Assembly (NCBI GenBank): GCA_046563655.1
Contig: JAJCTO010000013.1
Coordinates: forward strand, 248,001-312,000
Direction of reading: 5' to 3'
DNA: 64,000 bases
Source of the DNA: Yuukianura sp. NJ FZ-2021
Lineage: Eukaryota
Shown: piece after piece, positions 1-64,000 of the stretch
How the letters are laid out: each line of letters starts with the position of its first letter
Numbering within the stretch: the stretch's first letter is position 1
Position numbers and translations under genes: made by a program
Notes under the pieces: generated by a model
The model's database searches: none
What the model was told of the DNA's origin: nothing
The model's input: the letters and a program-made list of their open reading frames with translations, nothing else

Positions 1-3000
1 CGGCAATGGAACTTCAGGGGAAATCCCATTATTACATTGTCTAAATCAAAATGAAACATTCCGCATTATTTGTTATCTTGATTAGAATTTTTAGGAAATA
101 ATTTTTTATGTCATACTACCACCTTGCACTTCCAATAAAGCACACCTGAATAACTGGTGTTCAACAATAATCTGGAATTATATTTTAGCCCAACTCCACT
201 ATGCAACAAGTGCATAAATCTAACTGTCATTTTGGTATAAACTAATGTGGGAACTATACAACGAAGTTTTAAACATACTGAAAAATGGAATTTATGCCTT
301 GTTATCGCTTCTAACCATCTTCATGGAACGCATCTAATACCGGTCCACTTTGTCGTAGTGCATCAACGACTATTACACACGGTAAACCACTTGTTGTCAG
401 CCTTCATCTTTGAGCACAAAGGAGAAGTGCCGGTGAAATGACAAGCTCGTCCTCACTACAGATACCAACCAGTACTCATTTTGACACTATGAATCACAAT
501 GACTCAGACGGCAATGGAACTTCAGGGGAAATCCCATTATTACATTGTCTAAATCAAAATGAAACATTCCGCATTATTTGTTATCTTGATTAGAATTTTT
601 AGGAAATAATTTTTTATGTCGTACAACCACCCTGCACTTCCAATAAAGCACACCTGAATAACTGGTGTTCAACAATAATCTGGAATTATATTTTAGCCCA
701 ACTCCACTATGCAACAAGTGCATAAATCTAACTGTCATTTTGGTATAAACTAATGTGGGAACTATACAACGAAGTTTTAAACATACTGAAAAATGGAATT
801 TATGCCTTGTTATCGCTTCTAACCATCTTCATGGAACGCATCTAATACCGGTCCACTTTGTCGTAGTGCATCAACGACTATTACACACGGTGAACCACTT
901 GTTGTCAGCCTTCATCTTTGAGCACAAAGGAGAAGTGCCGGTGAAATGACAAGCTCGTCCTCACTACAGATACCAACCAGTACTCATTTTGACACTATGA
1001 ATCACAATGACTCAGACGGCAATGGAACTTCAGGGGAAATCCCATTATTACATTGTCTAAATCAAAATGAAACATTCCGCATTATTTGTTATCTTGATTA
1101 GAATTTTTAGGAAATAATTTTTTATGTCATACTACCACCTTGCACTTCCAATAAAGCACACCTGAATAACTGGTGTTCAACAATAATCTGGAATTATATT
1201 TTAGCCCAACTCCACTATGCAACAAGTGCATAAATCTAACTGTCATTTTGGTATAAACTAATGTGGGAACTATACAACGAAGTTTTAAACATACTGAAAA
1301 ATGGAATTTATGCCTTGTTATCGCTTCTAACCATCTTCATGGAACGCATCTAATACCGGTCCACTTTGTCGTAGTGCATCAACGACTATTACACACGGTG
1401 AACCACTTGTTGTCAGCCTTCATCTTTGAGCACAAAGGAGAAGTGCCGGTGAAATGACAAGCTCGTCCTCACTACAGATACCAACCAGTACTCATTTTGA
1501 CACTATGAATCACAATGACTCAGACGGCAATGGAACTTCAAGGGAAATCCCATTATTACATTGTCTAAATCAAAATGAAACATTCCGCATTATTTGTTAT
1601 CTTGATTAGAATTTTTAGGAAATAATTTTTTATGTCATACTACCACCTTGCACTTCCAATAAAGCACAACTGAATAACTGGTGTTCAACAATAATCTGGA
1701 ATTATATTTTAGCCCAACTCCACTATGCAACAAGTGCATAAATCTAACTGTCATTTTGGTATAAACTAATGTGGGAACTATACAACGAAGTTTTAAACAT
1801 ACTGAAAAATGGAATTTATGCCTTGTTATCGCTTCTAACCATCTTCATGGAACGCATCTAATACCGGTCCACTTTGTCGTAGTGCATCAACGACTATTAC
1901 ACACGGTAAACCACTTGTTGTCAGCCTTCATCTTTGAGCACAAAGGAGAAGTGCCGGTGAAATGACAAGCTCGTCCTCACTACAGATACCAACCAGTACT
2001 CATTTTGACACTATGAATCACAATGACTCAGACGGCAATGGAACTTCAGGGGAAATCCCATTATTACATTGTCTAAATCAAAATGAAACATTCCGCATTA
2101 TTTGTTATCTTGATTAGAATTTTTAGGAAATAATTTTTTATGTCATACTACCACCTTGCACTTCCAATAAAGCACACCTGAATAACTGGTGTTCAACAAT
2201 AATCTGGAATTATATTTTAGCCCAACTCCACTATGCAACAAGTGCATAAATCTAACTGTCATTTTGGTATAAACTAATGTGGGAACTATACAACGAAGTT
2301 TTAAACATACTGAAAAATGGAATTTATGCCTTGTTATCGCTTCTAACCATCTTCATGGAACGCATCTAATACCGGTCCACTTTGTCGTAGTGCATCAACG
2401 ACTATTACACACGGTGAACCACTTGTTGTCAGCCTTCATCTTTGAGCACAAAGGAGAAGTGCCGGTGAAATGACAAGCTCGTCCTCACTACAGATACCAA
2501 CCAGTACTCATTTTGACACTATGAATCACAATGACTCAGACGGCAATGGAACTTCAGGGAAATCCCATTATTACATTGTCTAAATCAAAATGAAACATTC
2601 CGCATTATTTGTTATCTTGATTAGAATTTTTAGGAAATAATTTTTTATGTCATACTACCACCTTGCACTTCCAATAAAGCACAACTGAATAACTGGTGTT
2701 CAACAATAATCTGGAATTATATTTTAGCCCAACTCCACTATGCAACAAGTGCATAAATCTAACTGTCATTTTGGTATAAACTAATGTGGGAACTATACAA
2801 CGAAGTTTTAAACATACTGAAAAATGGAATTTATGCCTTGTTATCGCTTCTAACCATCTTCATGGAACGCATCTAATACCGGTCCACTTTGTCGTAGTGC
2901 ATCAACGACTATTACACACGGTAAACCACTTGTTGTCAGCCTTCATCTTTGAGCACAAAGGAGAAGTGCCGGTGAAATGACAAGCTCGTCCTCACTACAG

Positions 3001-6000
3001 ATACCAACCAGTACTCATTTTGACACTATGAATCACAATGACTCAGACGGCAATGGAACTTCAGGGAAATCCCATTATTACATTGTCTAAATCAAAATGA
3101 AACATTCCGCATTATTTGTTATCTTGATTAGAATTTTTAGGAAATAATTTTTTATGTCATACTACCACCTTGCACTTCCAATAAAGCACAACTGAATAAC
3201 TGGTGTTCAACAATAATCTGGAATTATATTTTAGCCCAACTCCACTATGCAACAAGTGCATAAATCTAACTGTCATTTTGGTATAAACTAATGTGGGAAC
3301 TATACAACGAAGTTTTAAACATACTGAAAAATGGAATTTATGCCTTGTTATCGCTTCTAACCATCTTCATGGAACGCATCTAATACCGGTCCACTTTGTC
3401 GTAGTGCATCAACGACTATTACACACGGTGAACCACTTGTTGTCAGCCTTCATCTTTGAGCACAAAGGAGAAGTGCCGGTGAAATGACAAGCTCGTCCTC
3501 ACTACAGATACCAACCAGTACTCATTTTGACACTATGAATCACAATGACTCAGACGGCAATGGAACTTCAGGGAAATCCCATTATTACATTGTCTAAATC
3601 AAAATGAAACATTCCGCATTATTTGTTATCTTGATTAGAATTTTTAGGAAATAATTTTTTATGTCATACTACCACCTTGCACTTCCAATAAAGCACACCT
3701 GAATAACTGGTGTTCAACAATAATCTGGAATTATATTTTAGCCCAACTCCACTATGCAACAAGTGCATAAATCTAACTGTCATTTTGGTATAAACTAATG
3801 TGGGAACTATACAACGAAGTTTTAAACATACTGAAAAATGGAATTTATGCCTTGTTATCGCTTCTAACCATCTTCATGGAACGCATCTAATACCGGTCCA
3901 CTTTGTCGTAGTGCATCAACGACTATTACACACGGTGAACCACTTGTTGTCAGCCTTCATCTTTGAGCACAAAGGAGAAGTGCCGGTGAAATGACAAGCT
4001 CGTCCTCACTACAGATACCAACCAGTACTCATTTTGACACTATGAATCACAATGACTCAGACGGCAATGGAACTTCAGGGGAAATCCCATTATTACATTG
4101 TCTAAATCAAAATGAAACATTCCGCATTATTTGTTATCTTGATTAGAATTTTTAGGAAATAATTTTTTATGTCATACTACCACCTTGCACTTCCAATAAA
4201 GCACACCTGAATAACTGGTGTTCAACAATAATCTGGAATTATATTTTAGCCCAACTCCACTATGCAACAAGTGCATAAATCTAACTGTCATTTTGGTATA
4301 AACTAATGTGGGAACTATACAACGAAGTTTTAAACATACTGAAAAATGGAATTTATGCCTTGTTATCGCTTCTAACCATCTTCATGGAACGCATCTAATA
4401 CCGGTCCACTTTGTCGTAGTGCATCAACGACTATTACACACGGTAAACCACTTGTTGTCAGCCTTCATCTTTGAGCACAAAGGAGAAGTGCCGGTGAAAT
4501 GACAAGCTCGTCCTCACTACAGATACCAACCAGTACTCATTTTGACACTATGAATCACAATGACTCAGACGGCAATGGAACTTCAGGGGAAATCCCATTA
4601 TTACATTGTCTAAATCAAAATGAAACATTCCGCATTATTTGTTATCTTGATTAGAATTTTTAGGAAATAATTTTTTATGTCATACTACCACCTTGCACTT
4701 CCAATAAAGCACACCTGAATAACTGGTGTTCAACAATAATCTGGAATTATATTTTAGCCCAACTCCACTATGCAACAAGTGCATAAATCTAACTGTCATT
4801 TTGGTATAAACTAATGTGGGAACTATACAACGAAGTTTTAAACATACTGAAAAATGGAATTTATGCCTTGTTATCGCTTCTAACCATCTTCATGGAACGC
4901 ATCTAATACCGGTCCACTTTGTCGTAGTGCATCAACGACTATTACACACGGTGAACCACTTGTTGTCAGCCTTCATCTTTGAGCACAAAGGAGAAGTGCC
5001 GGTGAAATGACAAGCTCGTCCTCACTACAGATACCAACCAGTACTCATTTTGACACTATGAATCACAATGACTCAGACGGCAATGGAACTTCAGGGGAAA
5101 TCCCATTATTACATTGTCTAAATCAAAATGAAACATTCCGCATTATTTGTTATCTTGATTAGAATTTTTAGGAAATAATTTTTTATGTCATACTACCACC
5201 TTGCACTTCCAATAAAGCACAACTGAATAACTGGTGTTCAACAATAATCTGGAATTATATTTTAGCCCAACTCCACTATGCAACAAGTGCATAAATCTAA
5301 CTGTCATTTTGGTATAAACTAATGTGGGAACTATACAACGAAGTTTTAAACATACTGAAAAATGGAATTTATGCCTTGTTATCGCTTTTAACCATCTTCA
5401 TGGAACGCATCTAATACCGGTCCACTTTGTCGTAGTGCATCAACGACTATTACACACGGTAAACCACTTGTTGTCAGCCTTCATCTTTGAGCACAAAGGA
5501 GAAGTGCCGGTGAAATGACAAGCTCGTCCTCACTACAGATACCAACCAGTACTCATTTTGACACTATGAATCACAATGACTCAGACGGCAATGGAACTTC
5601 AGGGGAAATCCCATTATTACATTGTCTAAATCAAAATGAAACATTCCGCATTATTTGTTATCTTGATTAGAATTTTTAGGAAATAATTTTTTATGTCATA
5701 CTACCACCTTGCACTTCCAATAAAGCACACCTGAATAACTGGTGTTCAACAATAATCTGGAATTATATTTTAGCCCAACTCCACTATGCAACAAGTGCAT
5801 AAATCTAACTGTCATTTTGGTATAAACTAATGTGGGAACTATACAACGAAGTTTTAAACATACTGAAAAATGGAATTTATGCCTTGTTATCGCTTCTAAC
5901 CATCTTCATGGAACGCATCTAATACCGGTCCACTTTGTCGTAGTGCATCAACGACTATTACACACGGTGAACCACTTGTTGTCAGCCTTCATCTTTGAGC

Positions 6001-9000
6001 ACAAAGGAGAAGTGCCGGTGAAATGACAAGCTCGTCCTCACTACAGATACCAACCAGTACTCATTTTGACACTATGAATCACAATGACTCAGACGGCAAT
6101 GGAACTTCAGGGAAATCCCATTATTACATTGTCTAAATCAAAATGAAACATTCCGCATTATTTGTTATCTTGATTAGAATTTTTCGGAAATAATTTTTGA
6201 TGTCATACTACCACCTTGCACTTCCAATAAAGCACACCTGAATAACTGGTGTTCAACAATAATCTGGAATTATATTTTAGCCCAACTCCACTATGCAACA
6301 AGTGCATAAATCTAACTGTCATTTTGGTATAAACTAATGTGGGAACTATACAACGAAGTTTTAAACATACTGAAAAATGGAATTTATGCCTTGTTATCGC
6401 TTTTAACCATCTTCATGGAACGCATCTAATACCGGTCCACTTTGTCGTAGTGCATCAACGACTATTACACACGGTAAACCACTTGTTGTCAGCCTTCATC
6501 TTTGAGCACAAAGGAGAAGTGCCGGTGAAATGACAAGCTCGTCCTCACTACAGATACCAACCAGTACTCATTTTGACACTATGAATCACAATGACTCAGA
6601 CGGCAATGGAACTTCAGGGAAATCCCATTATTACATTGTCTAAATCAAAATGAAACATTCCGCATTATTTGTTATCTTGATTAGAATTTTTAGGAAATAA
6701 TTTTTTATGTCATACTACCACCTTGCACTTCCAATAAAGCACACCTGAATAACTGGTGTTCAACAATAATCTGGAATTATATTTTAGCCCAACTCCACTA
6801 TGCAACAAGTGCATAAATCTAACTGTCATTTTGGTATAAACTAATGTGGGAACTATACAACGAAGTTTTAAACATACTGAAAAATGGAATTTATGCCTTG
6901 TTATCGCTTATAACCATCTTCATGGAACGCATCTAATACCGGTCCACTTTGTCGTAGTGCATCAACGACTATTACACACGGTAAACCACTTGTTGTCAGC
7001 CTTCATCTTTGAGCACAAAGGAGAAGTGCCGGTGAAATGACAAGCTCGTCCTCACTACAGATACCAACCAGTACTCATTTTGACACTATGAATCACAATG
7101 ACTCAGACGGCAATGGAACTTCAGGGGAAATCCCATTATTACATTGTCTAAATCAAAATGAAACATTCCGCATTATTTGTTATCTTGATTAGAATTTTTA
7201 GGAAATAATTTTTTATGTCATACTACCACCTTGCACTTCCAATAAAGCACAACTGAATAACTGGTGTTCAACAATAATCTGGAATTATATTTTAGCCCAA
7301 CTCCACTATGCAACAAGTGCATAAATCTAACTGTCATTTTGGTATAAACTAATGTGGGAACTATACAACGAAGTTTTAAACATACTGAAAAATGGAATTT
7401 ATGCCTTGTTATCGCTTCTAACCATCTTCATGGAACGCATCTAATACCGGTCCACTTTGTCGTAGTGCATCAACGACTATTACACACGGTAAACCACTTG
7501 TTGTCAGCCTTCATCTTTGAGCACAAAGGAGAAGTGCCGGTGAAATGACAAGCTCGTCCTCACTACAGATACCAACCAGTACTCATTTTGACACTATGAA
7601 TCACAATGACTCAGACGGCAATGGAACTTCAGGGAAATCCCATTATTACATTGTCTAAATCAAAATGAAACATTCCGCATTATTTGTTATCTTGATTAGA
7701 ATTTTTAGGAAATAATTTTTTATGTCATACTACCACCTTGCACTTCCAATAAAGCACAACTGAATAACTGGTGTTCAACAATAATCTGGAATTATATTTT
7801 AGCCCAACTCCACTATGCAACAAGTGCATAAATCTAACTGTCATTTTGGTATAAACTAATGTGGGAACTATACAACGAAGTTTTAAACATACTGAAAAAT
7901 GGAATTTATGCCTTGTTATCGCTTCTAACCATCTTCATGGAACGCATCTAATACCGGTCCACTTTGTCGTAGTGCATCAACGACTATTACACACGGTAAA
8001 CCACTTGTTGTCAGCCTTCATCTTTGAGCACAAAGGAGAAGTGCCGGTGAAATGACAAGCTCGTCCTCACTACAGATACCAACCAGTACTCATTTTGACA
8101 CTATGAATCACAATGACTCAGACGGCAATGGAACTTCAGGGGAAATCCCATTATTACATTGTCTAAATCAAAATGAAACATTCCGCATTATTTGTTATCT
8201 TGATTAGAATTTTTAGGAAATAATTTTTTATGTCATACTACCACCTTGCACTTCCAATAAAGCACAACTGAATAACTGGTGTTCAACAATAATCTGGAAT
8301 TATATTTTAGCCCAACTCCACTATGCAACAAGTGCATAAATCTAACTGTCATTTTGGTATAAACTAATGTGGGAACTATACAACGAAGTTTTAAACATAC
8401 TGAAAAATGGAATTTATGCCTTGTTATCGCTTCTAACCATCTTCATGGAACGCATCTAATACCGGTCCACTTTGTCGTAGTGCATCAACGACTATTACAC
8501 ACGGTGAACCACTTGTTGTCAGCCTTCATCTTTGAGCACAAAGGAGAAGTGCCGGTGAAATGACAAGCTCGTCCTCACTACAGATACCAACCAGTACTCA
8601 TTTTGACACTATGAATCACAATGACTCAGACGGCAATGGAACTTCAGCGGAAATCCCATTATTACATTGTCTAAATCAAAATGAAACATTCCGCATTATT
8701 TGTTATCTTGATTAAGAATTTTTAGGAAATAATTTTTTATGTCATACTACCACCTTGCACTTCCAATAAAGCACACCTGAATAACTGGTGTTCAACAATA
8801 ATCTGGAATTATATTTTAGCCCAACTCCACTATGCAACAAGTGCATAAATCTAACTGTCATTTTGGTATAAACTAATGTGGGAACTATACAACGAAGTTT
8901 TAAACATACTGAAAAATGGAATTTATGCCTTGTTATCGCTTCTAACCATCTTCATGGAACGCATCTAATACCGGTCCACTTTGTCGTAGTGCATCAACGA

Positions 9001-12000
9001 CTATTACACACGGTAAACCACTTGTTGTCAGCCTTCATCTTTGAGCACAAAGGAGAAGTGCCGGTGAAATGACAAGCTCGTCCTCACTACAGATACCAAC
9101 CAGTACTCATTTTGACACTATGAATCACAATGACTCAGACGGCAATGGAACTTCAGGGGAAATCCCATTATTACATTGTCTAAATCAAAATGAAACATTC
9201 CGCATTATTTGTTATCTTGATTAGAATTTTTAGGAAATAATTTTTTATGTCATACTACCACCTTGCACTTCCAATAAAGCACACCTGAATAACTGGTGTT
9301 CAACAATAATCTGGAATTATATTTTAGCCCAACTCCACTATGCAACAAGTGCATAAATCTAACTGTCATTTTGGTATAAACTAATGTGGGAACTATACAA
9401 CGAAGTTTTAAACATACTGAAAAATGGAATTTATGCCTTGTTATCGCTTCTAACCATCTTCATGGAACGCATCTAATACCGGTCCACTTTGTCGTAGTGC
9501 ATCAACGACTATTACACACGGTAAACCACTTGTTGTCAGCCTTCATCTTTGAGCACAAAGGAGAAGTGCCGGTGAAATGACAAGCTCGTCCTCACTACAG
9601 ATACCAACCAGTACTCATTTTGACACTATGAATCACAATGACTCAGACGGCAATGGAACTTCAGGGGAAATCCCATTATTACATTGTCTAAATCAAAATG
9701 AAACATTCCGCATTATTTGTTATCTTGATTAGAATTTTTAGGAAATAATTTTTTATGTCGTACAACCACCCTGCACTTCCAATAAAGCACACCTGAATAA
9801 CTGGTGTTCAACAATAATCTGGAATTATATTTTAGCCCAACTCCACTATGCAACAAGTGCATAAATCTAACTGTCATTTTGGTATAAACTAATGTGGGAA
9901 CTATACAACGAAGTTTTAAACATACTGAAAAATGGAATTTATGCCTTGTTATCGCTTCTAACCATCTTCATGGAACGCATCTAATACCGGTCCACTTTGT
10001 CGTAGTGCATCAACGACTATTACACACGGTGAACCACTTGTTGTCAGCCTTCATCTTTGAGCACAAAGGAGAAGTGCCGGTGAAATGACAAGCTCGTCCT
10101 CACTACAGATACCAACCAGTACTCATTTTGACACTATGAATCACAATGACTCAGACGGCAATGGAACTTCAGGGAAATCCCATTATTACATTGTCTAAAT
10201 CAAAATGAAACATTCCGCATTATTTGTTATCTTGATTAGAATTTTTAGGAAATAATTTTTTATGTCATACTACCACCTTGCACTTCCAATAAAGCACACC
10301 TGAATAACTGGTGTTCAACAATAATCTGGAATTATATTTTAGCCCAACTCCACTATGCAACAAGTGCATAAATCTAACTGTCATTTTGGTATAAACTAAT
10401 GTGGGAACTATACAACGAAGTTTTAAACATACTGAAAAATGGAATTTATGCCTTGTTATCGCTTCTAACCATCTTCATGGAACGCATCTAATACCGGTCC
10501 ACTTTGTCGTAGTGCATCAACGACTATTACACACGGTAAACCACTTGTTGTCAGCCTTCATCTTTGAGCACAAAGGAGAAGTGCCGGTGAAATGACAAGC
10601 TCGTCCTCACTACAGATACCAACCAGTACTCATTTTGACACTATGAATCACAATGACTCAGACGGCAATGGAACTTCAGGGAAATCCCATTATTACATTG
10701 TCTAAATCAAAATGAAACATTCCGCATTATTTGTTATCTTGATTAGAATTTTTAGGAAATAATTTTTTATGTCATACTACCACCTTGCACTTCCAATAAA
10801 GCACACCTGAATAACTGGTGTTCAACAATAATCTGGAATTATATTTTAGCCCAACTCCACTATGCAACAAGTGCATAAATCTAACTGTCATTTTGGTATA
10901 AACTAATGTGGGAACTATACAACGAAGTTTTAAACATACTGAAAAATGGAATTTATGCCTTGTTATCGCTTCTAACCATCTTCATGGAACGCATCTAATA
11001 CCGGTCCACTTTGTCGTAGTGCATCAACGACTATTACACACGGTAAACCACTTGTTGTCAGCCTTCATCTTTGAGCACAAAGGAGAAGTGCCGGTGAAAT
11101 GACAAGCTCGTCCTCACTACAGATACCAACCAGTACTCATTTTGACACTATGAATCACAATGACTCAGACGGCAATGGAACTTCAGGGGAAATCCCATTA
11201 TTACATTGTCTAAATCAAAATGAAACATTCCGCATTATTTGTTATCTTGATTAGAATTTTTAGGAAATAATTTTTTATGTCGTACAACCACCCTGCACTT
11301 CCAATAAAGCACACCTGAATAACTGGTGTTCAACAATAATCTGGAATTATATTTTAGCCCAACTCCACTATGCAACAAGTGCATAAATCTAACTGTCATT
11401 TTGGTATAAACTAATGTGGGAACTATACAACGAAGTTTTAAACATACTGAAAAATGGAATTTATGCCTTGTTATCGCTTTTAACCATCTTCATGGAACGC
11501 ATCTAATACCGGTCCACTTTGTCGTAGTGCATCAACGACTATTACACACGGTAAACCACTTGTTGTCAGCCTTCATCTTTGAGCACAAAGGAGAAGTGCC
11601 GGTGAAATGACAAGCTCGTCCTCACTACAGATACCAACCAGTACTCATTTTGACACTATGAATCACAATGACTCAGACGGCAATGGAACTTCAGGGGAAA
11701 TCCCATTATTACATTGTCTAAATCAAAATGAAACATTCCGCATTATTTGTTATCTTGATTAGAATTTTTAGGAAATAATTTTTTATGTCATACTACCACC
11801 TTGCACTTCCAATAAAGCACAACTGAATAACTGGTGTTCAACAATAATCTGGAATTATATTTTAGCCCAACTCCACTATGCAACAAGTGCATAAATCTAA
11901 CTGTCATTTTGGTATAAACTAATGTGGGAACTATACAACGAAGTTTTAAACATACTGAAAAATGGAATTTATGCCTTGTTATCGCTTCTAACCATCTTCA

Positions 12001-15000
12001 TGGAACGCATCTAATACCGGTCCACTTTGTCGTAGTGCATCAACGACTATTACACACGGTAAACCACTTGTTGTCAGCCTTCATCTTTGAGCACAAAGGA
12101 GAAGTGCCGGTGAAATGACAAGCTCGTCCTCACTACAGATACCAACCAGTACTCATTTTGACACTATGAATCACAATGACTCAGACGGCAATGGAACTTC
12201 AATGGAAATCCCATTATTACATTGTCTAAATCAAAATGAAACATTCCGCATTATTTGTTATCTTGATTAGAATTTTTAGGAAATAATTTTTTATGTCATA
12301 CTACCACCTTGCACTTCCAATAAAGCACAACTGAATAACTGGTGTTCAACAATAATCTGGAATTATATTTTAGCCCAACTCCACTATGCAACAAGTGCAT
12401 AAATCTAACTGTCATTTTGGTATAAACTAATGTGGGAACTATACAACGAAGTTTTAAACATACTGAAAAATGGAATTTATGCCTTGTTATCGCTTCTAAC
12501 CATCTTCATGGAACGCATCTAATACCGGTCCACTTTGTCGTAGTGCATCAACGACTATTACACACGGTAAACCACTTGTTGTCAGCCTTCATCTTTGAGC
12601 ACAAAGGAGAAGTGCCGGTGAAATGACAAGCTCGTCCTCACTACAGATACCAACCAGTACTCATTTTGACACTATGAATCACAATGACTCAGACGGCAAT
12701 GGAACTTCAGGGGAAATCCCATTATTACATTGTCTAAATCAAAATGAAACATTCCGCATTATTTGTTATCTTGATTAGAATTTTTAGGAAATAATTTTTT
12801 ATGTCATACTACCACCTTGCACTTCCAATAAAGCACACCTGAATAACTGGTGTTCAACAATAATCTGGAATTATATTTTAGCCCAACTCCACTATGCAAC
12901 AAGTGCATAAATCTAACTGTCATTTTGATATAAACTAATGTGGGAACTATACAACGAAGTTTTAAACATACTGAAAAATGGAATTTATGCCTTGTTATCG
13001 CTTTTAACCATCTTCATGGAACGCATCTAATACCGTTCCACTTTGTCGTAGTGCATCAACGACTATTACACACGGTAAACCACTTGTTGTCAGCCTTCAT
13101 CTTTGAGCACAAAGGAGAAGTGCCGGTGAAATGACAAGCTCGTCCTCACTACAGATACCAACCAGTACTCATTTTGACACTATGAATCACAATGACTCAG
13201 ACGGCAATGGAACTTCAGGGGAAATCCCATTATTACATTGTCTAAATCAAAATGAAACATTCCGCATTATTTGTTATCTTGATTAGAATTTTTAGGAAAT
13301 AATTTTTTATGTCATACTACCACCTTGCACTTCCAATAAAGCACACCTGAATAACTGGTGTTCAACAATAATCTGGAATTATATTTTAGCCCAACTCCAC
13401 TATGCAACAAGTGCATAAATCTAACTGTCATTTTGGTATAAACTAATGTGGGAACTATACAACGAAGTTTTAAACATACTGAAAAATGGAATTTATGCCT
13501 TGTTATCGCTTCTAACCATCTTCATGGAACGCATCTAATACCGGTCCACTTTGTCGTAGTGCATCAACGACTATTACACACGGTAAACCACTTGTTGTCA
13601 GCCTTCATCTTTGAGCACAAAGGAGAAGTGCCGGTGAAATGACAAGCTCGTCCTCACTACAGATACCAACCAGTACTCATTTTGACACTATGAATCACAA
13701 TGACTCAGACGGCAATGGAACTTCAGGGGAAATCCCATTATTACATTGTCTAAATCAAAATGAAACATTCCGCATTATTTGTTATCTTGATTAGAATTTT
13801 TAGGAAATAATTTTTTATGTCGTACAACCACCCTGCACTTCCAATAAAGCACACCTGAATAACTGGTGTTCAACAATAATCTGGAATTATATTTTAGCCC
13901 AACTCCACTATGCAACAAGTGCATAAATCTAACTGTCATTTTGGTATAAACTAATGTGGGAACTATACAACGAAGTTTTAAACATACTGAAAAATGGAAT
14001 TTATGCCTTGTTATCGCTTCTAACCATCTTCATGGAACGCATCTAATGCCGGTCCACTTTGTCGTAGTGCATCAACGACTATTACACACGGTGAACCACT
14101 TGTTGTCAGCCTTCATCTTTGAGCACAAAGGAGAAGTGCCGGTGAAATGACAAGCTCGTCCTCACTACAGATACCAACCAGTACTCATTTTGACACTATG
14201 AATCACAATGACTCAGACGGCAATGGAACTTCAGGGAAATCCCATTATTACATTGTCTAAATCAAAATGAAACATTCCGCATTATTTGTTATCTTGATTA
14301 GAATTTTTAGGAAATAATTTTTTATGTCATACTACCACCTTGCACTTCCAATAAAGCACACCTGAATAACTGGTGTTCAACAATAATCTGGAATTATATT
14401 TTAGCCCAACTCCACTATGCAACAAGTGCATAAATCTAACTGTCATTTTGGTATAAACTAATGTGGGAACTATACAACGAAGTTTTAAACATACTGAAAA
14501 ATGGAATTTATGCCTTGTTATCGCTTCTAACCATCTTCATGGAACGCATCTAATACCGGTCCACTTTGTCGTAGTGCATCAACGACTATTACACACGGTA
14601 AACCACTTGTTGTCAGCCTTCATCTTTGAGCACAAAGGAGAAGTGCCGGTGAAATGACAAGCTCGCCCTCAATACAGAAACGAACCAGTACTCATTTTGA
14701 CACTATGAATCACAATGACTCCGACGGCAATGGAACTTCGGGGGATCCCATTATTACATTTTGTAAATCAAAATCGAACATTCCGCATTATTTGTTATTT
14801 TGATTAAAATTGTTAGGAAAGACTTTTTTATGTCATACTACCACCTTGTACTTCCAATAAAGCACACCTGAGTAACTGGTGTTCAACAATAATCTGGAAT
14901 TATATTTTAGCCCAACTCCACTATGCAACAAGTGCATAAATCTAACTGTCATTTTGGTATAAACTAATGTGGGAACTATACAACGAAGTTTTAAACATAC

Positions 15001-18000
15001 TGAAAAATGGAATTTATGCCTTGTTATCGCTCATAACCATCTTCATGGAACGCATCTAATACCGGTCCACTTTGTCGTAGTGCATCAACGACTATTACAC
15101 ACGGTGAACCACTTGTTGTCAGCCTTCATCTTTGACCTCAAAGGAGAAGTGCCGGTGAAATGACAAGCTCGTCCTCACTACAGATACCAACCAGTACTCA
15201 TTTTGACACTATGAATCACAATGACTCAGACGGCAATGGAACTTCAGGGGAAATCCCATTATTACATTGTCTAAATCAAAATGAAACATTCCGCATTATT
15301 TGTTATCTTGATTAGAATTTTTAGGAAATAATTTTTTATGTCGTACAACCACCCTGCACTTCCAATAAAGCACACCTGAATAACTGGTGTTCAACAATAA
15401 TCTGGAATTATATTTTAGCCCAACTCCACTATGCAACAAGTGCATAAATCTAACTGTCATTTTGGTATAAACTAATGTGGGAACTATACAACGAAGTTTT
15501 AAACATACTGAAAAATGGAATTTATGCCTTGTTATCGCTTCTAACCATCTTCATGGAACGCATCTAATACCGGTCCACTTTGTCGTAGTGCATCAACGAC
15601 TATTACACACGGTGAACCACTTGTTGTCAGCCTTCATCTTTGAGCACAAAGGAGAAGTGCCGGTGAAATGACAAGCTCGTCCTCACTACAGATACCAACC
15701 AGTACTCATTTTGACACTATGAATCACAATGACTCAGACGGCAATGGAACTTCAGGGGAAATCCCATTATTACATTGTCTAAATCAAAATGAAACATTCC
15801 GCATTATTTGTTATCTTGATTAGAATTTTTAGGAAATAATTTTTTATGTCATACTACCACCTTGCACTTCCAATAAAGCACACCTGAATAACTGGTGTTC
15901 AACAATAATCTGGAATTATATTTTAGCCCAACTCCACTATGCAACAAGTGCATAAATCTAACTGTCATTTTGGTATAAACTAATGTGGGAACTATACAAC
16001 GAAGTTTTAAACATACTGAAAAATGGAATTTATGCCTTGTTATCGCTTCTAACCATCTTCATGGAACGCATCTAATACCGGTCCACTTTGTCGTAGTGCA
16101 TCAACGACTATTACACACGGTAAACCACTTGTTGTCAGCCTTCATCTTTGAGCACAAAGGAGAAGTGCCGGTGAAATGACAAGCTCGCCCTCAATACAGA
16201 AACGAACCAGTACTCATTTTGACACTATGAATCACAATGACTCCGACGGCAATGGAACTTCGGGGGATCCCATTATTACATTTTGTAAATCAAAATCGAA
16301 CATTCCGCATTATTTGTTATTTTGATTAAAATTGTTAGGAAAGACTTTTTTATGTCATACTACCACCTTGTACTTCCAATAAAGCACACCTGAGTAACTG
16401 GTGTTCAACAATAATCTGGAATTATATTTTAGCCCAACTCCACTATGCAACAAGTGCATAAATCTAACTGTCATTTTGGTATAAACTAATGTGGGAACTA
16501 TACAACGAAGTTTTAAACATACTGAAAAATGGAATTTATGCCTTGTTATCGCTCATAACCATCTTCATGGAACGCATCTAATACCGGTCCACTTTGTCGT
16601 AGTGCATCAACGACTATTACACACGGTGAACCACTTGTTGTCAGCCTTCATCTTTGACCTCAAAGGAGAAGTGCCGGTGAAATGACAAGCTCGTCCTCAC
16701 TACAGATACCAACCAGTACTCATTTTGACACTATGAATCACAATGACTCAGACGGCAATGGAACTTCAGGGAAATCCCATTATTACATTGTCTAAATCAA
16801 AATGAAACATTCCGCATTATTTGTTATCTTGATTAGAATTTTTAGGAAATAATTTTTTATGTCGTACAACCACCCTGCACTTCCAATAAAGCACACCTGA
16901 ATAACTGGTGTTCAACAATAATCTGGAATTATATTTTAGCCCAACTCCACTATGCAACAAGTGCATAAATCTAACTGTCATTTTGGTATAAACTAATGTG
17001 GGAACTATACAACGAAGTTTTAAACATACTGAAAAATGGAATTTATGCCTTGTTATCGCTTCTAACCATCTTCATGGAACGCATCTAATGCCGGTCCACT
17101 TTGTCGTAGTGCATCAACGACTATTACACACGGTGAACCACTTGTTGTCAGCCTTCATCTTTGAGCACAAAGGAGAAGTGCCGGTGAAATGACAAGCTCG
17201 TCCTCACTACAGATACCAACCAGTACTCATTTTGACACTATGAATCACAATGACTCAGACGGCAATGGAACTTCAGGGGGAATCCCATTATTACATTGTC
17301 TAAATCAAAATGAAACATTCCGCATTATTTGTTATCTTGATTAGAATTTTTAGGAAATAATTTTTTATGTCGTACAACCACCCTGCACTTCCAATAAAGC
17401 ACACCTGAATAACTGGTGTTCAACAATAATCTGGAATTATATTTTAGCCCAACTCCACTATGCAACAAGTGCATAAATCTAACTGTCATTTTGGTATAAA
17501 CTAATGTGGGAACTATACAACGAAGTTTTAAACATACTGAAAAATGGAATTTATGCCTTGTTATCGCTTCTAACCATCTTCATGGAACGCATCTAATACC
17601 GGTCCACTTTGTCGTAGTGCATCAACGACTATTACACACGGTGAACCACTTGTTGTCAGCCTTCATCTTTGAGCACAAAGGAGAAGTGCCGGTGAAATGA
17701 CAAGCTCGTCCCCACTACAGATACCAACCAGTACTCATTTTGACACTATGAATCACAATGACTCAGACGGCAATGGAACTTCAGGGGAAATCCCATTATT
17801 ACATTGTCTAAATCAAAATGAAACATTCCGCATTATTTGTTATCTTGATTAGAATTTTTAGGAAATAATTTTTTATGTCGTACAACCACCCTGCACTTCC
17901 AATAAAGCACACCTGAATAACTGGTGTTCAACAATAATCTGGAATTATATTTTAGCCCAACTCCACTATGCAACAAGTGCATAAATCTAACTGTCATTTT

Positions 18001-18073
18001 GGTATAAACTAATGTGGGAACTATACAACGAAGTTTTAAACATACTGAAAATTGGAATTTATGCCTTGTTATT
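1..18073. repeat. ~508-bp tandem satellite array, block 1 (~35.5 monomers; continues beyond the window start)
   Basis: The same ~508-bp unit (cggcaatggaacttcagggg...aatgactcaga) recurs every 506-509 bp. ORF-track starts at 247, 755, 1263... confirm the period. Confidence 0.98.
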
Positions 18074-19131
18074 TGAAACGGGGTGATTTTCTTATGCTCC
18101 ATTGTTGCGTAAACCTAACACAAATACTATCCTTTGATTGTCCTCTGAAAACAACCAAACAGCTAATTGCAACAGCATAGCGGGTCTAACACCCGTCCCA
18201 CCCTAATTGACCTGACAACTTGACCCCTCTGGGTCCCTGGATTCTAGTTAGCTCAATGACCTGAGTGGACCGTACTTCAGTCCCACTCCCTACCCTACCT
18301 TCCACTCTTTAGGTGGGGCCGGTCCCACCCGACCCACATCACCTAAGTGTCTCAATATGCTCGTCTAGCTACCCTTATTAAATCATGTTTGAGAAGGGAA
18401 GATTCCCTTACCTTGGTCAGCTACGGTTGACACCAGTCGAACCCTGGACAGCAGAATCAGCGGAAGTGACGGTGGCAGATGTGCAAGCTCTCGAAGACGA
18501 GGAATTGACGATCGGTGAAGAGAATTCCCAGGAAGAGTGTTTATTGTTCCCAAAAAGACTTATTCTAAAGAGCAACTTTACAATCTAGCCAACTGATCTA
18601 AGAGAGAGAGATTCTTCCCCAAAAGCTAATTTAAAAATGACTTAACGCTAACAAGTTGCTACCTATATTTATAACCTCGCGCTTGACCCAGCTTGTCCTT
18701 CAACTGAGGGACGCTTAGAGACCTGAGTTCAAAGTTGGACGTTAATGACCAGGATCTCAGGTCCAGCTTTGTCATTAATGTCCAAGATTGAACAAAGTTA
18801 CGAGCCTATGCAAATTGATAAAACAGGGATTTTGAATGGGAAAATCAACTCTCTTGCGAGTGGACACCCCATGTTTGACAGATGTCAAACTTGCTGAGCA
18901 AGTTGTTTTACATGACAAGTCCAAAGGACTTGTCAAATCACCTTTTTCTTATCATAAGTCTTGAGACCTCCTGTCTCAATTTCCCAACTTTCCTTAATTA
19001 TCAATTTGCATACTCGACATGTCTCTTACCCGGTTTTAACTAGTTTTGTCTTAACTTAATTAGCCGTCCGAATTCGGCCCAACTTCAAATCAATTGATTG
19101 ATTTGGAGATGGCTCAAAATCCGACGTTACA
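18074..19131 (-). repeat. 3' LTR of element 1 (1058 bp)
   Basis: Near-identical to 26992-28048; I see one substitution (tttaggtgg vs tttacgtgg) and one 1-bp T indel. The PPT lies adjacent. Confidence 0.95.
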
Positions 19132-19145
19132 TTATTCCCCAACTT
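19132..19145 (-). other. Polypurine tract of element 1
   Basis: Minus strand reads AAGTTGGGGAATAA immediately before the TGT start of the 3' LTR. Confidence 0.7.
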
Positions 19146-20073
19146 GTTCTAATCTACGTCCTCGTAGATTTCCTAATTATGCAACAGAGTATCCTGACAT
19201 AATGGTTAAGGTATTCCGATCTACAAATTTGATGACATGGATTTGAAGCCTGAACTCATAAATGGATAACATAGAACTGTTCTACCCGAATTCAACATAG
19301 TATAATATTGATGTAACAATAGCCAAGGTTGAAATAAACTTATCATCATGAGTGAAAGCTAGCTTAAAAGAATGTTAAGAGAATTCCAATGGGTGTTTGG
19401 GACATTGGGTCTGCCTTGTCAGAGTAGTGGATGAATGCAAATGGATGCGTAGTTCTCTGCCCATTGGTCTCGTACTGTGGTCTCACCATGTGATGCAAGC
19501 TTTCAACTTTCGTTTTCTAGTGATGAAATTTGTCTGCGCTACTCCGAATCCTCACCGGAAGTTCTCAGTGGAGTCGTTGTAGTTTCAGCGATAATTACTG
19601 TAACGGGAAGTTGAGTCGTCCTCATCACTCATGAACGCTTCTGGTAAACTCTCATTGAGTTCGTTTGGGTCTCTGGGATATCCTGAGGACTGTGAGCGTC
19701 CGTGTTGACTTGATTTCCGTGATTTAACGTACTTCCGTGAGTTGAGAGGTGATCAAGTTTTCCACAAGGACTTCGTTGCTTAGCGCGGCATTATTGACCT
19801 TTTGCTCACAGGAGTTCGAACTTGATCAAAGCTACGTCGTACTCCAGCGCCCAATAGGACGATGATGTTGCAAATCAGACTGTAGTGATGTGTCCAGATT
19901 GGAACACATGAATGGGATGCGTTGGAGCTTCATTCTTCCCTTTTATTCTCTTATGGTTAAGTTTGTGAATATGTATTATGATTAATTTCAATGAATAACA
20001 TCGACCGCTTATTATCTACTTATGATTACAAATTTTAGTAACATTACTCTTAGAGGACACATTTCTAAGTGAT

Positions 20074-20958
20074 TTAATAGTTATGTGGAAACAGATTACT
20101 TCGAGGTCGTAGTTCGTAATCCTCTCTGGATTTGTTTTTAACATGGTTGATCAATTCTTCTCGAATTGGTAAACCATGATTTCGATAACCTTCGAGTGTC
20201 TTGGCCAACAATCGAAACGATGATTTAGCCTCACATTCGAGTAAGTCAATACAAATCATATCCCTGTATTTGAAATAATAACTGGGTGGATATATTTGAT
20301 AGTGTAGACAAATGTCTTCGATGTCTTTGGTATTTAACTGTGTGAAAAAGTTTTTCCGGATCGCGATTTGGCTCTGACGCCGATCTCCTAATTTCTCAAT
20401 GTACTGCAAAACTGGAAATAATTTTCCTTCTGGGAAAATTATACGTTTGCATTTGCCGAAGTCAATTGGCCTTGGGGTAAAAGATCTTCTAGTGCGCGAA
20501 CTAGAAGGGATGATGAGGAGATTAGATTTGATTATTCCAAACCACACCTTCTCGGCACATGTTGGACGTGGGACAATTTCCTTTGTCCTTGGAAGTTCCT
20601 GAACTTCCTCAAACCCAAATTCCTGATAATTTTGACAAACAATTTCGGCAATTCCCTGACCTCGTTTTATAACGCGGTCCTCAATGTCATGGGAAAATAA
20701 TGTAATTTGTATAGGCTCGCAACGCTCTTGTCCGATAAATTCCATTTTTACGTTAATTAAATTACCTAACTGCTGGGAAGGGACAATGCAACCAAAAGTT
20801 CGTTCCGGAACTTCTACTTGAATAAATGTATTTATGACTGCTTTCCCTTTTGCTGGAAGTGCAGTATCAAAGGGGCATGAAAACGTAAATCCTGGCAAAG
20901 TTGCGGAAGTTTTTCGTAAAGGCAACGCTGCCCATGAATGTCGCTTGTATCTCAGCAT
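20074..20958 (-). CDS. Degenerate dUTPase-like N-terminal domain fused to an uncharacterised C-terminal domain (294 aa)
   Basis: The N-terminal ~120 aa follow the trimeric dUTPase layout (LPLRKT..PGFTFSCP..LPAKGKAVINTFIQVEVPERTFGCIVP..IQITLFSH..IKRGQGIAEIVC). Catalytic motifs (AGxDL, RSG, GvID.DYrG, motif V) are altered or absent. Confidence 0.7.
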   Translation of the reverse strand: MLRYKRHSWAALPLRKTSATLPGFTFSCPFDTALPAKGKAVINTFIQVEVPERTFGCIVPSQQLGNLINVKMEFIGQERCEPIQITLFSHDIEDRVIKRGQGIAEIVCQNYQEFGFEEVQELPRTKEIVPRPTCAEKVWFGIIKSNLLIIPSSSRTRRSFTPRPIDFGKCKRIIFPEGKLFPVLQYIEKLGDRRQSQIAIRKNFFTQLNTKDIEDICLHYQIYPPSYYFKYRDMICIDLLECEAKSSFRLLAKTLEGYRNHGLPIREELINHVKNKSREDYELRPRSNLFPHNY

Positions 20959-20996
20959 TCTCGAGGTTATTTACTCAAATCTCTTCTCCTTTTGCG

Positions 20997-21695
20997 TTAA
21001 AGGAATTCCCAGAGTGCAATATCTAGCCACTCGTCCGTTACCTCTAATCCTCGCTGTATATAATGTCTCCTAGCGCGTTTTCGTGCTCTGCGTTGAGCGA
21101 CAGTGAATCCAGCTAAGTAAATCGGAAGTTCCTCAGCATATATCTTTTCTAAATGAGACGCTAGGTCCTCTCTGTCGTTTGTGTAAAGACGGATTTGTTT
21201 GGCTAATGTTAGGAAGCGGTACGGTTTGGGTCTAGGACCGATGGGAACAAACGTACAGTATTCTCGGAAACTATAAAACTCGTCTCTAAATTTGCGCAAT
21301 ACTCTCTCTAATTCTTCTGGAGAGAAGGTTACTACAGCTTGCCAGTGAAGTTGAATGGGTTGATTGAAGTCTAAGATAAATTGGCTTAGCGCGACAGGAA
21401 ATGCGTTAAGTGGTACGTTTGATAGGAAGTTTTCTATTTTAGTTTGACTATCATGATCAATTTTTAGTATCCCAATATTATATCCTGGTTTTAGTACAAC
21501 AACGTTATCAAATATAAATTTTTGTTTTGCGCGAACTTCTCTTTTTGTTGCTTCTACAAACGCTAATAGACTTGGGTAAACCTCAGTGATGTTGCTTATG
21601 TCCTGTAGACAACAGAACTGGAAAATCTTACCCAATGCAAGCTCTGGTAACTCGTAGAGTTGGATGGCTGCAGGTTTCTGCGTACCACAGTTCAT
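20997..21695 (-). CDS. Putative F-box-like protein (232 aa from the first ATG; the frame is open further upstream)
   Basis: LYELPELALGKIFQFCCLQDISNITEVYPSL lies ~12 aa after the Met and matches the F-box pattern L..LP.E.L..IF..L...D....V. The ORF track uses a TTG start at 21818. Confidence 0.55.
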   Translation of the reverse strand: MNCGTQKPAAIQLYELPELALGKIFQFCCLQDISNITEVYPSLLAFVEATKREVRAKQKFIFDNVVVLKPGYNIGILKIDHDSQTKIENFLSNVPLNAFPVALSQFILDFNQPIQLHWQAVVTFSPEELERVLRKFRDEFYSFREYCTFVPIGPRPKPYRFLTLAKQIRLYTNDREDLASHLEKIYAEELPIYLAGFTVAQRRARKRARRHYIQRGLEVTDEWLDIALWEFL

Positions 21696-22642
21696 GTGAT
21701 CGTGGCTGTATATTCCCCTGGATGGTTCCAAATTTTTGTATTCTCCAGGCTCGGTTTCTGATACGCGAGTTGGCAATCGCACGCGCCAGCACTGGAAGTC
21801 GTCTGGATAAATTCTCAAGCGAGATTTCCTTGATAACCTAAAATCGTTATGTTTCTGACGAATATGATTAATAGTTTTTGAATCTACACGACTACTTTTG
21901 ATTTCTTTCTGACCATTTCTCTGTTCCAGACCTAACGTAGTCGAACATGTTTGATATATCTCCTCCTAAGCATTCGGCTAAGTTTGCGTCAGTTACGCGT
22001 AACCAAAAATTCATTGTAATTCTATGAAACCTAACACATGTAAACAGCAGTGTGTGTTTTGTTCACGCTAGTTTCTAATGCTGATGTAAGTGGAACAGTA
22101 GGCGACTGATGACTGATGACTGTGTATAATAGTTGAGTATAACTAGGCGATGACAATAAACTCAAATTCCTACCTTATCAGTTGTTTCCTATACTTAAAC
22201 GAATGCTAAACGCAGTTGCTTTAAGAAATGTCTTCATAAGAGAAAACAGTAAACTAAACATCAGTGATTCAGTTCTTGACTGGAGTCGAGGTACTTCATT
22301 CTTTCTGGTGACCCTAATGTCTATGGCCAATCTTATGTCAACAGTATCACCATTATTTTAAATTTTATAAATTCGAACTAAGATTAATGCACCAAATTTC
22401 GATTTCTATTGCTCATCTAATTTTGAACTTGGAAAACCAAAGGCTTATTATCTGTGGCCCCGTTGGTTATTTTAATTCAGTATGTGGTATTATTACCATT
22501 CGAACGATTGCATCTCGAAACTATCTACTTTTATCACACACTTCTAACTTTTCAAAAAAAAAAATTATTGGCTGCCAACACACTACTTGAGTGCCTTCCC
22601 CAACTTCGTCTGCTGCTACTCCTGGAGCAGCGGTTGTCGTAG

Positions 22643-23317
22643 TTAAGCGGAGTCTTGCTTCCTGTTCATCATAAATTCGTAGTCTTCTTTTTGAATGAGA
22701 ATGTCAACGACATCTTGAGGAGTTTTCGGCTGACGAAGAAAGACCTCATAACTTTCGTCTGGATTTAGACCTTTCAATAAATATTTGATGCGTTTCTCGT
22801 TTTTCATAACAGTTCCCTGACTCTTGTCTAGTTGGTCGCACAAGCGCATGATCTTGCTACAATATTCTTCGATACGGACGTTCTTCCCTCGTCGCATCTG
22901 GGCGAGTTTATGTTCAAGGGCGTCTTCGGTGAGACGAGACTTAAAGTCCAGCTGAAAAGCTGCCTCAATTTTAGGCCATGACAATGGCACTTTCTCACCG
23001 TCGTCATCAATGTTGGCTGGATCCCTTTTCCAGTCCGTGCAGTAATTCAGCCACCAAGTCTTGGCGTATTTGGTAAGATAGAGCGGAAAATGGGTGACCT
23101 TCGCAGCGTCATCCCAGTGCTGCGAAGCGGCGACCGCCTTAAACGTTTGCATAAAATTCGTAGCTGGTGTTCCCCGTTTCCCTTCAAACATGGGGTCACC
23201 CGGTGGGGTCCACACGGAAACAAACACGTTCCCAGTTCCTATAGGTGGCACTAATGCCATTGGGCCAGGGCCACTCCCTCCTGGAGTCCCTGCACCGGTT
23301 TTGTCCGGATCGCTCAT
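22643..23317 (-). CDS. gag: Ty3/gypsy Gag capsid protein (Arc-like, both CA lobes, no nucleocapsid zinc knuckle), 224 aa
   Basis: Typical retrotransposon gag motifs: PMFEG..NFMQTF..WDDAAKV..LYLTKYAKTWW..SWPKIEAAFQLDF..KLAQMRRGKNVRIEEYCSKIMRLCDQLD..KRIKYLLKGL..PKTPQDVV. Confidence 0.88.
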   Translation of the reverse strand: MSDPDKTGAGTPGGSGPGPMALVPPIGTGNVFVSVWTPPGDPMFEGKRGTPATNFMQTFKAVAASQHWDDAAKVTHFPLYLTKYAKTWWLNYCTDWKRDPANIDDDGEKVPLSWPKIEAAFQLDFKSRLTEDALEHKLAQMRRGKNVRIEEYCSKIMRLCDQLDKSQGTVMKNEKRIKYLLKGLNPDESYEVFLRQPKTPQDVVDILIQKEDYEFMMNRKQDSA

Positions 23318-23825
23318 GGAGCCTTAGATGGTTCCCGTTAAGTCGAGACTTGGGAACTACTTCTCTCCCGTTTAGAAGTTGGAAGTAAAATAAGACGATC
23401 AGACCTGCCCACCTTCGTGGTCGTACTAGTGTGCTGGCTTTTCCTTGCCACACGATCGTCCTTCACAGTGGATTGGATGGAGGTTGAACTGTGTCAACCA
23501 GTACCGCTGGTATAGTAATGATGTCTGGATTCGTTGGAGTGGTGCTTGACCCTGCTTGTGTGCCTGAAGTGACTTCCTCCGCTCGATTCTTAGGATACTT
23601 CGACTTAGACCGATTGTCCTTCAGCACCGAATCCAGTACAGTAAACGAAAATTCCGGTGTTCCTCGTTCTTTCTTTTCCCTGAACCGGAATCACCAGTAC
23701 TCGTGCCCTCAAATTAGGCACAGTACCTTAATCAAAATAATACCATGAGTTCACTCATGTGACTCGATAATTAATCTCGGAAATTCAAAACATGGATTTT
23801 TTTTTTACTACTTTTAATTGGATAA

Positions 23826-25187
23826 TTAACAGAATGAATTCCAATTGGTAATCTGTGCAATCAGTGAAACCATTACACTGAGAATTGCCTGAGTGAGTGA
23901 CCCTATCTCGGCTGCCCCGGCAGTCGGGTCATTCTCTTCGGACTCACAATTAAATTTCAGGAACTCTGCTAACCGACAATATCGTTGGAGTCGGAAGTTC
24001 CAATCATAGTCTATAATATAGCTATATTCTAGTGAAGAGAATCCTAAGCGGTACTCGACAAAGCTAACGATGGGTGCACGAACTTGACTTAATCGTGCAG
24101 GGTATTCGACTTTATCCTTGGGAAACAATTTCCCCTGAGAGTGGTAGTAACCTAGCCATGTGCCATTGACTTGTAAATACAAGTCCCTTCTGTGCGTTAT
24201 CACTCCGGTAATCGGAGTTGAAATTCCTAATTCTTTGGTTCCTAATGGGTACCCTTGCTCTAGTAGGTTGGTGAAATATTTCCAATATTGCCCGTTAGTA
24301 AAAATGTAAACAAAATCATCGAACAAAAAGATTTTGTTGATCTTAGTATTTTCTGGAAAATGTTGATAGTATTGAAAGTTGGTTATGAATCTGGGGTAGC
24401 TAAGCTTGCCTGATTTCTCCACTTGGTAATGTCCAAAACCTTGGAACAGGAAATAGACATTGTTCAATTGGTATGCGTGTTCGATATGATCGCTGCATAC
24501 AGCTGTGCTAAGTTGGTTTTGGACTTCCTTCTGTTCGGCATCAATTTGAATTCCAAGCTGAGTTTGTTCATATAGTTTGTCAAGGGCTTGTCTATCTACA
24601 ATGTCTAATTTTAGTTTAGGGTCCCGTAATTTGTACCAAGGGTACATGATAGAGCTATTCTCTGAAGTGTGGGTAAGCCCCAGAGCATGACCCACTTCGT
24701 GTAACATTACAGTGTATAGGTTAATGCCAGTGGCATTAGAACCAGTCACCCAATTTTCAGATGCATCTAAATGTATATGACTTCCTAGTCCCTCGCTAGG
24801 ATAAGATGCGTGGCCTAGGATACCACTCTCAGCATCAAATGGCTTAGAATCGTTATGATCAAATTTCACAAATTTGATTTGAATCTCTACATGTGAGTCA
24901 TCGGGCTTATGAACAAAAGTCAAATTGGAAACTTCGTTCCACCTAGATAAGGCTAGCCTAACATCGGCACTAGCATCTACTTCCCCGATTTCCAAGGGTA
25001 CATCTTGTATGGTCCATCCTAACTGAAACGCTGACCACATCCTTGGGTTGAACACGCGACGCTTCGTTTTCAGATTGTCTGTGGGGTCATCCTCCCAACA
25101 TCGGATGGCTCCGTCTTCTTCTCTCACGAGTACGGATCCTGTAGCCATCAGCGTTAGCGTCGTAAAAAGTAAAGCGTATGAAGACAT
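23826..25187 (-). CDS. Secreted matrix metalloproteinase (peptidase M10A) with hemopexin-like C-terminal region and hydrophobic tail, 453 aa, intronless
   Basis: Hydrophobic N-terminus MSSYALLFTTLTLMATGS; KTKRR furin-like site; structural Zn/Ca region HNDSKPFDAESGILGHASYP..HIHLDASENW; catalytic HEVGHALGLTH (~24669-24701); Met-turn SIMYPWY; hemopexin-like YFLFQG../YPRFI../VYIFTNGQYWKY../GYP repeats. Confidence 0.95.
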   Translation of the reverse strand: MSSYALLFTTLTLMATGSVLVREEDGAIRCWEDDPTDNLKTKRRVFNPRMWSAFQLGWTIQDVPLEIGEVDASADVRLALSRWNEVSNLTFVHKPDDSHVEIQIKFVKFDHNDSKPFDAESGILGHASYPSEGLGSHIHLDASENWVTGSNATGINLYTVMLHEVGHALGLTHTSENSSIMYPWYKLRDPKLKLDIVDRQALDKLYEQTQLGIQIDAEQKEVQNQLSTAVCSDHIEHAYQLNNVYFLFQGFGHYQVEKSGKLSYPRFITNFQYYQHFPENTKINKIFLFDDFVYIFTNGQYWKYFTNLLEQGYPLGTKELGISTPITGVITHRRDLYLQVNGTWLGYYHSQGKLFPKDKVEYPARLSQVRAPIVSFVEYRLGFSSLEYSYIIDYDWNFRLQRYCRLAEFLKFNCESEENDPTAGAAEIGSLTQAILSVMVSLIAQITNWNSFC

Positions 25188-26972
25188 TTCTTCGCTCCTT
25201 TTCTTCTTCTCCTGGAAGGTTACGTTTGGAGTGAATACCCCTCCTTCAATCCTTGAAGGTAGAATCTACTTAATGCTAGATCCTAACACCCCTGGCAAGG
25301 TCTCCTGCAGTAGGTTCAGTCCCCTCCCAGTCCAAAATCTCGAGGTAAATTACAATAAGGCTCCCTTCCTTGAGCATGGGGTGTATTTGTCAACTTATGT
25401 GACATCATCAGTGAGATAGATGGCCTATCGGACTGGCTAGGTCCGGGCATGATGCTCCATGGACTGGGATCTGACCTTGAGTTGACGACAACTCTATGAA
25501 AATTTCTAAAGCCATTCTTCAGAGGGGCTGTGGTACCCTGCCCCTTCGCATCACTAGCGTTCTAAGGAACAGCTGCAGAGACTTGACCTTCTCCCTGTTC
25601 TTAACTATGCTAAGTCCATTGGTCTCAGGCGGAACCTTCGCCACCTCCGGACCTAGCGCGGTATCCTGTTGTCTAGATTCTAGCTTATGTCCTACCTAAT
25701 AGCAAGTTTCAGCTGGTCATGACTCCAGCGTCCGCAAGTGTTCGGATTATCCTTCGACTAAGAGCAGTCATGGGGCATTCTCGCCAAATACCATGACCCC
25801 GGTCAAACATACACCAGTTGCTAAGGGTCTACCTCTTGACCCCGACTTGTCCCTAAAGGCGGGAAGCATCAAGTCCTTACGAGGACTCGGACCTAAAGCT
25901 ATTGTCCTTAAACAGTACTACATAGTCACAAGGTCTATCCTCCCTCGTGACGAAGTCATTTTTAAATTTTCGCAAATTGAGCGAAGGCTCCTCCCTTCAC
26001 TCTACTTTAAGTGTCGACTAACTGTAGGAAGGGTTCCCCCCTTCCACTCTACTCTTTAATTATGAAGTGAAAGTTTTGAGAAGAAAAGAAACAGAAGAAA
26101 GCTAAACGGGTTTCCGTCATTATTTTAAATTCAGTCTTAGAAACTTGTATGAGATCAGTAGATGATTACATTGTAGGGGTATAGTTACTTCTATACCAAA
26201 AGCTGTTGAGGTCTAGAGAGGTCATAACGTCAAAAGCCTTTTTCTAAATGCGAATTTACGTTAATCCTGTCTATGTTTGAAAAGACACTAAACGAAAAGA
26301 TAAATTGAAATTTTGAAACATTGAAAAATTGAAACTAAATTCGAAATTCAAAAATTTGTCATTGCATCTCCATGCATGAATTCTACTAGTTTGAATTTTG
26401 AGTGTTCGCGCCGAAATTCTGTTCAAAATTTTAATGAAACTTGTATAGTAGTTAATTAACTTATTATGACTTCTTCAGGGATTAATCAGACGTTATGCAA
26501 TTGTACTTTATTGAAATGAATCAAATCATATCAAATCAGCTGATAATTTTATGAAATATGAGTTTGCTAAAATTTGCACTATTTTTCGGCTTTTCGCAAA
26601 AACAGAATTATGAAATAGGAAGAGCATTAGATGTAACACATGAAACTTTAAAAATTTTGCTTAGAACTGACTACTGAACTGCAAGAAGATAAGACTTGAT
26701 GTTCGTCCATACATCCTACTTTAAATTTTCAAAATTTAAATTTTCGCGCCAAAAGTCATTCTTCAAAAGTTCTTCAGAAATGTGAAAGAGGACTTGCCAT
26801 TTAGGCTGTGGGCTATAGACCTACCCTTGCAAATAGTAAAAATTTTCAAATTCAAATTTTCCCGCCAAAGCGAGTTTCAAATTCTAAGAGCTGCTTTCTC
26901 CAGACGTTATGTTAAACGTTATTCTAGTTGACCTCGCTTGACCTTAAGTGAATCTAGGGACTATACAGAAGG

Positions 26973-26990
26973 ATCTCAGTAGAACCTCCA
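26973..26990 (-). promoter_or_regulatory. Primer-binding site, tRNA-Gln type
   Basis: Minus strand TGGAGGTTCTACTGAGAT starts 1 nt after the 5' LTR. It is complementary (two G-U pairs) to the conserved metazoan tRNA-Gln 3' end ATCTCGGTGGAACCTCCA. Confidence 0.8.
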
Positions 26991-26991
26991 T

Positions 26992-28048
26992 TGAAACGGG
27001 GTGATTTTCTTATGCTCCATTGTTGCGTAAACCTAACACAAATACTATCCTTTGATTGTCCTCTGAAAACAACCAAACAGCTAATTGCAACAGCATAGCG
27101 GGTCTAACACCCGTCCCACCCTAATTGACCTGACAACTTGACCCCTCTGGGTCCCTGGATTCTAGTTAGCTCAATGACCTGAGTGGACCGTACTTCAGTC
27201 CCACTCCCTACCCTACCTTCCACTCTTTACGTGGGGCCGGTCCCACCCGACCCACATCACCTAAGTGTCTCAATATGCTCGTCTAGCTACCCTTATTAAA
27301 TCATGTTTGAGAAGGGAAGATTCCCTTACCTTGGTCAGCTACGGTTGACACCAGTCGAACCCTGGACAGCAGAATCAGCGGAAGTGACGGTGGCAGATGT
27401 GCAAGCTCTCGAAGACGAGGAATTGACGATCGGTGAAGAGAATTCCCAGGAAGAGTGTTTATTGTTCCCAAAAAGACTTATTCTAAAGAGCAACTTTACA
27501 ATCTAGCCAACTGATCTAAGAGAGAGAGATTCTTCCCCAAAAGCTAATTTAAAAATGACTTAACGCTAACAAGTTGCTACCTATATTTATAACCTCGCGC
27601 TTGACCCAGCTTGTCCTTCAACTGAGGGACGCTTAGAGACCTGAGTTCAAAGTTGGACGTTAATGACCAGGATCTCAGGTCCAGCTTTGTCATTAATGTC
27701 CAAGATTGAACAAAGTTACGAGCCTATGCAAATTGATAAAACAGGGATTTTGAATGGGAAAATCAACTCTCTTGCGAGTGGACACCCCATGTTTGACAGA
27801 TGTCAAACTTGCTGAGCAAGTTGTTTTACATGACAAGTCCAAAGGACTTGTCAAATCACCTTTTCTTATCATAAGTCTTGAGACCTCCTGTCTCAATTTC
27901 CCAACTTTCCTTAATTATCAATTTGCATACTCGACATGTCTCTTACCCGGTTTTAACTAGTTTTGTCTTAACTTAATTAGCCGTCCGAATTCGGCCCAAC
28001 TTCAAATCAATTGATTGATTTGGAGATGGCTCAAAATCCGACGTTACA
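26992..28048 (-). repeat. 5' LTR of element 1 (1057 bp)
   Basis: Minus strand TGTAACG...TTTCA followed by the PBS. Contains minus-strand TATAAATA (27584-27591) and, downstream of it, AATAAA (27458-27463). Confidence 0.95.
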
Positions 28049-31000
28049 TATTGCGTCTAACCATCTTCATGGAACGCATCTAATACCGGTCCACTTTGTC
28101 GTAGTGCATCAACGACTATTACACACGGTAAACCACTTGTTGTCAGCATTCATCTTTGAGCACAAAGGAGGAGTGCCGGTGAAATGACAAGCTCGTCCTC
28201 ACTACAGATACCAACCAGTACTCATTTTGACACTATGAATCACAATGACTCAGACGGCAATGGAACTTCAGGGGAAATCCCATTATTACATTGTCTAAAT
28301 CAAAATGAAACATTCCGCATTATTTGTTATCTTGATTAGAATTTTTAGGAAATAATTTTTTATGTCATACTACCACCTTGCACTTCCAATAAAGCACAAC
28401 TGAATAACTGGTGTTCAACAACAATCTGGAATTATATTTTAGCCCAACTCCACTATGCAACAAGTGCATAAATCTAACTGTCATTTTGGTATAAACTAAT
28501 GTGGGAACTATACAACGAAGTTTTAAACATACTGAAAATTGGAATTTATGCCTTGTTATTGCTTCTAACCATCTTCATGGAACGCATCTAATACCGGTCC
28601 ACTTTGTCGTAGTGGATCAACGACTATTACACACAGTGAACCACTTGTTGTCAGCCTTCATCTTTGAGCACAAAGGAGAAGTGCCGGTGAAATGACAAGC
28701 TCGTCCTCACTACAGATACCAACCAATACTCATTTTGACACTATGAATCACAATGACTCAGACGGCAATGGAACTTCAGGGAAATCCCATTATTACATTG
28801 TCTAAATCAAAATGAAACATTCCGCATTATTTGTTATCTTGATTAGAATTTTTAGGAAATAATTTTTTATGTCGTACAACCACCCTGCACTTCCAATAAA
28901 GCACACCTGAATAACTGGTGTTCAACAATAATCTGGAATTATATTTTAGCCCAAGTCCACTATGCAACAAGTGCATAAATCTAACTGTCATTTTGGTATA
29001 AACTAATGTGGGAACTATACAACGAAGTTTTAAACATACTGAAAATTGGAATTTATGCCTTGTTATTGCGTCTAACCATCTTCATGGAACGCATCTAATA
29101 CCGGTCCACTTTGTCGTAGTGCATCAACGACTATTACACACAGTGAACCACTTGTTGTCAGCCTTCATCTTTGAGCACAAAGGAGAAGTGCCGGTGAAAT
29201 TACAAGCTCGTCCTCACTACAGATACCAACCAATACTCATTTTGACACTATGAATCACAATGACTCAGACGGCAATGGAACTTCAGGGGAAATCCCATTA
29301 TTACATTGTCTAAATCAAAATGAAACATTCCGCATTATTTGTTATCTTGATTAGAATTTTTAGGAAATAATTTTTTATGTCATACTACCACCTTGCACTT
29401 CCAATAAAGCACAACTGAATAACTGGTGTTCAACAATAATCTGGAATTATATTTTAGCCCAACTCCACTATGCAACAAGTGCATAAATCTAACTGTCATT
29501 TTGGTATAAACTAATGTGCGAACTATACAACGAAGTTTTAAACATACTGAAAAATGGAATTTATGCCTTGTTAGCGCTTCTAACCATCTTCATGGAACGC
29601 ATCTAATACCGGTCCACTTTGTCGTAGTGCATCAACGACTATTACACACGGTAAACCACTTGTTGTCAGCCTTCATCTTTGAGCACAAAGTAGAAGTGCC
29701 GGTGAAATGACAAGCTCGTCCTCACTACAGATACCAACCAGTACTCATTTTGACACTATGAATCACAATGACTCAGACGGCAATGGAACTTCAGGGGGAA
29801 TCCCATTATTACATTGTCTAAATCAAAATGAAACATTCCGCATTATTTGTTATCTTGATTAGAATTTTAGGAAATAATTTTTTATGTCGTACAACCACCC
29901 TGCACTTCCAATAAAGCACACCTGAATAACTGGTGTTCAACAATAATCTGGAATTATATTTTAGCCCAACTCCACTATGCAACAAGTGCATAAATCTAAC
30001 TGTCATTTTGGTATAAACTAATGTGGGAACTATACAACGAAGTTTTAAACATACTGAAAATTGGAATTTATGCCTTGTTATTGCGTCTAACCATCTTCAT
30101 GGAACGCATCTAATACCGGTCCACTTTGTCGTAGTGCATCAACGACTATTACACACGGTAAACCACTTGTTGTCAGCATTCATCTTTGAGCACAAAGGAG
30201 AAGTGCCGGTGAAATGACAAGCTCGTCCTCACTACAGATACCAACCAGTACTCATTTTGACACTATGAATCACAATGACTCAGACGGCAATGGAACTTCA
30301 GGGGAAATCCCATTATTACATTGTCTAAATCAAAATGAAACATTCCGCATTATTTGTTATCTTGATTAGAATTTTTAGGAAATAATTTTTTATGTCGTAC
30401 AACCACCCTGCACTTCCAATAAAGCACACCTGAATAACTGGTGTTCAACAATAATCTGGAATTATATTTTAGCCCAACTCCACTATGCAACAAGTGCATA
30501 AATCTAACTGTCATTTTGGTATAAACTAATGTGGGAACTATACAACGAAGTTTTAAACATACTGAAAATTGGAATTTATGCCTTGTTATTGCTTCTAACC
30601 ATCTTCATGGAACGCATCTAATACCGGTCCACTTTGTCGTAGTGCATCAACGACTATTACACACGGTAAACCACTTGTTGTCAGCCTTCATCTTTGAGCA
30701 CAAAGGAGAAGTGCCGGTGAAATGACAAGCTCGTCCTCACTACAGATACCAACCAATACTCATTTTGACACTATGAATCACAATGACTCAGACGGCAATG
30801 GAACTTCAAGGGAAATCCCATTATTACATTGTCTAAATCAAAATGAAACATTCCGCATTATTTGTTATCTTGATTAGAATTTTTAGGAAATAATTTTTTA
30901 TGTCGTACAACCACCCTGCACTTCCAATAAAGCACACCTGAATAACTGGTGTTCAACAATAATCTGGAATTATATTTTAGCCCAACTCCACTATGCAACA

Positions 31001-34000
31001 AGTGCATAAATCTAACTGTCATTTTGGTATAAACTAATGTGGGAACTATACAACGAAGTTTTAAACATACTGAAAATTGGAATTTATGCCTTGTTATTGC
31101 TTCTAACCATCTTCATGGAACGCATCTAATACCGGTCCACTTTGTCGTAGTGCATCAACGACTATTACACACAGTGAACCACTTGTTGTCAGCCTTCATC
31201 TTTGAGCACAAAGGAGAAGTGCCGGTGAAATGACAAGCTCGTCCTCACTACGGATACCAACCAATACTCATTTTGACACTATGAATCACAATGACTCAGA
31301 TGGCAATGGAACTTCAGGGGAAATCCCATTATTACATTGTCTAAATCAAAATGAAACATTCCGCATTATTTGTTATCTTGATTAGAATTTTTAGGAAATA
31401 ATTTTTTATGTCATACTACCACCTTGCACTTCCAATAAAGCACAACTGAATAACTGGTGTTCAACAATAATCTGGAATTATATTTTAGCCCAACTCCACT
31501 ATGCAACAAGTGCATAAATCTAACTGTCATTTTGGTATAAACTAATGTGCGAACTATACAACGAAGTTTTAAACATACTGAAAAATGGAATTTATGCCTT
31601 GTTAGCGCTTCTAACCATCTTCATGGAACGCATCTAATACCGGTCCACTTTGTCGTAGTGCATCAACGACTATTACACACGGTAAACCACTTGTTGTCAG
31701 CCTTCATCTTTGAGCACAAAGTAGAAGTGCCGGTGAAATGACAAGCTCGTCCTCACTACAGATACCAACCAGTACTCATTTTGACACTATGAATCACAAT
31801 GACTCAGACGGCAATGGAACTTCAGGGGAAATCCCATTATTACATTGTCTAAATCAAAATGAAACATTCCGCATTATTTGTTATCTTGATTAGAATTTTT
31901 AGGAAATAATTTTTTATGTCGTACAACCACCCTGCACTTCCAATAAAGCACACCTGAATAACTGGTGTTCAACAATAATCTGGAATTATATTTTAGCCCA
32001 ACTCCACTATGCAACAAGTGCATAAATCTAACTGTCATTTTGGTATAAACTAATGTGCGAACTATACAACGAAGTTTTAAACATACTGAAAAATGGAATT
32101 TATGCCTTGTTAACGCTTCTAACCATCTTCATGGAACGCATCTAATACCGGTCCACTTTGTCGTAGTGCATCAACGACTATTACACACGGTGAACCACTT
32201 GTTGTCAGCCTTCATCTTTGAGCACAAAGGAGAAGTGCCGGTGAAATGACAAGCTCGTCCTCACTACAGATACCAACCAGTACTCATTTTGACACTATGA
32301 ATCACAATGACTCAGACGGCAATGGAACTTCAGGGGAAATCCCATTATTACATTGTCTAAATCAAAATGAAACATTCCGCATTATTTGTTATCTTGATTA
32401 GAATTTTTAGGAAATAATTTTTTATGTCATACTACCACATTGCACTTCCAATAAAGCACAACTGAATAACTGGTGTTCAACAATAATCTGGAATTATATT
32501 TTACCCCAACTCCACTATGCAACAAGTGCATAAATCTAACTGTCATTTTGGTATAAACTAATGTGGGAACTATACAACGAAGTTTTAAACATACTGAAAA
32601 ATGGAATTTATGCCTTGTTATCGCTTCTAACCATCTTCATGGAACGCATCTAATACCGGTCCACTTTGTCGTAGTGCATCAACGACTATTACACACGGTG
32701 AACCACTTGTTGTCAGCCTTCATCTTTGAGCACAAAGGAGAAGTGCCGGTGAAATGACAAGCTCGTCCTCACTACAGATACCAACCAGTACTCATTTTGA
32801 CACTATGAATCACAATGACTCAGACGGCAATGGAACTTCAGGGGAAATCCCATTATTACATTGTCTAAATCAAAATGAAACATTCCGCATTATTTGTTAT
32901 CTTGATTAGAATTTTTAGGAAATAATTTTTTATGTCATACTACCACCTTGCACTTCCAATAAAGCACAACTGAATAACTGGTGTTCAACAATAATCTGGA
33001 ATTATATTTTAGCCCAACTCCACTATGCAACAAGTGCATAAATCTAACTGTCATTTTGGTATAAACTAATGTGCGAACTATACAACGAAGTTTTAAGCAT
33101 ACTGAAAAATGGAATTTATGCCTTGTTATCGCTTCTAACCATCTTCATGGAACGCATCTAATACCGGTCCACTTTGTCGTAGTGCATCAACGACTATTAC
33201 ACACGGTGAACCACTTGTTGTCAGCCTTCATCTTTGAGCACAAAGGAGAAGTGCCGGTGAAATGACAAGCTCGTCCTCACTACAGATACCAACCAGTACT
33301 CATTTTGACACTATGAATCACAATGACTCAGACGGCAATGGAACTTCAGGGGAAATCCCATTATTACATTGTCTAAATCAAAATGAAACATTCCGCATTA
33401 TTTGTTATCTTGATTAGAATTTTTAGGAAATAATTTTTTATGTCATACTACCACCTTGCACTTCCAATAAAGCACAACTGAATAACTGGTGTTCAACAAT
33501 AATCTGGAATTATATTTTAGCCCAACTCCACTATGCAACAAGTGCATAAATCTAACTGTCATTTTGGTATAAACTAATGTGCGAACTATACAACGAAGTT
33601 TTAAACATACTGAAAAATGGAATTTATGCCTTGTTAGCGCTTCTAACCATCTTCATGGAACGCATCTAATACCGGTCCACTTTGTCGTAGTGCATCAACG
33701 ACTATTACACACGGTAAACCACTTGTTGTCAGCCTTCATCTTTGAGCACAAAGGAGAAGTGCCGGTGAAATGACAAGCTCGTCCTCACTACAGATACCAA
33801 CCAGTACTCATTTTGACACTATGAATCACAATGACTCAGACGGCAATGGAACTTCAGGGGAAATCCCATTATTACATTGTCTAAATCAAAATGAAACATT
33901 CCGCATTATTTGTTATCTTGATTAGAATTTTTAGGAAATAATTTTTTATGTCATACTACCACCTTGCACTTCCATAAAGCACAACTGAATAACTGGTGTT

Positions 34001-37000
34001 CAACAATAATCTGGAATTATATTTTAGCCCAACTCCACTATGCAACAAGTGCATAAATCTAACTGTCATTTTGGTATAAACTAATGTGCGAACTATACAA
34101 CGAAGTTTTAAGCATACTGAAAAATGGAATTTATGCCTTGTTATCGCTTCTAACCATCTTCATGGAACGCATCTAATACCGGTCCACTTTGTCGTAGTGC
34201 ATCAACGACTATTACACACGGTGAACCACTTGTTGTCAGCCTTCATCTTTGAGCACAAAGGAGAAGTGCCGGTGAAATGACAAGCTCGTCCTCACTACAG
34301 ATACCAACCAGTACTCATTTTGACACTATGAATCACAATGACTCAGACGGCAATGGAACTTCAGGGGAAATCCCATTATTACATTGTCTAAATCAAAATG
34401 AAACATTCCGCATTATTTGTTATCTTGATTAGAATTTTTAGGAAATAATTTTTTATGTCATACTACCACCTTGCACTTCCAATAAAGCACAACTGAATAA
34501 CTGGTGTTCAACAATAATCTGGAATTATATTTTAGCCCAACTCCACTATGCAACAAGTGCATAAATCTAACTGTCATTTTGGTATAAACTAATGTGCGAA
34601 CTATACAACGAAGTTTTAAACATACTGAAAAATGGAATTTATGCCTTGTTAGCGCTTCTAACCATCTTCATGGAACGCATCTAATACCGGTCCACTTTGT
34701 CGTAGTGCATCAACGACTATTACACACGGTAAACCACTTGTTGTCAGCCTTCATCTTTGAGCACAAAGGAGAAGTGCCGGTGAAATGACAAGCTCGTCCT
34801 CACTACAGATACCAACCAGTACTCATTTTGACACTATGAATCACAATGACTCAGACGGCAATGGAACTTCAGGGGAAATCCCATTATTACATTGTCTAAA
34901 TCAAAATGAAACATTCCGCATTATTTGTTATCTTGATTAGAATTTTTAGGAAATAATTTTTTATGTCATACTACCACCTTGCACTTCCAATAAAGCACAA
35001 CTGAATAACTGGTGTTCAACAATAATCTGGAATTATATTTTAGCCCAACTCCACTATGCAACAAGTGCATAAATCTAACTGTCATTTTGGTATAAACTAA
35101 TGTGCGAACTATACAACGAAGTTTTAAACATACTGAAAAATGGAATTTATGCCTTGTTAGCGCTTCTAACCATCTTCATGGAACGCATCTAATACCGGTC
35201 CACTTTGTCGTAGTGCATCAACGACTATTACACACGGTAAACCACTTGTTGTCAGCCTTCATCTTTGAGCACAAAGTAGAAGTGCCGGTGAAATGACAAG
35301 CTCGTCCTCACTACAGATACCAACCAGTACTCATTTTGACACTATGAATCACAATGACTCAGACGGCAATGGAACTTCAGGGAAATCCCATTATTACATT
35401 GTCTAAATCAAAATGAAACATTCCGCATTATTTGTTATCTTGATTAGAATTTTTAGGAAATAATTTTTTATGTCGTACAACCACCCTGCACTTCCAATAA
35501 AGCACACCTGAATAACTGGTGTTCAACAATAATCTGGAATTATATTTTAGCCCAACTCCACTATGCAACAAGTGCATAAATCTAACTGTCATTTTGGTAT
35601 AAACTAATGTGCGAACTATACAACGAAGTTTTAAACATACTGAAAAATGGAATTTATGCCTTGTTAACGCTTCTAACCATCTTCATGGAACGCATCTAAT
35701 ACCGGTCCACTTTGTCGTAGTGCATCAACGACTATTACACACGGTGAACCACTTGTTGTCAGCCTTCATCTTTGAGCACAAAGGAGAAGTGCCGGTGAAA
35801 TGACAAGCTCGTCCTCACTACAGATACCAACCAGTACTCATTTTGACACTATGAATCACAATGACTCAGACGGCAATGGAACTTCAGGGGAAATCCCATT
35901 ATTACATTGTCTAAATCAAAATGAAACATTCCGCATTATTTGTTATCTTGATTAGAATTTTTAGGAAATAATTTTTTATGTCATACTACCACCTTGCACT
36001 TCCAATAAAGCACAACTGAATAACTGGTGTTCAACAATAATCTGGAATTATATTTTAGCCCAACTCCACTATGCAACAAGTGCATAAATCTAACTGTCAT
36101 TTTGGTATAAACTAATGTGCGAACTATACAACGAAGTTTTAAACATACTGAAAAATGGAATTTATGCCTTGTTAGCGCTTCTAACCATCTTCATGGAACG
36201 CATCTAATACCGGTCCACTTTGTCGTAGTGCATCAACGACTATTACACACGGTAAACCACTTGTTGTCAGCCTTCATCTTTGAGCACAAAGGAGAAGTGC
36301 CGGTGAAATGACAAGCTCGTCCTCACTACAGATACCAACCAGTACTCATTTTGACACTATGAATCACAATGACTCAGACGGCAATGGAACTTCAGGGGAA
36401 ATCCCATTATTACATTGTCTAAATCAAAATGAAACATTCCGCATTATTTGTTATCTTGATTAGAATTTTTAGGAAATAATTTTTTATGTCATACTACCAC
36501 CTTGCACTTCCAATAAAGCACAACTGAATAACTGGTGTTCAACAATAATCTGGAATTATATTTTAGCCCAACTCCACTATGCAACAAGTGCATAAATCTA
36601 ACTGTCATTTTGGTATAAACTAATGTGCGAACTATACAACGAAGTTTTAAACATACTGAAAAATGGAATTTATGCCTTGTTAGCGCTTCTAACCATCTTC
36701 ATGGAACGCATCTAATACCGGTCCACTTTGTCGTAGTGCATCAACGACTATTACACACGGTAAACCACTTGTTGTCAGCCTTCATCTTTGAGCACAAAGT
36801 AGAAGTGCCGGTGAAATGACAAGCTCGTCCTCACTACAGATACCAACCAGTACTCATTTTGACACTATGAATCACAATGACTCAGACGGCAATGGAACTT
36901 CAGGGGAAATCCCATTATTACATTGTCTAAATCAAAATGAAACATTCCGCATTATTTGTTATCTTGATTAGAATTTTTAGGAAATAATTTTTTATGTCGT

Positions 37001-40000
37001 ACAACCACCCTGCACTTCCAATAAAGCACACCTGAATAACTGGTGTTCAACAATAATCTGGAATTATATTTTAGCCCAACTCCACTATGCAACAAGTGCA
37101 TAAATCTAACTGTCATTTTGGTATAAACTAATGTGCGAACTATACAACGAAGTTTTAAACATACTGAAAAATGGAATTTATGCCTTGTTAACGCTTCTAA
37201 CCATCTTCATGGAACGCATCTAATACCGGTCCACTTTGTCGTAGTGCATCAACGACTATTACACACGGTGAACCACTTGTTGTCAGCCTTCATCTTTGAG
37301 CACAAAGGAGAAGTGCCGGTGAAATGACAAGCTCGTCCTCACTACAGATACCAACCAGTACTCATTTTGACACTATGAATCACAATGACTCAGACGGCAA
37401 TGGAACTTCAGGGGAAATCCCATTATTACATTGTCTAAATCAAAATGAAACATTCCGCATTATTTGTTATCTTGATTAGAATTTTTAGGAAATAATTTTT
37501 TATGTCATACTACCACATTGCACTTCCAATAAAGCACAACTGAATAACTGGTGTTCAACAATAATCTGGAATTATATTTTACCCCAACTCCACTATGCAA
37601 CAAGTGCATAAATCTAACTGTCATTTTGGTATAAACTAATGTGGGAACTATACAACGAAGTTTTAAACATACTGAAAAATGGAATTTATGCCTTGTTATC
37701 GCTTCTAACCATCTTCATGGAACGCATCTAATACCGGTCCACTTTGTCGTAGTGCATCAACGACTATTACACACGGTGAACCACTTGTTGTCAGCCTTCA
37801 TCTTTGAGCACAAAGGAGAAGTGCCGGTGAAATGACAAGCTCGTCCTCACTACAGATACCAACCAGTACTCATTTTGACACTATGAATCACAATGACTCA
37901 GACGGCAATGGAACTTCAGGGGAAATCCCATTATTACATTGTCTAAATCAAAATGAAACATTCCGCATTATTTGTTATCTTGATTAGAATTTTTAGGAAA
38001 TAATTTTTTATGTCATACTACCACCTTGCACTTCCAATAAAGCACAACTGAATAACTGGTGTTCAACAATAATCTGGAATTATATTTTAGCCCAACTCCA
38101 CTATGCAACAAGTGCATAAATCTAACTGTCATTTTGGTATAAACTAATGTGCGAACTATACAACGAAGTTTTAAGCATACTGAAAAATGGAATTTATGCC
38201 TTGTTATCGCTTCTAACCATCTTCATGGAACGCATCTAATACCGGTCCACTTTGTCGTAGTGCATCAACGACTATTACACACGGTGAACCACTTGTTGTC
38301 AGCCTTCATCTTTGAGCACAAAGGAGAAGTGCCGGTGAAATGACAAGCTCGTCCTCACTACAGATACCAACCAGTACTCATTTTGACACTATGAATCACA
38401 ATGACTCAGACGGCAATGGAACTTCAGGGGAAATCCCATTATTACATTGTCTAAATCAAAATGAAACATTCCGCATTATTTGTTATCTTGATTAGAATTT
38501 TTAGGAAATAATTTTTTATGTCATACTACCACCTTGCACTTCCAATAAAGCACAACTGAATAACTGGTGTTCAACAATAATCTGGAATTATATTTTAGCC
38601 CAACTCCACTATGCAACAAGTGCATAAATCTAACTGTCATTTTGGTATAAACTAATGTGGGAACTATACAACGAAGTTTTAAACATACTGAAAAATGGAA
38701 TTTATGCCTTGTTAACGCTTCTAACCATCTTCATGGAACGCATCTAATACCGGTCCACTTTGTCGTAGTGCATCAACGACTATTACACACGGTGAACCAC
38801 TTGTTGTCAGCCTTCATCTTTGAGCACAAAGGAGAAGTGCCGGTGAAATGACAAGCTCGTCCTCACTACAGATACCAACCAGTACTCATTTTGACACTAT
38901 GAATCACAATGACTCAGACGGCAATGGAACTTCAGGGGAAATCCCATTATTACATTGTCTAAATCAAAATGAAACATTCCGCATTATTTGTTATCTTGAT
39001 TAGAATTTTTAGGAAATAATTTTTTATGTCATACTACCACCTTGCACTTCCAATAAAGCACAACTGAATAACTGGTGTTCAACAATAATCTGGAATTATA
39101 TTTTAGCCCAACTCCACTATGCAACAAGTGCATAAATCTAACTGTCATTTTGGTATAAACTAATGTGCGAACTATACAACGAAGTTTTAAGCATACTGAA
39201 AAATGGAATTTATGCCTTGTTATCGCTTCTAACCATCTTCATGGAACGCATCTAATACCGGTCCACTTTGTCGTAGTGCATCAACGACTATTACACACGG
39301 TGAACCACTTGTTGTCAGCCTTCATCTTTGAGCACAAAGGAGAAGTGCCGGTGAAATGACAAGCTCGTCCTCACTACAGATACCAACCAGTACTCATTTT
39401 GACACTATGAATCACAATGACTCAGACGGCAATGGAACTTCAGGGGAAATCCCATTATTACATTGTCTAAATCAAAATGAAACATTCCGCATTATTTGTT
39501 ATCTTGATTAGAATTTTTAGGAAATAATTTTTTATGTCATACTACCACCTTGCACTTCCAATAAAGCACAACTGAATAACTGGTGTTCAACAATAATCTG
39601 GAATTATATTTTAGCCCAACTCCACTATGCAACAAGTGCATAAATCTAACTGTCATTTTGGTATAAACTAATGTGCGAACTATACAACGAAGTTTTAAAC
39701 ATACTGAAAAATGGAATTTATGCCTTGTTAACGCTTCTAACCATCTTCATGGAACGCATCTAATACCGTTCCACTTTGTCGTAGTGCATCAACGACTATT
39801 ACACACGGTGAACCACTTGTTGTCAGCCTTCATCTTTGAGCACAAAGGAGAAGTGCCGGTGAAATGACAAGCTCGTCCTCACTACAGATACCAACCAGTA
39901 CTCATTTTGACACTATGAATCACAATGACTCAGACGGCAATGGAACTTCAGGGGAAATCCCATTATTACATTGTCTAAATCAAAATGAAACATTCCGCAT

Positions 40001-43000
40001 TATTTGTTATCTTGATTAGAATTTTTAGGAAATAATTTTTTATGTCATACTACCACCTTGCACTTCCAATAAAGCACACCTGAATAACTGGTGTTCAACA
40101 ATAATCTGGAATTATATTTTAGCCCAACTCCACTATGCAACAAGTGCATAAATCTAACTGTCATTTTGGTATAAACTAATGTGGGAACTATACAACGAAG
40201 TTTTAAACATACTGAAAAATGGAATTTATGCCTTGTTATCGCTTATAACCATCTTCATGGAACGCATCTTATACCGGTACACTTTTTCGTAGTGCATCAA
40301 CGACTATTACACACAGTGAACCACTTGTTGTCAGCCTTCATCTTTGAGCAAAAAGGAGAAGTGCCGGTGAATTGGCAAGTTCGTCCTCACTACAGATACC
40401 AACCAGTACTCATTTTGACACTATGAATCACAATGACTCAGACGGCAATGGAACTTCAGGGAAATCCCATTATTACATTGTCTAAATCAAAATGAAACAT
40501 TCCGCATTATTTGTTATCTTGATTAGAATTTTTAGGAAATAATTTTTTATGTCGTACAACCACCCTGCACTTCCAATAAAGCACACCTGAATAACTGGTG
40601 TTCAACAATAATCTGGAATTATATTTTAGCCCAACTCCACTATGCAACAAGTGCATAAATCTAACTGTCATTTTGGTATAAACTAATGTGGGAACTATAC
40701 AACGAAGTTTTAAACATACTGAAAATTGGAATTTATGCCTTGTTATTGCTTCTAACCATCTTCATGGAACGCATCTAATACCGGTCCACTTTGTCGTAGT
40801 GCATCAACGACTATTACACACAGTGAACCACTTGTTGTCAGCCTTCATCTTTGAGCACAAAGGAGAAGTGCCGGTGAAATGACAAGCTCGTCCTCACTAC
40901 AGATACCAACCAATACTCATTTTGACACTATGAATCACAATGACTCAGACGGCAATGGAACTTCAGGGGAAATCCCATTATTACATTGTCTAAATCAAAA
41001 TGAAACATTCCGCATTATTTGTTATCTTGATTAGAATTTTTAGGAAATAATTTTTTATGTCATACTACCACCTTGCACTTCCAATAAAGCACAACTGAAT
41101 AACTGGTGTTCAACAATAATCTGGAATTATATTTTACCCCAACTCCACTATGCAACAAGTGCATAAATCTAACTGTCATTTTGGTATAAACTAATGTGGG
41201 AACTATACAACGAAGTTTTAAACATACTGAAAAATGGAATTTATGCCTTGTTATCGCTTCTAACCATCTTCATGGAACGCATCTAATACCGGTCCACTTT
41301 GTCGTAGTGCATCAACGACTATTACACACGGTGAACCACTTGTTGTCAGCCTTCATCTTTGAGCACAAAGGAGAAGTGCCGGTGAAATGACAAGCTCGTC
41401 CTCACTACAGATACCAACCAGTACTCATTTTGACACTATGAATCACAATGACTCAGACGGCAATGGAACTTCAGGGGAAATCCCATTATTACATTGTCTA
41501 AATCAAAATGAAACATTCCGCATTATTTGTTATCTTGATTAGAATTTTTAGGAAATAATTTTTTATGTCATACTACCACCTTGCACTTCCAATAAAGCAC
41601 AACTGAATAACTGGTGTTCAACAATAATCTGGAATTATATTTTAGCCCAACTCCACTATGCAACAAGTGCATAAATCTAACTGTCATTTTGGTATAAACT
41701 AATGTGCGAACTATACAACGAAGTTTTAAACATACTGAAAAATGGAATTTATGCCTTGTTAACGCTTCTAACCATCTTCATGGAACGCATCTAATACCGG
41801 TCCACTTTGTCGTAGTGCATCAACGACTATTACACACGGTGAACCACTTGTTGTCAGCCTTCATCTTTGAGCACAAAGGAGAAGTGCCGGTGAAATGACA
41901 AGCTCGTCCTCACTACAGATACCAACCAGTACTCATTTTGACACTATGAATCACAATGACTCAGACGGCAATGGAACTTCAGGGGAAATCCCATTATTAC
42001 ATTGTCTAAATCAAAATGAAACATTCCGCATTATTTGTTATCTTGATTAGAATTTTTAGGAAATAATTTTTTATGTCATACTACCACCTTGCACTTCCAA
42101 TAAAGCACAACTGAATAACTGGTGTTCAACAATAATCTGGAATTATATTTTAGCCCAACTCCACTATGCAACAAGTGCATAAATCTAACTGTCATTTTGA
42201 TATAAACTAATGTGGGAACTATACAACGAAGTTTTAAACATACTGAAAAATGGAATTTATGCCTTGTTATCGCTTTTAACCATCTTCATGGAACGCATCT
42301 AATACCGTTCCACTTTGTCGTAGTGCATCAACGACTATTACACACGGTAAACCACTTGTTGTCAGCCTTCATCTTTGAGCACAAAGGAGAAGTGCCGGTG
42401 AAATGACAAGCTCGTCCTCACTACAGATACCAACCAGTACTCATTTTGACACTATGAATCACAATGACTCAGACGGCAATGGAACTTCAGGGGAAATCCC
42501 ATTATTACATTGTCTAAATCAAAATGAAACATTCCGCATTATTTGTTATCTTGATTAGAATTTTTAGGAAATAATTTTTTATGTCATACTACCACCTTGC
42601 ACTTCCAATAAAGCACACCTGAATAACTGGTGTTCAACAATAATCTGGAATTATATTTTAGCCCAACTCCACTATGCAACAAGTGCATAAATCTAACTGT
42701 CATTTTGGTATAAACTAATGTGGGAACTATACAACGAAGTTTTAAACATACTGAAAAATGGAATTTATGCCTTGTTATCGCTTATAACCATCTTCATGGA
42801 ACGCATCTTATACCGGTACACTTTTTCGTAGTGCATCAACGACTATTACACACAGTGAACCACTTGTTGTCAGCCTTCATCTTTGAGCAAAAAGGAGAAG
42901 TGCCGGTGAATTGGCAAGTTCGTCCTCACTACAGATACCAACCAGTACTCATTTTGACACTATGAATCACAATGACTCAGACGGCAATGGAACTTCAGGG

Positions 43001-46000
43001 GAAATCCCATTATTACATTGTCTAAATCAAAATGAAACATTCCGCATTATTTGTTATCTTGATTAGAATTTTTAGGAAATAATTTTTTATGTCGTACAAC
43101 CACCCTGCACTTCCAATAAAGCACACCTGAATAACTGGTGTTCAACAATAATCTGGAATTATATTTTAGCCCAACTCCACTATGCAACAAGTGCATAAAT
43201 CTAACTGTCATTTTGGTATAAACTAATGTGGGAACTATACAACGAAGTTTTAAACATACTGAAAAATGGAATTTATGCCTTGTTATCGCTTCTAACCATC
43301 TTCATGGAACGCATCTAATGCCGGTCCACTTTGTCGTAGTGCATCAACGACTATTACACACGGTGAACCACTTGTTGTCAGCCTTCATCTTTGAGCACAA
43401 AGGAGAAGTGCCGGTGAAATGACAAGCTCGTCCTCACTACAGATACCAACCAGTACTCATTTTGACACTATGAATCACAATGACTCAGACGGCAATGGAA
43501 CTTCAGGGGAAATCCCATTATTACATTGTCTAAATCAAAATGAAACATTCCGCATTATTTGTTATCTTGATTAGAATTTTTAGGAAATAATTTTTTATGT
43601 CGCACAACCACCCTGCACTTCCAATAAAGCACACCTGAATAACTGGTGTTCAACAATAATCTGGAATTATATTTTAGCCCAACTCCACTATGCAACAAGT
43701 GCATAAATCTAACTGTCATTTTGGTATAAACTAATGTGGGAACTATACAACGAAGTTTTAAACATACTGAAAAATGGAATTTATGCCTTGTTATCGCTTC
43801 TAACCATCTTCATGGAACGCATCTAATGCCGGTCCACTTTGTCGTAGTGCATCAACGACTATTACAAACGGTGAACCACTTGTTGTCAGCCTTCATCTTT
43901 GAGCACAAAGGAGAAGTGCCGGTGAAATGACAAGCTCGTCCTCACTACAGATACCAACCAGTACTCATTTTGACACTATGAATCACAATGACTCAGACGG
44001 CAATGGAACTTCAGGGGAAATCCCATTATTACATTGTCTAAATCAAAATGAAACATTCCGCATTATTTGTTATCTTGATTAGAATTTTTAGGAAATAATT
44101 TTTTATGTCATACTACCACCTTGCACTTCCAATAAAGCACAACTGAATAACTGGTGTTCAACAATAATCTGGAATTATATTTTAGCCCAACTCCACTATG
44201 CAACAAGTGCATAAATCTAACTGTCATTTTGGTATAAACTAATGTGCGAACTATACAACGAAGTTTTAAACATACTGAAAAATGGAATTTATGCCTTGTT
44301 AACGCTTCTAACCATCTTCATGGAACGCATCTAATACCGGTCCACTTTGTCGTAGTGCATCAACGACTATTACACACGGTGAACCACTTGTTGTCAGCCT
44401 TCATCTTTGAGCACAAAGGAGAAGTGCCGGTGAAATGACAAGCTCGTCCTCACTACAGATACCAACCAGTACTCATTTTGACACTATGAATCACAATGAC
44501 TCAGACGGCAATGGAACTTCAGGGGAAATCCCATTATTACATTGTCTAAATCAAAATGAAACATTCCGCATTATTTGTTATCTTGATTAGAATTTTTAGG
44601 AAATAATTTTTTATGTCATACTACCACCTTGCACTTCCAATAAAGCACAACTGAATAACTGCTGTTCAACAATAATCTGGAATTATATTTTAGCCCAACT
44701 CCACTATGCAACAAGTGCATAAATCTAACTGTCATTTTGGTATAAACTAATGTGCGAACTATACAACGAAGTTTTAAACATACTGAAAAATGGAATTTAT
44801 GCCTTGTTATCGCTTCTAACCATCTTCATGGAACGCATCTAATACCGGTCCACTTTGTCGTAGTGCATCAACGACTATTACACACGGTAAACCACTTGTT
44901 GTCAGCCTTCATCTTTGAGCACAAAGGAGAAGTGCCGGTGAAATGACAAGCTCGTCCTCACTACAGATACCAACCAGTACTCATTTTGACACTATGAATC
45001 ACAATGACTCAGACGGCAATGGAACTTCAGGGGAAATCCCATTATTACATTGTCTAAATCAAAATGAAACATTCCGCATTATTTGTTATCTTGATTAGAA
45101 TTTTTAGGAAATAATTTTTTATGTCATACTACCACCTTGCACTTCCAATAAAGCACAACTGAATAACTGCTGTTCAACAATAATCTGGAATTATATTTTA
45201 GCCCAACTCCACTATGCAACAAGTGCATAAATCTAACTGTCATTTTGGTATAAACTAATGTGCGAACTATACAACGAAGTTTTAAACATACTGAAAAATG
45301 GAATTTATGCCTTGTTATCGCTTCTAACCATCTTCATGGAACGCATCTAATACCGGTCCACTTTGTCGTAGTGCATCAACGACTATTACACACGGTAAAC
45401 CACTTGTTGTCAGCCTTCATCTTTGAGCACAAAGGAGAAGTGCCGGTGAAATGACAAGCTCGTCCTCACTACAGATACCAACCAGTACTCATTTTGACAC
45501 TATGAATCACAATGACTCAGACGGCAATGGAACTTCAGGGGAAATCCCATTATTACATTGTCTAAATCAAAATGAAACATTCCGCATTATTTGTTATCTT
45601 GATTAGAATTTTTAGGAAATAATTTTTTATGTCGTACAACCACCCTGCACTTCCAATAAAGCACAACTGAATAACTGGTGTTCAACAATAATCTGGAATT
45701 ATATTTTAGCCCAACTCCACTATGCAACAAGTGCATAAATCTAACTGTCATTTTGGTATAAACTAATGTGGGAACTATACAACGAAGTTTTAAACATACT
45801 GAAAAATGGAATTTATGCCTTGTTATCGCTTCTAACCATCTTCATGGAACGCATCTAATACCGGTCCACTTTGTCGTAGTGCATCAACGACTATTACACA
45901 CGGTGAACCACTTGTTGTCAGCCTTCATCTTTGAGCACAAAGGAGAAGTGCCGGTGAAATGACAAGCTCGTCCTCACTACAGATACCAACCAGTACTCAT

Positions 46001-47737
46001 TTTGACACTATGAATCACAATGACTCAGACGGCAATGGAACTTCAGGGGAAATCCCATTATTGCATTGTCTAAATCAAAATGAAACATTCCGCATTATTT
46101 GTTATCTTGATTAGAATTTTTAGGACATAATTTTTTATGTCATACTACCACCTTGCACTTCCAATAAAACACAACTGAATAACTGGTGTTCAACATTAAT
46201 CTGGAATTATATTTTAGCCCAACTCCACTATGCAACAAGTGCATAAATCTAACTGTCATTTTGGTATAAACTAATGTGCGAACTATACAACGAAGTTTTA
46301 AACATACTGAAAAATGGAATTTATGCCTTGTTATCGCTTCTAACCATCTTCATGGAACGCATCTAATACCGGTCCACTTTGTCGTAGTGCATCAACGACT
46401 ATTACACACGGTAAACCACTTGTTGTCAGCCTTCATCTTTGAGCACAAAGGAGAAGTGCCGGTGAAATGACAAGCTCGTCCTCACTACAGATACCAACCA
46501 GTACTCATTTTGACACTATGAATCACAATGACTCAGACGGCAATGGAACTTCAGGAGAAATCCCATTATTACATTGTCTAAATCAAAATGAAACATTCCG
46601 CATTATTTGTTATCTTGATTAGAATTTTTAGGAAATAATTTTTTATGTCGTACAACCACCCTGCACTTCCAATAAAGCACAACTGAATAACTGGTGTTCA
46701 ACAATAATCTGGAATTATATTTTAGCCCAACTCCACTATGCAACAAGTGCATAAATCTAACTGTCATTTTGGTATAAACTAATGTGGGAACTATACAACG
46801 AAGTTTTAAACATACTGAAAAATGGAATTTATGCCTTGTTATCGCTTCTAACCATCTTCATGGAACGCATCTAATACCGGTCCACTTTGTCGTAGTGCAT
46901 CAACGACTATTACACACGGTGAACCACTTGTTGTCAGCCTTCATCTTTGAGCACAAAGGAGAAGTGCCGGTGAAATGACAAGCTCGTCCCCACTACAGAT
47001 ACCAACCAGTACTCATTTTGACACTATGAATCACAATGACTCAGACGGCAATGGAACTTCAGGGGAAATCCCATTATTACATTGTCTAAATCAAAATGAA
47101 ACATTCCGCATTATTTGTTATCTTGATTAGAATTTTTAGGAAATAATTTTTTATGTCGTACAACCACCCTGCACTTCCAATAAAGCACACCTGAATAACT
47201 GGTGTTCAACAATAATCTGGAATTATATTTTAGCCCAACTCCACTATGCAACAAGTGCATAAATCTAACTGTCATTTTGGTATAAACTAATGTGGGAACT
47301 ATACAACGAAGTTTTAAACATACTGAAAATTGGAATTTATGCCTTGTTATTGCGTCTAACCATCTTCATGGAACGCATCTAATACCGGTCCACTTTGTCG
47401 TAGTGCATCAACGACTATTACACACGGTAAACCACTTGTTGTCAGCATTCATCTTTGAGCACAAAGGAGAAGTGCCGGTGAAATGACAAGCTCGTCCTCA
47501 CTACAGATACCAACCAGTACTCATTTTGACACTATGAATCACAATGACTCAGACGGCAATGGAACTTCAGGGGAAATCCCATTATTACATTGTCTAAATC
47601 AAAATGAAACATTCCGCATTATTTGTTATCTTGATTAGAATTTTTAGGAAATAATTTTTTATGTCATACTACCACCTTGCACTTCCAATAAAGCACAACT
47701 GAATAACTGGTGTTCAACAATAATCTGGAATTATATT
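28049..47737. repeat. ~508-bp satellite array, block 2 (~39 monomers)
   Basis: The array resumes in register after the TATT TSD with the same monomer. Block-enriched variants include gtgcgaact, ttagcgct, ttaacgct and aaaattgg. Confidence 0.98.
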
Positions 47738-48100
47738 TGTAACGCCTCGACGTCACGGTCAGCCATGTGTAACGCCCTACGACGCTAAACAACTGAAAAA
47801 CACAACTGGAGCAAACACTGCCGCTCCGCACCAGACTACTCTCTGAGTCCGCAGACTCTCAGACCCAAATGACCCCAAACAATCACCACTGCTCACAACT
47901 ACATCGGCGAATAAATGTATGAAATATATTTATTCGTCGAGAATAAAATATATACAACAAACCTCCGTCTCCCGCAGAGACCAAAAACCAACTAAACTAA
48001 ACTAACTGAATCTCTCTCTCTACCACACCGTATCTCGAATCTCCCGCGGCTCATCTCCGCAACCTAACCTAACTAATCGCCGGAGTAGCAGACGCCAACA
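47738..48100 (-). repeat. 3' LTR of element 2 (363 bp)
   Basis: Direct repeat of 50600-50966. Adjacent 48101-48111 is a purine tract on the minus strand. Confidence 0.95.
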
Positions 48101-49611
48101 CATTCCTCTCCAGATGATGGGTGTCGAGCCTGACGACCCTGGCCGACATCCATCAGCGACAACTCCAAAGGCGACTGCGACTCTCGAATCTCTGCAGCTC
48201 CGTGGCCATCATCCTCATCCATGGACATCAGCGGACTCTTCATCATGGTAATCGTCAACCGCAGCATCCGATTCCTCCCGAGTGCTCCATCCAACACGGC
48301 AGGCACTTCCACATTCTTCAAATCACACACTAAATCACTTTTCACTTGAATGGAAGTTGTCAAGACGACTCCCTTTGTATCCACATCATCACTTGCACTT
48401 TTTAAATACACGTTCCACAAATTTCTTGTTAAAAAACTGAGTGCACTGCTCCTCCACAAACTTCCAGCACCACCTTCCTTCACTTTGCGGGACAGTGAGA
48501 CCCTCGGCTGAACTTGTGGACAATGAGCACCACTAAAACACAAATAAGCGTAGGCCAATAAATTGACTCCCATTAACTGCCACAGATTCTGAGTTCCACC
48601 TTCCTTCACTTTACGGGACAGTGAGACCCACGACTCAGAACTTGTGCACAGAGAACCGCCGTACTTCAACCAAAGAACCAATATTTTCACATCATCACTT
48701 TTGCACAAACTTTTCACTTTTTCAATTTTTAAATTTTGAGGGAATGAGACCCTGAAGAACACAATGCATTTAGCACAAGAAACGCTGCGAGCCAGCAATG
48801 CCAGGACAACAATCTTCAATTCAAATTTAAATTCACTTCCAATTTCTTCTTTCTTCTCACTTAGTACCGCAGCACTATAACACTCACTTTTTAGAACTTG
48901 AGTAACGCCGCACTTCAGCACTGCCGGGCTAACGTTCTCCATAATTTTAACTTTCACAATCAACACTTTCCCTAAAAACTCGCTTTTCGAAGCTTGAGTA
49001 ACGCCGCACTTCAGCACTGCCGGGCGAACGATCTCCTTAATTTTAACACTCAGAACTAACACTTTTTGTAAAAGCCCACATTTTGGAGCTTGAGCAACGC
49101 TGCGAGCCTCGCCGATTGTGGCTGGGACAACGTTCTCTGTCTTGGTAACTTTCATACCGAAGACTGTTTGTAGAAGCTCTCTTTTTGGAGCTTGAGTAAC
49201 GCTGCGAGCCTTGTCACTTGGGACCGGGACAACGTACTCTGGAGCGACGTCGGAAGATTGAGGCCTCGTTCCCGAACATCTCACCTTAATGAGGACTACT
49301 TTCAACCCCTCATTCTGCGTTAGTATGCCACCACCGTAGTCATACTCTTCTTTCAATTTTGCACATCTCACTATGCACTTCACTTCACTTCTCACTTCCT
49401 GGATCCACCACTTCAACCGCTTCTCCTCCAACTGTATATACAAATGATGCCAGTTGCTAAAACGCAACTCCATAGGCACTAACACTATTAATAATTTCAA
49501 CTGTGCAAAAATTTTTACAATAATGAGTGATTCACCACACTCAATTTCCACAGTCACCAAAACTTTCAACTCAAAACTGGAAAAACTCATAACTTTTCCA
49601 AAACTGCCCAA
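48073..49611 (-). CDS. Long Val/Lys/Ser-rich ORF of unknown function, built partly from internal duplications, running into the 3' LTR
   Basis: 512 open codons (TTG start; first ATG ~49590). Repeated peptides ARSV.QAPK, AVLKCGVTQ and VSLSRKVKEGG. No domain recognised. Confidence 0.3.
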   Translation of the reverse strand: MGSFGKVMSFSSFELKVLVTVEIECGESLIIVKIFAQLKLLIVLVPMELRFSNWHHLYIQLEEKRLKWWIQEVRSEVKCIVRCAKLKEEYDYGGGILTQNEGLKVVLIKVRCSGTRPQSSDVAPEYVVPVPSDKARSVTQAPKRELLQTVFGMKVTKTENVVPATIGEARSVAQAPKCGLLQKVLVLSVKIKEIVRPAVLKCGVTQASKSEFLGKVLIVKVKIMENVSPAVLKCGVTQVLKSECYSAAVLSEKKEEIGSEFKFELKIVVLALLARSVSCAKCIVFFRVSFPQNLKIEKVKSLCKSDDVKILVLWLKYGGSLCTSSESWVSLSRKVKEGGTQNLWQLMGVNLLAYAYLCFSGAHCPQVQPRVSLSRKVKEGGAGSLWRSSALSFLTRNLWNVYLKSASDDVDTKGVVLTTSIQVKSDLVCDLKNVEVPAVLDGALGRNRMLRLTITMMKSPLMSMDEDDGHGAAEIRESQSPLELSLMDVGQGRQARHPSSGEECVGVCYSGD

Positions 49612-49843
49612 AAACTGAAGAATTTCGTCCGCACTTAACTGTACACTATGGAGAATGATGGACGAACTGTCATTCCCCTCTATTAGTTTAAATTCTCTTG
49701 AACATTTCCATCTGCATCACAATCACTTTCCTCTCCATATTCGCCATACCCCTCTAAAACACTCCCAAAATAACTGCCATGAAAACCTCCACTTCCAAAA
49801 ATTTTTGCCGAGCGGAAGCCAACGGTGTTGACTCCCATAGATT

Positions 49844-50278
49844 TTAAATAATTTCCATGATTTTGGTGTCTCTCATGTGCCAACTTAATGTACTGCTCAC
49901 TTTGCTTGAATTAAAAATTTTTGATGGCACTTGTTCACATTTGATACATTTCTTGTTCACTTGTTCACATTTGTCACATATCTGGTTCACTTCAACTTCT
50001 GAGTCACACAACTTTTTCACATTAATGATACACGCTACTGCCAACTTCTTACTAGTGGCAGACTTTGGAACTTTCGACTTGGTTGGTGCCGAAGTGAGTT
50101 GCACGCTTTGCAGGGCCGAAACCAGCGCCTCTGTCGAATGTGCACTTCCACTTTCACTGGTAGCCACCGCAGCGACTCCCTCGGACACTTCTTGAACTAC
50201 CTCCTGAATGCTCTCCACGACTTTGTGCAATACCACATGCACAATTTTTTCTACATTACCTTTCTTGTATACTGCCAT
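49844..50278 (-). CDS. Hypothetical 144-aa protein in the gag position of element 2
   Basis: First substantial ATG ORF after the PBS, with a CDKC..KKCIKC cysteine cluster. No clear homology recognised. Confidence 0.3.
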   Translation of the reverse strand: MAVYKKGNVEKIVHVVLHKVVESIQEVVQEVSEGVAAVATSESGSAHSTEALVSALQSVQLTSAPTKSKVPKSATSKKLAVACIINVKKLCDSEVEVNQICDKCEQVNKKCIKCEQVPSKIFNSSKVSSTLSWHMRDTKIMEII

Positions 50279-50587
50279 GCTTGTCCTTGCTTCCTCTATT
50301 CACTGACGCACTACAATGAATGACATGTTCTACCGCAGCAGAAACTAGATCCTTCTTCTGTACCACAATGGTACTAAACAATCACTTTTTTTTTAACACT
50401 GAACATCACTAATTCACTGATTACTGGTCATTCGTGACCTATGACATGAGCGGAGGCCGCTGTTAGCGACTCCCTTAAGATGAATTTATGTAATACACAC
50501 TGTTTAGATGCAAAATTTGTCACAATTTTCACTTACTTTATCTTACTTGACCTGTGGTGACCTCTGAATCACTGGATCTGCACACGA

Positions 50588-50597
50588 ACGGTCGCCA
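50588..50597 (-). promoter_or_regulatory. Primer-binding site, tRNA-Arg type
   Basis: Minus strand TGGCGACCGT starts 2 nt after the 5' LTR and is complementary to the tRNA-Arg(TCG) 3' end ...ACGGTCGCCA. Confidence 0.75.
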
Positions 50598-50599
50598 TG

Positions 50600-50966
50600 T
50601 GTAACGCCTCGACGTCACGGTCAGCCATGTGTAACGCCCTACGACGCTAAACAACTGAAAAACACAACTGGAGCAAACACTGCCGCTCCGCACCAGACTA
50701 CTCTCTGAGTCCGCAGACTCTCAGACCCAAATGACCCCAAACAATCACCACTGCTCACAACTACATCGGCGAATAAATGTATGAAATATATTTATTCGTC
50801 GAGAATAAAATATATACAACAAACCTCCGTCTCCCGCAGAGACCAAAAACCAACTAAACTAAACTAACTGAATCTCTCTCTCTCTCTACCACACCGTATC
50901 TCGAATCTCCCGCGGCTCATCTCCGCAACCTAACCTAACTAATCGCCGGAGTAGCAGACGCCAACA
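50600..50966 (-). repeat. 5' LTR of element 2 (367 bp)
   Basis: Direct repeat of 47738-48100, followed on the minus strand by the PBS. Confidence 0.95.
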
Positions 50967-52467
50967 TATTTTACCCCAACTCGACTATGCAACAAGTGCA
51001 TAAATCTAACTGTCATTTTGGTATAAACTAATGTGGGAACTATACAACGAAGTTTTAAACATACTGAAAAATGGAATTTATGCCTTGTTATCGCTTCTAA
51101 CCATCTTCATGGAACGCATCTAATACCGGTCCACTTTGTCGTAGTGCATCAACGACTATTACACACGGTGAACCACTTGTTGTCAGCCTTCATCTTTGAG
51201 CACAAAGGAGAAGTGCCGGTGAAATGACAAGCTCGTCCTCACTACAGATACCAACCAGTACTCATTTTGACACTATGAATCACAATGACTCAGACGGCAA
51301 TGGAACTTCAGGGGAAATCCCATTATTACATTGTCTAAATCAAAATGAAACATTCCGCATTATTTGTTATCTTGATTAGAATTTTTAGGAAATAATTTTT
51401 TATGTCATACTACCACCTTGCACTTCCAATAAAGCACAACTGAATAACTGGTGTTCAACAATAATCTGGAATTATATTTTAGCCCAACTCCACTATGCAA
51501 CAAGTGCATAAATCTAACTGTCATTTTGGTATAAACTAATGTGGGAACTATACAACGAAGTTTTAAACATACTGAAAAATGGAATTTATGCCTTGTTATC
51601 GCTTCTAACCATCTTCATGGAACGCATCTAATACCGGTCCACTTTGTCGTAGTGCATCAACGACTATTAAACACGGTAAACCACTTGTTGTCAGCCTTCA
51701 TCTTTGAGCACAAAGGAGAAGTGCCGGTGAAATGACAAGCTCGTCCTCACTACAGATACCAACCAGTACTCATTTTGACACTATGAATCACAATGACTCA
51801 GACGGCAATGGAACTTCAGGGGAAATCCCATTATTACATTGTCTAAATCAAAATGAAACATTCCGCATTATTTGTTATCTTGATTAGAATTTTTAGGAAA
51901 TAATTTTTTATGTCATACTACCACCTTGCACTTCCAATAAAGCACAACTGAATAACTGGTGTTCAACAATAATCTGGAATTATATTTTAGCCCAACTCCA
52001 CTATGCAACAAGTGCATAAATCTAACTGTCATTTTGGTATAAACTAATGTGGGAACTATACAACGAAGTTTTAAACATACTGAAAAATGGAATTTATGCC
52101 TTGTTATCGCTTCTAACCATCTTCATGGAACGCATCTAATACCGGTCCACTTTGTCGTAGTGCATCAACGACTATTAAACACGGTAAACCACTTGTTGTC
52201 AGCCTTCATCTTTGAGCACAAAGGAGAAGTGCCGGTGAAATGACAACCTCGTCCTCACTACAGATACCAACCAGTACTCATTTTGACACTATGAATCACA
52301 ATGACTCAGACGGCAATGGAACTTCAGGGGAAATCCCATTATTACATTGTCTAAATCAAAATGAAACATTCCGCATTATTTGTTATCTTGATTAGAATTT
52401 TTAGGAAATAATTTTTTATGTCATACTACCACCTTGCACTTCCAATAAAGCACACCTGAATAACTCG
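50967..52467. repeat. ~508-bp satellite array, block 3 (~3 monomers)
   Basis: Same monomer, in register across both flanking insertions. Confidence 0.97.
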
Positions 52468-52516
52468 CTTTCACCTGCCGCAGCAGGTTTAAAAATTCAT
52501 AAGGTATTGTATATAT

Positions 52517-55500
52517 TCAAAGTAAGTAGATTTCGTAGAGTTCTTTCCCGGGAGGCAGTGTTCCCAGTATTGAAGCGGTGTTACCTCTTTGTATGGCGAT
52601 GCTTACGCGCTGAAGTAAAAAAGAAGTTGCTCGATTGTCTCCAGTTGATTCAGAAATTCGATGTCCAATGGATTTCAGAAGACGTAGTCCTTCATCACCA
52701 AACACACCCGAGGTCTCGACAGCTATAATGGAAACAATAAATCGTTTTTCGAGGTCGCGATAGATGTTGTGTTTGTGGATTTCGGCTAATGAAGACGGAT
52801 GGCCAAGCGAAGAGGAAGAAGTTGGAAGGTAGGAAGCTGCATAGGTATCCCGACAAGTGAAATCCCACACCAAACAACGCCCAGTCTTCCATGGGATGAG
52901 CGTCATGCCGTCTGGCCGTTTTCCATCTGCTCTTGAACATCCGGATGGTTCTTTAACGTTTGGTATGCCAGCTGAATGCAAAGCTCTGGAAATGATGTCG
53001 TTGATGGAGCCATGTCTAGAGTTTCTACCGGCGCTTCGAATGCAACTTAAGCCGTGTAGGCCGTCACTCGACACTGAAGTTCCACATTTGCAACGATGAG
53101 GCTGGCATACATTGGAGCCTAGGCGAAGACAGCAAGAGATTCTGAATGTTTCGTCAGAGAGTAGAGTTCCAAGCGGAGAGGAGGGAATCGCATGCAGCCA
53201 ATCGCCTGAGTGAGGGGCGGTTGCGGCCAACAATCGTGCTTTGTCAATCAGAGTGTTGCAATTTTCAAGCAGAGAAGTATAAATACGTTTGAAGATGATC
53301 GTTTCCCAAAGATTTTGTATTTTTGCGTCGTGAGGTGTTTCGAGACCCAATAGTGACCAATTGAGAGAAGCAAGGTCCAAAGAATTGTCGAAAGGAGAGA
53401 GATGTGGCGGAAGAAAGGCGGAGATAAGGTCGGCACAACTATTTACTGAGGCCAAAAATGAAAATGTAGCACAGTCCGTAGCGTGTCGTACACCCAAACC
53501 ACCTTGGTTCACAGGTAAGGAAGATTGTAGCCAGGCTTCATCGGTCAAGTGTGTGTTAATGATGGATTCCAAAACGGCGCGTAAGGATGAGTCGTAGGAT
53601 TGGAGAAGGTCAGTTTCTAGGAATGACGGCGAACATCTGAGAAAGTACAACAGTCTTGGTGTCGATATTGAGGCCCTGAGCAGGAAAAAAGCAACATGCG
53701 CAGGCAGGTAGGAAAGTCTGGAAGAGAGTTTCTTGAAGTCTTCAGTTTTGGATTGAAGAATTCGACGAGAAGAGTCCTTGAAGAGCGGAGCTCCCAGAAG
53801 TTCAGATTGGCAGTTGTTGGGAAAGACAAAATCTTGTGAAACTGAACGGAAGGAGTTGGAGATAGAGTGTGTTTCAGTTTGATCCGCGGCAAGAATGATG
53901 ACTTCGCATTTTTGCAAGTTAAGATGTAATCCAAGAGAGGAAGCATGGGATTGGATGATCTTGAGATTTGACAGCACAACATCTGGGGTATCAGCGATGG
54001 TGGCGTCATCTAGGTACCAAGCATTGAATTCTGTTGTCAACGACGAGGCTAACGGATGTATTGTTAAGGCAAACAGTGCTGGTCCTAGGGGATCCCCCTG
54101 CTGCACGCCTAGTTTGGACTTGAAACAACAGGAATCGTAGAAAAGATCAGAATCATGTAAGTAGGCTTGAGAGATAAAGTTGAAAAACTCGGGAAGGTGT
54201 TGTTTCACAGCGTCAAGCATCTTGTCTCTTCTAAGGAGATTGAAAGCGTTCCGAAAATCCATCTTTAGTAGAACCTTTGGTGAGGAGTGATTGGCGTTGC
54301 AAAAAATCCTAGCGGCATGGGCGACAGCTTCTGCTCCATTTTTGACACCGACACCAACTTGGATTGGACTCAAGACGGACGAAATGACATTCATTGAACG
54401 ATACAGGATCAGTTTCGAGACGAGGCGTCTCCACGTGAGGCCAACGGCAATTGGTCGGATTCCGCCCTTCTTCTTCTGAATTGCGATGAGAGATGCCCCA
54501 AAAAAGATTGGTCTGATGTCATCGGGAAGAGATCCATTTGAAATGAGGTTACATAGTTTTGAAATTGATGACAGGAGTCTTGAACCGGCGTCACCTGCTG
54601 ATTTGGAGATTAGCTCCTTCAAAATTTGAGGACGAAGGGAGTCCAGGCCGCCAGAGGAACCATTCGGGAAGGAAGAAACGCGTTTCTGGAAGTCAATGTC
54701 TTCGAAAACAGCTTCTTCTGATGTTGGAGGATCCGGAAAAGTGGTGGGTTGAGGATGTGCAGGGTGTAGTTGACTGAGAGCTTCAATAGTGGTGGAGTCA
54801 ACAGCAGCCAAGTGGTCATCTGAGCAGAGGATTCTAATGGCTCCACTAACGTCACCGTCTGCAACTTTGGATTGGACTAGATTAGAGTTGTTCCACAGTT
54901 GTGAGTTCTGATTGGAGCGTGGATGATGACATGTTGGTGGTAGTTCAAAATTACTTGCATTGTCGACATTTGATTTCACCCATGTGGTCAAATTTGTAAC
55001 GCGATCATCTTTAGTCGGAAGCTGGAAAGCGGCGTATCGAAAAATTAGAAGTTTCTCCCATGATTCTGATGTATTTTCGACAACTACTTCTTCGATGATG
55101 ATGGATAGTTTTGATGCAGCTACTTGTCTTGCTCCCTTTGGAATGTGCTTTAGGGTTTGAACCGAATTTCTCAAATCAGCGAAACGAAGTCCTAGGGGAA
55201 GCTTATTGGATGATTCTGTCGAGGGGTTAGACCATGTTACACCGACGTAGGATTGTCCGCTGTGTTTTCGTCCTCCAGCCCGTGTTTTGGTGACGTCGGG
55301 AAAGATTTCTAGGAGTTTGGTTCCAATTGTGGCGTCAGCAAGGGGACGAATCTGAATCGACGAGCAGAAACTGTGATACTTCTCTTTAAAGTCTTGTTTC
55401 TTGATCATTCCTCCGGAGCATAGTCGCATGTTGGAACAAATCCAGTTGTCAGTTATCTTTGAGATTTGTGATTTGGAATGGTTATTGGAGGCATTGGAGA

Positions 55501-56179
55501 CGCGTTGGTCGCTGGCTGGAACTGAGTGAGGACAGGAAGGGTCTTCGTTGGATGCAGGAACGGACGAAGAAGAGGAGAGAGAGAGATTTGATGCTCGAAA
55601 TGAAGATAAAGACAAACTGGAAGCATCTTCGTTGGGAACAGGAATTGACGACGAACAGGAAGCAATTTCATTGGTAACAGGGACTGTTGACAAACTTGAA
55701 GCATCTTCATTGGTAACAGGAACCGACAATAGACTGGAAGCATCTTCATTGGGAACAGGAAAAGACAACAAACTGGAAGCATCTTCATTGGTACCAGGAA
55801 CAGTTGACAAACTGGAAGCATCTTTATTAGTAACAGGAACCGACAATAGACTGGAAGCATCTTCATTAGGAGCAGGAACAGACAACAAACTGGAGGCATC
55901 TTCATTTGGAGCATCAACTGGCAACGAACTGGAAGCATTTTCATTGGTAACAGGAACTGAAGATGAACTGGAAGCAATTACAATGTTAGGCGATGAAAAA
56001 CTTGAGGTGAATGCATTGACGACTGGGTCTGATGGAAAACTAGAAACGGCATTGTTGGATGTAGGAACTGTTGAAGATATCAATTTCACTTTTGGAGCTG
56101 AAGAGGATTCAGGAGAAGGAGAAATTGCGATGGACGATGATTTCATTTTACTTCTGTTTTTTAATTTCCGTTGAGGCAT
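52517..56179 (-). CDS. Polyprotein: Ser-rich repeats, RFX-like winged helix, reverse transcriptase, CCHC knuckle, RLE endonuclease (1220 aa)
   Basis: RT motifs KKKGGIRPIAVG, MDFRNAFN, GVQQGDPLGP, WYLDD; zinc knuckle CKC..HGLSC; RH..IND; RLE KRPDG..WDFTCRDT..E..K; CRE-typical C-terminus QRVSIAIQRGN. Confidence 0.95.
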   Translation of the reverse strand: MPQRKLKNRSKMKSSSIAISPSPESSSAPKVKLISSTVPTSNNAVSSFPSDPVVNAFTSSFSSPNIVIASSSSSVPVTNENASSSLPVDAPNEDASSLLSVPAPNEDASSLLSVPVTNKDASSLSTVPGTNEDASSLLSFPVPNEDASSLLSVPVTNEDASSLSTVPVTNEIASCSSSIPVPNEDASSLSLSSFRASNLSLSSSSSVPASNEDPSCPHSVPASDQRVSNASNNHSKSQISKITDNWICSNMRLCSGGMIKKQDFKEKYHSFCSSIQIRPLADATIGTKLLEIFPDVTKTRAGGRKHSGQSYVGVTWSNPSTESSNKLPLGLRFADLRNSVQTLKHIPKGARQVAASKLSIIIEEVVVENTSESWEKLLIFRYAAFQLPTKDDRVTNLTTWVKSNVDNASNFELPPTCHHPRSNQNSQLWNNSNLVQSKVADGDVSGAIRILCSDDHLAAVDSTTIEALSQLHPAHPQPTTFPDPPTSEEAVFEDIDFQKRVSSFPNGSSGGLDSLRPQILKELISKSAGDAGSRLLSSISKLCNLISNGSLPDDIRPIFFGASLIAIQKKKGGIRPIAVGLTWRRLVSKLILYRSMNVISSVLSPIQVGVGVKNGAEAVAHAARIFCNANHSSPKVLLKMDFRNAFNLLRRDKMLDAVKQHLPEFFNFISQAYLHDSDLFYDSCCFKSKLGVQQGDPLGPALFALTIHPLASSLTTEFNAWYLDDATIADTPDVVLSNLKIIQSHASSLGLHLNLQKCEVIILAADQTETHSISNSFRSVSQDFVFPNNCQSELLGAPLFKDSSRRILQSKTEDFKKLSSRLSYLPAHVAFFLLRASISTPRLLYFLRCSPSFLETDLLQSYDSSLRAVLESIINTHLTDEAWLQSSLPVNQGGLGVRHATDCATFSFLASVNSCADLISAFLPPHLSPFDNSLDLASLNWSLLGLETPHDAKIQNLWETIIFKRIYTSLLENCNTLIDKARLLAATAPHSGDWLHAIPSSPLGTLLSDETFRISCCLRLGSNVCQPHRCKCGTSVSSDGLHGLSCIRSAGRNSRHGSINDIISRALHSAGIPNVKEPSGCSRADGKRPDGMTLIPWKTGRCLVWDFTCRDTYAASYLPTSSSSLGHPSSLAEIHKHNIYRDLEKRFIVSIIAVETSGVFGDEGLRLLKSIGHRISESTGDNRATSFLLQRVSIAIQRGNTASILGTLPPGKELYEIYLL
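55540..55985 (-). repeat. 39-bp coding minisatellite (13-aa unit SVPVTNEDASSLL, ~10 copies)
   Basis: The ggaagcatcttcatt motif recurs every 39 bp (~55620-55970) inside the CRE-like ORF. Confidence 0.85.
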
Positions 56180-56458
56180 ATCAGTCGTTATGGCGATGAG
56201 GTCACGGGTTCACGGAGTTGTTGAAAACTTTGAGCGTTGTTGATGCGCGAAGTGTGACTGGACGTCCGAGTGACGAAACTGGTCCGGAAAGGATGAAATG
56301 GTGACGTATCTTCCTGAAACCTGTCACAAGTTGATCAGCAAACGAAGCTCTTTCGGATGATATAAGCAAAAGTTGGATAGATTATGAATTAATGCTTTAA
56401 AAACTGTGAAAATGAGGAGCAAAGATTTCGTGTTTTCACTTTTTGTTGATCAATAAAT

Positions 56459-59400
56459 AATAACTCGTGTTCAACAATAATCTGGAATTATATTTTAGCC
56501 CAACTCCACTATGCAACAAGTGCATAAATCTAACTGTCATTTTGGTATAAACTAATGTGGGAACTATACAACGAAGTTTTAAACATACTGAAAAATGGAA
56601 TTTATGCCTTGTTATCGCTTCTAACCATCTTCATGGAACGCATCTAATGCCGGTCCACTTTGTCGTAGTGCATCAACGACTACTACACACGGTGAACCAC
56701 TTGTTGTCAGCCTTCATCTTTGAGCTCAAAGGAGAAGTGCCGGTGAAATGACAAGCTCGCCCTCAATACAGATACCAACCAGTACTCATTTTGACACTAT
56801 GAATCACAATGACTCAGACGGCAATGGAACTTCAGGGGAAATCCCATTATTACATTTTCTAAATCAAAATGAAACATTCCGCATTATTTGTTATCTTGAT
56901 TAGAATTTTTAGGAAATAATTTTTTATGTCATACTACCACCTTGCACTTCCAACAAAGCACACATGAGTAACTGGTGTTCAACAATAATCTGGAATTATA
57001 TTTTAGCCCAACTCCACTATGCAACAAGTGCATAAATCTAACTGTCATTTTGGTATAAACTAATGTGGGAACTATACAACGAAGTTTTAAACATACTGAA
57101 AAATGGAATTTATGCCTTGTTATCGCTTATAACCATCTTCATGGAACGCATCTAATACCGGTCCACTTTGTCGTAGTGCATCAACGACTATTACACACGG
57201 TAAACCACTTGTTGTCAGCCTTCATCTTTGAGCACAAAGGAGAAGTGCCGGTGAAATGACAAGCTCGTCCTCACTACAGATACCAACCAGTACTCATTTT
57301 GACACTATGAATCACAATGACTCAGACGGCAATGGAACTTCAGGGGAAATCCCATTATTACATTGTCTAAATCAAAATGAAACATTCCGCATTATTTGTT
57401 ATCTTGATTAGAATTTTTAGGAAATAATTTTTTATGTCATACTACCACCTTGCACTTCCAATAAAGCACAACTGAATAACTGGTGTTCAACAATAATCTG
57501 GAATTATATTTTAGCCCAACTCCACTATGCAACAAGTGCATAAATCTAACTGTCATTTTGGTATAAACTAATGTGCGAACTATACAACGAAGTTTTAAAC
57601 ATACTGAAAAATGGAATTTATGCCTTGTTAACGCTTCTAACCATCTTCATGGAACGCATCTAATACCGGTCCACTTTGTCGTAGTGCATCAACGACTATT
57701 ACACACGGTGAACCACTTGTTGTCAGCCTTCATCTTTGAGCACAAAGGAGAAGTGCCGGTGAAATGACAAGCTCGTCCTCACCAGAGATACCAACCAGTA
57801 CTCATTTTGACACTATGAATCACAATGACTCAGACGTCAATGGAACTTCAGGGGAAATCCCATTATTACATTGTCTAAATCAAAATGAAACATTCCGCAT
57901 TATTTGCTATCTTGATTAGAATTTTTAGGAAATAATTTTTTATGTCATACTACCACCTTGCACTTCCAATAAAGCACAACTGAATAACTGGTGTTCAACA
58001 ATAATCTGGAATTATATTTTACCCCAACTCCACTATGCAACAAGTGCATAAATCTAACTGTCATTTTGGTATAAACTAATGTGGGAACTATACAACGAAG
58101 TTTTAAACATACTGAAAAATGGAATTTATGCCTTGTTATCGCTTCTAACCATCTTCATGGAACGCATCTAATACCGGTCCACTTTGTCGTAGTGCATCAA
58201 CGACTATTAAACACGGTAAACCACTTGTTGTCAGCCTTCATCTTTGAGCACAAAGGAGAAGTGCCGGTGAAATGACAAGCTCGTCCTCACTACAGATACC
58301 AACCAGTACTCATTTTGACACTATGAATCACAATGACTCAGACGGCAATGGAACTTCAGGGAAATCCCATTATTACATTGTCTAAATCAAAATGAAACAT
58401 TCCGCATTATTTGTTATCTTGATTAGAATTTTTAGGAAATAATTTTTTGTCATACTACCACCTTGCACTTCCAATAAAGCACACCTGAATAACTCGTGTT
58501 CAACAATAATCTGGAATTATATTTTAGCCCAACTCCACTATGCAACAAGTGCATAAATCTAACTGTCATTTTGGTATAAACTAATGTGGGAACTATACAA
58601 CGAAGTTTTAAACATACTGAAAAATGGAATTTATGCCTTGTTATCGCTTCTAACCATCTTCATGGAACGCATCTAATGCCGGTCCACTTTGTCGTAGTGC
58701 ATCAACGACTCTTACACACGGTGAACCACTTGTTGTCAGCCTTCATCTTTGAGCACAAAGGAGAAGTGCCGGTGAAATGACAAGCTCGTCCTCACTACAG
58801 ATACCAACCAGTACTCATTTTGACACTATGAATCACAATGACTCAGACGGCAATGGAACTTCAGGGGAAATCCCATTATTACATTGTCTAAATCAAAATC
58901 GAACATTCCGCATTATTTGTTATTTTGATTAAAATTGTTAGGAAAGACTTTTTTATGTCATACTACCACCTTGCACTTCCAATAAAGCACACATGAGTAA
59001 CTGGTGTTCAACAATAATCTGGAATTATATTTTAGCCCAACTCCACTATGCAACAAGTGCATAAATCTAACTGTCATTTTGGTATAAACTAATGTGGGAA
59101 CTATACAACGAAGTTTTAAACATACTGAAAAATGGAATTTATGCCTTGTTATCGCTTATAACCATCTTCATGGAACGCATCTAATACCGGTCCACTTTGT
59201 CGTAGTGCATCAACGACTATTACACACGGTGAACCACTTGTTGTCAGCCTTCATCTTTGAGCTCAAAGGAGAAGTGCCGGTGAAATGACAAGCTCGCCCT
59301 CACTACAGATACCAACCAGTACTCATTTTGACACTATGAATCACAATGACTCAGACGGCAATGGAACTTCAGGGGATCCCATTATTACATTTTCTAAATC

Positions 59401-62400
59401 AAAATCGAACATTCCGCATTATTTGTTATTTTGATTAAAATTGCTAGGAAAGACTTTTTTATGTCATACTACCACCTTGCACTTCCAATAAAGCACACCT
59501 GAATAACTGGTGTTCAACAATAATCTGGAATTATATTTTAGCCCAACTCCACTATGCAACAAGTGCATAAATCTAACTGTCATTTTGGTATAAACTAATG
59601 TGGGAACTATACAACGAAGTTTTAAACATACTGAAAAATGGAATTTATGCCTTGTTATCGCTTCTAACCATCTTCATGGAACGCATCTAATACCGGTCCA
59701 CTTTGTCGTAGTGCATCAACGACTATTAAACACGGTAAACCACTTGTTGTCAGCCTTCATCTTTGAGCACAAAGGAGAAGTGCCGGTGAAATGACAAGCT
59801 CGTCCTCACTACAGATACCAACCAGTACTCATTTTGACACTATGAATCACAATGACTCAGACGGCAATGGAACTTCAGGGGAAATCCCATTATTACATTG
59901 TCTAAATCAAAATGAAACATTCCGCATTATTTGTTATCTTGATTAGAATTTTTAGGAAATAATTTTTTATGTCATACTACCACCTTGCACTCCCAATAAA
60001 GCACACCTGAATAACTCGTGTTCAACAATAATCTGGAATTATATTTTAGCCCAACTCCACTATGCAACAAGTGCATAAATCTAACTGTCATTTTGGTATA
60101 AACTAATGTGGGAACTATACAACGAAGTTTTAAACATACTGAAAAATGGAATTTATGCCTTGTTATCGCTTCTAACCATCTTCATGGAACGCATCTAATG
60201 CCGGTCCACTTTGTCGTAGTGCATCAACGACTATTACACACGGTGAACCACTTGTTGTCAGCCTTCATCTTTGAGCACAAAGGAGAAGTGCCGGTGAAAT
60301 GACAAGCTCGTCCTCACTACAGATACCAACCAGTACTCATTTTGACACTATGAATCACAATGACTCAGACGGCAATGGAACTTCAGGGGAAATCCCATTA
60401 TTACATTGTCTAAATCAAAATCGAACATTCCGCATTATTTGTTATTTTGATTAAAATTGTTAGGAAAGACTTTTTTATGTCATACTACCACCTTGCACTT
60501 CCAATAAAGCACACATGAGTAACTGGTGTTCAACAATAATCTGGAATTATATTTTAGCCCAACTCCACTATGCAACAAGTGCATAAATCTAACTGTCATT
60601 TTGGTATAAACTAATGTGGGAACTATACAACGAAGTTTTAAACATACTGAAAAATGGAATTTATGCCTTGTTATCGCTTATAACCATCTTCATGGAACGC
60701 ATCTAATACCGGTCCACTTTGTCGTAGTGCATCAACGACTATTACACACGGTGAACCACTTGTTGTCAGCCTTCATCTTTGAGCTCAAAGGAGAAGTGCC
60801 GGTGAAATGACAAGCTCGCCCTCAATACAGATACCAACCAGTACTCATTTTGACACTATGAATCACAATGACTCAGACGGCAATGGAACTTCAGGGGAAA
60901 TCCCATTATTACATTGTCTAAATCAAAATGAAACATTCCGCATTATTTGCTATCTTGATTAGAATTTTTAGGAAATAATTTTTTATGTCATACTACCACC
61001 TTGCACTTCCAATAAAGCACAACTGAATAACTGGTGTTCAACAATAATCTGGAATTATATTTTACCCCAACTCCACTATGCAACAAGTGCATAAATCTAA
61101 CTGTCATTTTGGTATAAACTAATGTGGGAACTATACAACGAAGTTTTAAACATACTGAAAAATGGAATTTATGCCTTGTTATCGCTTCTAACCATCTTCA
61201 TGGAACGCATCTAATACCGGTCCACTTTGTCGTAGTGCATCAACGACTATTAAACACGGTAAACCACTTGTTGTCAGCCTTCATCTTTGAGCACAAAGGA
61301 GAAGTGCCGGTGAAATGACAAGCTCGTCCTCACTACAGATACCAACCAGTACTCATTTTGACACTATGAATCACAATGACTCAGACGGCAATGGAACTTC
61401 AGGGGAAATCCCATTATTACATTGTCTAAATCAAAATGAAACATTCCGCATTATTTGTTATCTTGATTAGAATTTTTAGGAAATAATTTTTTGTCATACT
61501 ACCACCTTGCACTTCCAATAAAGCACACCTGAATAACTCGTGTTCAACAATAATCTGGAATTATATTTTAGCCCAACTCCACTATGCAACAAGTGCATAA
61601 ATCTAACTGTCATTTTGGTATAAACTAATGTGGGAACTATACAACGAAGTTTTAAACATACTGAAAAATGGAATTTATGCCTTGTTATCGCTTCTAACCA
61701 TCTTCATGGAACGCATCTAATGCCGGTCCACTTTGTCGTAGTGCATCAACGACTCTTACACACGGTGAACCACTTGTTGTCAGCCTTCATCTTTGAGCAC
61801 AAAGGAGAAGTGCCGGTGAAATGACAAGCTCGTCCTCACTACAGATACCAACCAGTACTCATTTTGACACTATGAATCACAATGACTCAGACGGCAATGG
61901 AACTTCAGGGAAATCCCATTATTACATTGTCTAAATCAAAATCGAACATTCCGCATTATTTGTTATTTTGATTAAAATTGTTAGGAAAGACTTTTTTATG
62001 TCATACTACCACCTTGCACTTCCAATAAAGCACACATGAGTAACTGGTGTTCAACAATAATCTGGAATTATATTTTAGCCCAACTCCACTATGCAACAAG
62101 TGCATAAATCTAACTGTCATTTTGGTATAAACTAATGTGGGAACTATACAACGAAGTTTTAAACATACTGAAAAATGGAATTTATGCCTTGTTATCGCTT
62201 ATAACCATCTTCATGGAACGCATCTAATACCGGTCCACTTTGTCGTAGTGCATCAACGACTATTACACACGGTGAACCACTTGTTGTCAGCCTTCATCTT
62301 TGAGCTCAAAGGAGAAGTGCCGGTGAAATGACAAGCTCGCCCTCACTACAGATACCAACCAGTACTCATTTTGACACTATGAATCACAATGACTCAGACG

Positions 62401-64000
62401 GCAATGGAACTTCAGGGGATCCCATTATTACATTTTCTAAATCAAAATCGAACATTCCGCATTATTTGTTATTTTGATTAAAATTGCTAGGAAAGACTTT
62501 TTTATGTCATACTACCACCTTGCACTTCCAATAAAGCACACCTGAATAACTGGTGTTCAACAATAATCTGGAATTATATTTTAGCCCAACTCCACTATGC
62601 AACAAGTGCATAAATCTAACTGTCATTTTGGTATAAACTAATGTGGGAACTATACAACGAAGTTTTAAACATACTGAAAAATGGAATTTATGCCTTGTTA
62701 TCGCTTCTAACCATCTTCATGGAACGCATCTAATACCGGTCCACTTTGTCGTAGTGCATCAACGACTATTAAACACGGTAAACCACTTGTTGTCAGCCTT
62801 CATCTTTGAGCACAAAGGAGAAGTGCCGGTGAAATGACAAGCTCGTCCTCACTACAGATACCAACCAGTACTCATTTTGACACTATGAATCACAATGACT
62901 CAGACGGCAATGGAACTTCAGGGGAAATCCCATTATTACATTGTCTAAATCAAAATGAAACATTCCGCATTATTTGTTATCTTGATTAGAATTTTTAGGA
63001 AATAATTTTTTATGTCATACTACCACCTTGCACTCCCAATAAAGCACACCTGAATAACTCGTGTTCAACAATAATCTGGAATTATATTTTAGCCCAACTC
63101 CACTATGCAACAAGTGCATAAATCTAACTGTCATTTTGGTATAAACTAATGTGGGAACTATACAACGAAGTTTTAAACATACTGAAAAATGGAATTTATG
63201 CCTTGTTATCGCTTCTAACCATCTTCATGGAACGCATCTAATGCCGGTCCACTTTGTCGTAGTGCATCAACGACTATTACACACGGTGAACCACTTGTTG
63301 TCAGCCTTCATCTTTGAGCACAAAGGAGAAGTGCCGGTGAAATGACAAGCTCGTCCTCACTACAGATACCAACCAGTACTCATTTTGACACTATGAATCA
63401 CAATGACTCAGACGGCAATGGAACTTCAGGGGAAATCCCATTATTACATTGTCTAAATCAAAATCGAACATTCCTCATTATTTGTTATTTTGATTAAAAT
63501 TGTTAGGAAAGACTTTTTTATGTCATACTACCACCTTGCACTTCCAATAAAGCACACATGAGTAACTGGTGTTCAACAATAATCTGGAATTATATTTTAG
63601 CCCAACTCCACTATGCAACAAGTGCATAAATCTAACTGTCATTTTGGTATAAACTAATGTGGGAACTATACAACGAAGTTTTAAACATACTGAAAAATGG
63701 AATTTATGCCTTGTTATCGCTTATAACCATCTTCATGGAACGCATCTAATACCGGTCCACTTTGTCGTAGTGCATCAACGACTATTACACACGGTGAACC
63801 ACTTGTTGTCAGCCTTCATCTTTGAGCTCAAAGGAGAAGTGCCGGTGAAATGACAAGCTCGCCCTCAATACAGATACCAACCAGTACTCATTTTGACACT
63901 ATGAATCACAATGACTCCGACGGCAATGGAATTTTGGGGGATCCCATTATTACATTTTCTAAATCAAAATCGAACATTCCGCATTATTTGTTATTTTGAT
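56459..64000. repeat. ~508-bp satellite array, block 4, with 3-mer/6-mer higher-order structure; continues beyond the window end
   Basis: Monomer variants recur with a 3043-bp period (e.g. 58081/61124, 59600/62643, 60616/63659). Confidence 0.97.

Follow-up and report, generated by a model that had tools for sequence, protein, structure and literature searches.

A young LTR retroelement without pol, probably from an undescribed Ty3/gypsy-type lineage with a matrix metalloproteinase gene upstream of gag

LTR retroelements are known to acquire envelope genes and a few enzymes, and recent work has shown that small membrane proteins encoded in front of gag can bring about spread between cells in the absence of an envelope. 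The locus described here lies in a 64-kb window (the whole stretch of DNA that was analysed) and raises the question of how such an element came to carry a matrix metalloproteinase (MMP) gene in front of gag while having no pol. A literature search gave no description of an LTR retroelement with an MMP. The element occupies 9,975 bp (18074-28048) on the minus strand. Its 5' LTR (26992-28048; 1,057 nt) and 3' LTR (18074-19131; 1,058 nt) are 99.72% identical by pairwise alignment (1,064 columns, 1 mismatch, 2 gap openings). Read on the plus strand, both start with TGAAACG and finish with CGTTACA, i.e. they have TG..CA ends; on the minus strand, both contain TATAAATA (27584-27591 and 18666-18673, respectively) and AATAAA (27458-27463 and 18540-18545). 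Also on the minus strand, a primer-binding-site-like tract (TGGAGGTTCTACTGAGATCC, 26971-26990), which begins with TGG 1 nt past the 5' LTR and which may be of tRNA-Gln type, and a polypurine-tract-like sequence (AAGTTGGGGAATAA, 19132-19145) adjoining the 3' LTR are in their correct places. A search for tRNA genes within the window found none. The element splits a single unit of a 508-bp satellite, with the 4-bp target duplication TATT on either side (18070-18073 and 28049-28052). The satellite register shifts by 10,487 across the element, i.e. 508 + 9,975 + 4, as would result if the element inserted cleanly and duplicated 4 bp of its target. Direct LTRs, TG..CA ends and a short target duplication are the structural characters of LTR retrotransposons, and they confirm that this is a real, young and structurally intact LTR retroelement. 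The preliminary description of the locus, which had read it as a recent insertion with intact cis signals, was correct on this point.

Between the LTRs, four intact minus-strand ORFs run in the sense of the element, in the order (5' to 3') MMP, gag, ORF3 and ORF4. They correspond to the uninterrupted, intronless sense ORFs initially described. The internal region is expected to yield stop-free runs this long only 4e-4 to 1e-10 times. Among the 101 stop-to-stop frames of at least 35 aa in 19133-26990, 98 were scanned (the three others being frames of the main ORFs, already covered by the Pfam scan), and none matched RVT, rve, RVP, RNase H, zf-CCHC or env families at E<=1. When the nucleocapsid (NC), protease (PR), reverse transcriptase (RT) and integrase (IN) sequences of relatives were compared with the element by tblastn, the capsid region was the only match. 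The reported absence of protease, RT and integrase is thus upheld. There is also no env family, in any frame scanned, that could stand for a fusion glycoprotein 3' of pol of the errantivirus type; the sole membrane protein of the element is the MMP, placed 5' of gag. Since the element has no pol but is structurally intact and young, it must be mobilised in trans. The PR-RT-RH-IN order of Ty3/gypsy Pol is missing from it together with pol, and we therefore file it as a non-autonomous derivative rather than as a complete Ty3/gypsy (Metaviridae) member.

The MMP gene (23826-25187, minus strand) encodes 453 aa and matches Pfam Peptidase_M10 at 8.8e-43 (146.4 bits). The protein presents, in order, an N-terminal hydrophobic signal, a Cys-switch-like RCWEDDP (residue 29), a furin-like KTKRR (residue 40), the zinc site HEVGHALGLTH (residue 163; nt 24669-24701), the Met-turn SIMYP (residue 179), a hemopexin-like region and a C-terminal hydrophobic anchor. 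HExxHxxGxxH, Met-turn and structural-zinc histidines are those of matrixins (MEROPS M10A / Pfam PF00413). The best PDB matches are MMP-20 (5.7e-29), in alignment with which HEVGHALGLTH and SIMYP are both displayed, and MMP-16 (1.3e-26). With cellular MT-MMPs, the protein shares HExxHxxGxxH, the Met-turn, the ligands of structural zinc and calcium, a furin-type site that precedes the catalytic domain, a hemopexin-like region and the C-terminal anchor. In contrast to them, it is encoded by a retroelement and lacks the PG-binding prodomain of about 80 aa, the signal peptide standing almost directly before RCWEDDP, which aligns with PRCGVPD of the protein P0001. Its identity to cellular MMPs is 26-32%, and it does not exceed 32% for any MMP found outside these elements. 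Upstream of the gene lies a GC-richer (0.449), non-coding-looking stretch (25188-26301, minus strand), preceded by an AT-rich leader (26302-26970, minus strand; GC 0.318 over 26302-26990, primer-binding-site-like tract included). Downstream, 7 nt past the stop codon, AATTAAA (23813-23819) is followed by A10 (23797-23806); this minus-strand tract (23797-23819) resembles either a poly(A) signal or the relic of a poly(A) tail.

The next ORF (22643-23317, minus strand) encodes a Ty3/gypsy-type Gag of 224 aa, recognised by Pfam Retrotrans_gag (1.5e-10, 41.6 bits for a cut-off of 24.1) and Ty3_capsid (1.1e-7, 32 bits for a cut-off of 29.1), as is characteristic of a Ty3/gypsy (Metaviridae) capsid-type Gag. 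Among 1.84 billion representatives, 160 relatives were found at E<=1e-3, the best being P0003 (50% identity), together with P0004 (55%). Both closest relatives, P0003 (610 aa, of which 250 make up the N-terminal region) and L002, possess an extended N-terminus and a CCHC knuckle. The Gag of the window has neither and is indeed capsid-only, as previously noted.

ORF4 (20074-20958, minus strand; 294 aa) has a dUTPase-like fold over residues ~2-126. It matches the dUTPase profile PF00692 in Pfam (3.4e-8, 33.8 bits vs. a cut-off of 22), 27 dUTPase sequences of the PDB at E<=1, and dUTPase clusters of the ESM-Atlas with a score of 0.93, while TIGR00576 gives 30.9 bits for a cut-off of 102.55. Its best solved relatives are cellular arthropod dUTPases (1.2e-13, for the shrimp enzyme 7dlv, and 3.5e-12), whereas the retroviral EIAV enzyme 1duc reaches only 0.04. 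Trimeric dUTPases have five catalytic motifs, among them motif III with its aspartate and, at the C-terminus, motif V. When ORF4 is aligned with 7dlv, AGFDL is replaced by PGFTF, PRSGL by PSQQLG, GVIDRDYRG by EFIGQERCE and GDRVAQL by GQGIAEI, and the match stops before motif V, so that the set of five is not present. The term pseudo-dUTPase used for this ORF was therefore well chosen. For residues 127-294 (the C-terminal 168 aa), there is no Pfam match at E<=10. ORF3 (20997-21695, minus strand) has 232 aa from its first ATG, and its frame stays open for 90 codons further upstream, to 21965 (probability of no stop in 90 codons ~0.003). It can be called F-box-like by language-model features only: in the ESM-Atlas, it resembles nematode F-box clusters with a score of 0.93, but has only 136-151 features in common with them, where true members typically have 170. 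By eye, it contains LPxE..IF..L..D, which we take to be the F-box consensus. No match of ORF3 was found in Pfam even at E<=10 (F-box profiles PF00646 and PF12937 included), among PDB sequences or in NCBIfam, and no relative was found in a 5.8-billion database. Neither ORF3 nor ORF4 has a match in viral contigs or, by tblastn, in 10 related loci. Because no relatives are detectable, these two ORFs are only putative members of the MMP-gag lineage discussed below.

The public contigs of the source organism contain many diverged copies of the element, with the interior split into contigs of ~250-450 nt that carry many variant letters. The family is multi-copy in this organism, and pieces of it occur in a second one. 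A 3,842-nt contig (20 differences, 2 gaps) independently links ORF4, ORF3 and gag, and a 2,778-nt contig (146x word depth) bears the 5' part of a diverged (~83% identical) MMP gene. Other Logan contigs span the boundary between the 3' LTR and the interior, the gag-MMP junction and the MMP-leader junction; the Logan runs may share their sample with the assembly, and the contigs mix copies and alleles. In the runs X1 and X2, variant copies lack exactly 22564-26301, the block formed by MMP and gag together with the GC-richer stretch upstream of the MMP, with the joint 22563->26302. Its 3' edge coincides with a T11 run on the element strand (22554-22564, minus strand), and its GC content is 0.446 vs. 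0.318 and 0.391. Two routes to the window copy are conceivable: NC-pol may have been deleted internally, or an MMP-gag module may have entered an ORF3-ORF4 backbone through recombination. Because a variant without exactly this block exists and the block is richer in GC, the window copy may owe its origin to recombination and not to a simple deletion.

A single relative, the metagenome contig L001 (4,435 nt), from which P0003 originates, shows an MMP-gag-pol layout. Its MMP (nt 2-1297) matches Peptidase_M10 at 2.9e-47 and has a C-terminal transmembrane segment; the hemopexin profile scores 25.1 bits, above the cut-off of 21.3, against 18.3 bits, below it, for the MMP of the window. In L001, AATAAA directly follows the MMP stop codon. 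A full-length gag is located 49-70 nt downstream of the MMP, followed by an overlapping frame that encodes a protease (DTGA) and the N-terminus of an RT (BLASTP matches to PR and RT of P0041 at 5e-4 and 5e-11; foamy-virus PR-RT in the PDB at 2.1e-8). The contig begins inside the MMP and stops inside the RT, and PR and the RT N-terminus are all that is visible of Pol; neither LTRs nor integrase nor counterparts of ORF3 and ORF4 are seen on it. The MMPs of the window and of L001 match each other best in both directions (251 bits over 410 aa vs. at most 119 bits to four other MMPs). The presence of a homologous MMP before gag, protease and RT in L001 indicates that the MMP-gag linkage was inherited from an autonomous-type Ty3/gypsy lineage.

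This result bears on the reading first proposed for the locus, that of a satellite-virus-like, pol-less element with a multi-gene cargo. On such a view, the element itself would have captured MMP, F-box and dUTPase, with a large DNA virus or host mRNAs as the source. Such a capture would agree with four co-oriented, intronless ORFs, with the AATTAAA and A10 past the MMP stop, which recall a retro-copied mRNA, with the nearness of ORF4 to cellular arthropod rather than retroviral dUTPases, and with the deviating GC content of an MMP-gag block that some copies lack. However, the shared MMP-gag order and the reciprocal-best MMPs of L001, where protease and RT are present, mean that the MMP is older than the pol-less copy and is not cargo of a satellite element, since this distant relative has the same order. 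Betabaculoviruses (granuloviruses), large DNA viruses of insects, encode a matrixin credited with breaching basement membranes and aiding spread. Viral and window MMPs are both matrixins, but the 2.9 million viral contigs searched (IMG/VR) yielded a single MMP (L011, on a 102,759-nt contig), which is 27% identical over residues 63-318, i.e. no closer than cellular MMPs; this gives no support to a shared origin or to a large-DNA-virus source of the MMP. ORF3 and ORF4, for their part, are unmatched in viral contigs. We consider cargo capture by the pol-less element to be unlikely.

It could also be argued that the element is a dead-end deletion derivative, with ORFs intact by youth alone and with MMP, ORF3 and ORF4 useless to it. 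LTRs that are 99.7% identical mean that the ORFs have not had the time to decay, the catalytic motifs of the dUTPase are gone from ORF4 and Gag is devoid of NC, all of which would suit inert passengers. Nevertheless, the catalytic and structural residues of the MMP (H111, D113, H126, H139, H163, E164, H167, H173 and M181) are invariant between the window and L001, whose MMPs are only 34% and whose Gags only 52% identical, and conservation across such divergence requires long-term purifying selection. Moreover, among the 16 listed variant sites within ORFs, 10 are synonymous vs. an expected share of ~22% (binomial P 6e-4; 0.007 at p=0.30), a count resting on 16 sites of 967 variant places, of which 40 are listed. 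In the second organism, where pieces are 90-95% identical, ORF4 retains ~92% nucleotide identity, and 5 of its 8 listed differences are synonymous. That the ORFs are inert passengers is therefore improbable. As for a chimeric assembly, or a cluster of host genes lying by chance between two solo LTRs, the long satellite array is hard to assemble, but the exact ends, the 4-bp duplication, the preserved satellite phase, the correctly placed primer-binding-site-like and polypurine-tract-like tracts and the independent Logan contigs that join its parts (3' LTR/interior, ORF4-ORF3-gag, gag-MMP and MMP-leader; possibly from the same sample as the assembly) make such an artefact extremely improbable.

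The explanation that we favour, and hold to be fairly probable, is that the element belongs, as a young and non-autonomous member, to an undescribed Ty3/gypsy-type lineage with a furin-site-bearing, membrane-anchored MMP directly upstream of gag. It would move only when an autonomous relative provides Gag-NC and Pol in trans, its RNA using its own retained LTR, primer-binding site and polypurine tract, and its capsid-only Gag probably co-assembling with the Gag of the helper. The MMP would be a transmission factor supplied by the element: anchored in the producer-cell membrane, it would open the basement membrane or the extracellular matrix and so give capsids access to the germline. In position and membrane topology, it is comparable to the small membrane proteins that Drosophila elements of the MDG1 group encode in front of gag. 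ORF3 and ORF4 are putative lineage-specific accessory proteins, possibly directed against a host restriction system. A bolder version, speculative and rather doubtful at present, postulates an unrecognised Metaviridae clade in which a membrane-anchored MMP, activated by furin and encoded upstream of gag, would replace or supplement the envelope as infectivity factor, cutting the basement membrane for the passage of capsids from soma to germline. This clade would spawn 'satellites' that keep the MMP and a capsid-only Gag and parasitise the Pol of a helper, with an F-box-like and dead-dUTPase pair that might turn host ubiquitin ligases on a restriction or silencing factor.

Several known systems share part of this organisation. 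Plant TR-GAG elements reportedly also have LTRs, a primer-binding site, a polypurine tract and gag without pol, and are mobilised by an autonomous partner. They carry gag alone, whereas the window element adds three intact ORFs and so falls outside the gag-only class; it also differs by a Gag without NC and by an MMP that points to an animal-type host. BARE2 is another non-autonomous plant LTR retrotransposon of the gag-only type. The bdelloid-rotifer LTR retrotransposons Vesta, Juno and TelKA have captured enzymatic ORF3s, and TelKA2n is non-autonomous (PMC5408684). Like the window element, they are of Ty3/gypsy type and carry additional, modular ORFs for enzymes or membrane proteins, and three lineages have a dUTPase domain. 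However, in the accessible portion of that article, their extra ORFs (GDSL esterase, DEDDy exonuclease or env-like) are 3' of pol, while the MMP is 5' of gag, and their dUTPase is a domain of pol, while that of the window is a separate degenerate ORF fused to a domain without detectable family; the same portion contains no occurrence of 'Metallo' or 'F-box'. The MDG1 group (412, Stalker2; sORF1/sORF2) resembles the window element in having an accessory membrane-protein gene upstream of gag in an env-less Ty3/gypsy element and, from what the available part of the preprint reports, sORF2 drives the transfer of these elements from soma to oocyte and serves the passage of capsids between cells, with a poly(A) site predicted between the upstream ORFs (bioRxiv 10.1101/2025.03.14.642691). 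This sORF2 is a FAST-like, non-enzymatic protein of ~70 aa, whereas the window gene encodes a 453-aa zinc protease with a hemopexin-like region and an inferred function.

An MMP kept upstream of gag in two distant elements would represent a new kind of retroelement accessory gene, and its conservation suggests proteolysis of the extracellular matrix as a testable route of capsids to the germline. The pol-less copy reveals which genes such a lineage keeps on turning parasitic on its relatives, and the orphan ORF3 and ORF4 are candidates for new counter-defence functions. The MMP, gag, ORF3 and ORF4 sequences provide handles to survey invertebrate genomes for this lineage.

Almost the whole 64-kb window is filled by a tandem satellite (unit of 507-508 bp, ~37% GC), which is interrupted by three blocks of different composition. 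The main element, at 18074-28048, is one of these blocks. It is bounded by direct repeats (18074-19131 and 26992-28048) showing 99.72% identity over 1,064 columns (1 mismatch, 2 gap openings). On the plus strand, both LTRs present TGAAACG at the start and CGTTACA at the end, and TATT is found on either side of the element. The satellite register shifts by 10,487 nt across the element (508 + 9,975 + 4), and the flanks correspond to adjoining satellite-unit positions on both sides. Together with the TG..CA-type ends and TATT, this indicates a clean insertion of 9,975 bp with a 4-bp target duplication. As every long ORF lies on the minus strand, the 5' LTR is the right-hand copy. One base past it, TGGAGGTTCTACTGAGATCC (26971-26990, minus strand) looks like a primer-binding site, and AAGTTGGGGAATAA (19132-19145, minus strand) adjoins the 3' LTR. 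Each LTR contains TATAAATA, with AATAAA ~125 nt downstream. In the whole window, neither a tRNA gene (ARAGORN) nor an Rfam match at gathering thresholds was detected. Given its near-identical LTRs, the TATT duplication and the clean satellite register, the LTR element put forward in the preliminary description is real.

Over the window (1-64000), the ~508-bp satellite carries three independent retroelement insertions, each at a different unit position. The 300-nt satellite copies that were compared are mostly 97-100% identical, some units near 16-17 kb reaching only 79-82%. A non-LTR retrotransposon lies at 52517-56209 (minus strand), with a 1,230-aa open frame in which an RFX DNA-binding domain (4.1e-9) is found N-terminal to RVT_1 (2.3e-17). 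A C-terminal CCHC and a restriction-like endonuclease region were recognized by eye, and the N-terminal part includes 39-nt tandem repeats (55612-55976). An RFX domain seems unusual as a LINE DNA-binding module. The third satellite insertion (47735-~50934) carries two identical direct repeats of 287 nt (47735-48021 and 50597-50883). From their fourth base these repeats read TGTAACG, i.e. the 7 nt opening the LTR of the main element on its own strand, and the sequence past each repeat is duplicated too, beyond a CT run. The ORFs of this insertion (547 and 151 aa, stop-to-stop) match no Pfam family, and no DNA similarity to the main element was found at the threshold used.

The four intact sense ORFs of the main element are present as claimed, in the order MMP, gag, ORF3 and ORF4, all on the minus strand. 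The MMP (25187-23826; 453 aa) matches Peptidase_M10 (8.8e-43), and Gag (23317-22643; 224 aa) matches Retrotrans_gag (1.5e-10) and Ty3_capsid (1.1e-7). ORF3 (21695-20997; 232 aa) belongs to no family, and ORF4 (20958-20074; 294 aa) matches dUTPase over residues 20-126 (3.4e-8). For stop-free runs as long as these ORFs, the expected number in the 7.9-kb interior is 4e-4 to 1e-10. In 98 of the 101 frames of 19133-26990 (stop-to-stop, at least 35 aa, both strands), there was no match at E<=1 to RT, integrase, protease, RNase H, zinc-knuckle or envelope families, the three main ORF frames being covered by an earlier family scan. As tblastn queries against the main element we used both ends of the closest Gag (its N- and C-terminal parts), the protease/RT frame of the related metagenome locus L001, two gag-pol polyproteins and the RT from another related locus, L009; the capsid region was the only match. 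Pol is truly absent from the main element: as the preliminary description stated, it has no protease, RT or integrase, neither the frame scan nor tblastn giving a pol match.

The same description treated the MMP as part of a multi-gene cargo carried by a pol-less element. A Gag-profile scan of JGI metagenome contigs yielded 10 loci, and tblastn with the window proteins detected Gag in all 10; L001 alone also matched the MMP (34% identity, 409 aa, E 3e-76). This contig of 4,435 nt begins within the MMP ORF, which ends at nt 1297 and encodes Peptidase_M10 (2.9e-47), hemopexin (25.1 bits) and, at the C-terminus, a strongly hydrophobic segment. A 610-aa Gag (P0003) begins 49-70 nt past the MMP, an interval too short for an LTR. 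A third frame overlaps the end of gag and carries a protease motif (DTGA) and the RT N-terminus, where the contig ends. By BLASTP, this frame matches the protease (5e-4) and pre-RT (5e-11) regions of a gag-PR-RT protein (P0041); it also matches the PR-RT of foamy virus in the PDB (2.1e-8). The window and L001 MMPs are reciprocal best matches (251 bits, 410 aa), four other MMPs giving at most 119 bits, and have every catalytic and structural residue in common. Directly after the MMP stop, AATAAA is found in L001; AATTAAA and A10 follow the stop in the window. The MMP-gag-protease/RT arrangement of L001 and the reciprocal MMP match thus indicate that the MMP-then-gag order is conserved in a Ty3/gypsy-type lineage with pol-bearing members. 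The MMP is therefore not a cargo gained by the pol-less copy, since L001 has the same order plus protease and the start of RT.

Among 1.84 billion representatives, the window Gag has 160 relatives at E<=1e-3, the two nearest being P0003 (50% identical, 610 aa) and P0004 (55%, 185 aa), from contig L002. P0003 has ~250 additional N-terminal residues and a CCHC knuckle at its C-terminus, and L002 contains a frameshifted gag that is also CCHC-knuckle-terminated. The window Gag is thus a capsid domain alone, as first proposed, the N-terminal region and knuckle of its relatives being missing. No IMG/VR viral contig matched the gag profile.

Six related loci out of the 10 (L001, L003, L004, L006, L007 and L010) were searched for LTR pairs, and none has one. 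L003:2-3525 holds a related gag (33% identical) and, starting within ~190 nt after it, an intronless vinculin-family frame. This frame is split by one frameshift and has two Pfam Vinculin matches (9.4e-73 and 4.1e-36) at contiguous profile positions. No protease or RT was seen in L003, which may represent a further pol-less element that has captured a host cDNA. L004 carries co-oriented BTB and ubiquitin-domain ORFs (1710-3088) 3.2 kb upstream of a related gag. L006:3-4036 presents an integrase C-terminus, next two ORFs of 776 and 221 aa that match no Pfam family, and after them gag and protease. Extra ORFs may be frequent among relatives in this gag clade.

The best solved relatives of the window MMP are MMP-20 (5.7e-29) and MMP-16 (1.3e-26). 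The structural-zinc histidines, HEVGHALGLTH and the SIMYP Met-turn are all present in the alignment. The protein has a hydrophobic signal-like segment at its N-terminus and a hydrophobic anchor at its C-terminus. RCWEDDP and KTKRR align to the PRCGVPD cysteine switch and the RVKR-type site, respectively, of a cellular-type MMP (P0001), and the usual ~80-aa prodomain is missing. Judged by sequence, this MMP looks functional. In the 5.8-billion database, it has 2 distant matches by single sequence and 4 by profile. The suggested link of the MMP with large DNA viruses finds no support: among IMG/VR viral contigs, the MMP profile matched one locus, 27% identical.

For ORF4, the best solved relatives are cellular dUTPases (shrimp 7dlv, 1.2e-13; Drosophila 3ecy, 3.5e-12), the match to EIAV dUTPase reaching only 0.04. 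In the alignment, AGFDL is replaced by PGFTF, PRSGL by PSQQLG, GVIDRDYRG by EFIGQERCE and GDRVAQL by GQGIAEI, and no C-terminal motif V follows the aligned part; we take these five to be the conserved dUTPase motifs. ORF4 scores 30.9 bits against TIGR00576 (cut-off 102.55), and its residues 127-294 match no family. With a dUTPase profile match and replaced motif residues, ORF4 is, as predicted earlier, a putatively dead dUTPase fold. A derivation from a pol-borne dUTPase found no support in the PR-RT linker of L001, to which ORF4 has no similarity and which is itself without Pfam match.

ORF3 matches nothing in Pfam (E<=10), NCBIfam or PDB sequences and has no homologue in the word-indexed 5.8-billion database (lengths 127-406 aa). 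Neither ORF3 nor ORF4 matches IMG/VR viral contigs. The ESM-Atlas features of ORF3 resemble nematode F-box clusters (score 0.93, 136-151 common features), with a common-feature count below the level typical of true F-box members, and an LPxE...IF...D pattern is visible by eye. The F-box assignment was not confirmed, its sole support being this ESM-Atlas similarity, with empty sequence searches. Upstream of the first ATG, the ORF3 frame runs for 90 codons without a stop (21696-21965, minus strand; P ~0.003), so that the protein may be longer or reached via splicing or frameshifting. ORF3 and ORF4 are separated by 38 nt and lie in different frames. This layout is suggestive of expression through splicing, a frameshift or a non-ATG start. 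The two proteins may act together; that they counter host restriction would be a speculation, modelled on viral hijackers of ubiquitin ligases.

We then compared the main element with sequencing runs, using contigs only. Its sampled words are found at 63-76% in three runs of one sample of the source organism (organism A) and at 10% in one run of another study (X4, organism B). The organism B contigs do not cover the MMP core (23874-24673) or most of ORF3 (21074-21873), which is not counted as absence. In the runs, the interior is represented by contigs of ~250-450 nt, and variant letters occur at 967 places, of which 40 are listed. A contig of 3,842 nt from run X2 of organism A (19191-23030; 20 differences, 2 gaps) joins ORF4, ORF3 and gag independently of the assembly and without pol, and further X2 contigs cover 23090-24158 and 24138-25330. 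The organism A runs are possibly from the assembly's own sample and thus give weak independent support against mis-assembly. Among the listed variant places, 16 of 40 fall within ORFs and 10 of these 16 are synonymous, against ~22% expected (binomial P 6e-4, or 0.007 with an expectation of 30%). In this small non-random sample, the excess is a hint of purifying selection.

A 2,778-nt contig (146x word depth, word depths not being taken as copy numbers) matches only the 5' part of the MMP (24784-24884 and 24991-25107; 16 and 19 differences) and then jumps to 26731. It is a diverged, abundant relative in the same genome. In addition, a joint 22563->26302 (word depths of 82.6 and 61.3 in run X1 of organism A, 6.4 in X2) shows copies without exactly the MMP and gag block. 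The GC content is 0.446 in this block, 0.318 in the leader and 0.391 in the remaining interior. Either these copies arose by deletion of the block, or the window copy was formed by recombination between an ORF3-ORF4 backbone and an MMP-gag module. A splice is rejected, as no GT follows 26302 on the element strand and the sides of the joint are separated by 5-9 unmatched letters.

Gag-only non-autonomous elements (TR-GAG) exist in plants. In the full-text literature (Repbase, subscription journals and supplements being outside this scope), no paper was found that ties LTR retroelements to an MMP or a matrixin. The nearest described systems are the LTR elements of bdelloid rotifers, with diverse enzymatic ORF3s, a pol-borne dUTPase and a non-autonomous family without the gag C-terminus and most of pol; neither a metalloprotease nor an F-box is mentioned in that text (PMC5408684). 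The interpretation given in the preliminary description is partly supported. The main element belongs to a Ty3/gypsy-type lineage in which an MMP upstream of gag is conserved; it is non-autonomous and also carries two orphan ORFs. Its cis signals are kept, and NC and Pol are missing. It would move only with an autonomous relative supplying Gag-NC, protease, RT and integrase, and its capsid-only Gag may co-assemble with the helper Gag. The MMP is best compared with the small membrane protein that Drosophila MDG1-group elements encode upstream of gag and that serves the transfer of capsids from soma to germline; by this analogy, a membrane-anchored, furin-activated MMP at the same position could open the basement membrane for such a transfer.

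Follow-up and report, generated by a model that had tools for sequence, protein, structure and literature searches.

A matrix metalloproteinase gene ahead of gag in a young LTR element that lacks pol

An LTR element within a satellite array

The matrix metalloproteinase (MMP) gene described here is located on the minus strand of the window (the whole 64-kb stretch of DNA that was analyzed), at positions 23826 to 25187, and is enclosed by a 9,975-bp LTR element that spans positions 18074 to 28048. The two LTRs, each about 1,058 bp long, are direct repeats that start with TG and end with CA. In the sense of the element, which reads on the minus strand, the 5' LTR is at 26992 to 28048 (1,057 bp) and the 3' LTR is at 18074 to 19131 (1,058 bp). 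They are 99.8% identical, with 1 substitution and 1 indel between the copies, so the element appears to be a young insertion. The element is bounded by target site duplications of the sequence TATT (18070 to 18073 and 28049 to 28052) that are identical in all 4 bases, and the host sequence at the insertion site is a 508-bp satellite whose repeat phase continues past the far end of the element, restarting at the right-hand duplication. The matching 4-bp duplications and the exact restoration of the satellite phase indicate that the whole 9,975-bp unit is one insertion. They also argue against an assembly chimera, or a host gene cluster lying between two unrelated solo LTRs, either of which might be proposed because long satellite arrays such as the one around the element are difficult to assemble. 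Contigs from two DNA sequencing runs (X1 and X2, which together with a third, X3, may derive from the very sample used to assemble the window) also tile positions 19191 to 25330 with few differences. We consider such an artifact extremely improbable.

In addition to the direct TG..CA repeats and the target site duplication, a third feature of LTR retrotransposons is present 1 base past the 5' LTR, a primer-binding-site (PBS)-like sequence that starts with TGG (26973 to 26990, minus strand). The 64-kb window contains no tRNA genes, so there is no local match for this sequence. At the other end of the element, a weak purine-rich stretch, GTTGGGGAATA, adjoins the 3' LTR (19133 to 19145, minus strand) and is a possible polypurine tract. 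Within the 5' LTR, TATAAATA at 27591, AATAAA at 27463, and AGGTAAG at 27331, which resembles a consensus splice donor, are a putative promoter, polyadenylation signal, and splice donor, respectively. Between the PBS-like sequence and the MMP gene is a long leader (25188 to 26972, minus strand) that has no ORF match and contains 31 ATGs before the MMP start. An acceptor-like ttccag/g occurs 28 nt upstream of the MMP ATG, and this leader may therefore be removed by splicing.

Gene content and loss of replication functions

Downstream of the MMP ORF, the element contains three more large ORFs on the same strand. The original prediction had placed the MMP gene on a retroelement as the first ORF ahead of gag, and this arrangement is what we found, with gag beginning 508 nt downstream of the MMP gene. 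The gag ORF (22643 to 23317, minus strand; 224 amino acids [aa]) encodes the capsid part only, with matches to the Pfam families Retrotrans_gag (E value of 1.5e-10) and Ty3_capsid (1.1e-07). It is thus of the Ty3 capsid type but is missing the nucleocapsid CCHC zinc knuckle. No PDB sequence matched gag, and a word-indexed protein search returned 1 match, P0157, with 55% identity. A first metagenome scan with gag gave no match, and a second one recovered a relative (52% identity) that runs on into a CCHC-like knuckle, on a 1,477-bp contig (L001) that is too short to show the region upstream of gag.

The remaining two ORFs are of cell type. ORF4 (20074 to 20958, minus strand; 294 aa) has an N-terminal dUTPase-fold domain (Pfam dUTPase, 3.5e-08) followed by ~160 aa without a match. 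Its best solved relatives are the cellular dUTPases of shrimp (1.2e-13) and Drosophila (3.5e-12), and it also falls with dUTPase clusters in the ESM Atlas. In the alignment, the Asp, Arg, and Ser positions of the catalytic motifs are substituted, so from its sequence ORF4 is a predicted dUTPase-fold pseudoenzyme. ORF3 (20997 to 21695, minus strand; 232 aa) had no Pfam match even at an E value of ≤10 and no NCBIfam match, and a search of PDB sequences (maximum E value of 10) gave only a chance-level row, glucosamine-6-phosphate deaminase (0.045). Its nearest ESM Atlas clusters are F-box proteins, at 0.93, and an F-box-like motif can be seen by eye near its N terminus. Its single-sequence AlphaFold model is unusable (pLDDT of 37.7). 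We treat an F-box-like identity, suggested by the language-model features and the motif, as a lead only. The bias of these Atlas clusters toward nematodes was rejected as evidence on the host. The closest relatives of a neighboring non-LTR element are springtail proteins. Third-position GC content is 0.51 in gag, compared to 0.41, 0.35, and 0.34 in the cargo ORFs, a difference that would fit capture of the cargo.

We found no gene for a protease, reverse transcriptase, RNase H, or integrase in the element by Pfam analysis or motif scan. The four large ORFs gave only M10, gag, and dUTPase domains. None of 19 further ORFs of at least 50 aa contained a retroelement domain at an E value of ≤1, and one of these had two subthreshold matches to unrelated families (0.037 and 0.12). 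No protease or reverse transcriptase motif was found in a credible context, and no CCHC motif occurs in any sense frame. The sense-strand stretches that are left without an assignment are 941, 677, 508, and 1,803 nt long, which leaves no room for pol. With no pol genes, the element is nonautonomous. The missing pol, the gag without a knuckle, and the ORF3 and ORF4 cargo are all new relative to the original prediction.

The metalloproteinase: structure, capture, and relatives

The MMP ORF is open for 453 codons from its ATG and encodes a signal peptide, a propeptide of ~25 aa containing IRCWEDD and KTKRR, a catalytic domain, a hemopexin-like domain, and a hydrophobic tail. Pfam Peptidase_M10 matches residues 51 to 206 (8.8e-43), PG_binding_1 does not match, and the hemopexin-like domain gives a single Pfam repeat at 18.3 bits, under the 21.3-bit cutoff. 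Among PDB sequences, 110 match at an E value of ≤0.001, the best being the catalytic domain of MMP-20 (5.7e-29). The propeptide, processing site, zinc ligands, Met-turn, and tail had all been predicted from the sequence, and each was recovered in an alignment of 30 MMP sequences. In this alignment, IRCWEDD sits in the columns of the PRCGxPD cysteine switch, with R29 and D34 invariant, C30 nearly so, and other residues in place of the flanking P, G, and P, so that R, C, and D alone remain. The columns of the helical prodomain, ~55 to 60 residues in homologues, are empty, and the protein thus has neither the canonical three-helix prodomain nor an intact PRCGxPD switch, features that are typical of the MMP family and not universal in it. 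KTKRR is aligned with the RxKR (furin-type) columns. The structural zinc residues H111, D113, H126, and H139 are kept in invariant columns, HEVGHALGLTH fits HExxHxxGxxH with H163, E164, H167, G170, and H173 all invariant, and M181 and P183 of the Met-turn are likewise kept in invariant columns. Two near-invariant cysteines, C231 and C414, flank the C-terminal domain, and hydrophobic tails similar to that of the element MMP occur in homologues.

The AlphaFold2 model of the protein has a mean pLDDT of 75.7, with values of 87 to 96 in the catalytic domain, 74 to 91 in hemopexin blades 1 to 3, and 41 to 63 in blade 4, which is poorly modeled. Residues 421 to 452, which contain the hydrophobic stretch, form a terminal helix. 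When this model was compared to MMP catalytic domains with Foldseek, target TM-scores were 0.84 to 0.93 and root mean square deviations were 1.7 to 2.2 Å, and it aligned to full-length proMMP-1, MMP-13, and MMP-12 over 353 to 394 columns. The structure prediction that had been proposed as a check therefore gives a confident catalytic fold. By its zinc motif, Met-turn, and catalytic fold, the protein is a member of the matrixin family M10A, and the intact residues and the modeled fold make it most likely that it functions as a zinc endopeptidase.

The MMP gene has no introns and its reading frame is uninterrupted. Past its stop codon (23797 to 23823, minus strand) are an ATTAAA (23818) and, 6 nt later, a run of 10 A's (23806 to 23797) that lies 20 nt after the stop. 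In the 9,975-bp element, homopolymers of at least 7 bases occur just twice, this run included. An intronless gene with these two features after its stop suggests capture of a processed mRNA, with ATTAAA and A10 as a candidate polyadenylation signal and poly(A) remnant, although an A10 run could also arise by chance. The cargo ORFs as a group, which are sense-oriented and intronless, are suggestive of a cellular origin, given the domain architecture of the MMP and the arthropod cellular dUTPases that are nearest to ORF4.

Close relatives of the element MMP did not appear in protein databases. A word-indexed search gave 2 matches among 4,285 candidates, the best with 32% identity, and no stretch of any database protein exceeded ~44% identity to it. 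In an exhaustive search, the top matches came from Amia, Aquatica, Orchesella, and plants, and these we rejected as close kin, since their high scores result from 2 to 3 tandem catalytic domains per gene model. None of them contains retroelement domains, and identity between the element MMP and the Orchesella models P0006, P0010, and P0101 is just 31 to 34%. The very short prodomain is not peculiar to the element: about 5 to 6 of the 164 database MMPs examined have one, as do baculovirus MMPs. Two database MMPs, P0129 and P0059, share the entire layout of signal peptide, short Cys-containing peptide, catalytic domain, hemopexin domain, and tail.

The phylogenetic comparison with viral MMPs that had been called for gave a divided result. 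FastTree analyses of 176 and of 199 catalytic domains did not place the element MMP with support. Its branch length is about 1.0, compared to a median of 0.33 to 0.35. In a more careful free tree, it pairs with P0009, a metagenome MMP of canonical architecture, with support of 95/83. This pairing did not identify a donor, and the viral clade was not rejected as a position. In an alternative explanation, the element MMP and the baculovirus MMPs would have a common ancestor, and the gene would have passed from an arthropod retroelement to a large DNA virus or the other way, instead of coming from a resident host gene. The top local identity overall is to a baculovirus MMP, L002 (48% over 122 aa, 107 bits), and the two proteins share the order of signal peptide, short N terminus, RxKR site, and catalytic domain; L002 and a second MMP, L005, are assigned to baculoviruses because PIF-2, E66, and LEF-2 are their neighbors. 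Placing the element MMP in a 9-member viral clade also gave a tree no worse than the free one (+1.5 lnL and p-AU of 0.56 versus the careful tree; +10.3 lnL and p-AU of 0.74 versus the quick tree). However, both free trees leave the element MMP outside the viral clade, which has a support of 98 without it in the quick tree, and the remaining baculovirus MMPs are merely 27 to 38% identical to it. Both lineages are on long branches, so attraction between them is likely. In addition, the Cys-switch remnant, hemopexin-like domain, and tail of the element MMP are as in cellular MMPs, whereas the two baculovirus proteins scanned with Pfam have an M10 domain only. Thus, a cellular partner and the baculovirus clade fit the sequences equally well as the donor lineage, and we regard a transfer involving a virus as quite unlikely.

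Element copies and the possible role of the cargo

The element belongs to a multicopy family. In run X1 we found 402 contig pieces, with 85 at 99% or more identity, 84 at 95 to 99%, 108 at 90 to 95%, and 125 under 90%. Run X4, from a second organism and a second study, contains one 7,141-nt contig that matches the element colinearly from gag through the spacer to the MMP catalytic region, and copies in this organism with identities down to about 82% still align across the MMP ORF. A joint of 22563 to 26302 in X1 and X2 shows that some copies are without the entire block of MMP and gag. One X1 contig (depth of 57.6 of 294) and the high-depth X4 contig also lack 1 nt at 24558, within the MMP ORF, and the MMP in those copies is broken unless one of 131 unlisted indels compensates. 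The best-supported 40 of 1,223 differences between copies, a small sample for such counts, include 26 in ORFs, with synonymous to nonsynonymous numbers of 10 to 3 in gag, 4 to 2 in MMP, 3 to 1 in ORF4, and 1 to 2 in ORF3.

These data bear on whether the MMP is a passenger under no selection on an element that is dying out, with an ORF that is intact only through youth and without function for the element or its host. The 99.8% LTR identity leaves little time for decay, the 24558 deletion is carried by other copies, and the degenerate ORF4 indicates that decay of cargo does occur on this element, all of which would fit such a passenger. On the other hand, the MMP is about 60 to 75% diverged from every known MMP and has kept all invariant catalytic and structural residues, which implies long-term constraint somewhere in its history, and the ~82%-identity copies of the second organism and the excess of synonymous MMP differences in the small sample point the same way. 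Overall, this limited comparison of copies tilts toward constraint, and we consider the passenger explanation unlikely.

The explanation that we regard as probable is a young, nonautonomous Ty3-type LTR element that has captured cell-type cargo (MMP, ORF3, and ORF4) and is mobilized in trans. Such an element would have retained its LTRs, PBS, and capsid-only gag while losing pol, and a reverse-transcribed, polyadenylated MMP mRNA would have been inserted between the leader and gag. The MMP gene would then travel with gag in the multicopy family, with an autonomous relative providing mobilization, for which the near-identical LTRs and the diverged copies are indirect evidence. As the gene nearest the promoter on the LTR transcript, the MMP gene is probably expressed once a leader intron has been removed, with its own ATTAAA used as the signal for polyadenylation. 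The protein is predicted to enter the secretory pathway, where the short Cys-containing propeptide would maintain latency, if anything does, and a proprotein convertase could release the MMP by cutting at KTKR/R. The C-terminal hydrophobic signal may tether the enzyme to the membrane by a candidate GPI or other anchor.

The original prediction had gone further and proposed that the MMP is an adaptive accessory that takes the place of env, as a surface protease that digests the basal lamina so that particles can leave or enter tissues. Several observations are compatible with this proposal, including the position of an intact MMP as the first ORF under the LTR promoter, its secretory and membrane signals, the retained linkage of gag and MMP in the contig from the second organism, the synonymous lean of the copy differences, and the same short N-terminal architecture in MMPs of arthropod-infecting baculoviruses, which have a role in tissue breakdown. 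However, with no pol and a knuckle-less gag, any particle would be helper-dependent and no replication-competent particles would form without a helper, so the term env substitute overstates the case. A protease also provides neither receptor binding nor membrane fusion, the MMP is an M10 peptidase over its length and has no match to an env-type family, and some copies are without the whole MMP and gag block. We therefore think it quite unlikely that the MMP replaces env; the pattern suggests that a mobile element has captured a gene, and it does not resemble a virus-like particle weapon that is sufficient by itself.

The captured-cargo element has partial counterparts in known systems. Maize Bs1 has a gag-only structure. 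Like Bs1 and other plant gene-transducing LTR elements, the element described here has gag without pol and probably host-derived sense coding sequence and would depend on a helper, but its cargo consists of complete ORFs and not fragments, one of them is upstream of gag and encodes an extracellular protease, and it resides in an animal, probably an arthropod. PMC7264820 names Bs1 and describes numerous sorghum genes captured by LTR elements, a large proportion of which are still functional. According to PMC5408684, the Vesta, Juno, and TelKA LTR elements of bdelloid rotifers have a dUTPase domain and, as ORF3, a captured enzyme gene. They resemble the present element in combining acquired cellular or viral enzyme ORFs with a dUTPase fold, but they have a full pol, an extra ORF downstream of it, and the dUTPase inside it, and their cargo is an esterase, an exonuclease, or a fusion protein instead of an MMP. 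The element is also similar to acutely transforming, replication-defective retroviruses in its probable capture of an intronless cellular mRNA copy and its loss of replication genes; unlike them, it is a genomic repeat family with no sign of an infectious cycle, a gag fusion, or growth-control cargo. Those retroviruses express the captured copy from their LTRs and need a helper.

At the protein level, baculovirus (granulovirus-type) MMPs share the signal peptide, very short precatalytic region, RxKR-type site, and M10 domain, but those whose N termini were compared have no Cys-switch remnant, and their genes reside in 100- to 230-kb DNA virus genomes instead of a retrotransposon. The GPI-anchored MMP-17 and MMP-25 also combine catalytic and hemopexin domains with a hydrophobic C-terminal signal, as do a Tetraodon MMP17b match and many of the invertebrate homologues in the alignment, and karilysin, which has a very short propeptide, is represented by chains among the PDB matches. 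The genes for these proteins are chromosomal or bacterial, and the switch of the element MMP reads IRCWEDD. We know of no MMP-17/25-type or karilysin gene inside a retroelement, and we found no paper on an MMP inside an LTR retroelement in the full-text literature, whose coverage leaves out most subscription journals and Repbase-type catalogues.

A broader proposal is that an arthropod family has exchanged its replication genes for cell-manipulating cargo under selection (a membrane-tethered MMP that a convertase activates, an adaptor resembling F-box proteins, and a dUTPase-fold pseudoenzyme), that it spreads as a satellite relying on an autonomous Ty3-type element as its helper, that its MMP breaches tissue barriers as in baculoviruses, and that such elements have moved MMPs between arthropods and baculoviruses. 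We consider this proposal improbable as a whole. To our knowledge, the documented captures of whole, still-functional cellular genes by LTR retrotransposons come mostly from plants and from oncogenic retroviruses. In an animal, an element that carries an intact extracellular protease ahead of gag and two more cell-type ORFs but lacks pol would show clearly how a retroelement can act as a gene shuttle. It provides a concrete system in which to ask whether cargo aids the persistence of a nonautonomous element, and it also bears on whether retroelements could have carried MMPs between arthropods and their large DNA viruses.

The metalloprotease and its element

The metalloprotease (MMP) ORF runs uninterrupted from ATG to stop on the minus strand (25187..23826; 453 codons). 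In Pfam, Peptidase_M10 matched residues 51-206 with an E value of 8.8e-43, and a single hemopexin repeat scored 18.3 bits, under the gathering score of 21.3. A sequence search returned 110 distinct PDB chains at an E value of ≤0.001, all of them MMPs or karilysin, with the MMP-20 catalytic domain as the top match (5.7e-29). For comparison, 29 single-module homologues taken from an exhaustive database search were aligned to the MMP (alignment A1). In A1, the PRCGxPD columns hold IRCWEDD in the MMP, with R29 and D34 invariant and C30 nearly invariant, and the RxKR/RRKR block of the homologues corresponds to KTKRR. The structural-zinc ligands (H111, D113, H126, and H139), the HEVGHALGLTH motif, and Met-turn residues M181 and P183 occupy invariant columns, and near-invariant C231 and C414 flank the C-terminal domain on both sides. 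The helical pro-domain of the homologues, ∼55 to 60 residues long, has no counterpart in the MMP.

An AlphaFold2 model built from A1 had a mean pLDDT of 75.7 (87-96 in the catalytic domain, 74-91 in blades 1-3, and poor in the last blade), with a terminal helix at residues 421-452. Foldseek matched 353-394 columns of this model to full-length proMMP-1, MMP-13, MMP-1, and MMP-12, and comparison with catalytic domains gave target TM-scores of 0.84-0.93 at 1.7-2.2 Å. The ORF, Pfam, PDB, A1, AlphaFold2, and Foldseek results thus show that what the original prediction said of the MMP sequence was correct throughout. Judged by its sequence, the protein ranks as an MMP on all catalytic criteria, yet one without a canonical pro-domain, and it is predicted to have all that is needed for catalysis and entry into the secretion pathway.

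The MMP is the promoter-proximal ORF of a 9,975-bp LTR unit (18074-28048; element sense, minus strand), the first of three interruptions of a 508-bp satellite. Its terminal direct repeats of 1,058 and 1,057 bp, which start with TG and end with CA, are identical but for one substitution and one indel; TATT flanks the element on both sides, and the satellite phase picks up again beyond it. These features show that the whole unit arrived recently, in one retrotransposition-type event. In the element sense (minus strand), a PBS-like site, TGGAGGTTCTACTGAGAT, lies one base past the 5' LTR, and a weak purine tract is found just before the 3' LTR. All four large internal ORFs are on the minus strand, the other three being gag (23317..22643; Retrotrans_gag, 1.5e-10; Ty3_capsid, 1.1e-07), ORF3 (21695..20997), and ORF4 (20958..20074; dUTPase, 3.5e-08).

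Pfam identified none of the pol domains (a protease, an RT, an RNase H, and an integrase) in the four large ORFs or in 19 further element ORFs of at least 50 aa scanned at an E value of ≤1; one of the 19 gave two sub-threshold rows for unrelated families (DUF7607, E value of 0.037; N4_GP8, 0.12). No CCHC knuckle was found in any sense frame of the element, DSG and YxDD strings occur solely where the context is stop-ridden or non-homologous, and the unassigned stretches (941, 677, 508, and 1,803 nt) are too short for a pol. Because one metagenome gag relative (L001; 52% identity) continues into a CCHC-like knuckle, we regard the gag in the window as a capsid-only remnant. The element is thus non-autonomous, which is the main correction to the original picture of the retroelement.

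Cargo, family copies, and genomic surroundings

ORF4 aligns best with cellular dUTPases of shrimp (1.2e-13) and Drosophila (3.5e-12). In alignments to these enzymes, ORF4 has other residues at the motif positions for Asp, Arg/Ser, and the GxID Asp and lacks the last motif; about 160 unrelated residues follow the dUTPase-fold part as a C-terminal extension. The sequence reads as a degenerate, cell-derived dUTPase fold. ORF4 starts 38 nt past the ORF3 stop, in a different frame. ORF3 had no family match and no meaningful PDB match; an Atlas feature search returned F-box clusters at 0.93, and an LPxxxLxxIF-type motif is seen by eye, so that an F-box-like identity serves as a lead only. An ATTAAA lies 20 nt past the MMP stop, with A10 six bases on, and the whole element has just two homopolymer runs of at least 7. 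We infer that the ATTAAA served as the polyadenylation signal of a captured mRNA and that the A10 is what is left of its tail. The GC3 of gag is 0.51, compared to 0.41 for MMP, 0.35 for ORF3, and 0.34 for ORF4, a contrast that fits different origins for gag and the cargo ORFs.

Contigs of four DNA runs were aligned to 19133-26990 at an identity of at least 80%; X1 to X3 derive from one sample, from which the assembly may have come, and X4 derives from a second coded organism and study. The 402 X1 pieces spread over identity classes of 99% or more (85 pieces), 95-99% (84), 90-95% (108), and under 90% (125), showing that diverged copies of the element exist. One X4 contig of 7,141 nt runs colinear with the element over the gag N-terminus, spacer, and MMP catalytic region at similar spacing; another, of 950 nt, spans 23900-24842 and shows 173 differences as well as 6 gaps. 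Some X1 and X2 contigs join 22563 directly to 26302, with a few other letters between, removing MMP and gag together; therefore, some family members lack the MMP and gag block. The lower edge of this joint is a T11 run (22554-22564), the sole T run of the element.

Among 40 differences listed (1,183 more exist), 26 fall in ORFs, with synonymous/non-synonymous counts of 10/3 in gag, 4/2 in MMP, 3/1 in ORF4, and 1/2 in ORF3. The gag frame is kept in the contig comparison despite a +1/-1 indel pair six bases apart. A single -1 at 24558, found in one X1 contig and the high-depth X4 contig, may break the MMP in those copies unless another indel compensates. This comparison leans towards constraint and is far from a test.

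The 508-bp satellite, in a single orientation, makes up 46.8 of the 64 kb of the window (1-18072, 28049-47738, 50966-52473, and 56459-64000), with BLAST pieces that are on average about 98% identical to a single monomer; Tandem Repeats Finder, with a longest period of 500, misses it. Its three interrupting insertions are mutually unrelated. One is a non-LTR retrotransposon (52474-56458) with a 1,230-codon open frame on the minus strand (56209..52517), in which an RFX DNA-binding domain (4.1e-09) lies upstream of RT (2.3e-17), with a Cys/His-rich C-terminus. Among named proteins, it comes closest to models of the springtail Folsomia candida in which RFX and RT are laid out alike (46-51% identity); one model bears the annotation of the transcription factor daf-19 and is probably a mis-annotated transposon. 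A 39/117-bp tandem repeat (55612-55976) lies within the N-terminal Ser-rich part of this frame. The third insertion (47739-50965; 3.2 kb) has two open frames, 547 and 151 codons long and neither with a Pfam match, as well as strongly negative GC skew and a 96-bp tandem repeat at 48889-49100. Because the non-LTR element is nearest to Folsomia candida and ORF4 to arthropod dUTPases, the mobile and captured genes hint at an arthropod host, perhaps a springtail.

Relatives of the protease

The MMP was searched exhaustively, without a profile, against 1.84 billion representatives; this gave 5,949 matches at an E value of ≤0.001, with no stretch above about 44% identity. The highest scores went to bowfin, firefly, springtail, and plant gene models that carry two or three catalytic domains in tandem, and no retroelement domain was found in them; named neighbours spread across metazoa and one bacterial MAG. 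Of 164 catalytic-match proteins, 45 begin with Met and reach the domain inside 75 residues; these are mostly truncated models. Two database proteins (P0129 and P0059) share the layout of the window's MMP, in which a short Cys peptide, the catalytic domain, hemopexin, and a hydrophobic tail follow the signal peptide. In three others (P0086, P0103, and P0053), which group with a pinworm protein in the tree, a signal peptide and a basic site are present but the Cys is absent; P0046 is intermediate. A short MMP pro-peptide is thus not unique to the element. The pre-catalytic region of the first five proteins is only about 20-40 residues long. In the first of two MMP modules of an Orchesella cincta gene model (P0006; only 32-34% identity to the window's MMP), SFCGLID and RMKR replace the full pro-domain. 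Given this short N-terminus, a short-pro-peptide MMP lineage may be resident in springtails.

A scan of viral contigs yielded 142 MMP relatives among 607 pattern matches. The best of these sit in genomes of 100-230 kb in which the neighbours of the MMP (PIF-2, E66, and LEF-2) point to a baculovirus; the MMPs of these genomes combine a signal peptide with a short N-terminus and RxKR. One of them, L002, gave the top local identity of all comparisons (48% over 122 residues). FastTree gave no supported position for the query. In quick and careful IQ-TREE trees of 58 catalytic domains, with rows picked from 199, the query pairs with P0009, a metagenome MMP of canonical architecture (SH-aLRT of 83 in the quick tree and 95/83 in the careful tree). 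Forcing it into the nine-member baculovirus clade gave an equal or slightly better likelihood (+10.3 lnL, p-AU of 0.74; +1.5 lnL, p-AU of 0.56), and the trees do not settle placement between P0009 and this clade. With a query branch about three times as long as the median, long-branch attraction is a live concern. We consider it quite improbable that this is a cargo-bearing "satellite" retroelement linked to the baculovirus MMPs.

Proposed expression and mode of action

Transcription would start after TATAAATA (27591). Because the predicted 2.37-kb leader contains 36 ATGs, MMP translation probably needs removal of a leader intron; a consensus donor, AGGTAAG, is present at 27331, and an acceptor-like ttccag/g lies 28 nt upstream of the MMP ATG. 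Use of the ATTAAA would give an MMP-only mRNA, and read-through would give genomic RNA. The 25-residue pro-peptide, in which R-C-x-x-x-D is retained, might still cap the zinc, with latency likely weak without the helical bundle. Proprotein convertase cleavage at KTKR/R would release the enzyme, and the C-terminal tail, a putative GPI or transmembrane anchor, would keep it at the membrane. Transposition would have to depend on the gag-pol of a relative.

A literature search found no report of an MMP within an LTR retroelement. Defective oncogene-carrying retroviruses are gene-transducing, helper-dependent LTR elements, and in function the window's element would work like them. Bdelloid elements, too, have gained enzymatic ORFs and dUTPase domains; unlike the window's element, they retain pol, and the extra ORF lies downstream of it (PMC5408684). 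In function, the window's element would likewise resemble maize Bs1, a gene-transducing LTR element that depends on a helper (PMC7264820).

Follow-up and report, generated by a model that had tools for sequence, protein, structure and literature searches.

An RFX-type domain in the N-terminal slot of a CRE-like non-LTR retrotransposon

The analysis presented here places an RFX-type, predicted winged-helix DNA-binding domain (55229..55456, minus strand; amino acids 252-327, of a subtype ending in G-I/V-x-W) within the open reading frame of a full-length, intact non-LTR retrotransposon of the CRE-like, restriction-like endonuclease (RLE) type. The element spans 3,991 bp (52468..56458, minus strand) of the window, the 64,000-nucleotide stretch of Yuukianura DNA that was analysed. 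The combination of RFX, reverse transcriptase (RT) and RLE is a real domain architecture and apparently one that was previously unreported. The window copy is best read as an intact member of an active, multi-family CRE-like RLE lineage, with an RFX domain captured from a host RFX-family gene. As for function, the sequence evidence favors (at a probability of roughly 0.6) a role for the domain as a low-specificity grip on target DNA during target-primed reverse transcription (TPRT), interchangeable with a zinc finger.

Anatomy of the element and identity of its RFX domain

The element lies in a 508-bp satellite array, whose left and right flanks occupy 50966..52458 and 56468..64000 (both plus strand), and it is bounded by two copies of a 9-bp TSD, AATAACTCG, at 52459..52467 (3' end) and 56459..56467 (5' end). 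Anchors in the array are spaced 4508 bp apart across the element versus 508 bp elsewhere, giving a net insert of exactly 4000 bp, and a copy on contig C6 is 97.3% identical over 3,979 bp. A single ORF of 1220 amino acids runs on the minus strand from the first ATG (56179) to a TGA (52517..56179), inside a stop-to-stop frame of 1230 codons (52517-56209; protein P0001), and it is in this frame that the peptide highlighted by the first-pass annotation was located. In 5' to 3' order and all on the minus strand, the element begins with a short AT-rich junction, followed by a conserved terminal motif, CACG(C/A)AA...GCTC (56416..56433; 12 invariant columns in 13 copies), which is probably an internal promoter or 5' module, and by a weakly constrained, Ser-rich N-terminal region containing about nine copies of a 13-residue (39-bp) repeat (55625..55948; TRF period 39). 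Next come the RFX domain, a conserved TL(K/R)xxPKGAR motif with which the RT N-terminal extension begins, downstream of the RFX or zinc-finger slot (55127..55159), and the RT core, in which PIAVG, DFRNAFN, QQGDPL and YLDD are all intact (53894..54481; RVT_1 match at residues 577-772, E 2.3e-17). A CCHC zinc knuckle motif, C-X1-C-X9-H-X3-C (53042..53092), a restriction-like endonuclease core motif, RH ... E ... RPD-X15-D (52862..53017), the stop codon and a 3'-UTR hairpin (52473..52488) complete the order. The element thus displays the features of the RLE type, a single ORF with RT and then a CCHC motif and a PD..D endonuclease, and TSDs, 5' truncation and A-rich tails are all present among its copies. 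The presence of RVT_1, CCHC and the endonuclease in the same ORF agrees with the initial assignment of the domain to a CRE-like non-LTR element, where the label "CRE-like" is a provisional one based on motifs.

The RFX pattern recognized in the first-pass annotation, for which a search with the Pfam RFX_DNA_binding profile had been suggested as a check, was borne out. PF02257 matches residues 252-325 (nucleotides 55235-55456) over 74 of its 79 positions (3-76), with E 4.1e-9 and 37.4 bits for the whole protein versus 9.6e-11 and 42.6 bits for the domain alone, and both scores exceed the curated cut-off of 27 bits. When the single domain was searched against the PDB with phmmer, RFX5 (8zjr) was matched at E 1.3e-7, while a profile of 18 element domains matched the solved structures of RFX5 and RFX1 (1dp7) at 3.8e-14 and 1.9e-8, respectively, with ARID2 as a weak match (0.02). 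Alignment of the element domains to a host RFX domain with hhalign yielded a probability of 98.4 over 76 columns. On these comparisons, a chance origin of the PF02257 match in a retrotransposon ORF can be set aside, and the profile matches to 8zjr and 1dp7, together with hhalign, imply a winged-helix fold for the element domain. RVT_1 and RFX_DNA_binding are the two Pfam families found in the 1230-codon ORF; neither the BCD dimerisation domain nor RFX5_N was matched by Pfam in P0001 at E 0.1, a PHD finger was likewise without a Pfam match in this protein, and its N-terminus contains no C2H2 zinc finger. As a homolog query, the RFX region alone returned 0 matches among 24 candidates, a search of longer proteins with the domain alignment returned 6, and an ESM Atlas search gave no usable match. 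A look-up for RNA data listed none in which the element occurs, a result with no bearing on its expression.

At the 3' end, the hairpin consists of a 6-bp stem with a loop of the UNCG type, and it is conserved in most families of the genome. Among 14 aligned 3' ends, 98% of cells are paired and 3 of 7 pairs exhibit changes on both sides, more than in any slid control, although the covariation reflects few events, as the double changes derive largely from one family. Many other copies continue from the hairpin to AATAAA and an A tail, whereas the window copy lacks a poly(A) tail. Five copies of one subfamily (L002, L004, L005, L026 and L029) differ in the 20-40 bases that separate the hairpin from the A tail, and these differing 3' ends, each with its own AATAAA, suggest that transcription ran on to poly(A) signals in the flanks (3' transduction).

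Intact element ORFs are 96-97% identical to the window protein within its own family and 46-73% identical in other families, and both terminal motifs are conserved over the latter range. This conservation raises the alternative that the RFX domain binds the DNA or RNA of the element itself, at the 5' CACG..GCTC motif or the 3' inverted repeat, in autoregulation or second-strand synthesis. The core of the inverted repeat, TGCC-N3-GGCA, resembles an X-box, and the most divergent wing and the divergent hairpin occur in the same family. However, the inverted repeat has the hallmarks of an RNA stem-loop, with UNCG-type loops, a U-G pair and covariation; it is missing from RFX-bearing families such as L081/L068/L082, and none of the 42 metagenome 3' ends inspected contains it, including two that are RFX-bearing. 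The inverted repeat was rejected as an obligatory RFX site, and we regard binding to the element ends in any form as quite improbable.

Copies, relatives and exchange at the N-terminal slot

Within the Yuukianura assembly (98.7 Mb, 22 contigs), 39 of the 43 PF02257 matches belong to element copies, and the remaining four are of host origin, two being RFX1-3-type genes and two being exons of an RFX5/7-like gene. The C-terminal region of the element has 110 matches scattered over the assembly contigs, and every full-length copy found in the assembly retains the RFX domain. RFX is a constant component of the retrotransposon lineage and not a one-off; an origin in which an insertion had disrupted a host RFX gene or become fused to it was excluded, as the fusion is found repeatedly, in 39 copies and also outside this species. 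The 39 to 4 excess of element-borne over host matches should also serve as a warning for annotation, as should the protein OXA61805 of Folsomia candida, an RFX-bearing relative named "RFX-like transcription factor daf-19". Together with OXA58286 of the same species, this protein is among the best 120 of 1050 relatives retrieved by a profile search of database proteins (8000 scored). Nine of these 120 carry an RFX domain according to precomputed PF02257 annotation and 12 according to an element-specific profile, with a springtail as the only named source, and 5 of 80 metagenome loci carry the domain as well. A PHD finger co-occurs in 6 of the 12 RFX-bearing relatives and a SAP domain in one, while PHD is also present in the zinc-finger relatives P0072 and P0083. 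The PHD, SAP, OTU and UCH domains of the relatives are located farther out than the slot or elsewhere. An OTU or UCH deubiquitinase, SAP or PHD domain was encountered in the related CRE-like proteins P0065, P0074, P0075, P0077, P0086, P0080, P0131 and P0143, which indicates a lineage that frequently picks up host domains.

Relatives with a complete N-terminus usually encode a C2H2 or related zinc finger just before TL(K/R)xxPKGAR. The RFX domain occupies this slot; the first-pass annotation had named N-terminal C2H2 zinc fingers or Myb domains as the usual targeting modules of RLE-type elements. In a tree of 130 rows, built from an alignment that omitted the N-terminal module and labeled by regular expression as RFX (22), zinc finger (45), other (19) or truncated (44), all RFX rows fall within one clade (support 1.0), which also includes interleaved zinc-finger rows. 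Monophyly of the RFX-bearing elements was rejected (p-AU 1.4e-9; 34 rows, 18 of them RFX), ruling out a clade made up of RFX rows alone and requiring at least 3-4 changes, and their lack of monophyly indicates that the slot was exchanged repeatedly. In a tree of the domain itself (77 columns), 20 of the 21 element domains cluster apart from host RFX domains (UFBoot 90), and the element domains share a terminal G-I-x-W. The best-scoring donor candidates are RFX5/7-type and multi-RFX proteins, which the 77-column tree does not separate. The simplest reading of this history would be one RFX capture followed by repeated swaps with zinc fingers. Recombination between families is visible among copies of the genome: in L087/L090, dS is 0.14 in the RFX domain versus 1.1 in the RT, and in L070/L073 the RFX domains are identical and the upstream sequences unrelated. 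Both are recombinant families, in which 5' UTR and N-terminal segments were exchanged.

The RFX domain is under purifying selection near the level of the RT. Of 11 family pairs, 7 gave an estimate, with a dN/dS of the domain of 0.11-0.21 (three others are saturated and one is identical); the corresponding ranges are 0.05-0.25 in the RT and 0.26-0.89 in the low-complexity region at the N-terminus (residues 12-245). It is conceivable that the domain is a passenger lacking a role in mobility, given that zinc-finger relatives manage without it and that many of its base-contact residues have drifted. Despite this, a dN/dS that is similar to the RT value and much lower than in the adjacent N-terminus, along with the retention of the domain in every full-length copy of the assembly and across lineages at ~40% identity, makes a passenger very unlikely.

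The drift of the contact residues deserves closer attention. RFX1 contacts DNA through nine residues, R19, K45, R48, R57, R58, G60, R62, K66 and Y67 (PMC12311785). Based upon the 1dp7 alignment, the window protein keeps R58, G60 and R62 and has K at R19, whereas the other five of nine (K45, R48, R57, K66 and Y67) are changed. Of the nine families of the genome, all have R62 and eight have R58, whereas none has Y at position 67 and one has K at position 45; K45, R58, G60, R62 and Y67 are all retained in 23 of 23 host RFX domains. RFX-bearing elements from other species are closer to the host (K45 in 10 of 12, Y67 in 7 of 12), and those with host-like contacts could possess a higher specificity. 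From homology and the net charge of the element domains (+3 to +8), DNA binding is predicted, with RNA binding being a conceivable alternative. Within the genome, the wing is well conserved as RAGGR(K/R)H, which could signal a specific ligand that a survey of 30 bp per side would miss.

Insertion sites and the 508-bp satellite

The first-pass annotation had envisaged that the captured domain gives the element a new target specificity, possibly for the satellite surrounding it. We surveyed the flanks of 93 insertion loci, comprising 73 evaluable of 76 submitted and 20 further short copies, and found the 508-bp satellite family in the flanks of five; the remaining 88 lie elsewhere. The window copy is inserted at monomer position 499-507, L072 at 11-25 in the opposite orientation, L128 at 409-424 and L114 at ~446-462 of a 76% variant, while the satellite flank of L121 (an 80% variant) is rearranged. 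These five insertions represent at least four families, both orientations and five different monomer positions, and only one of the six places occupied by the window's own subfamily (>=92% identity), the window itself, is in satellite. The sequence AATAACTCG, previously put forward as the site around which the domain might bind the monomer, turned out to be just the TSD of this copy and a minority monomer variant; its six occurrences in the window are confined to the TSDs and to a higher-order repeat of three monomers (~1522 bp) located to the right of the element (57993-64000).

Several of these observations could be viewed in favor of sequence-specific targeting by the RFX domain, for instance of the satellite. 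Copies from at least four families occur in satellite arrays, four of the five within a ~125-bp part of the monomer, and in R2 it is the N-terminal domains that set the target (PMC11204384). However, no other stretch of the monomer is as rich in A and T as this part, which also harbors the insertion of an unrelated LTR element; the monomer contains no X-box half-site, and, as described above, most loci and most places of the own subfamily are outside the satellite, with satellite insertions varying in position and orientation. The strict form of the satellite-targeting idea is refuted, satellite-specific targeting having been ruled out by 5 of 93 loci with differing positions and both orientations, and we give scarcely any credence to sequence-specific targeting by the domain in general.

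For the analysis of target sites, 38 of the 73 loci were kept and 35 dropped, the filter being a TSD of >=10 bp near both ends and without ambiguous tandem flanks; three of the 38 sites were added after visual inspection, and the set may include some errors. TSD length is 9-24 bp (median 12). No long shared motif exists among the 38 sites, and the information at the TSD start is concentrated at -4 to +2, corresponding to a 5-6 bp AT-rich nick preference, AA(C/T)|A(A/T). At comparable sites, defined as those with a non-A|A boundary, AA(C/T)|A was found in 16 of 26, versus 6.9% of such boundaries in local DNA, a control that allows for tail-induced boundary bias. An independent set was provided by the short copies, 11 of 20 of which passed the TSD filter: among their seven comparable sites, A(C/T)|A(A/T) occurs in five (p 3e-4) and AA(C/T)|A in three (p 0.009). 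The AAC|AA junction is also found in L235 and L242, which belong to the family whose wing diverges most, and its persistence there suggests the nuclease rather than the wing as its source. The nick preference includes AAC, the triplet with which the X-box half-site ends. Enrichment of this half-site was absent, with 2 of 38 targets versus 43 of 444 background windows (9.7%), and X-box targeting was rejected. A new target specificity conferred by the domain consequently found no support in the flanks, which reveal dispersed sites and a short AT-rich nick preference only.

Approximately 12 of the 73 loci are within tandem repeats (a raw count), and non-tandem DNA holds most insertions. Near-identical tandem arrays of element copies and satellite, with a period of ~4 kb, are found at L089-L091 (contig C4) and L094-L096 (contig C17), which are probably products of segmental duplication after insertion, and L065/L066 (contig C10) are a head-to-tail element pair. 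In the window, two unrelated LTR elements also interrupt the array, one of them at monomer position ~27. The element at 18073-28049 has 1060-bp LTRs that are 99.8% identical and ORFs encoding a gag of the Ty3 type, a dUTPase-like protein and a matrix metalloprotease that is complete, with both matrixin and hemopexin (E 1e-42), and with an RT or integrase family match in 0 of the four ORFs scanned. The second, at 47739-50966, is apparently non-autonomous, with LTRs of ~370 bp (TG...CA), a short TSD and a 547-codon ORF of no known family.

Proposed mechanism and comparison with known systems

Since copies land genome-wide, the RFX domain probably serves as an exchangeable means of holding DNA rather than as a device for finding the satellite. 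RLE elements move by TPRT, and mobilization of this element would presumably follow the same route. Firstly, the element protein would bind its own RNA via the 3' hairpin, and the endonuclease would nick the top strand at the loose site AA(C/T)|A(A/T). Secondly, the RFX domain would grip the target duplex, or nucleosomal DNA, via the wing arginines R58 and R62 and its basic surface, without reading an X-box, and a second nick ~9-15 bp away would then give rise to the TSD. The contribution of the domain may be one of affinity or positioning rather than a long recognition sequence, which would explain why it can be exchanged for a zinc finger. The N-terminal domains of R2 bind target DNA and determine the target (PMC11204384; PMC13188248).

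A different emphasis would make the domain a chromatin-directing module, which engages nucleosomal DNA in the manner of the RFX5 extended DBD and, together with the PHD finger that many relatives carry upstream, steers or enables insertion into nucleosomal or heterochromatic DNA. The best solved match of the domain is RFX5, in a structure that is a nucleosome complex (PMC12311785), and the PHD and SAP domains of the RFX-bearing relatives and the insertions within tandem repeats would fit such a role. However, the window protein has no PHD finger, PHD accompanies zinc-finger relatives too, and tandem repeats hold the minority of insertions, all of which render a chromatin-directing role unlikely. 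Rather low odds may likewise be given to a combined history, in which a single RFX5/7-like capture was followed by several zinc-finger exchanges through recombination and the domain acts with PHD as a nucleosome-engaging module enabling TPRT on chromatin. If true, a transcription-factor fold of unrelated origin could be plugged into an R2-like N-terminal slot, and lineages with host-like contacts may still read X-box-like DNA.

With respect to the low-specificity grip that we favor, comparison with known systems is instructive. The CRE clade comprises CRE1/2, SLACS, CZAR, Cnl1 and MoTeR/FoTeR as well as animal Cre families in Repbase. Like these, the element has a single ORF in which CCHC and an RH..E..RPD..D endonuclease come after RT, with the motifs in the same order, but it carries an RFX domain where CRE has an N-terminal zinc finger, and its insertions are dispersed as opposed to targeted to SL-RNA genes or telomeres. 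Insertion in the CRE clade is mostly target-specific (PMC4640811). In comparison with the SLACS/CRE endonuclease pattern, the motif order agrees, the element has RHG versus RHD/N, and its spacers of X9, X8 and X15 are 1-2 residues off X7-8, X9-10 and X12-14 (PMC12857005). R2 (PDB 9nl2, 9nl3, 9dou) also has, within a single protein, an N-terminal module for DNA binding together with RT, CCHC and RLE, with TPRT presumed for the element; however, RT similarity is weak (E ~1e-5), and the element has no ZF-Myb and no 28S rDNA site but clear TSDs. The element does not belong to the R2 clade. Nor is its protein an RFX transcription factor: it shares with RFX1 (1dp7), RFX5 (8zjr) and the RFX5/7 group a homologous 76-residue domain of predicted winged-helix fold with R58, G60 and R62, but differs in the absence of BCD/RFX5_N, the five changed contacts, the G-I-x-W signature and a separate cluster. 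The element behaves as a non-site-specific RLE retrotransposon and in this respect resembles HERO and Blattella BLAG, which also encode an RLE and insert at dispersed sites, although these are published as different clades, without mention of an RFX domain in the available parts of the reports (PMC4640811, PMC7650587).

A search of the open literature for RFX together with retrotransposons found no relevant paper, with Repbase Reports, Dfam and subscription journals, which may catalogue such an element, lying outside its scope. Titles and opening abstract lines of the CRE and springtail element literature name no RFX-bearing element, and "rfx" has 0 occurrences in the accessible text of a 2026 R2 survey (PMC13188248). 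The wider relevance of the element stems from the fact that N-terminal modules decide the insertion site of R2-type proteins, which are under development as gene-insertion tools. That an unrelated transcription-factor fold was swapped with zinc fingers more than once argues for a modular N-terminal slot, and the element offers a direct test of the role of an N-terminal domain in a non-site-specific RLE element.

Two further groups of RFX-bearing proteins were encountered along the way. A tandem-RFX family (P0002-P0007, P0009 and P0017; 570-1089 amino acids) contains 3-5 RFX domains per protein and no other notable Pfam domain, and one member is an "uncharacterized" protein of the crustacean Oratosquilla oratoria. 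In P0010/P0039, an RFX domain of the element type (GITW) is joined to a different cysteine-containing region, which presumably resembles the N-terminus of P/THAP9-like transposases, and this fusion suggests that the RFX module may exist in another transposon class.
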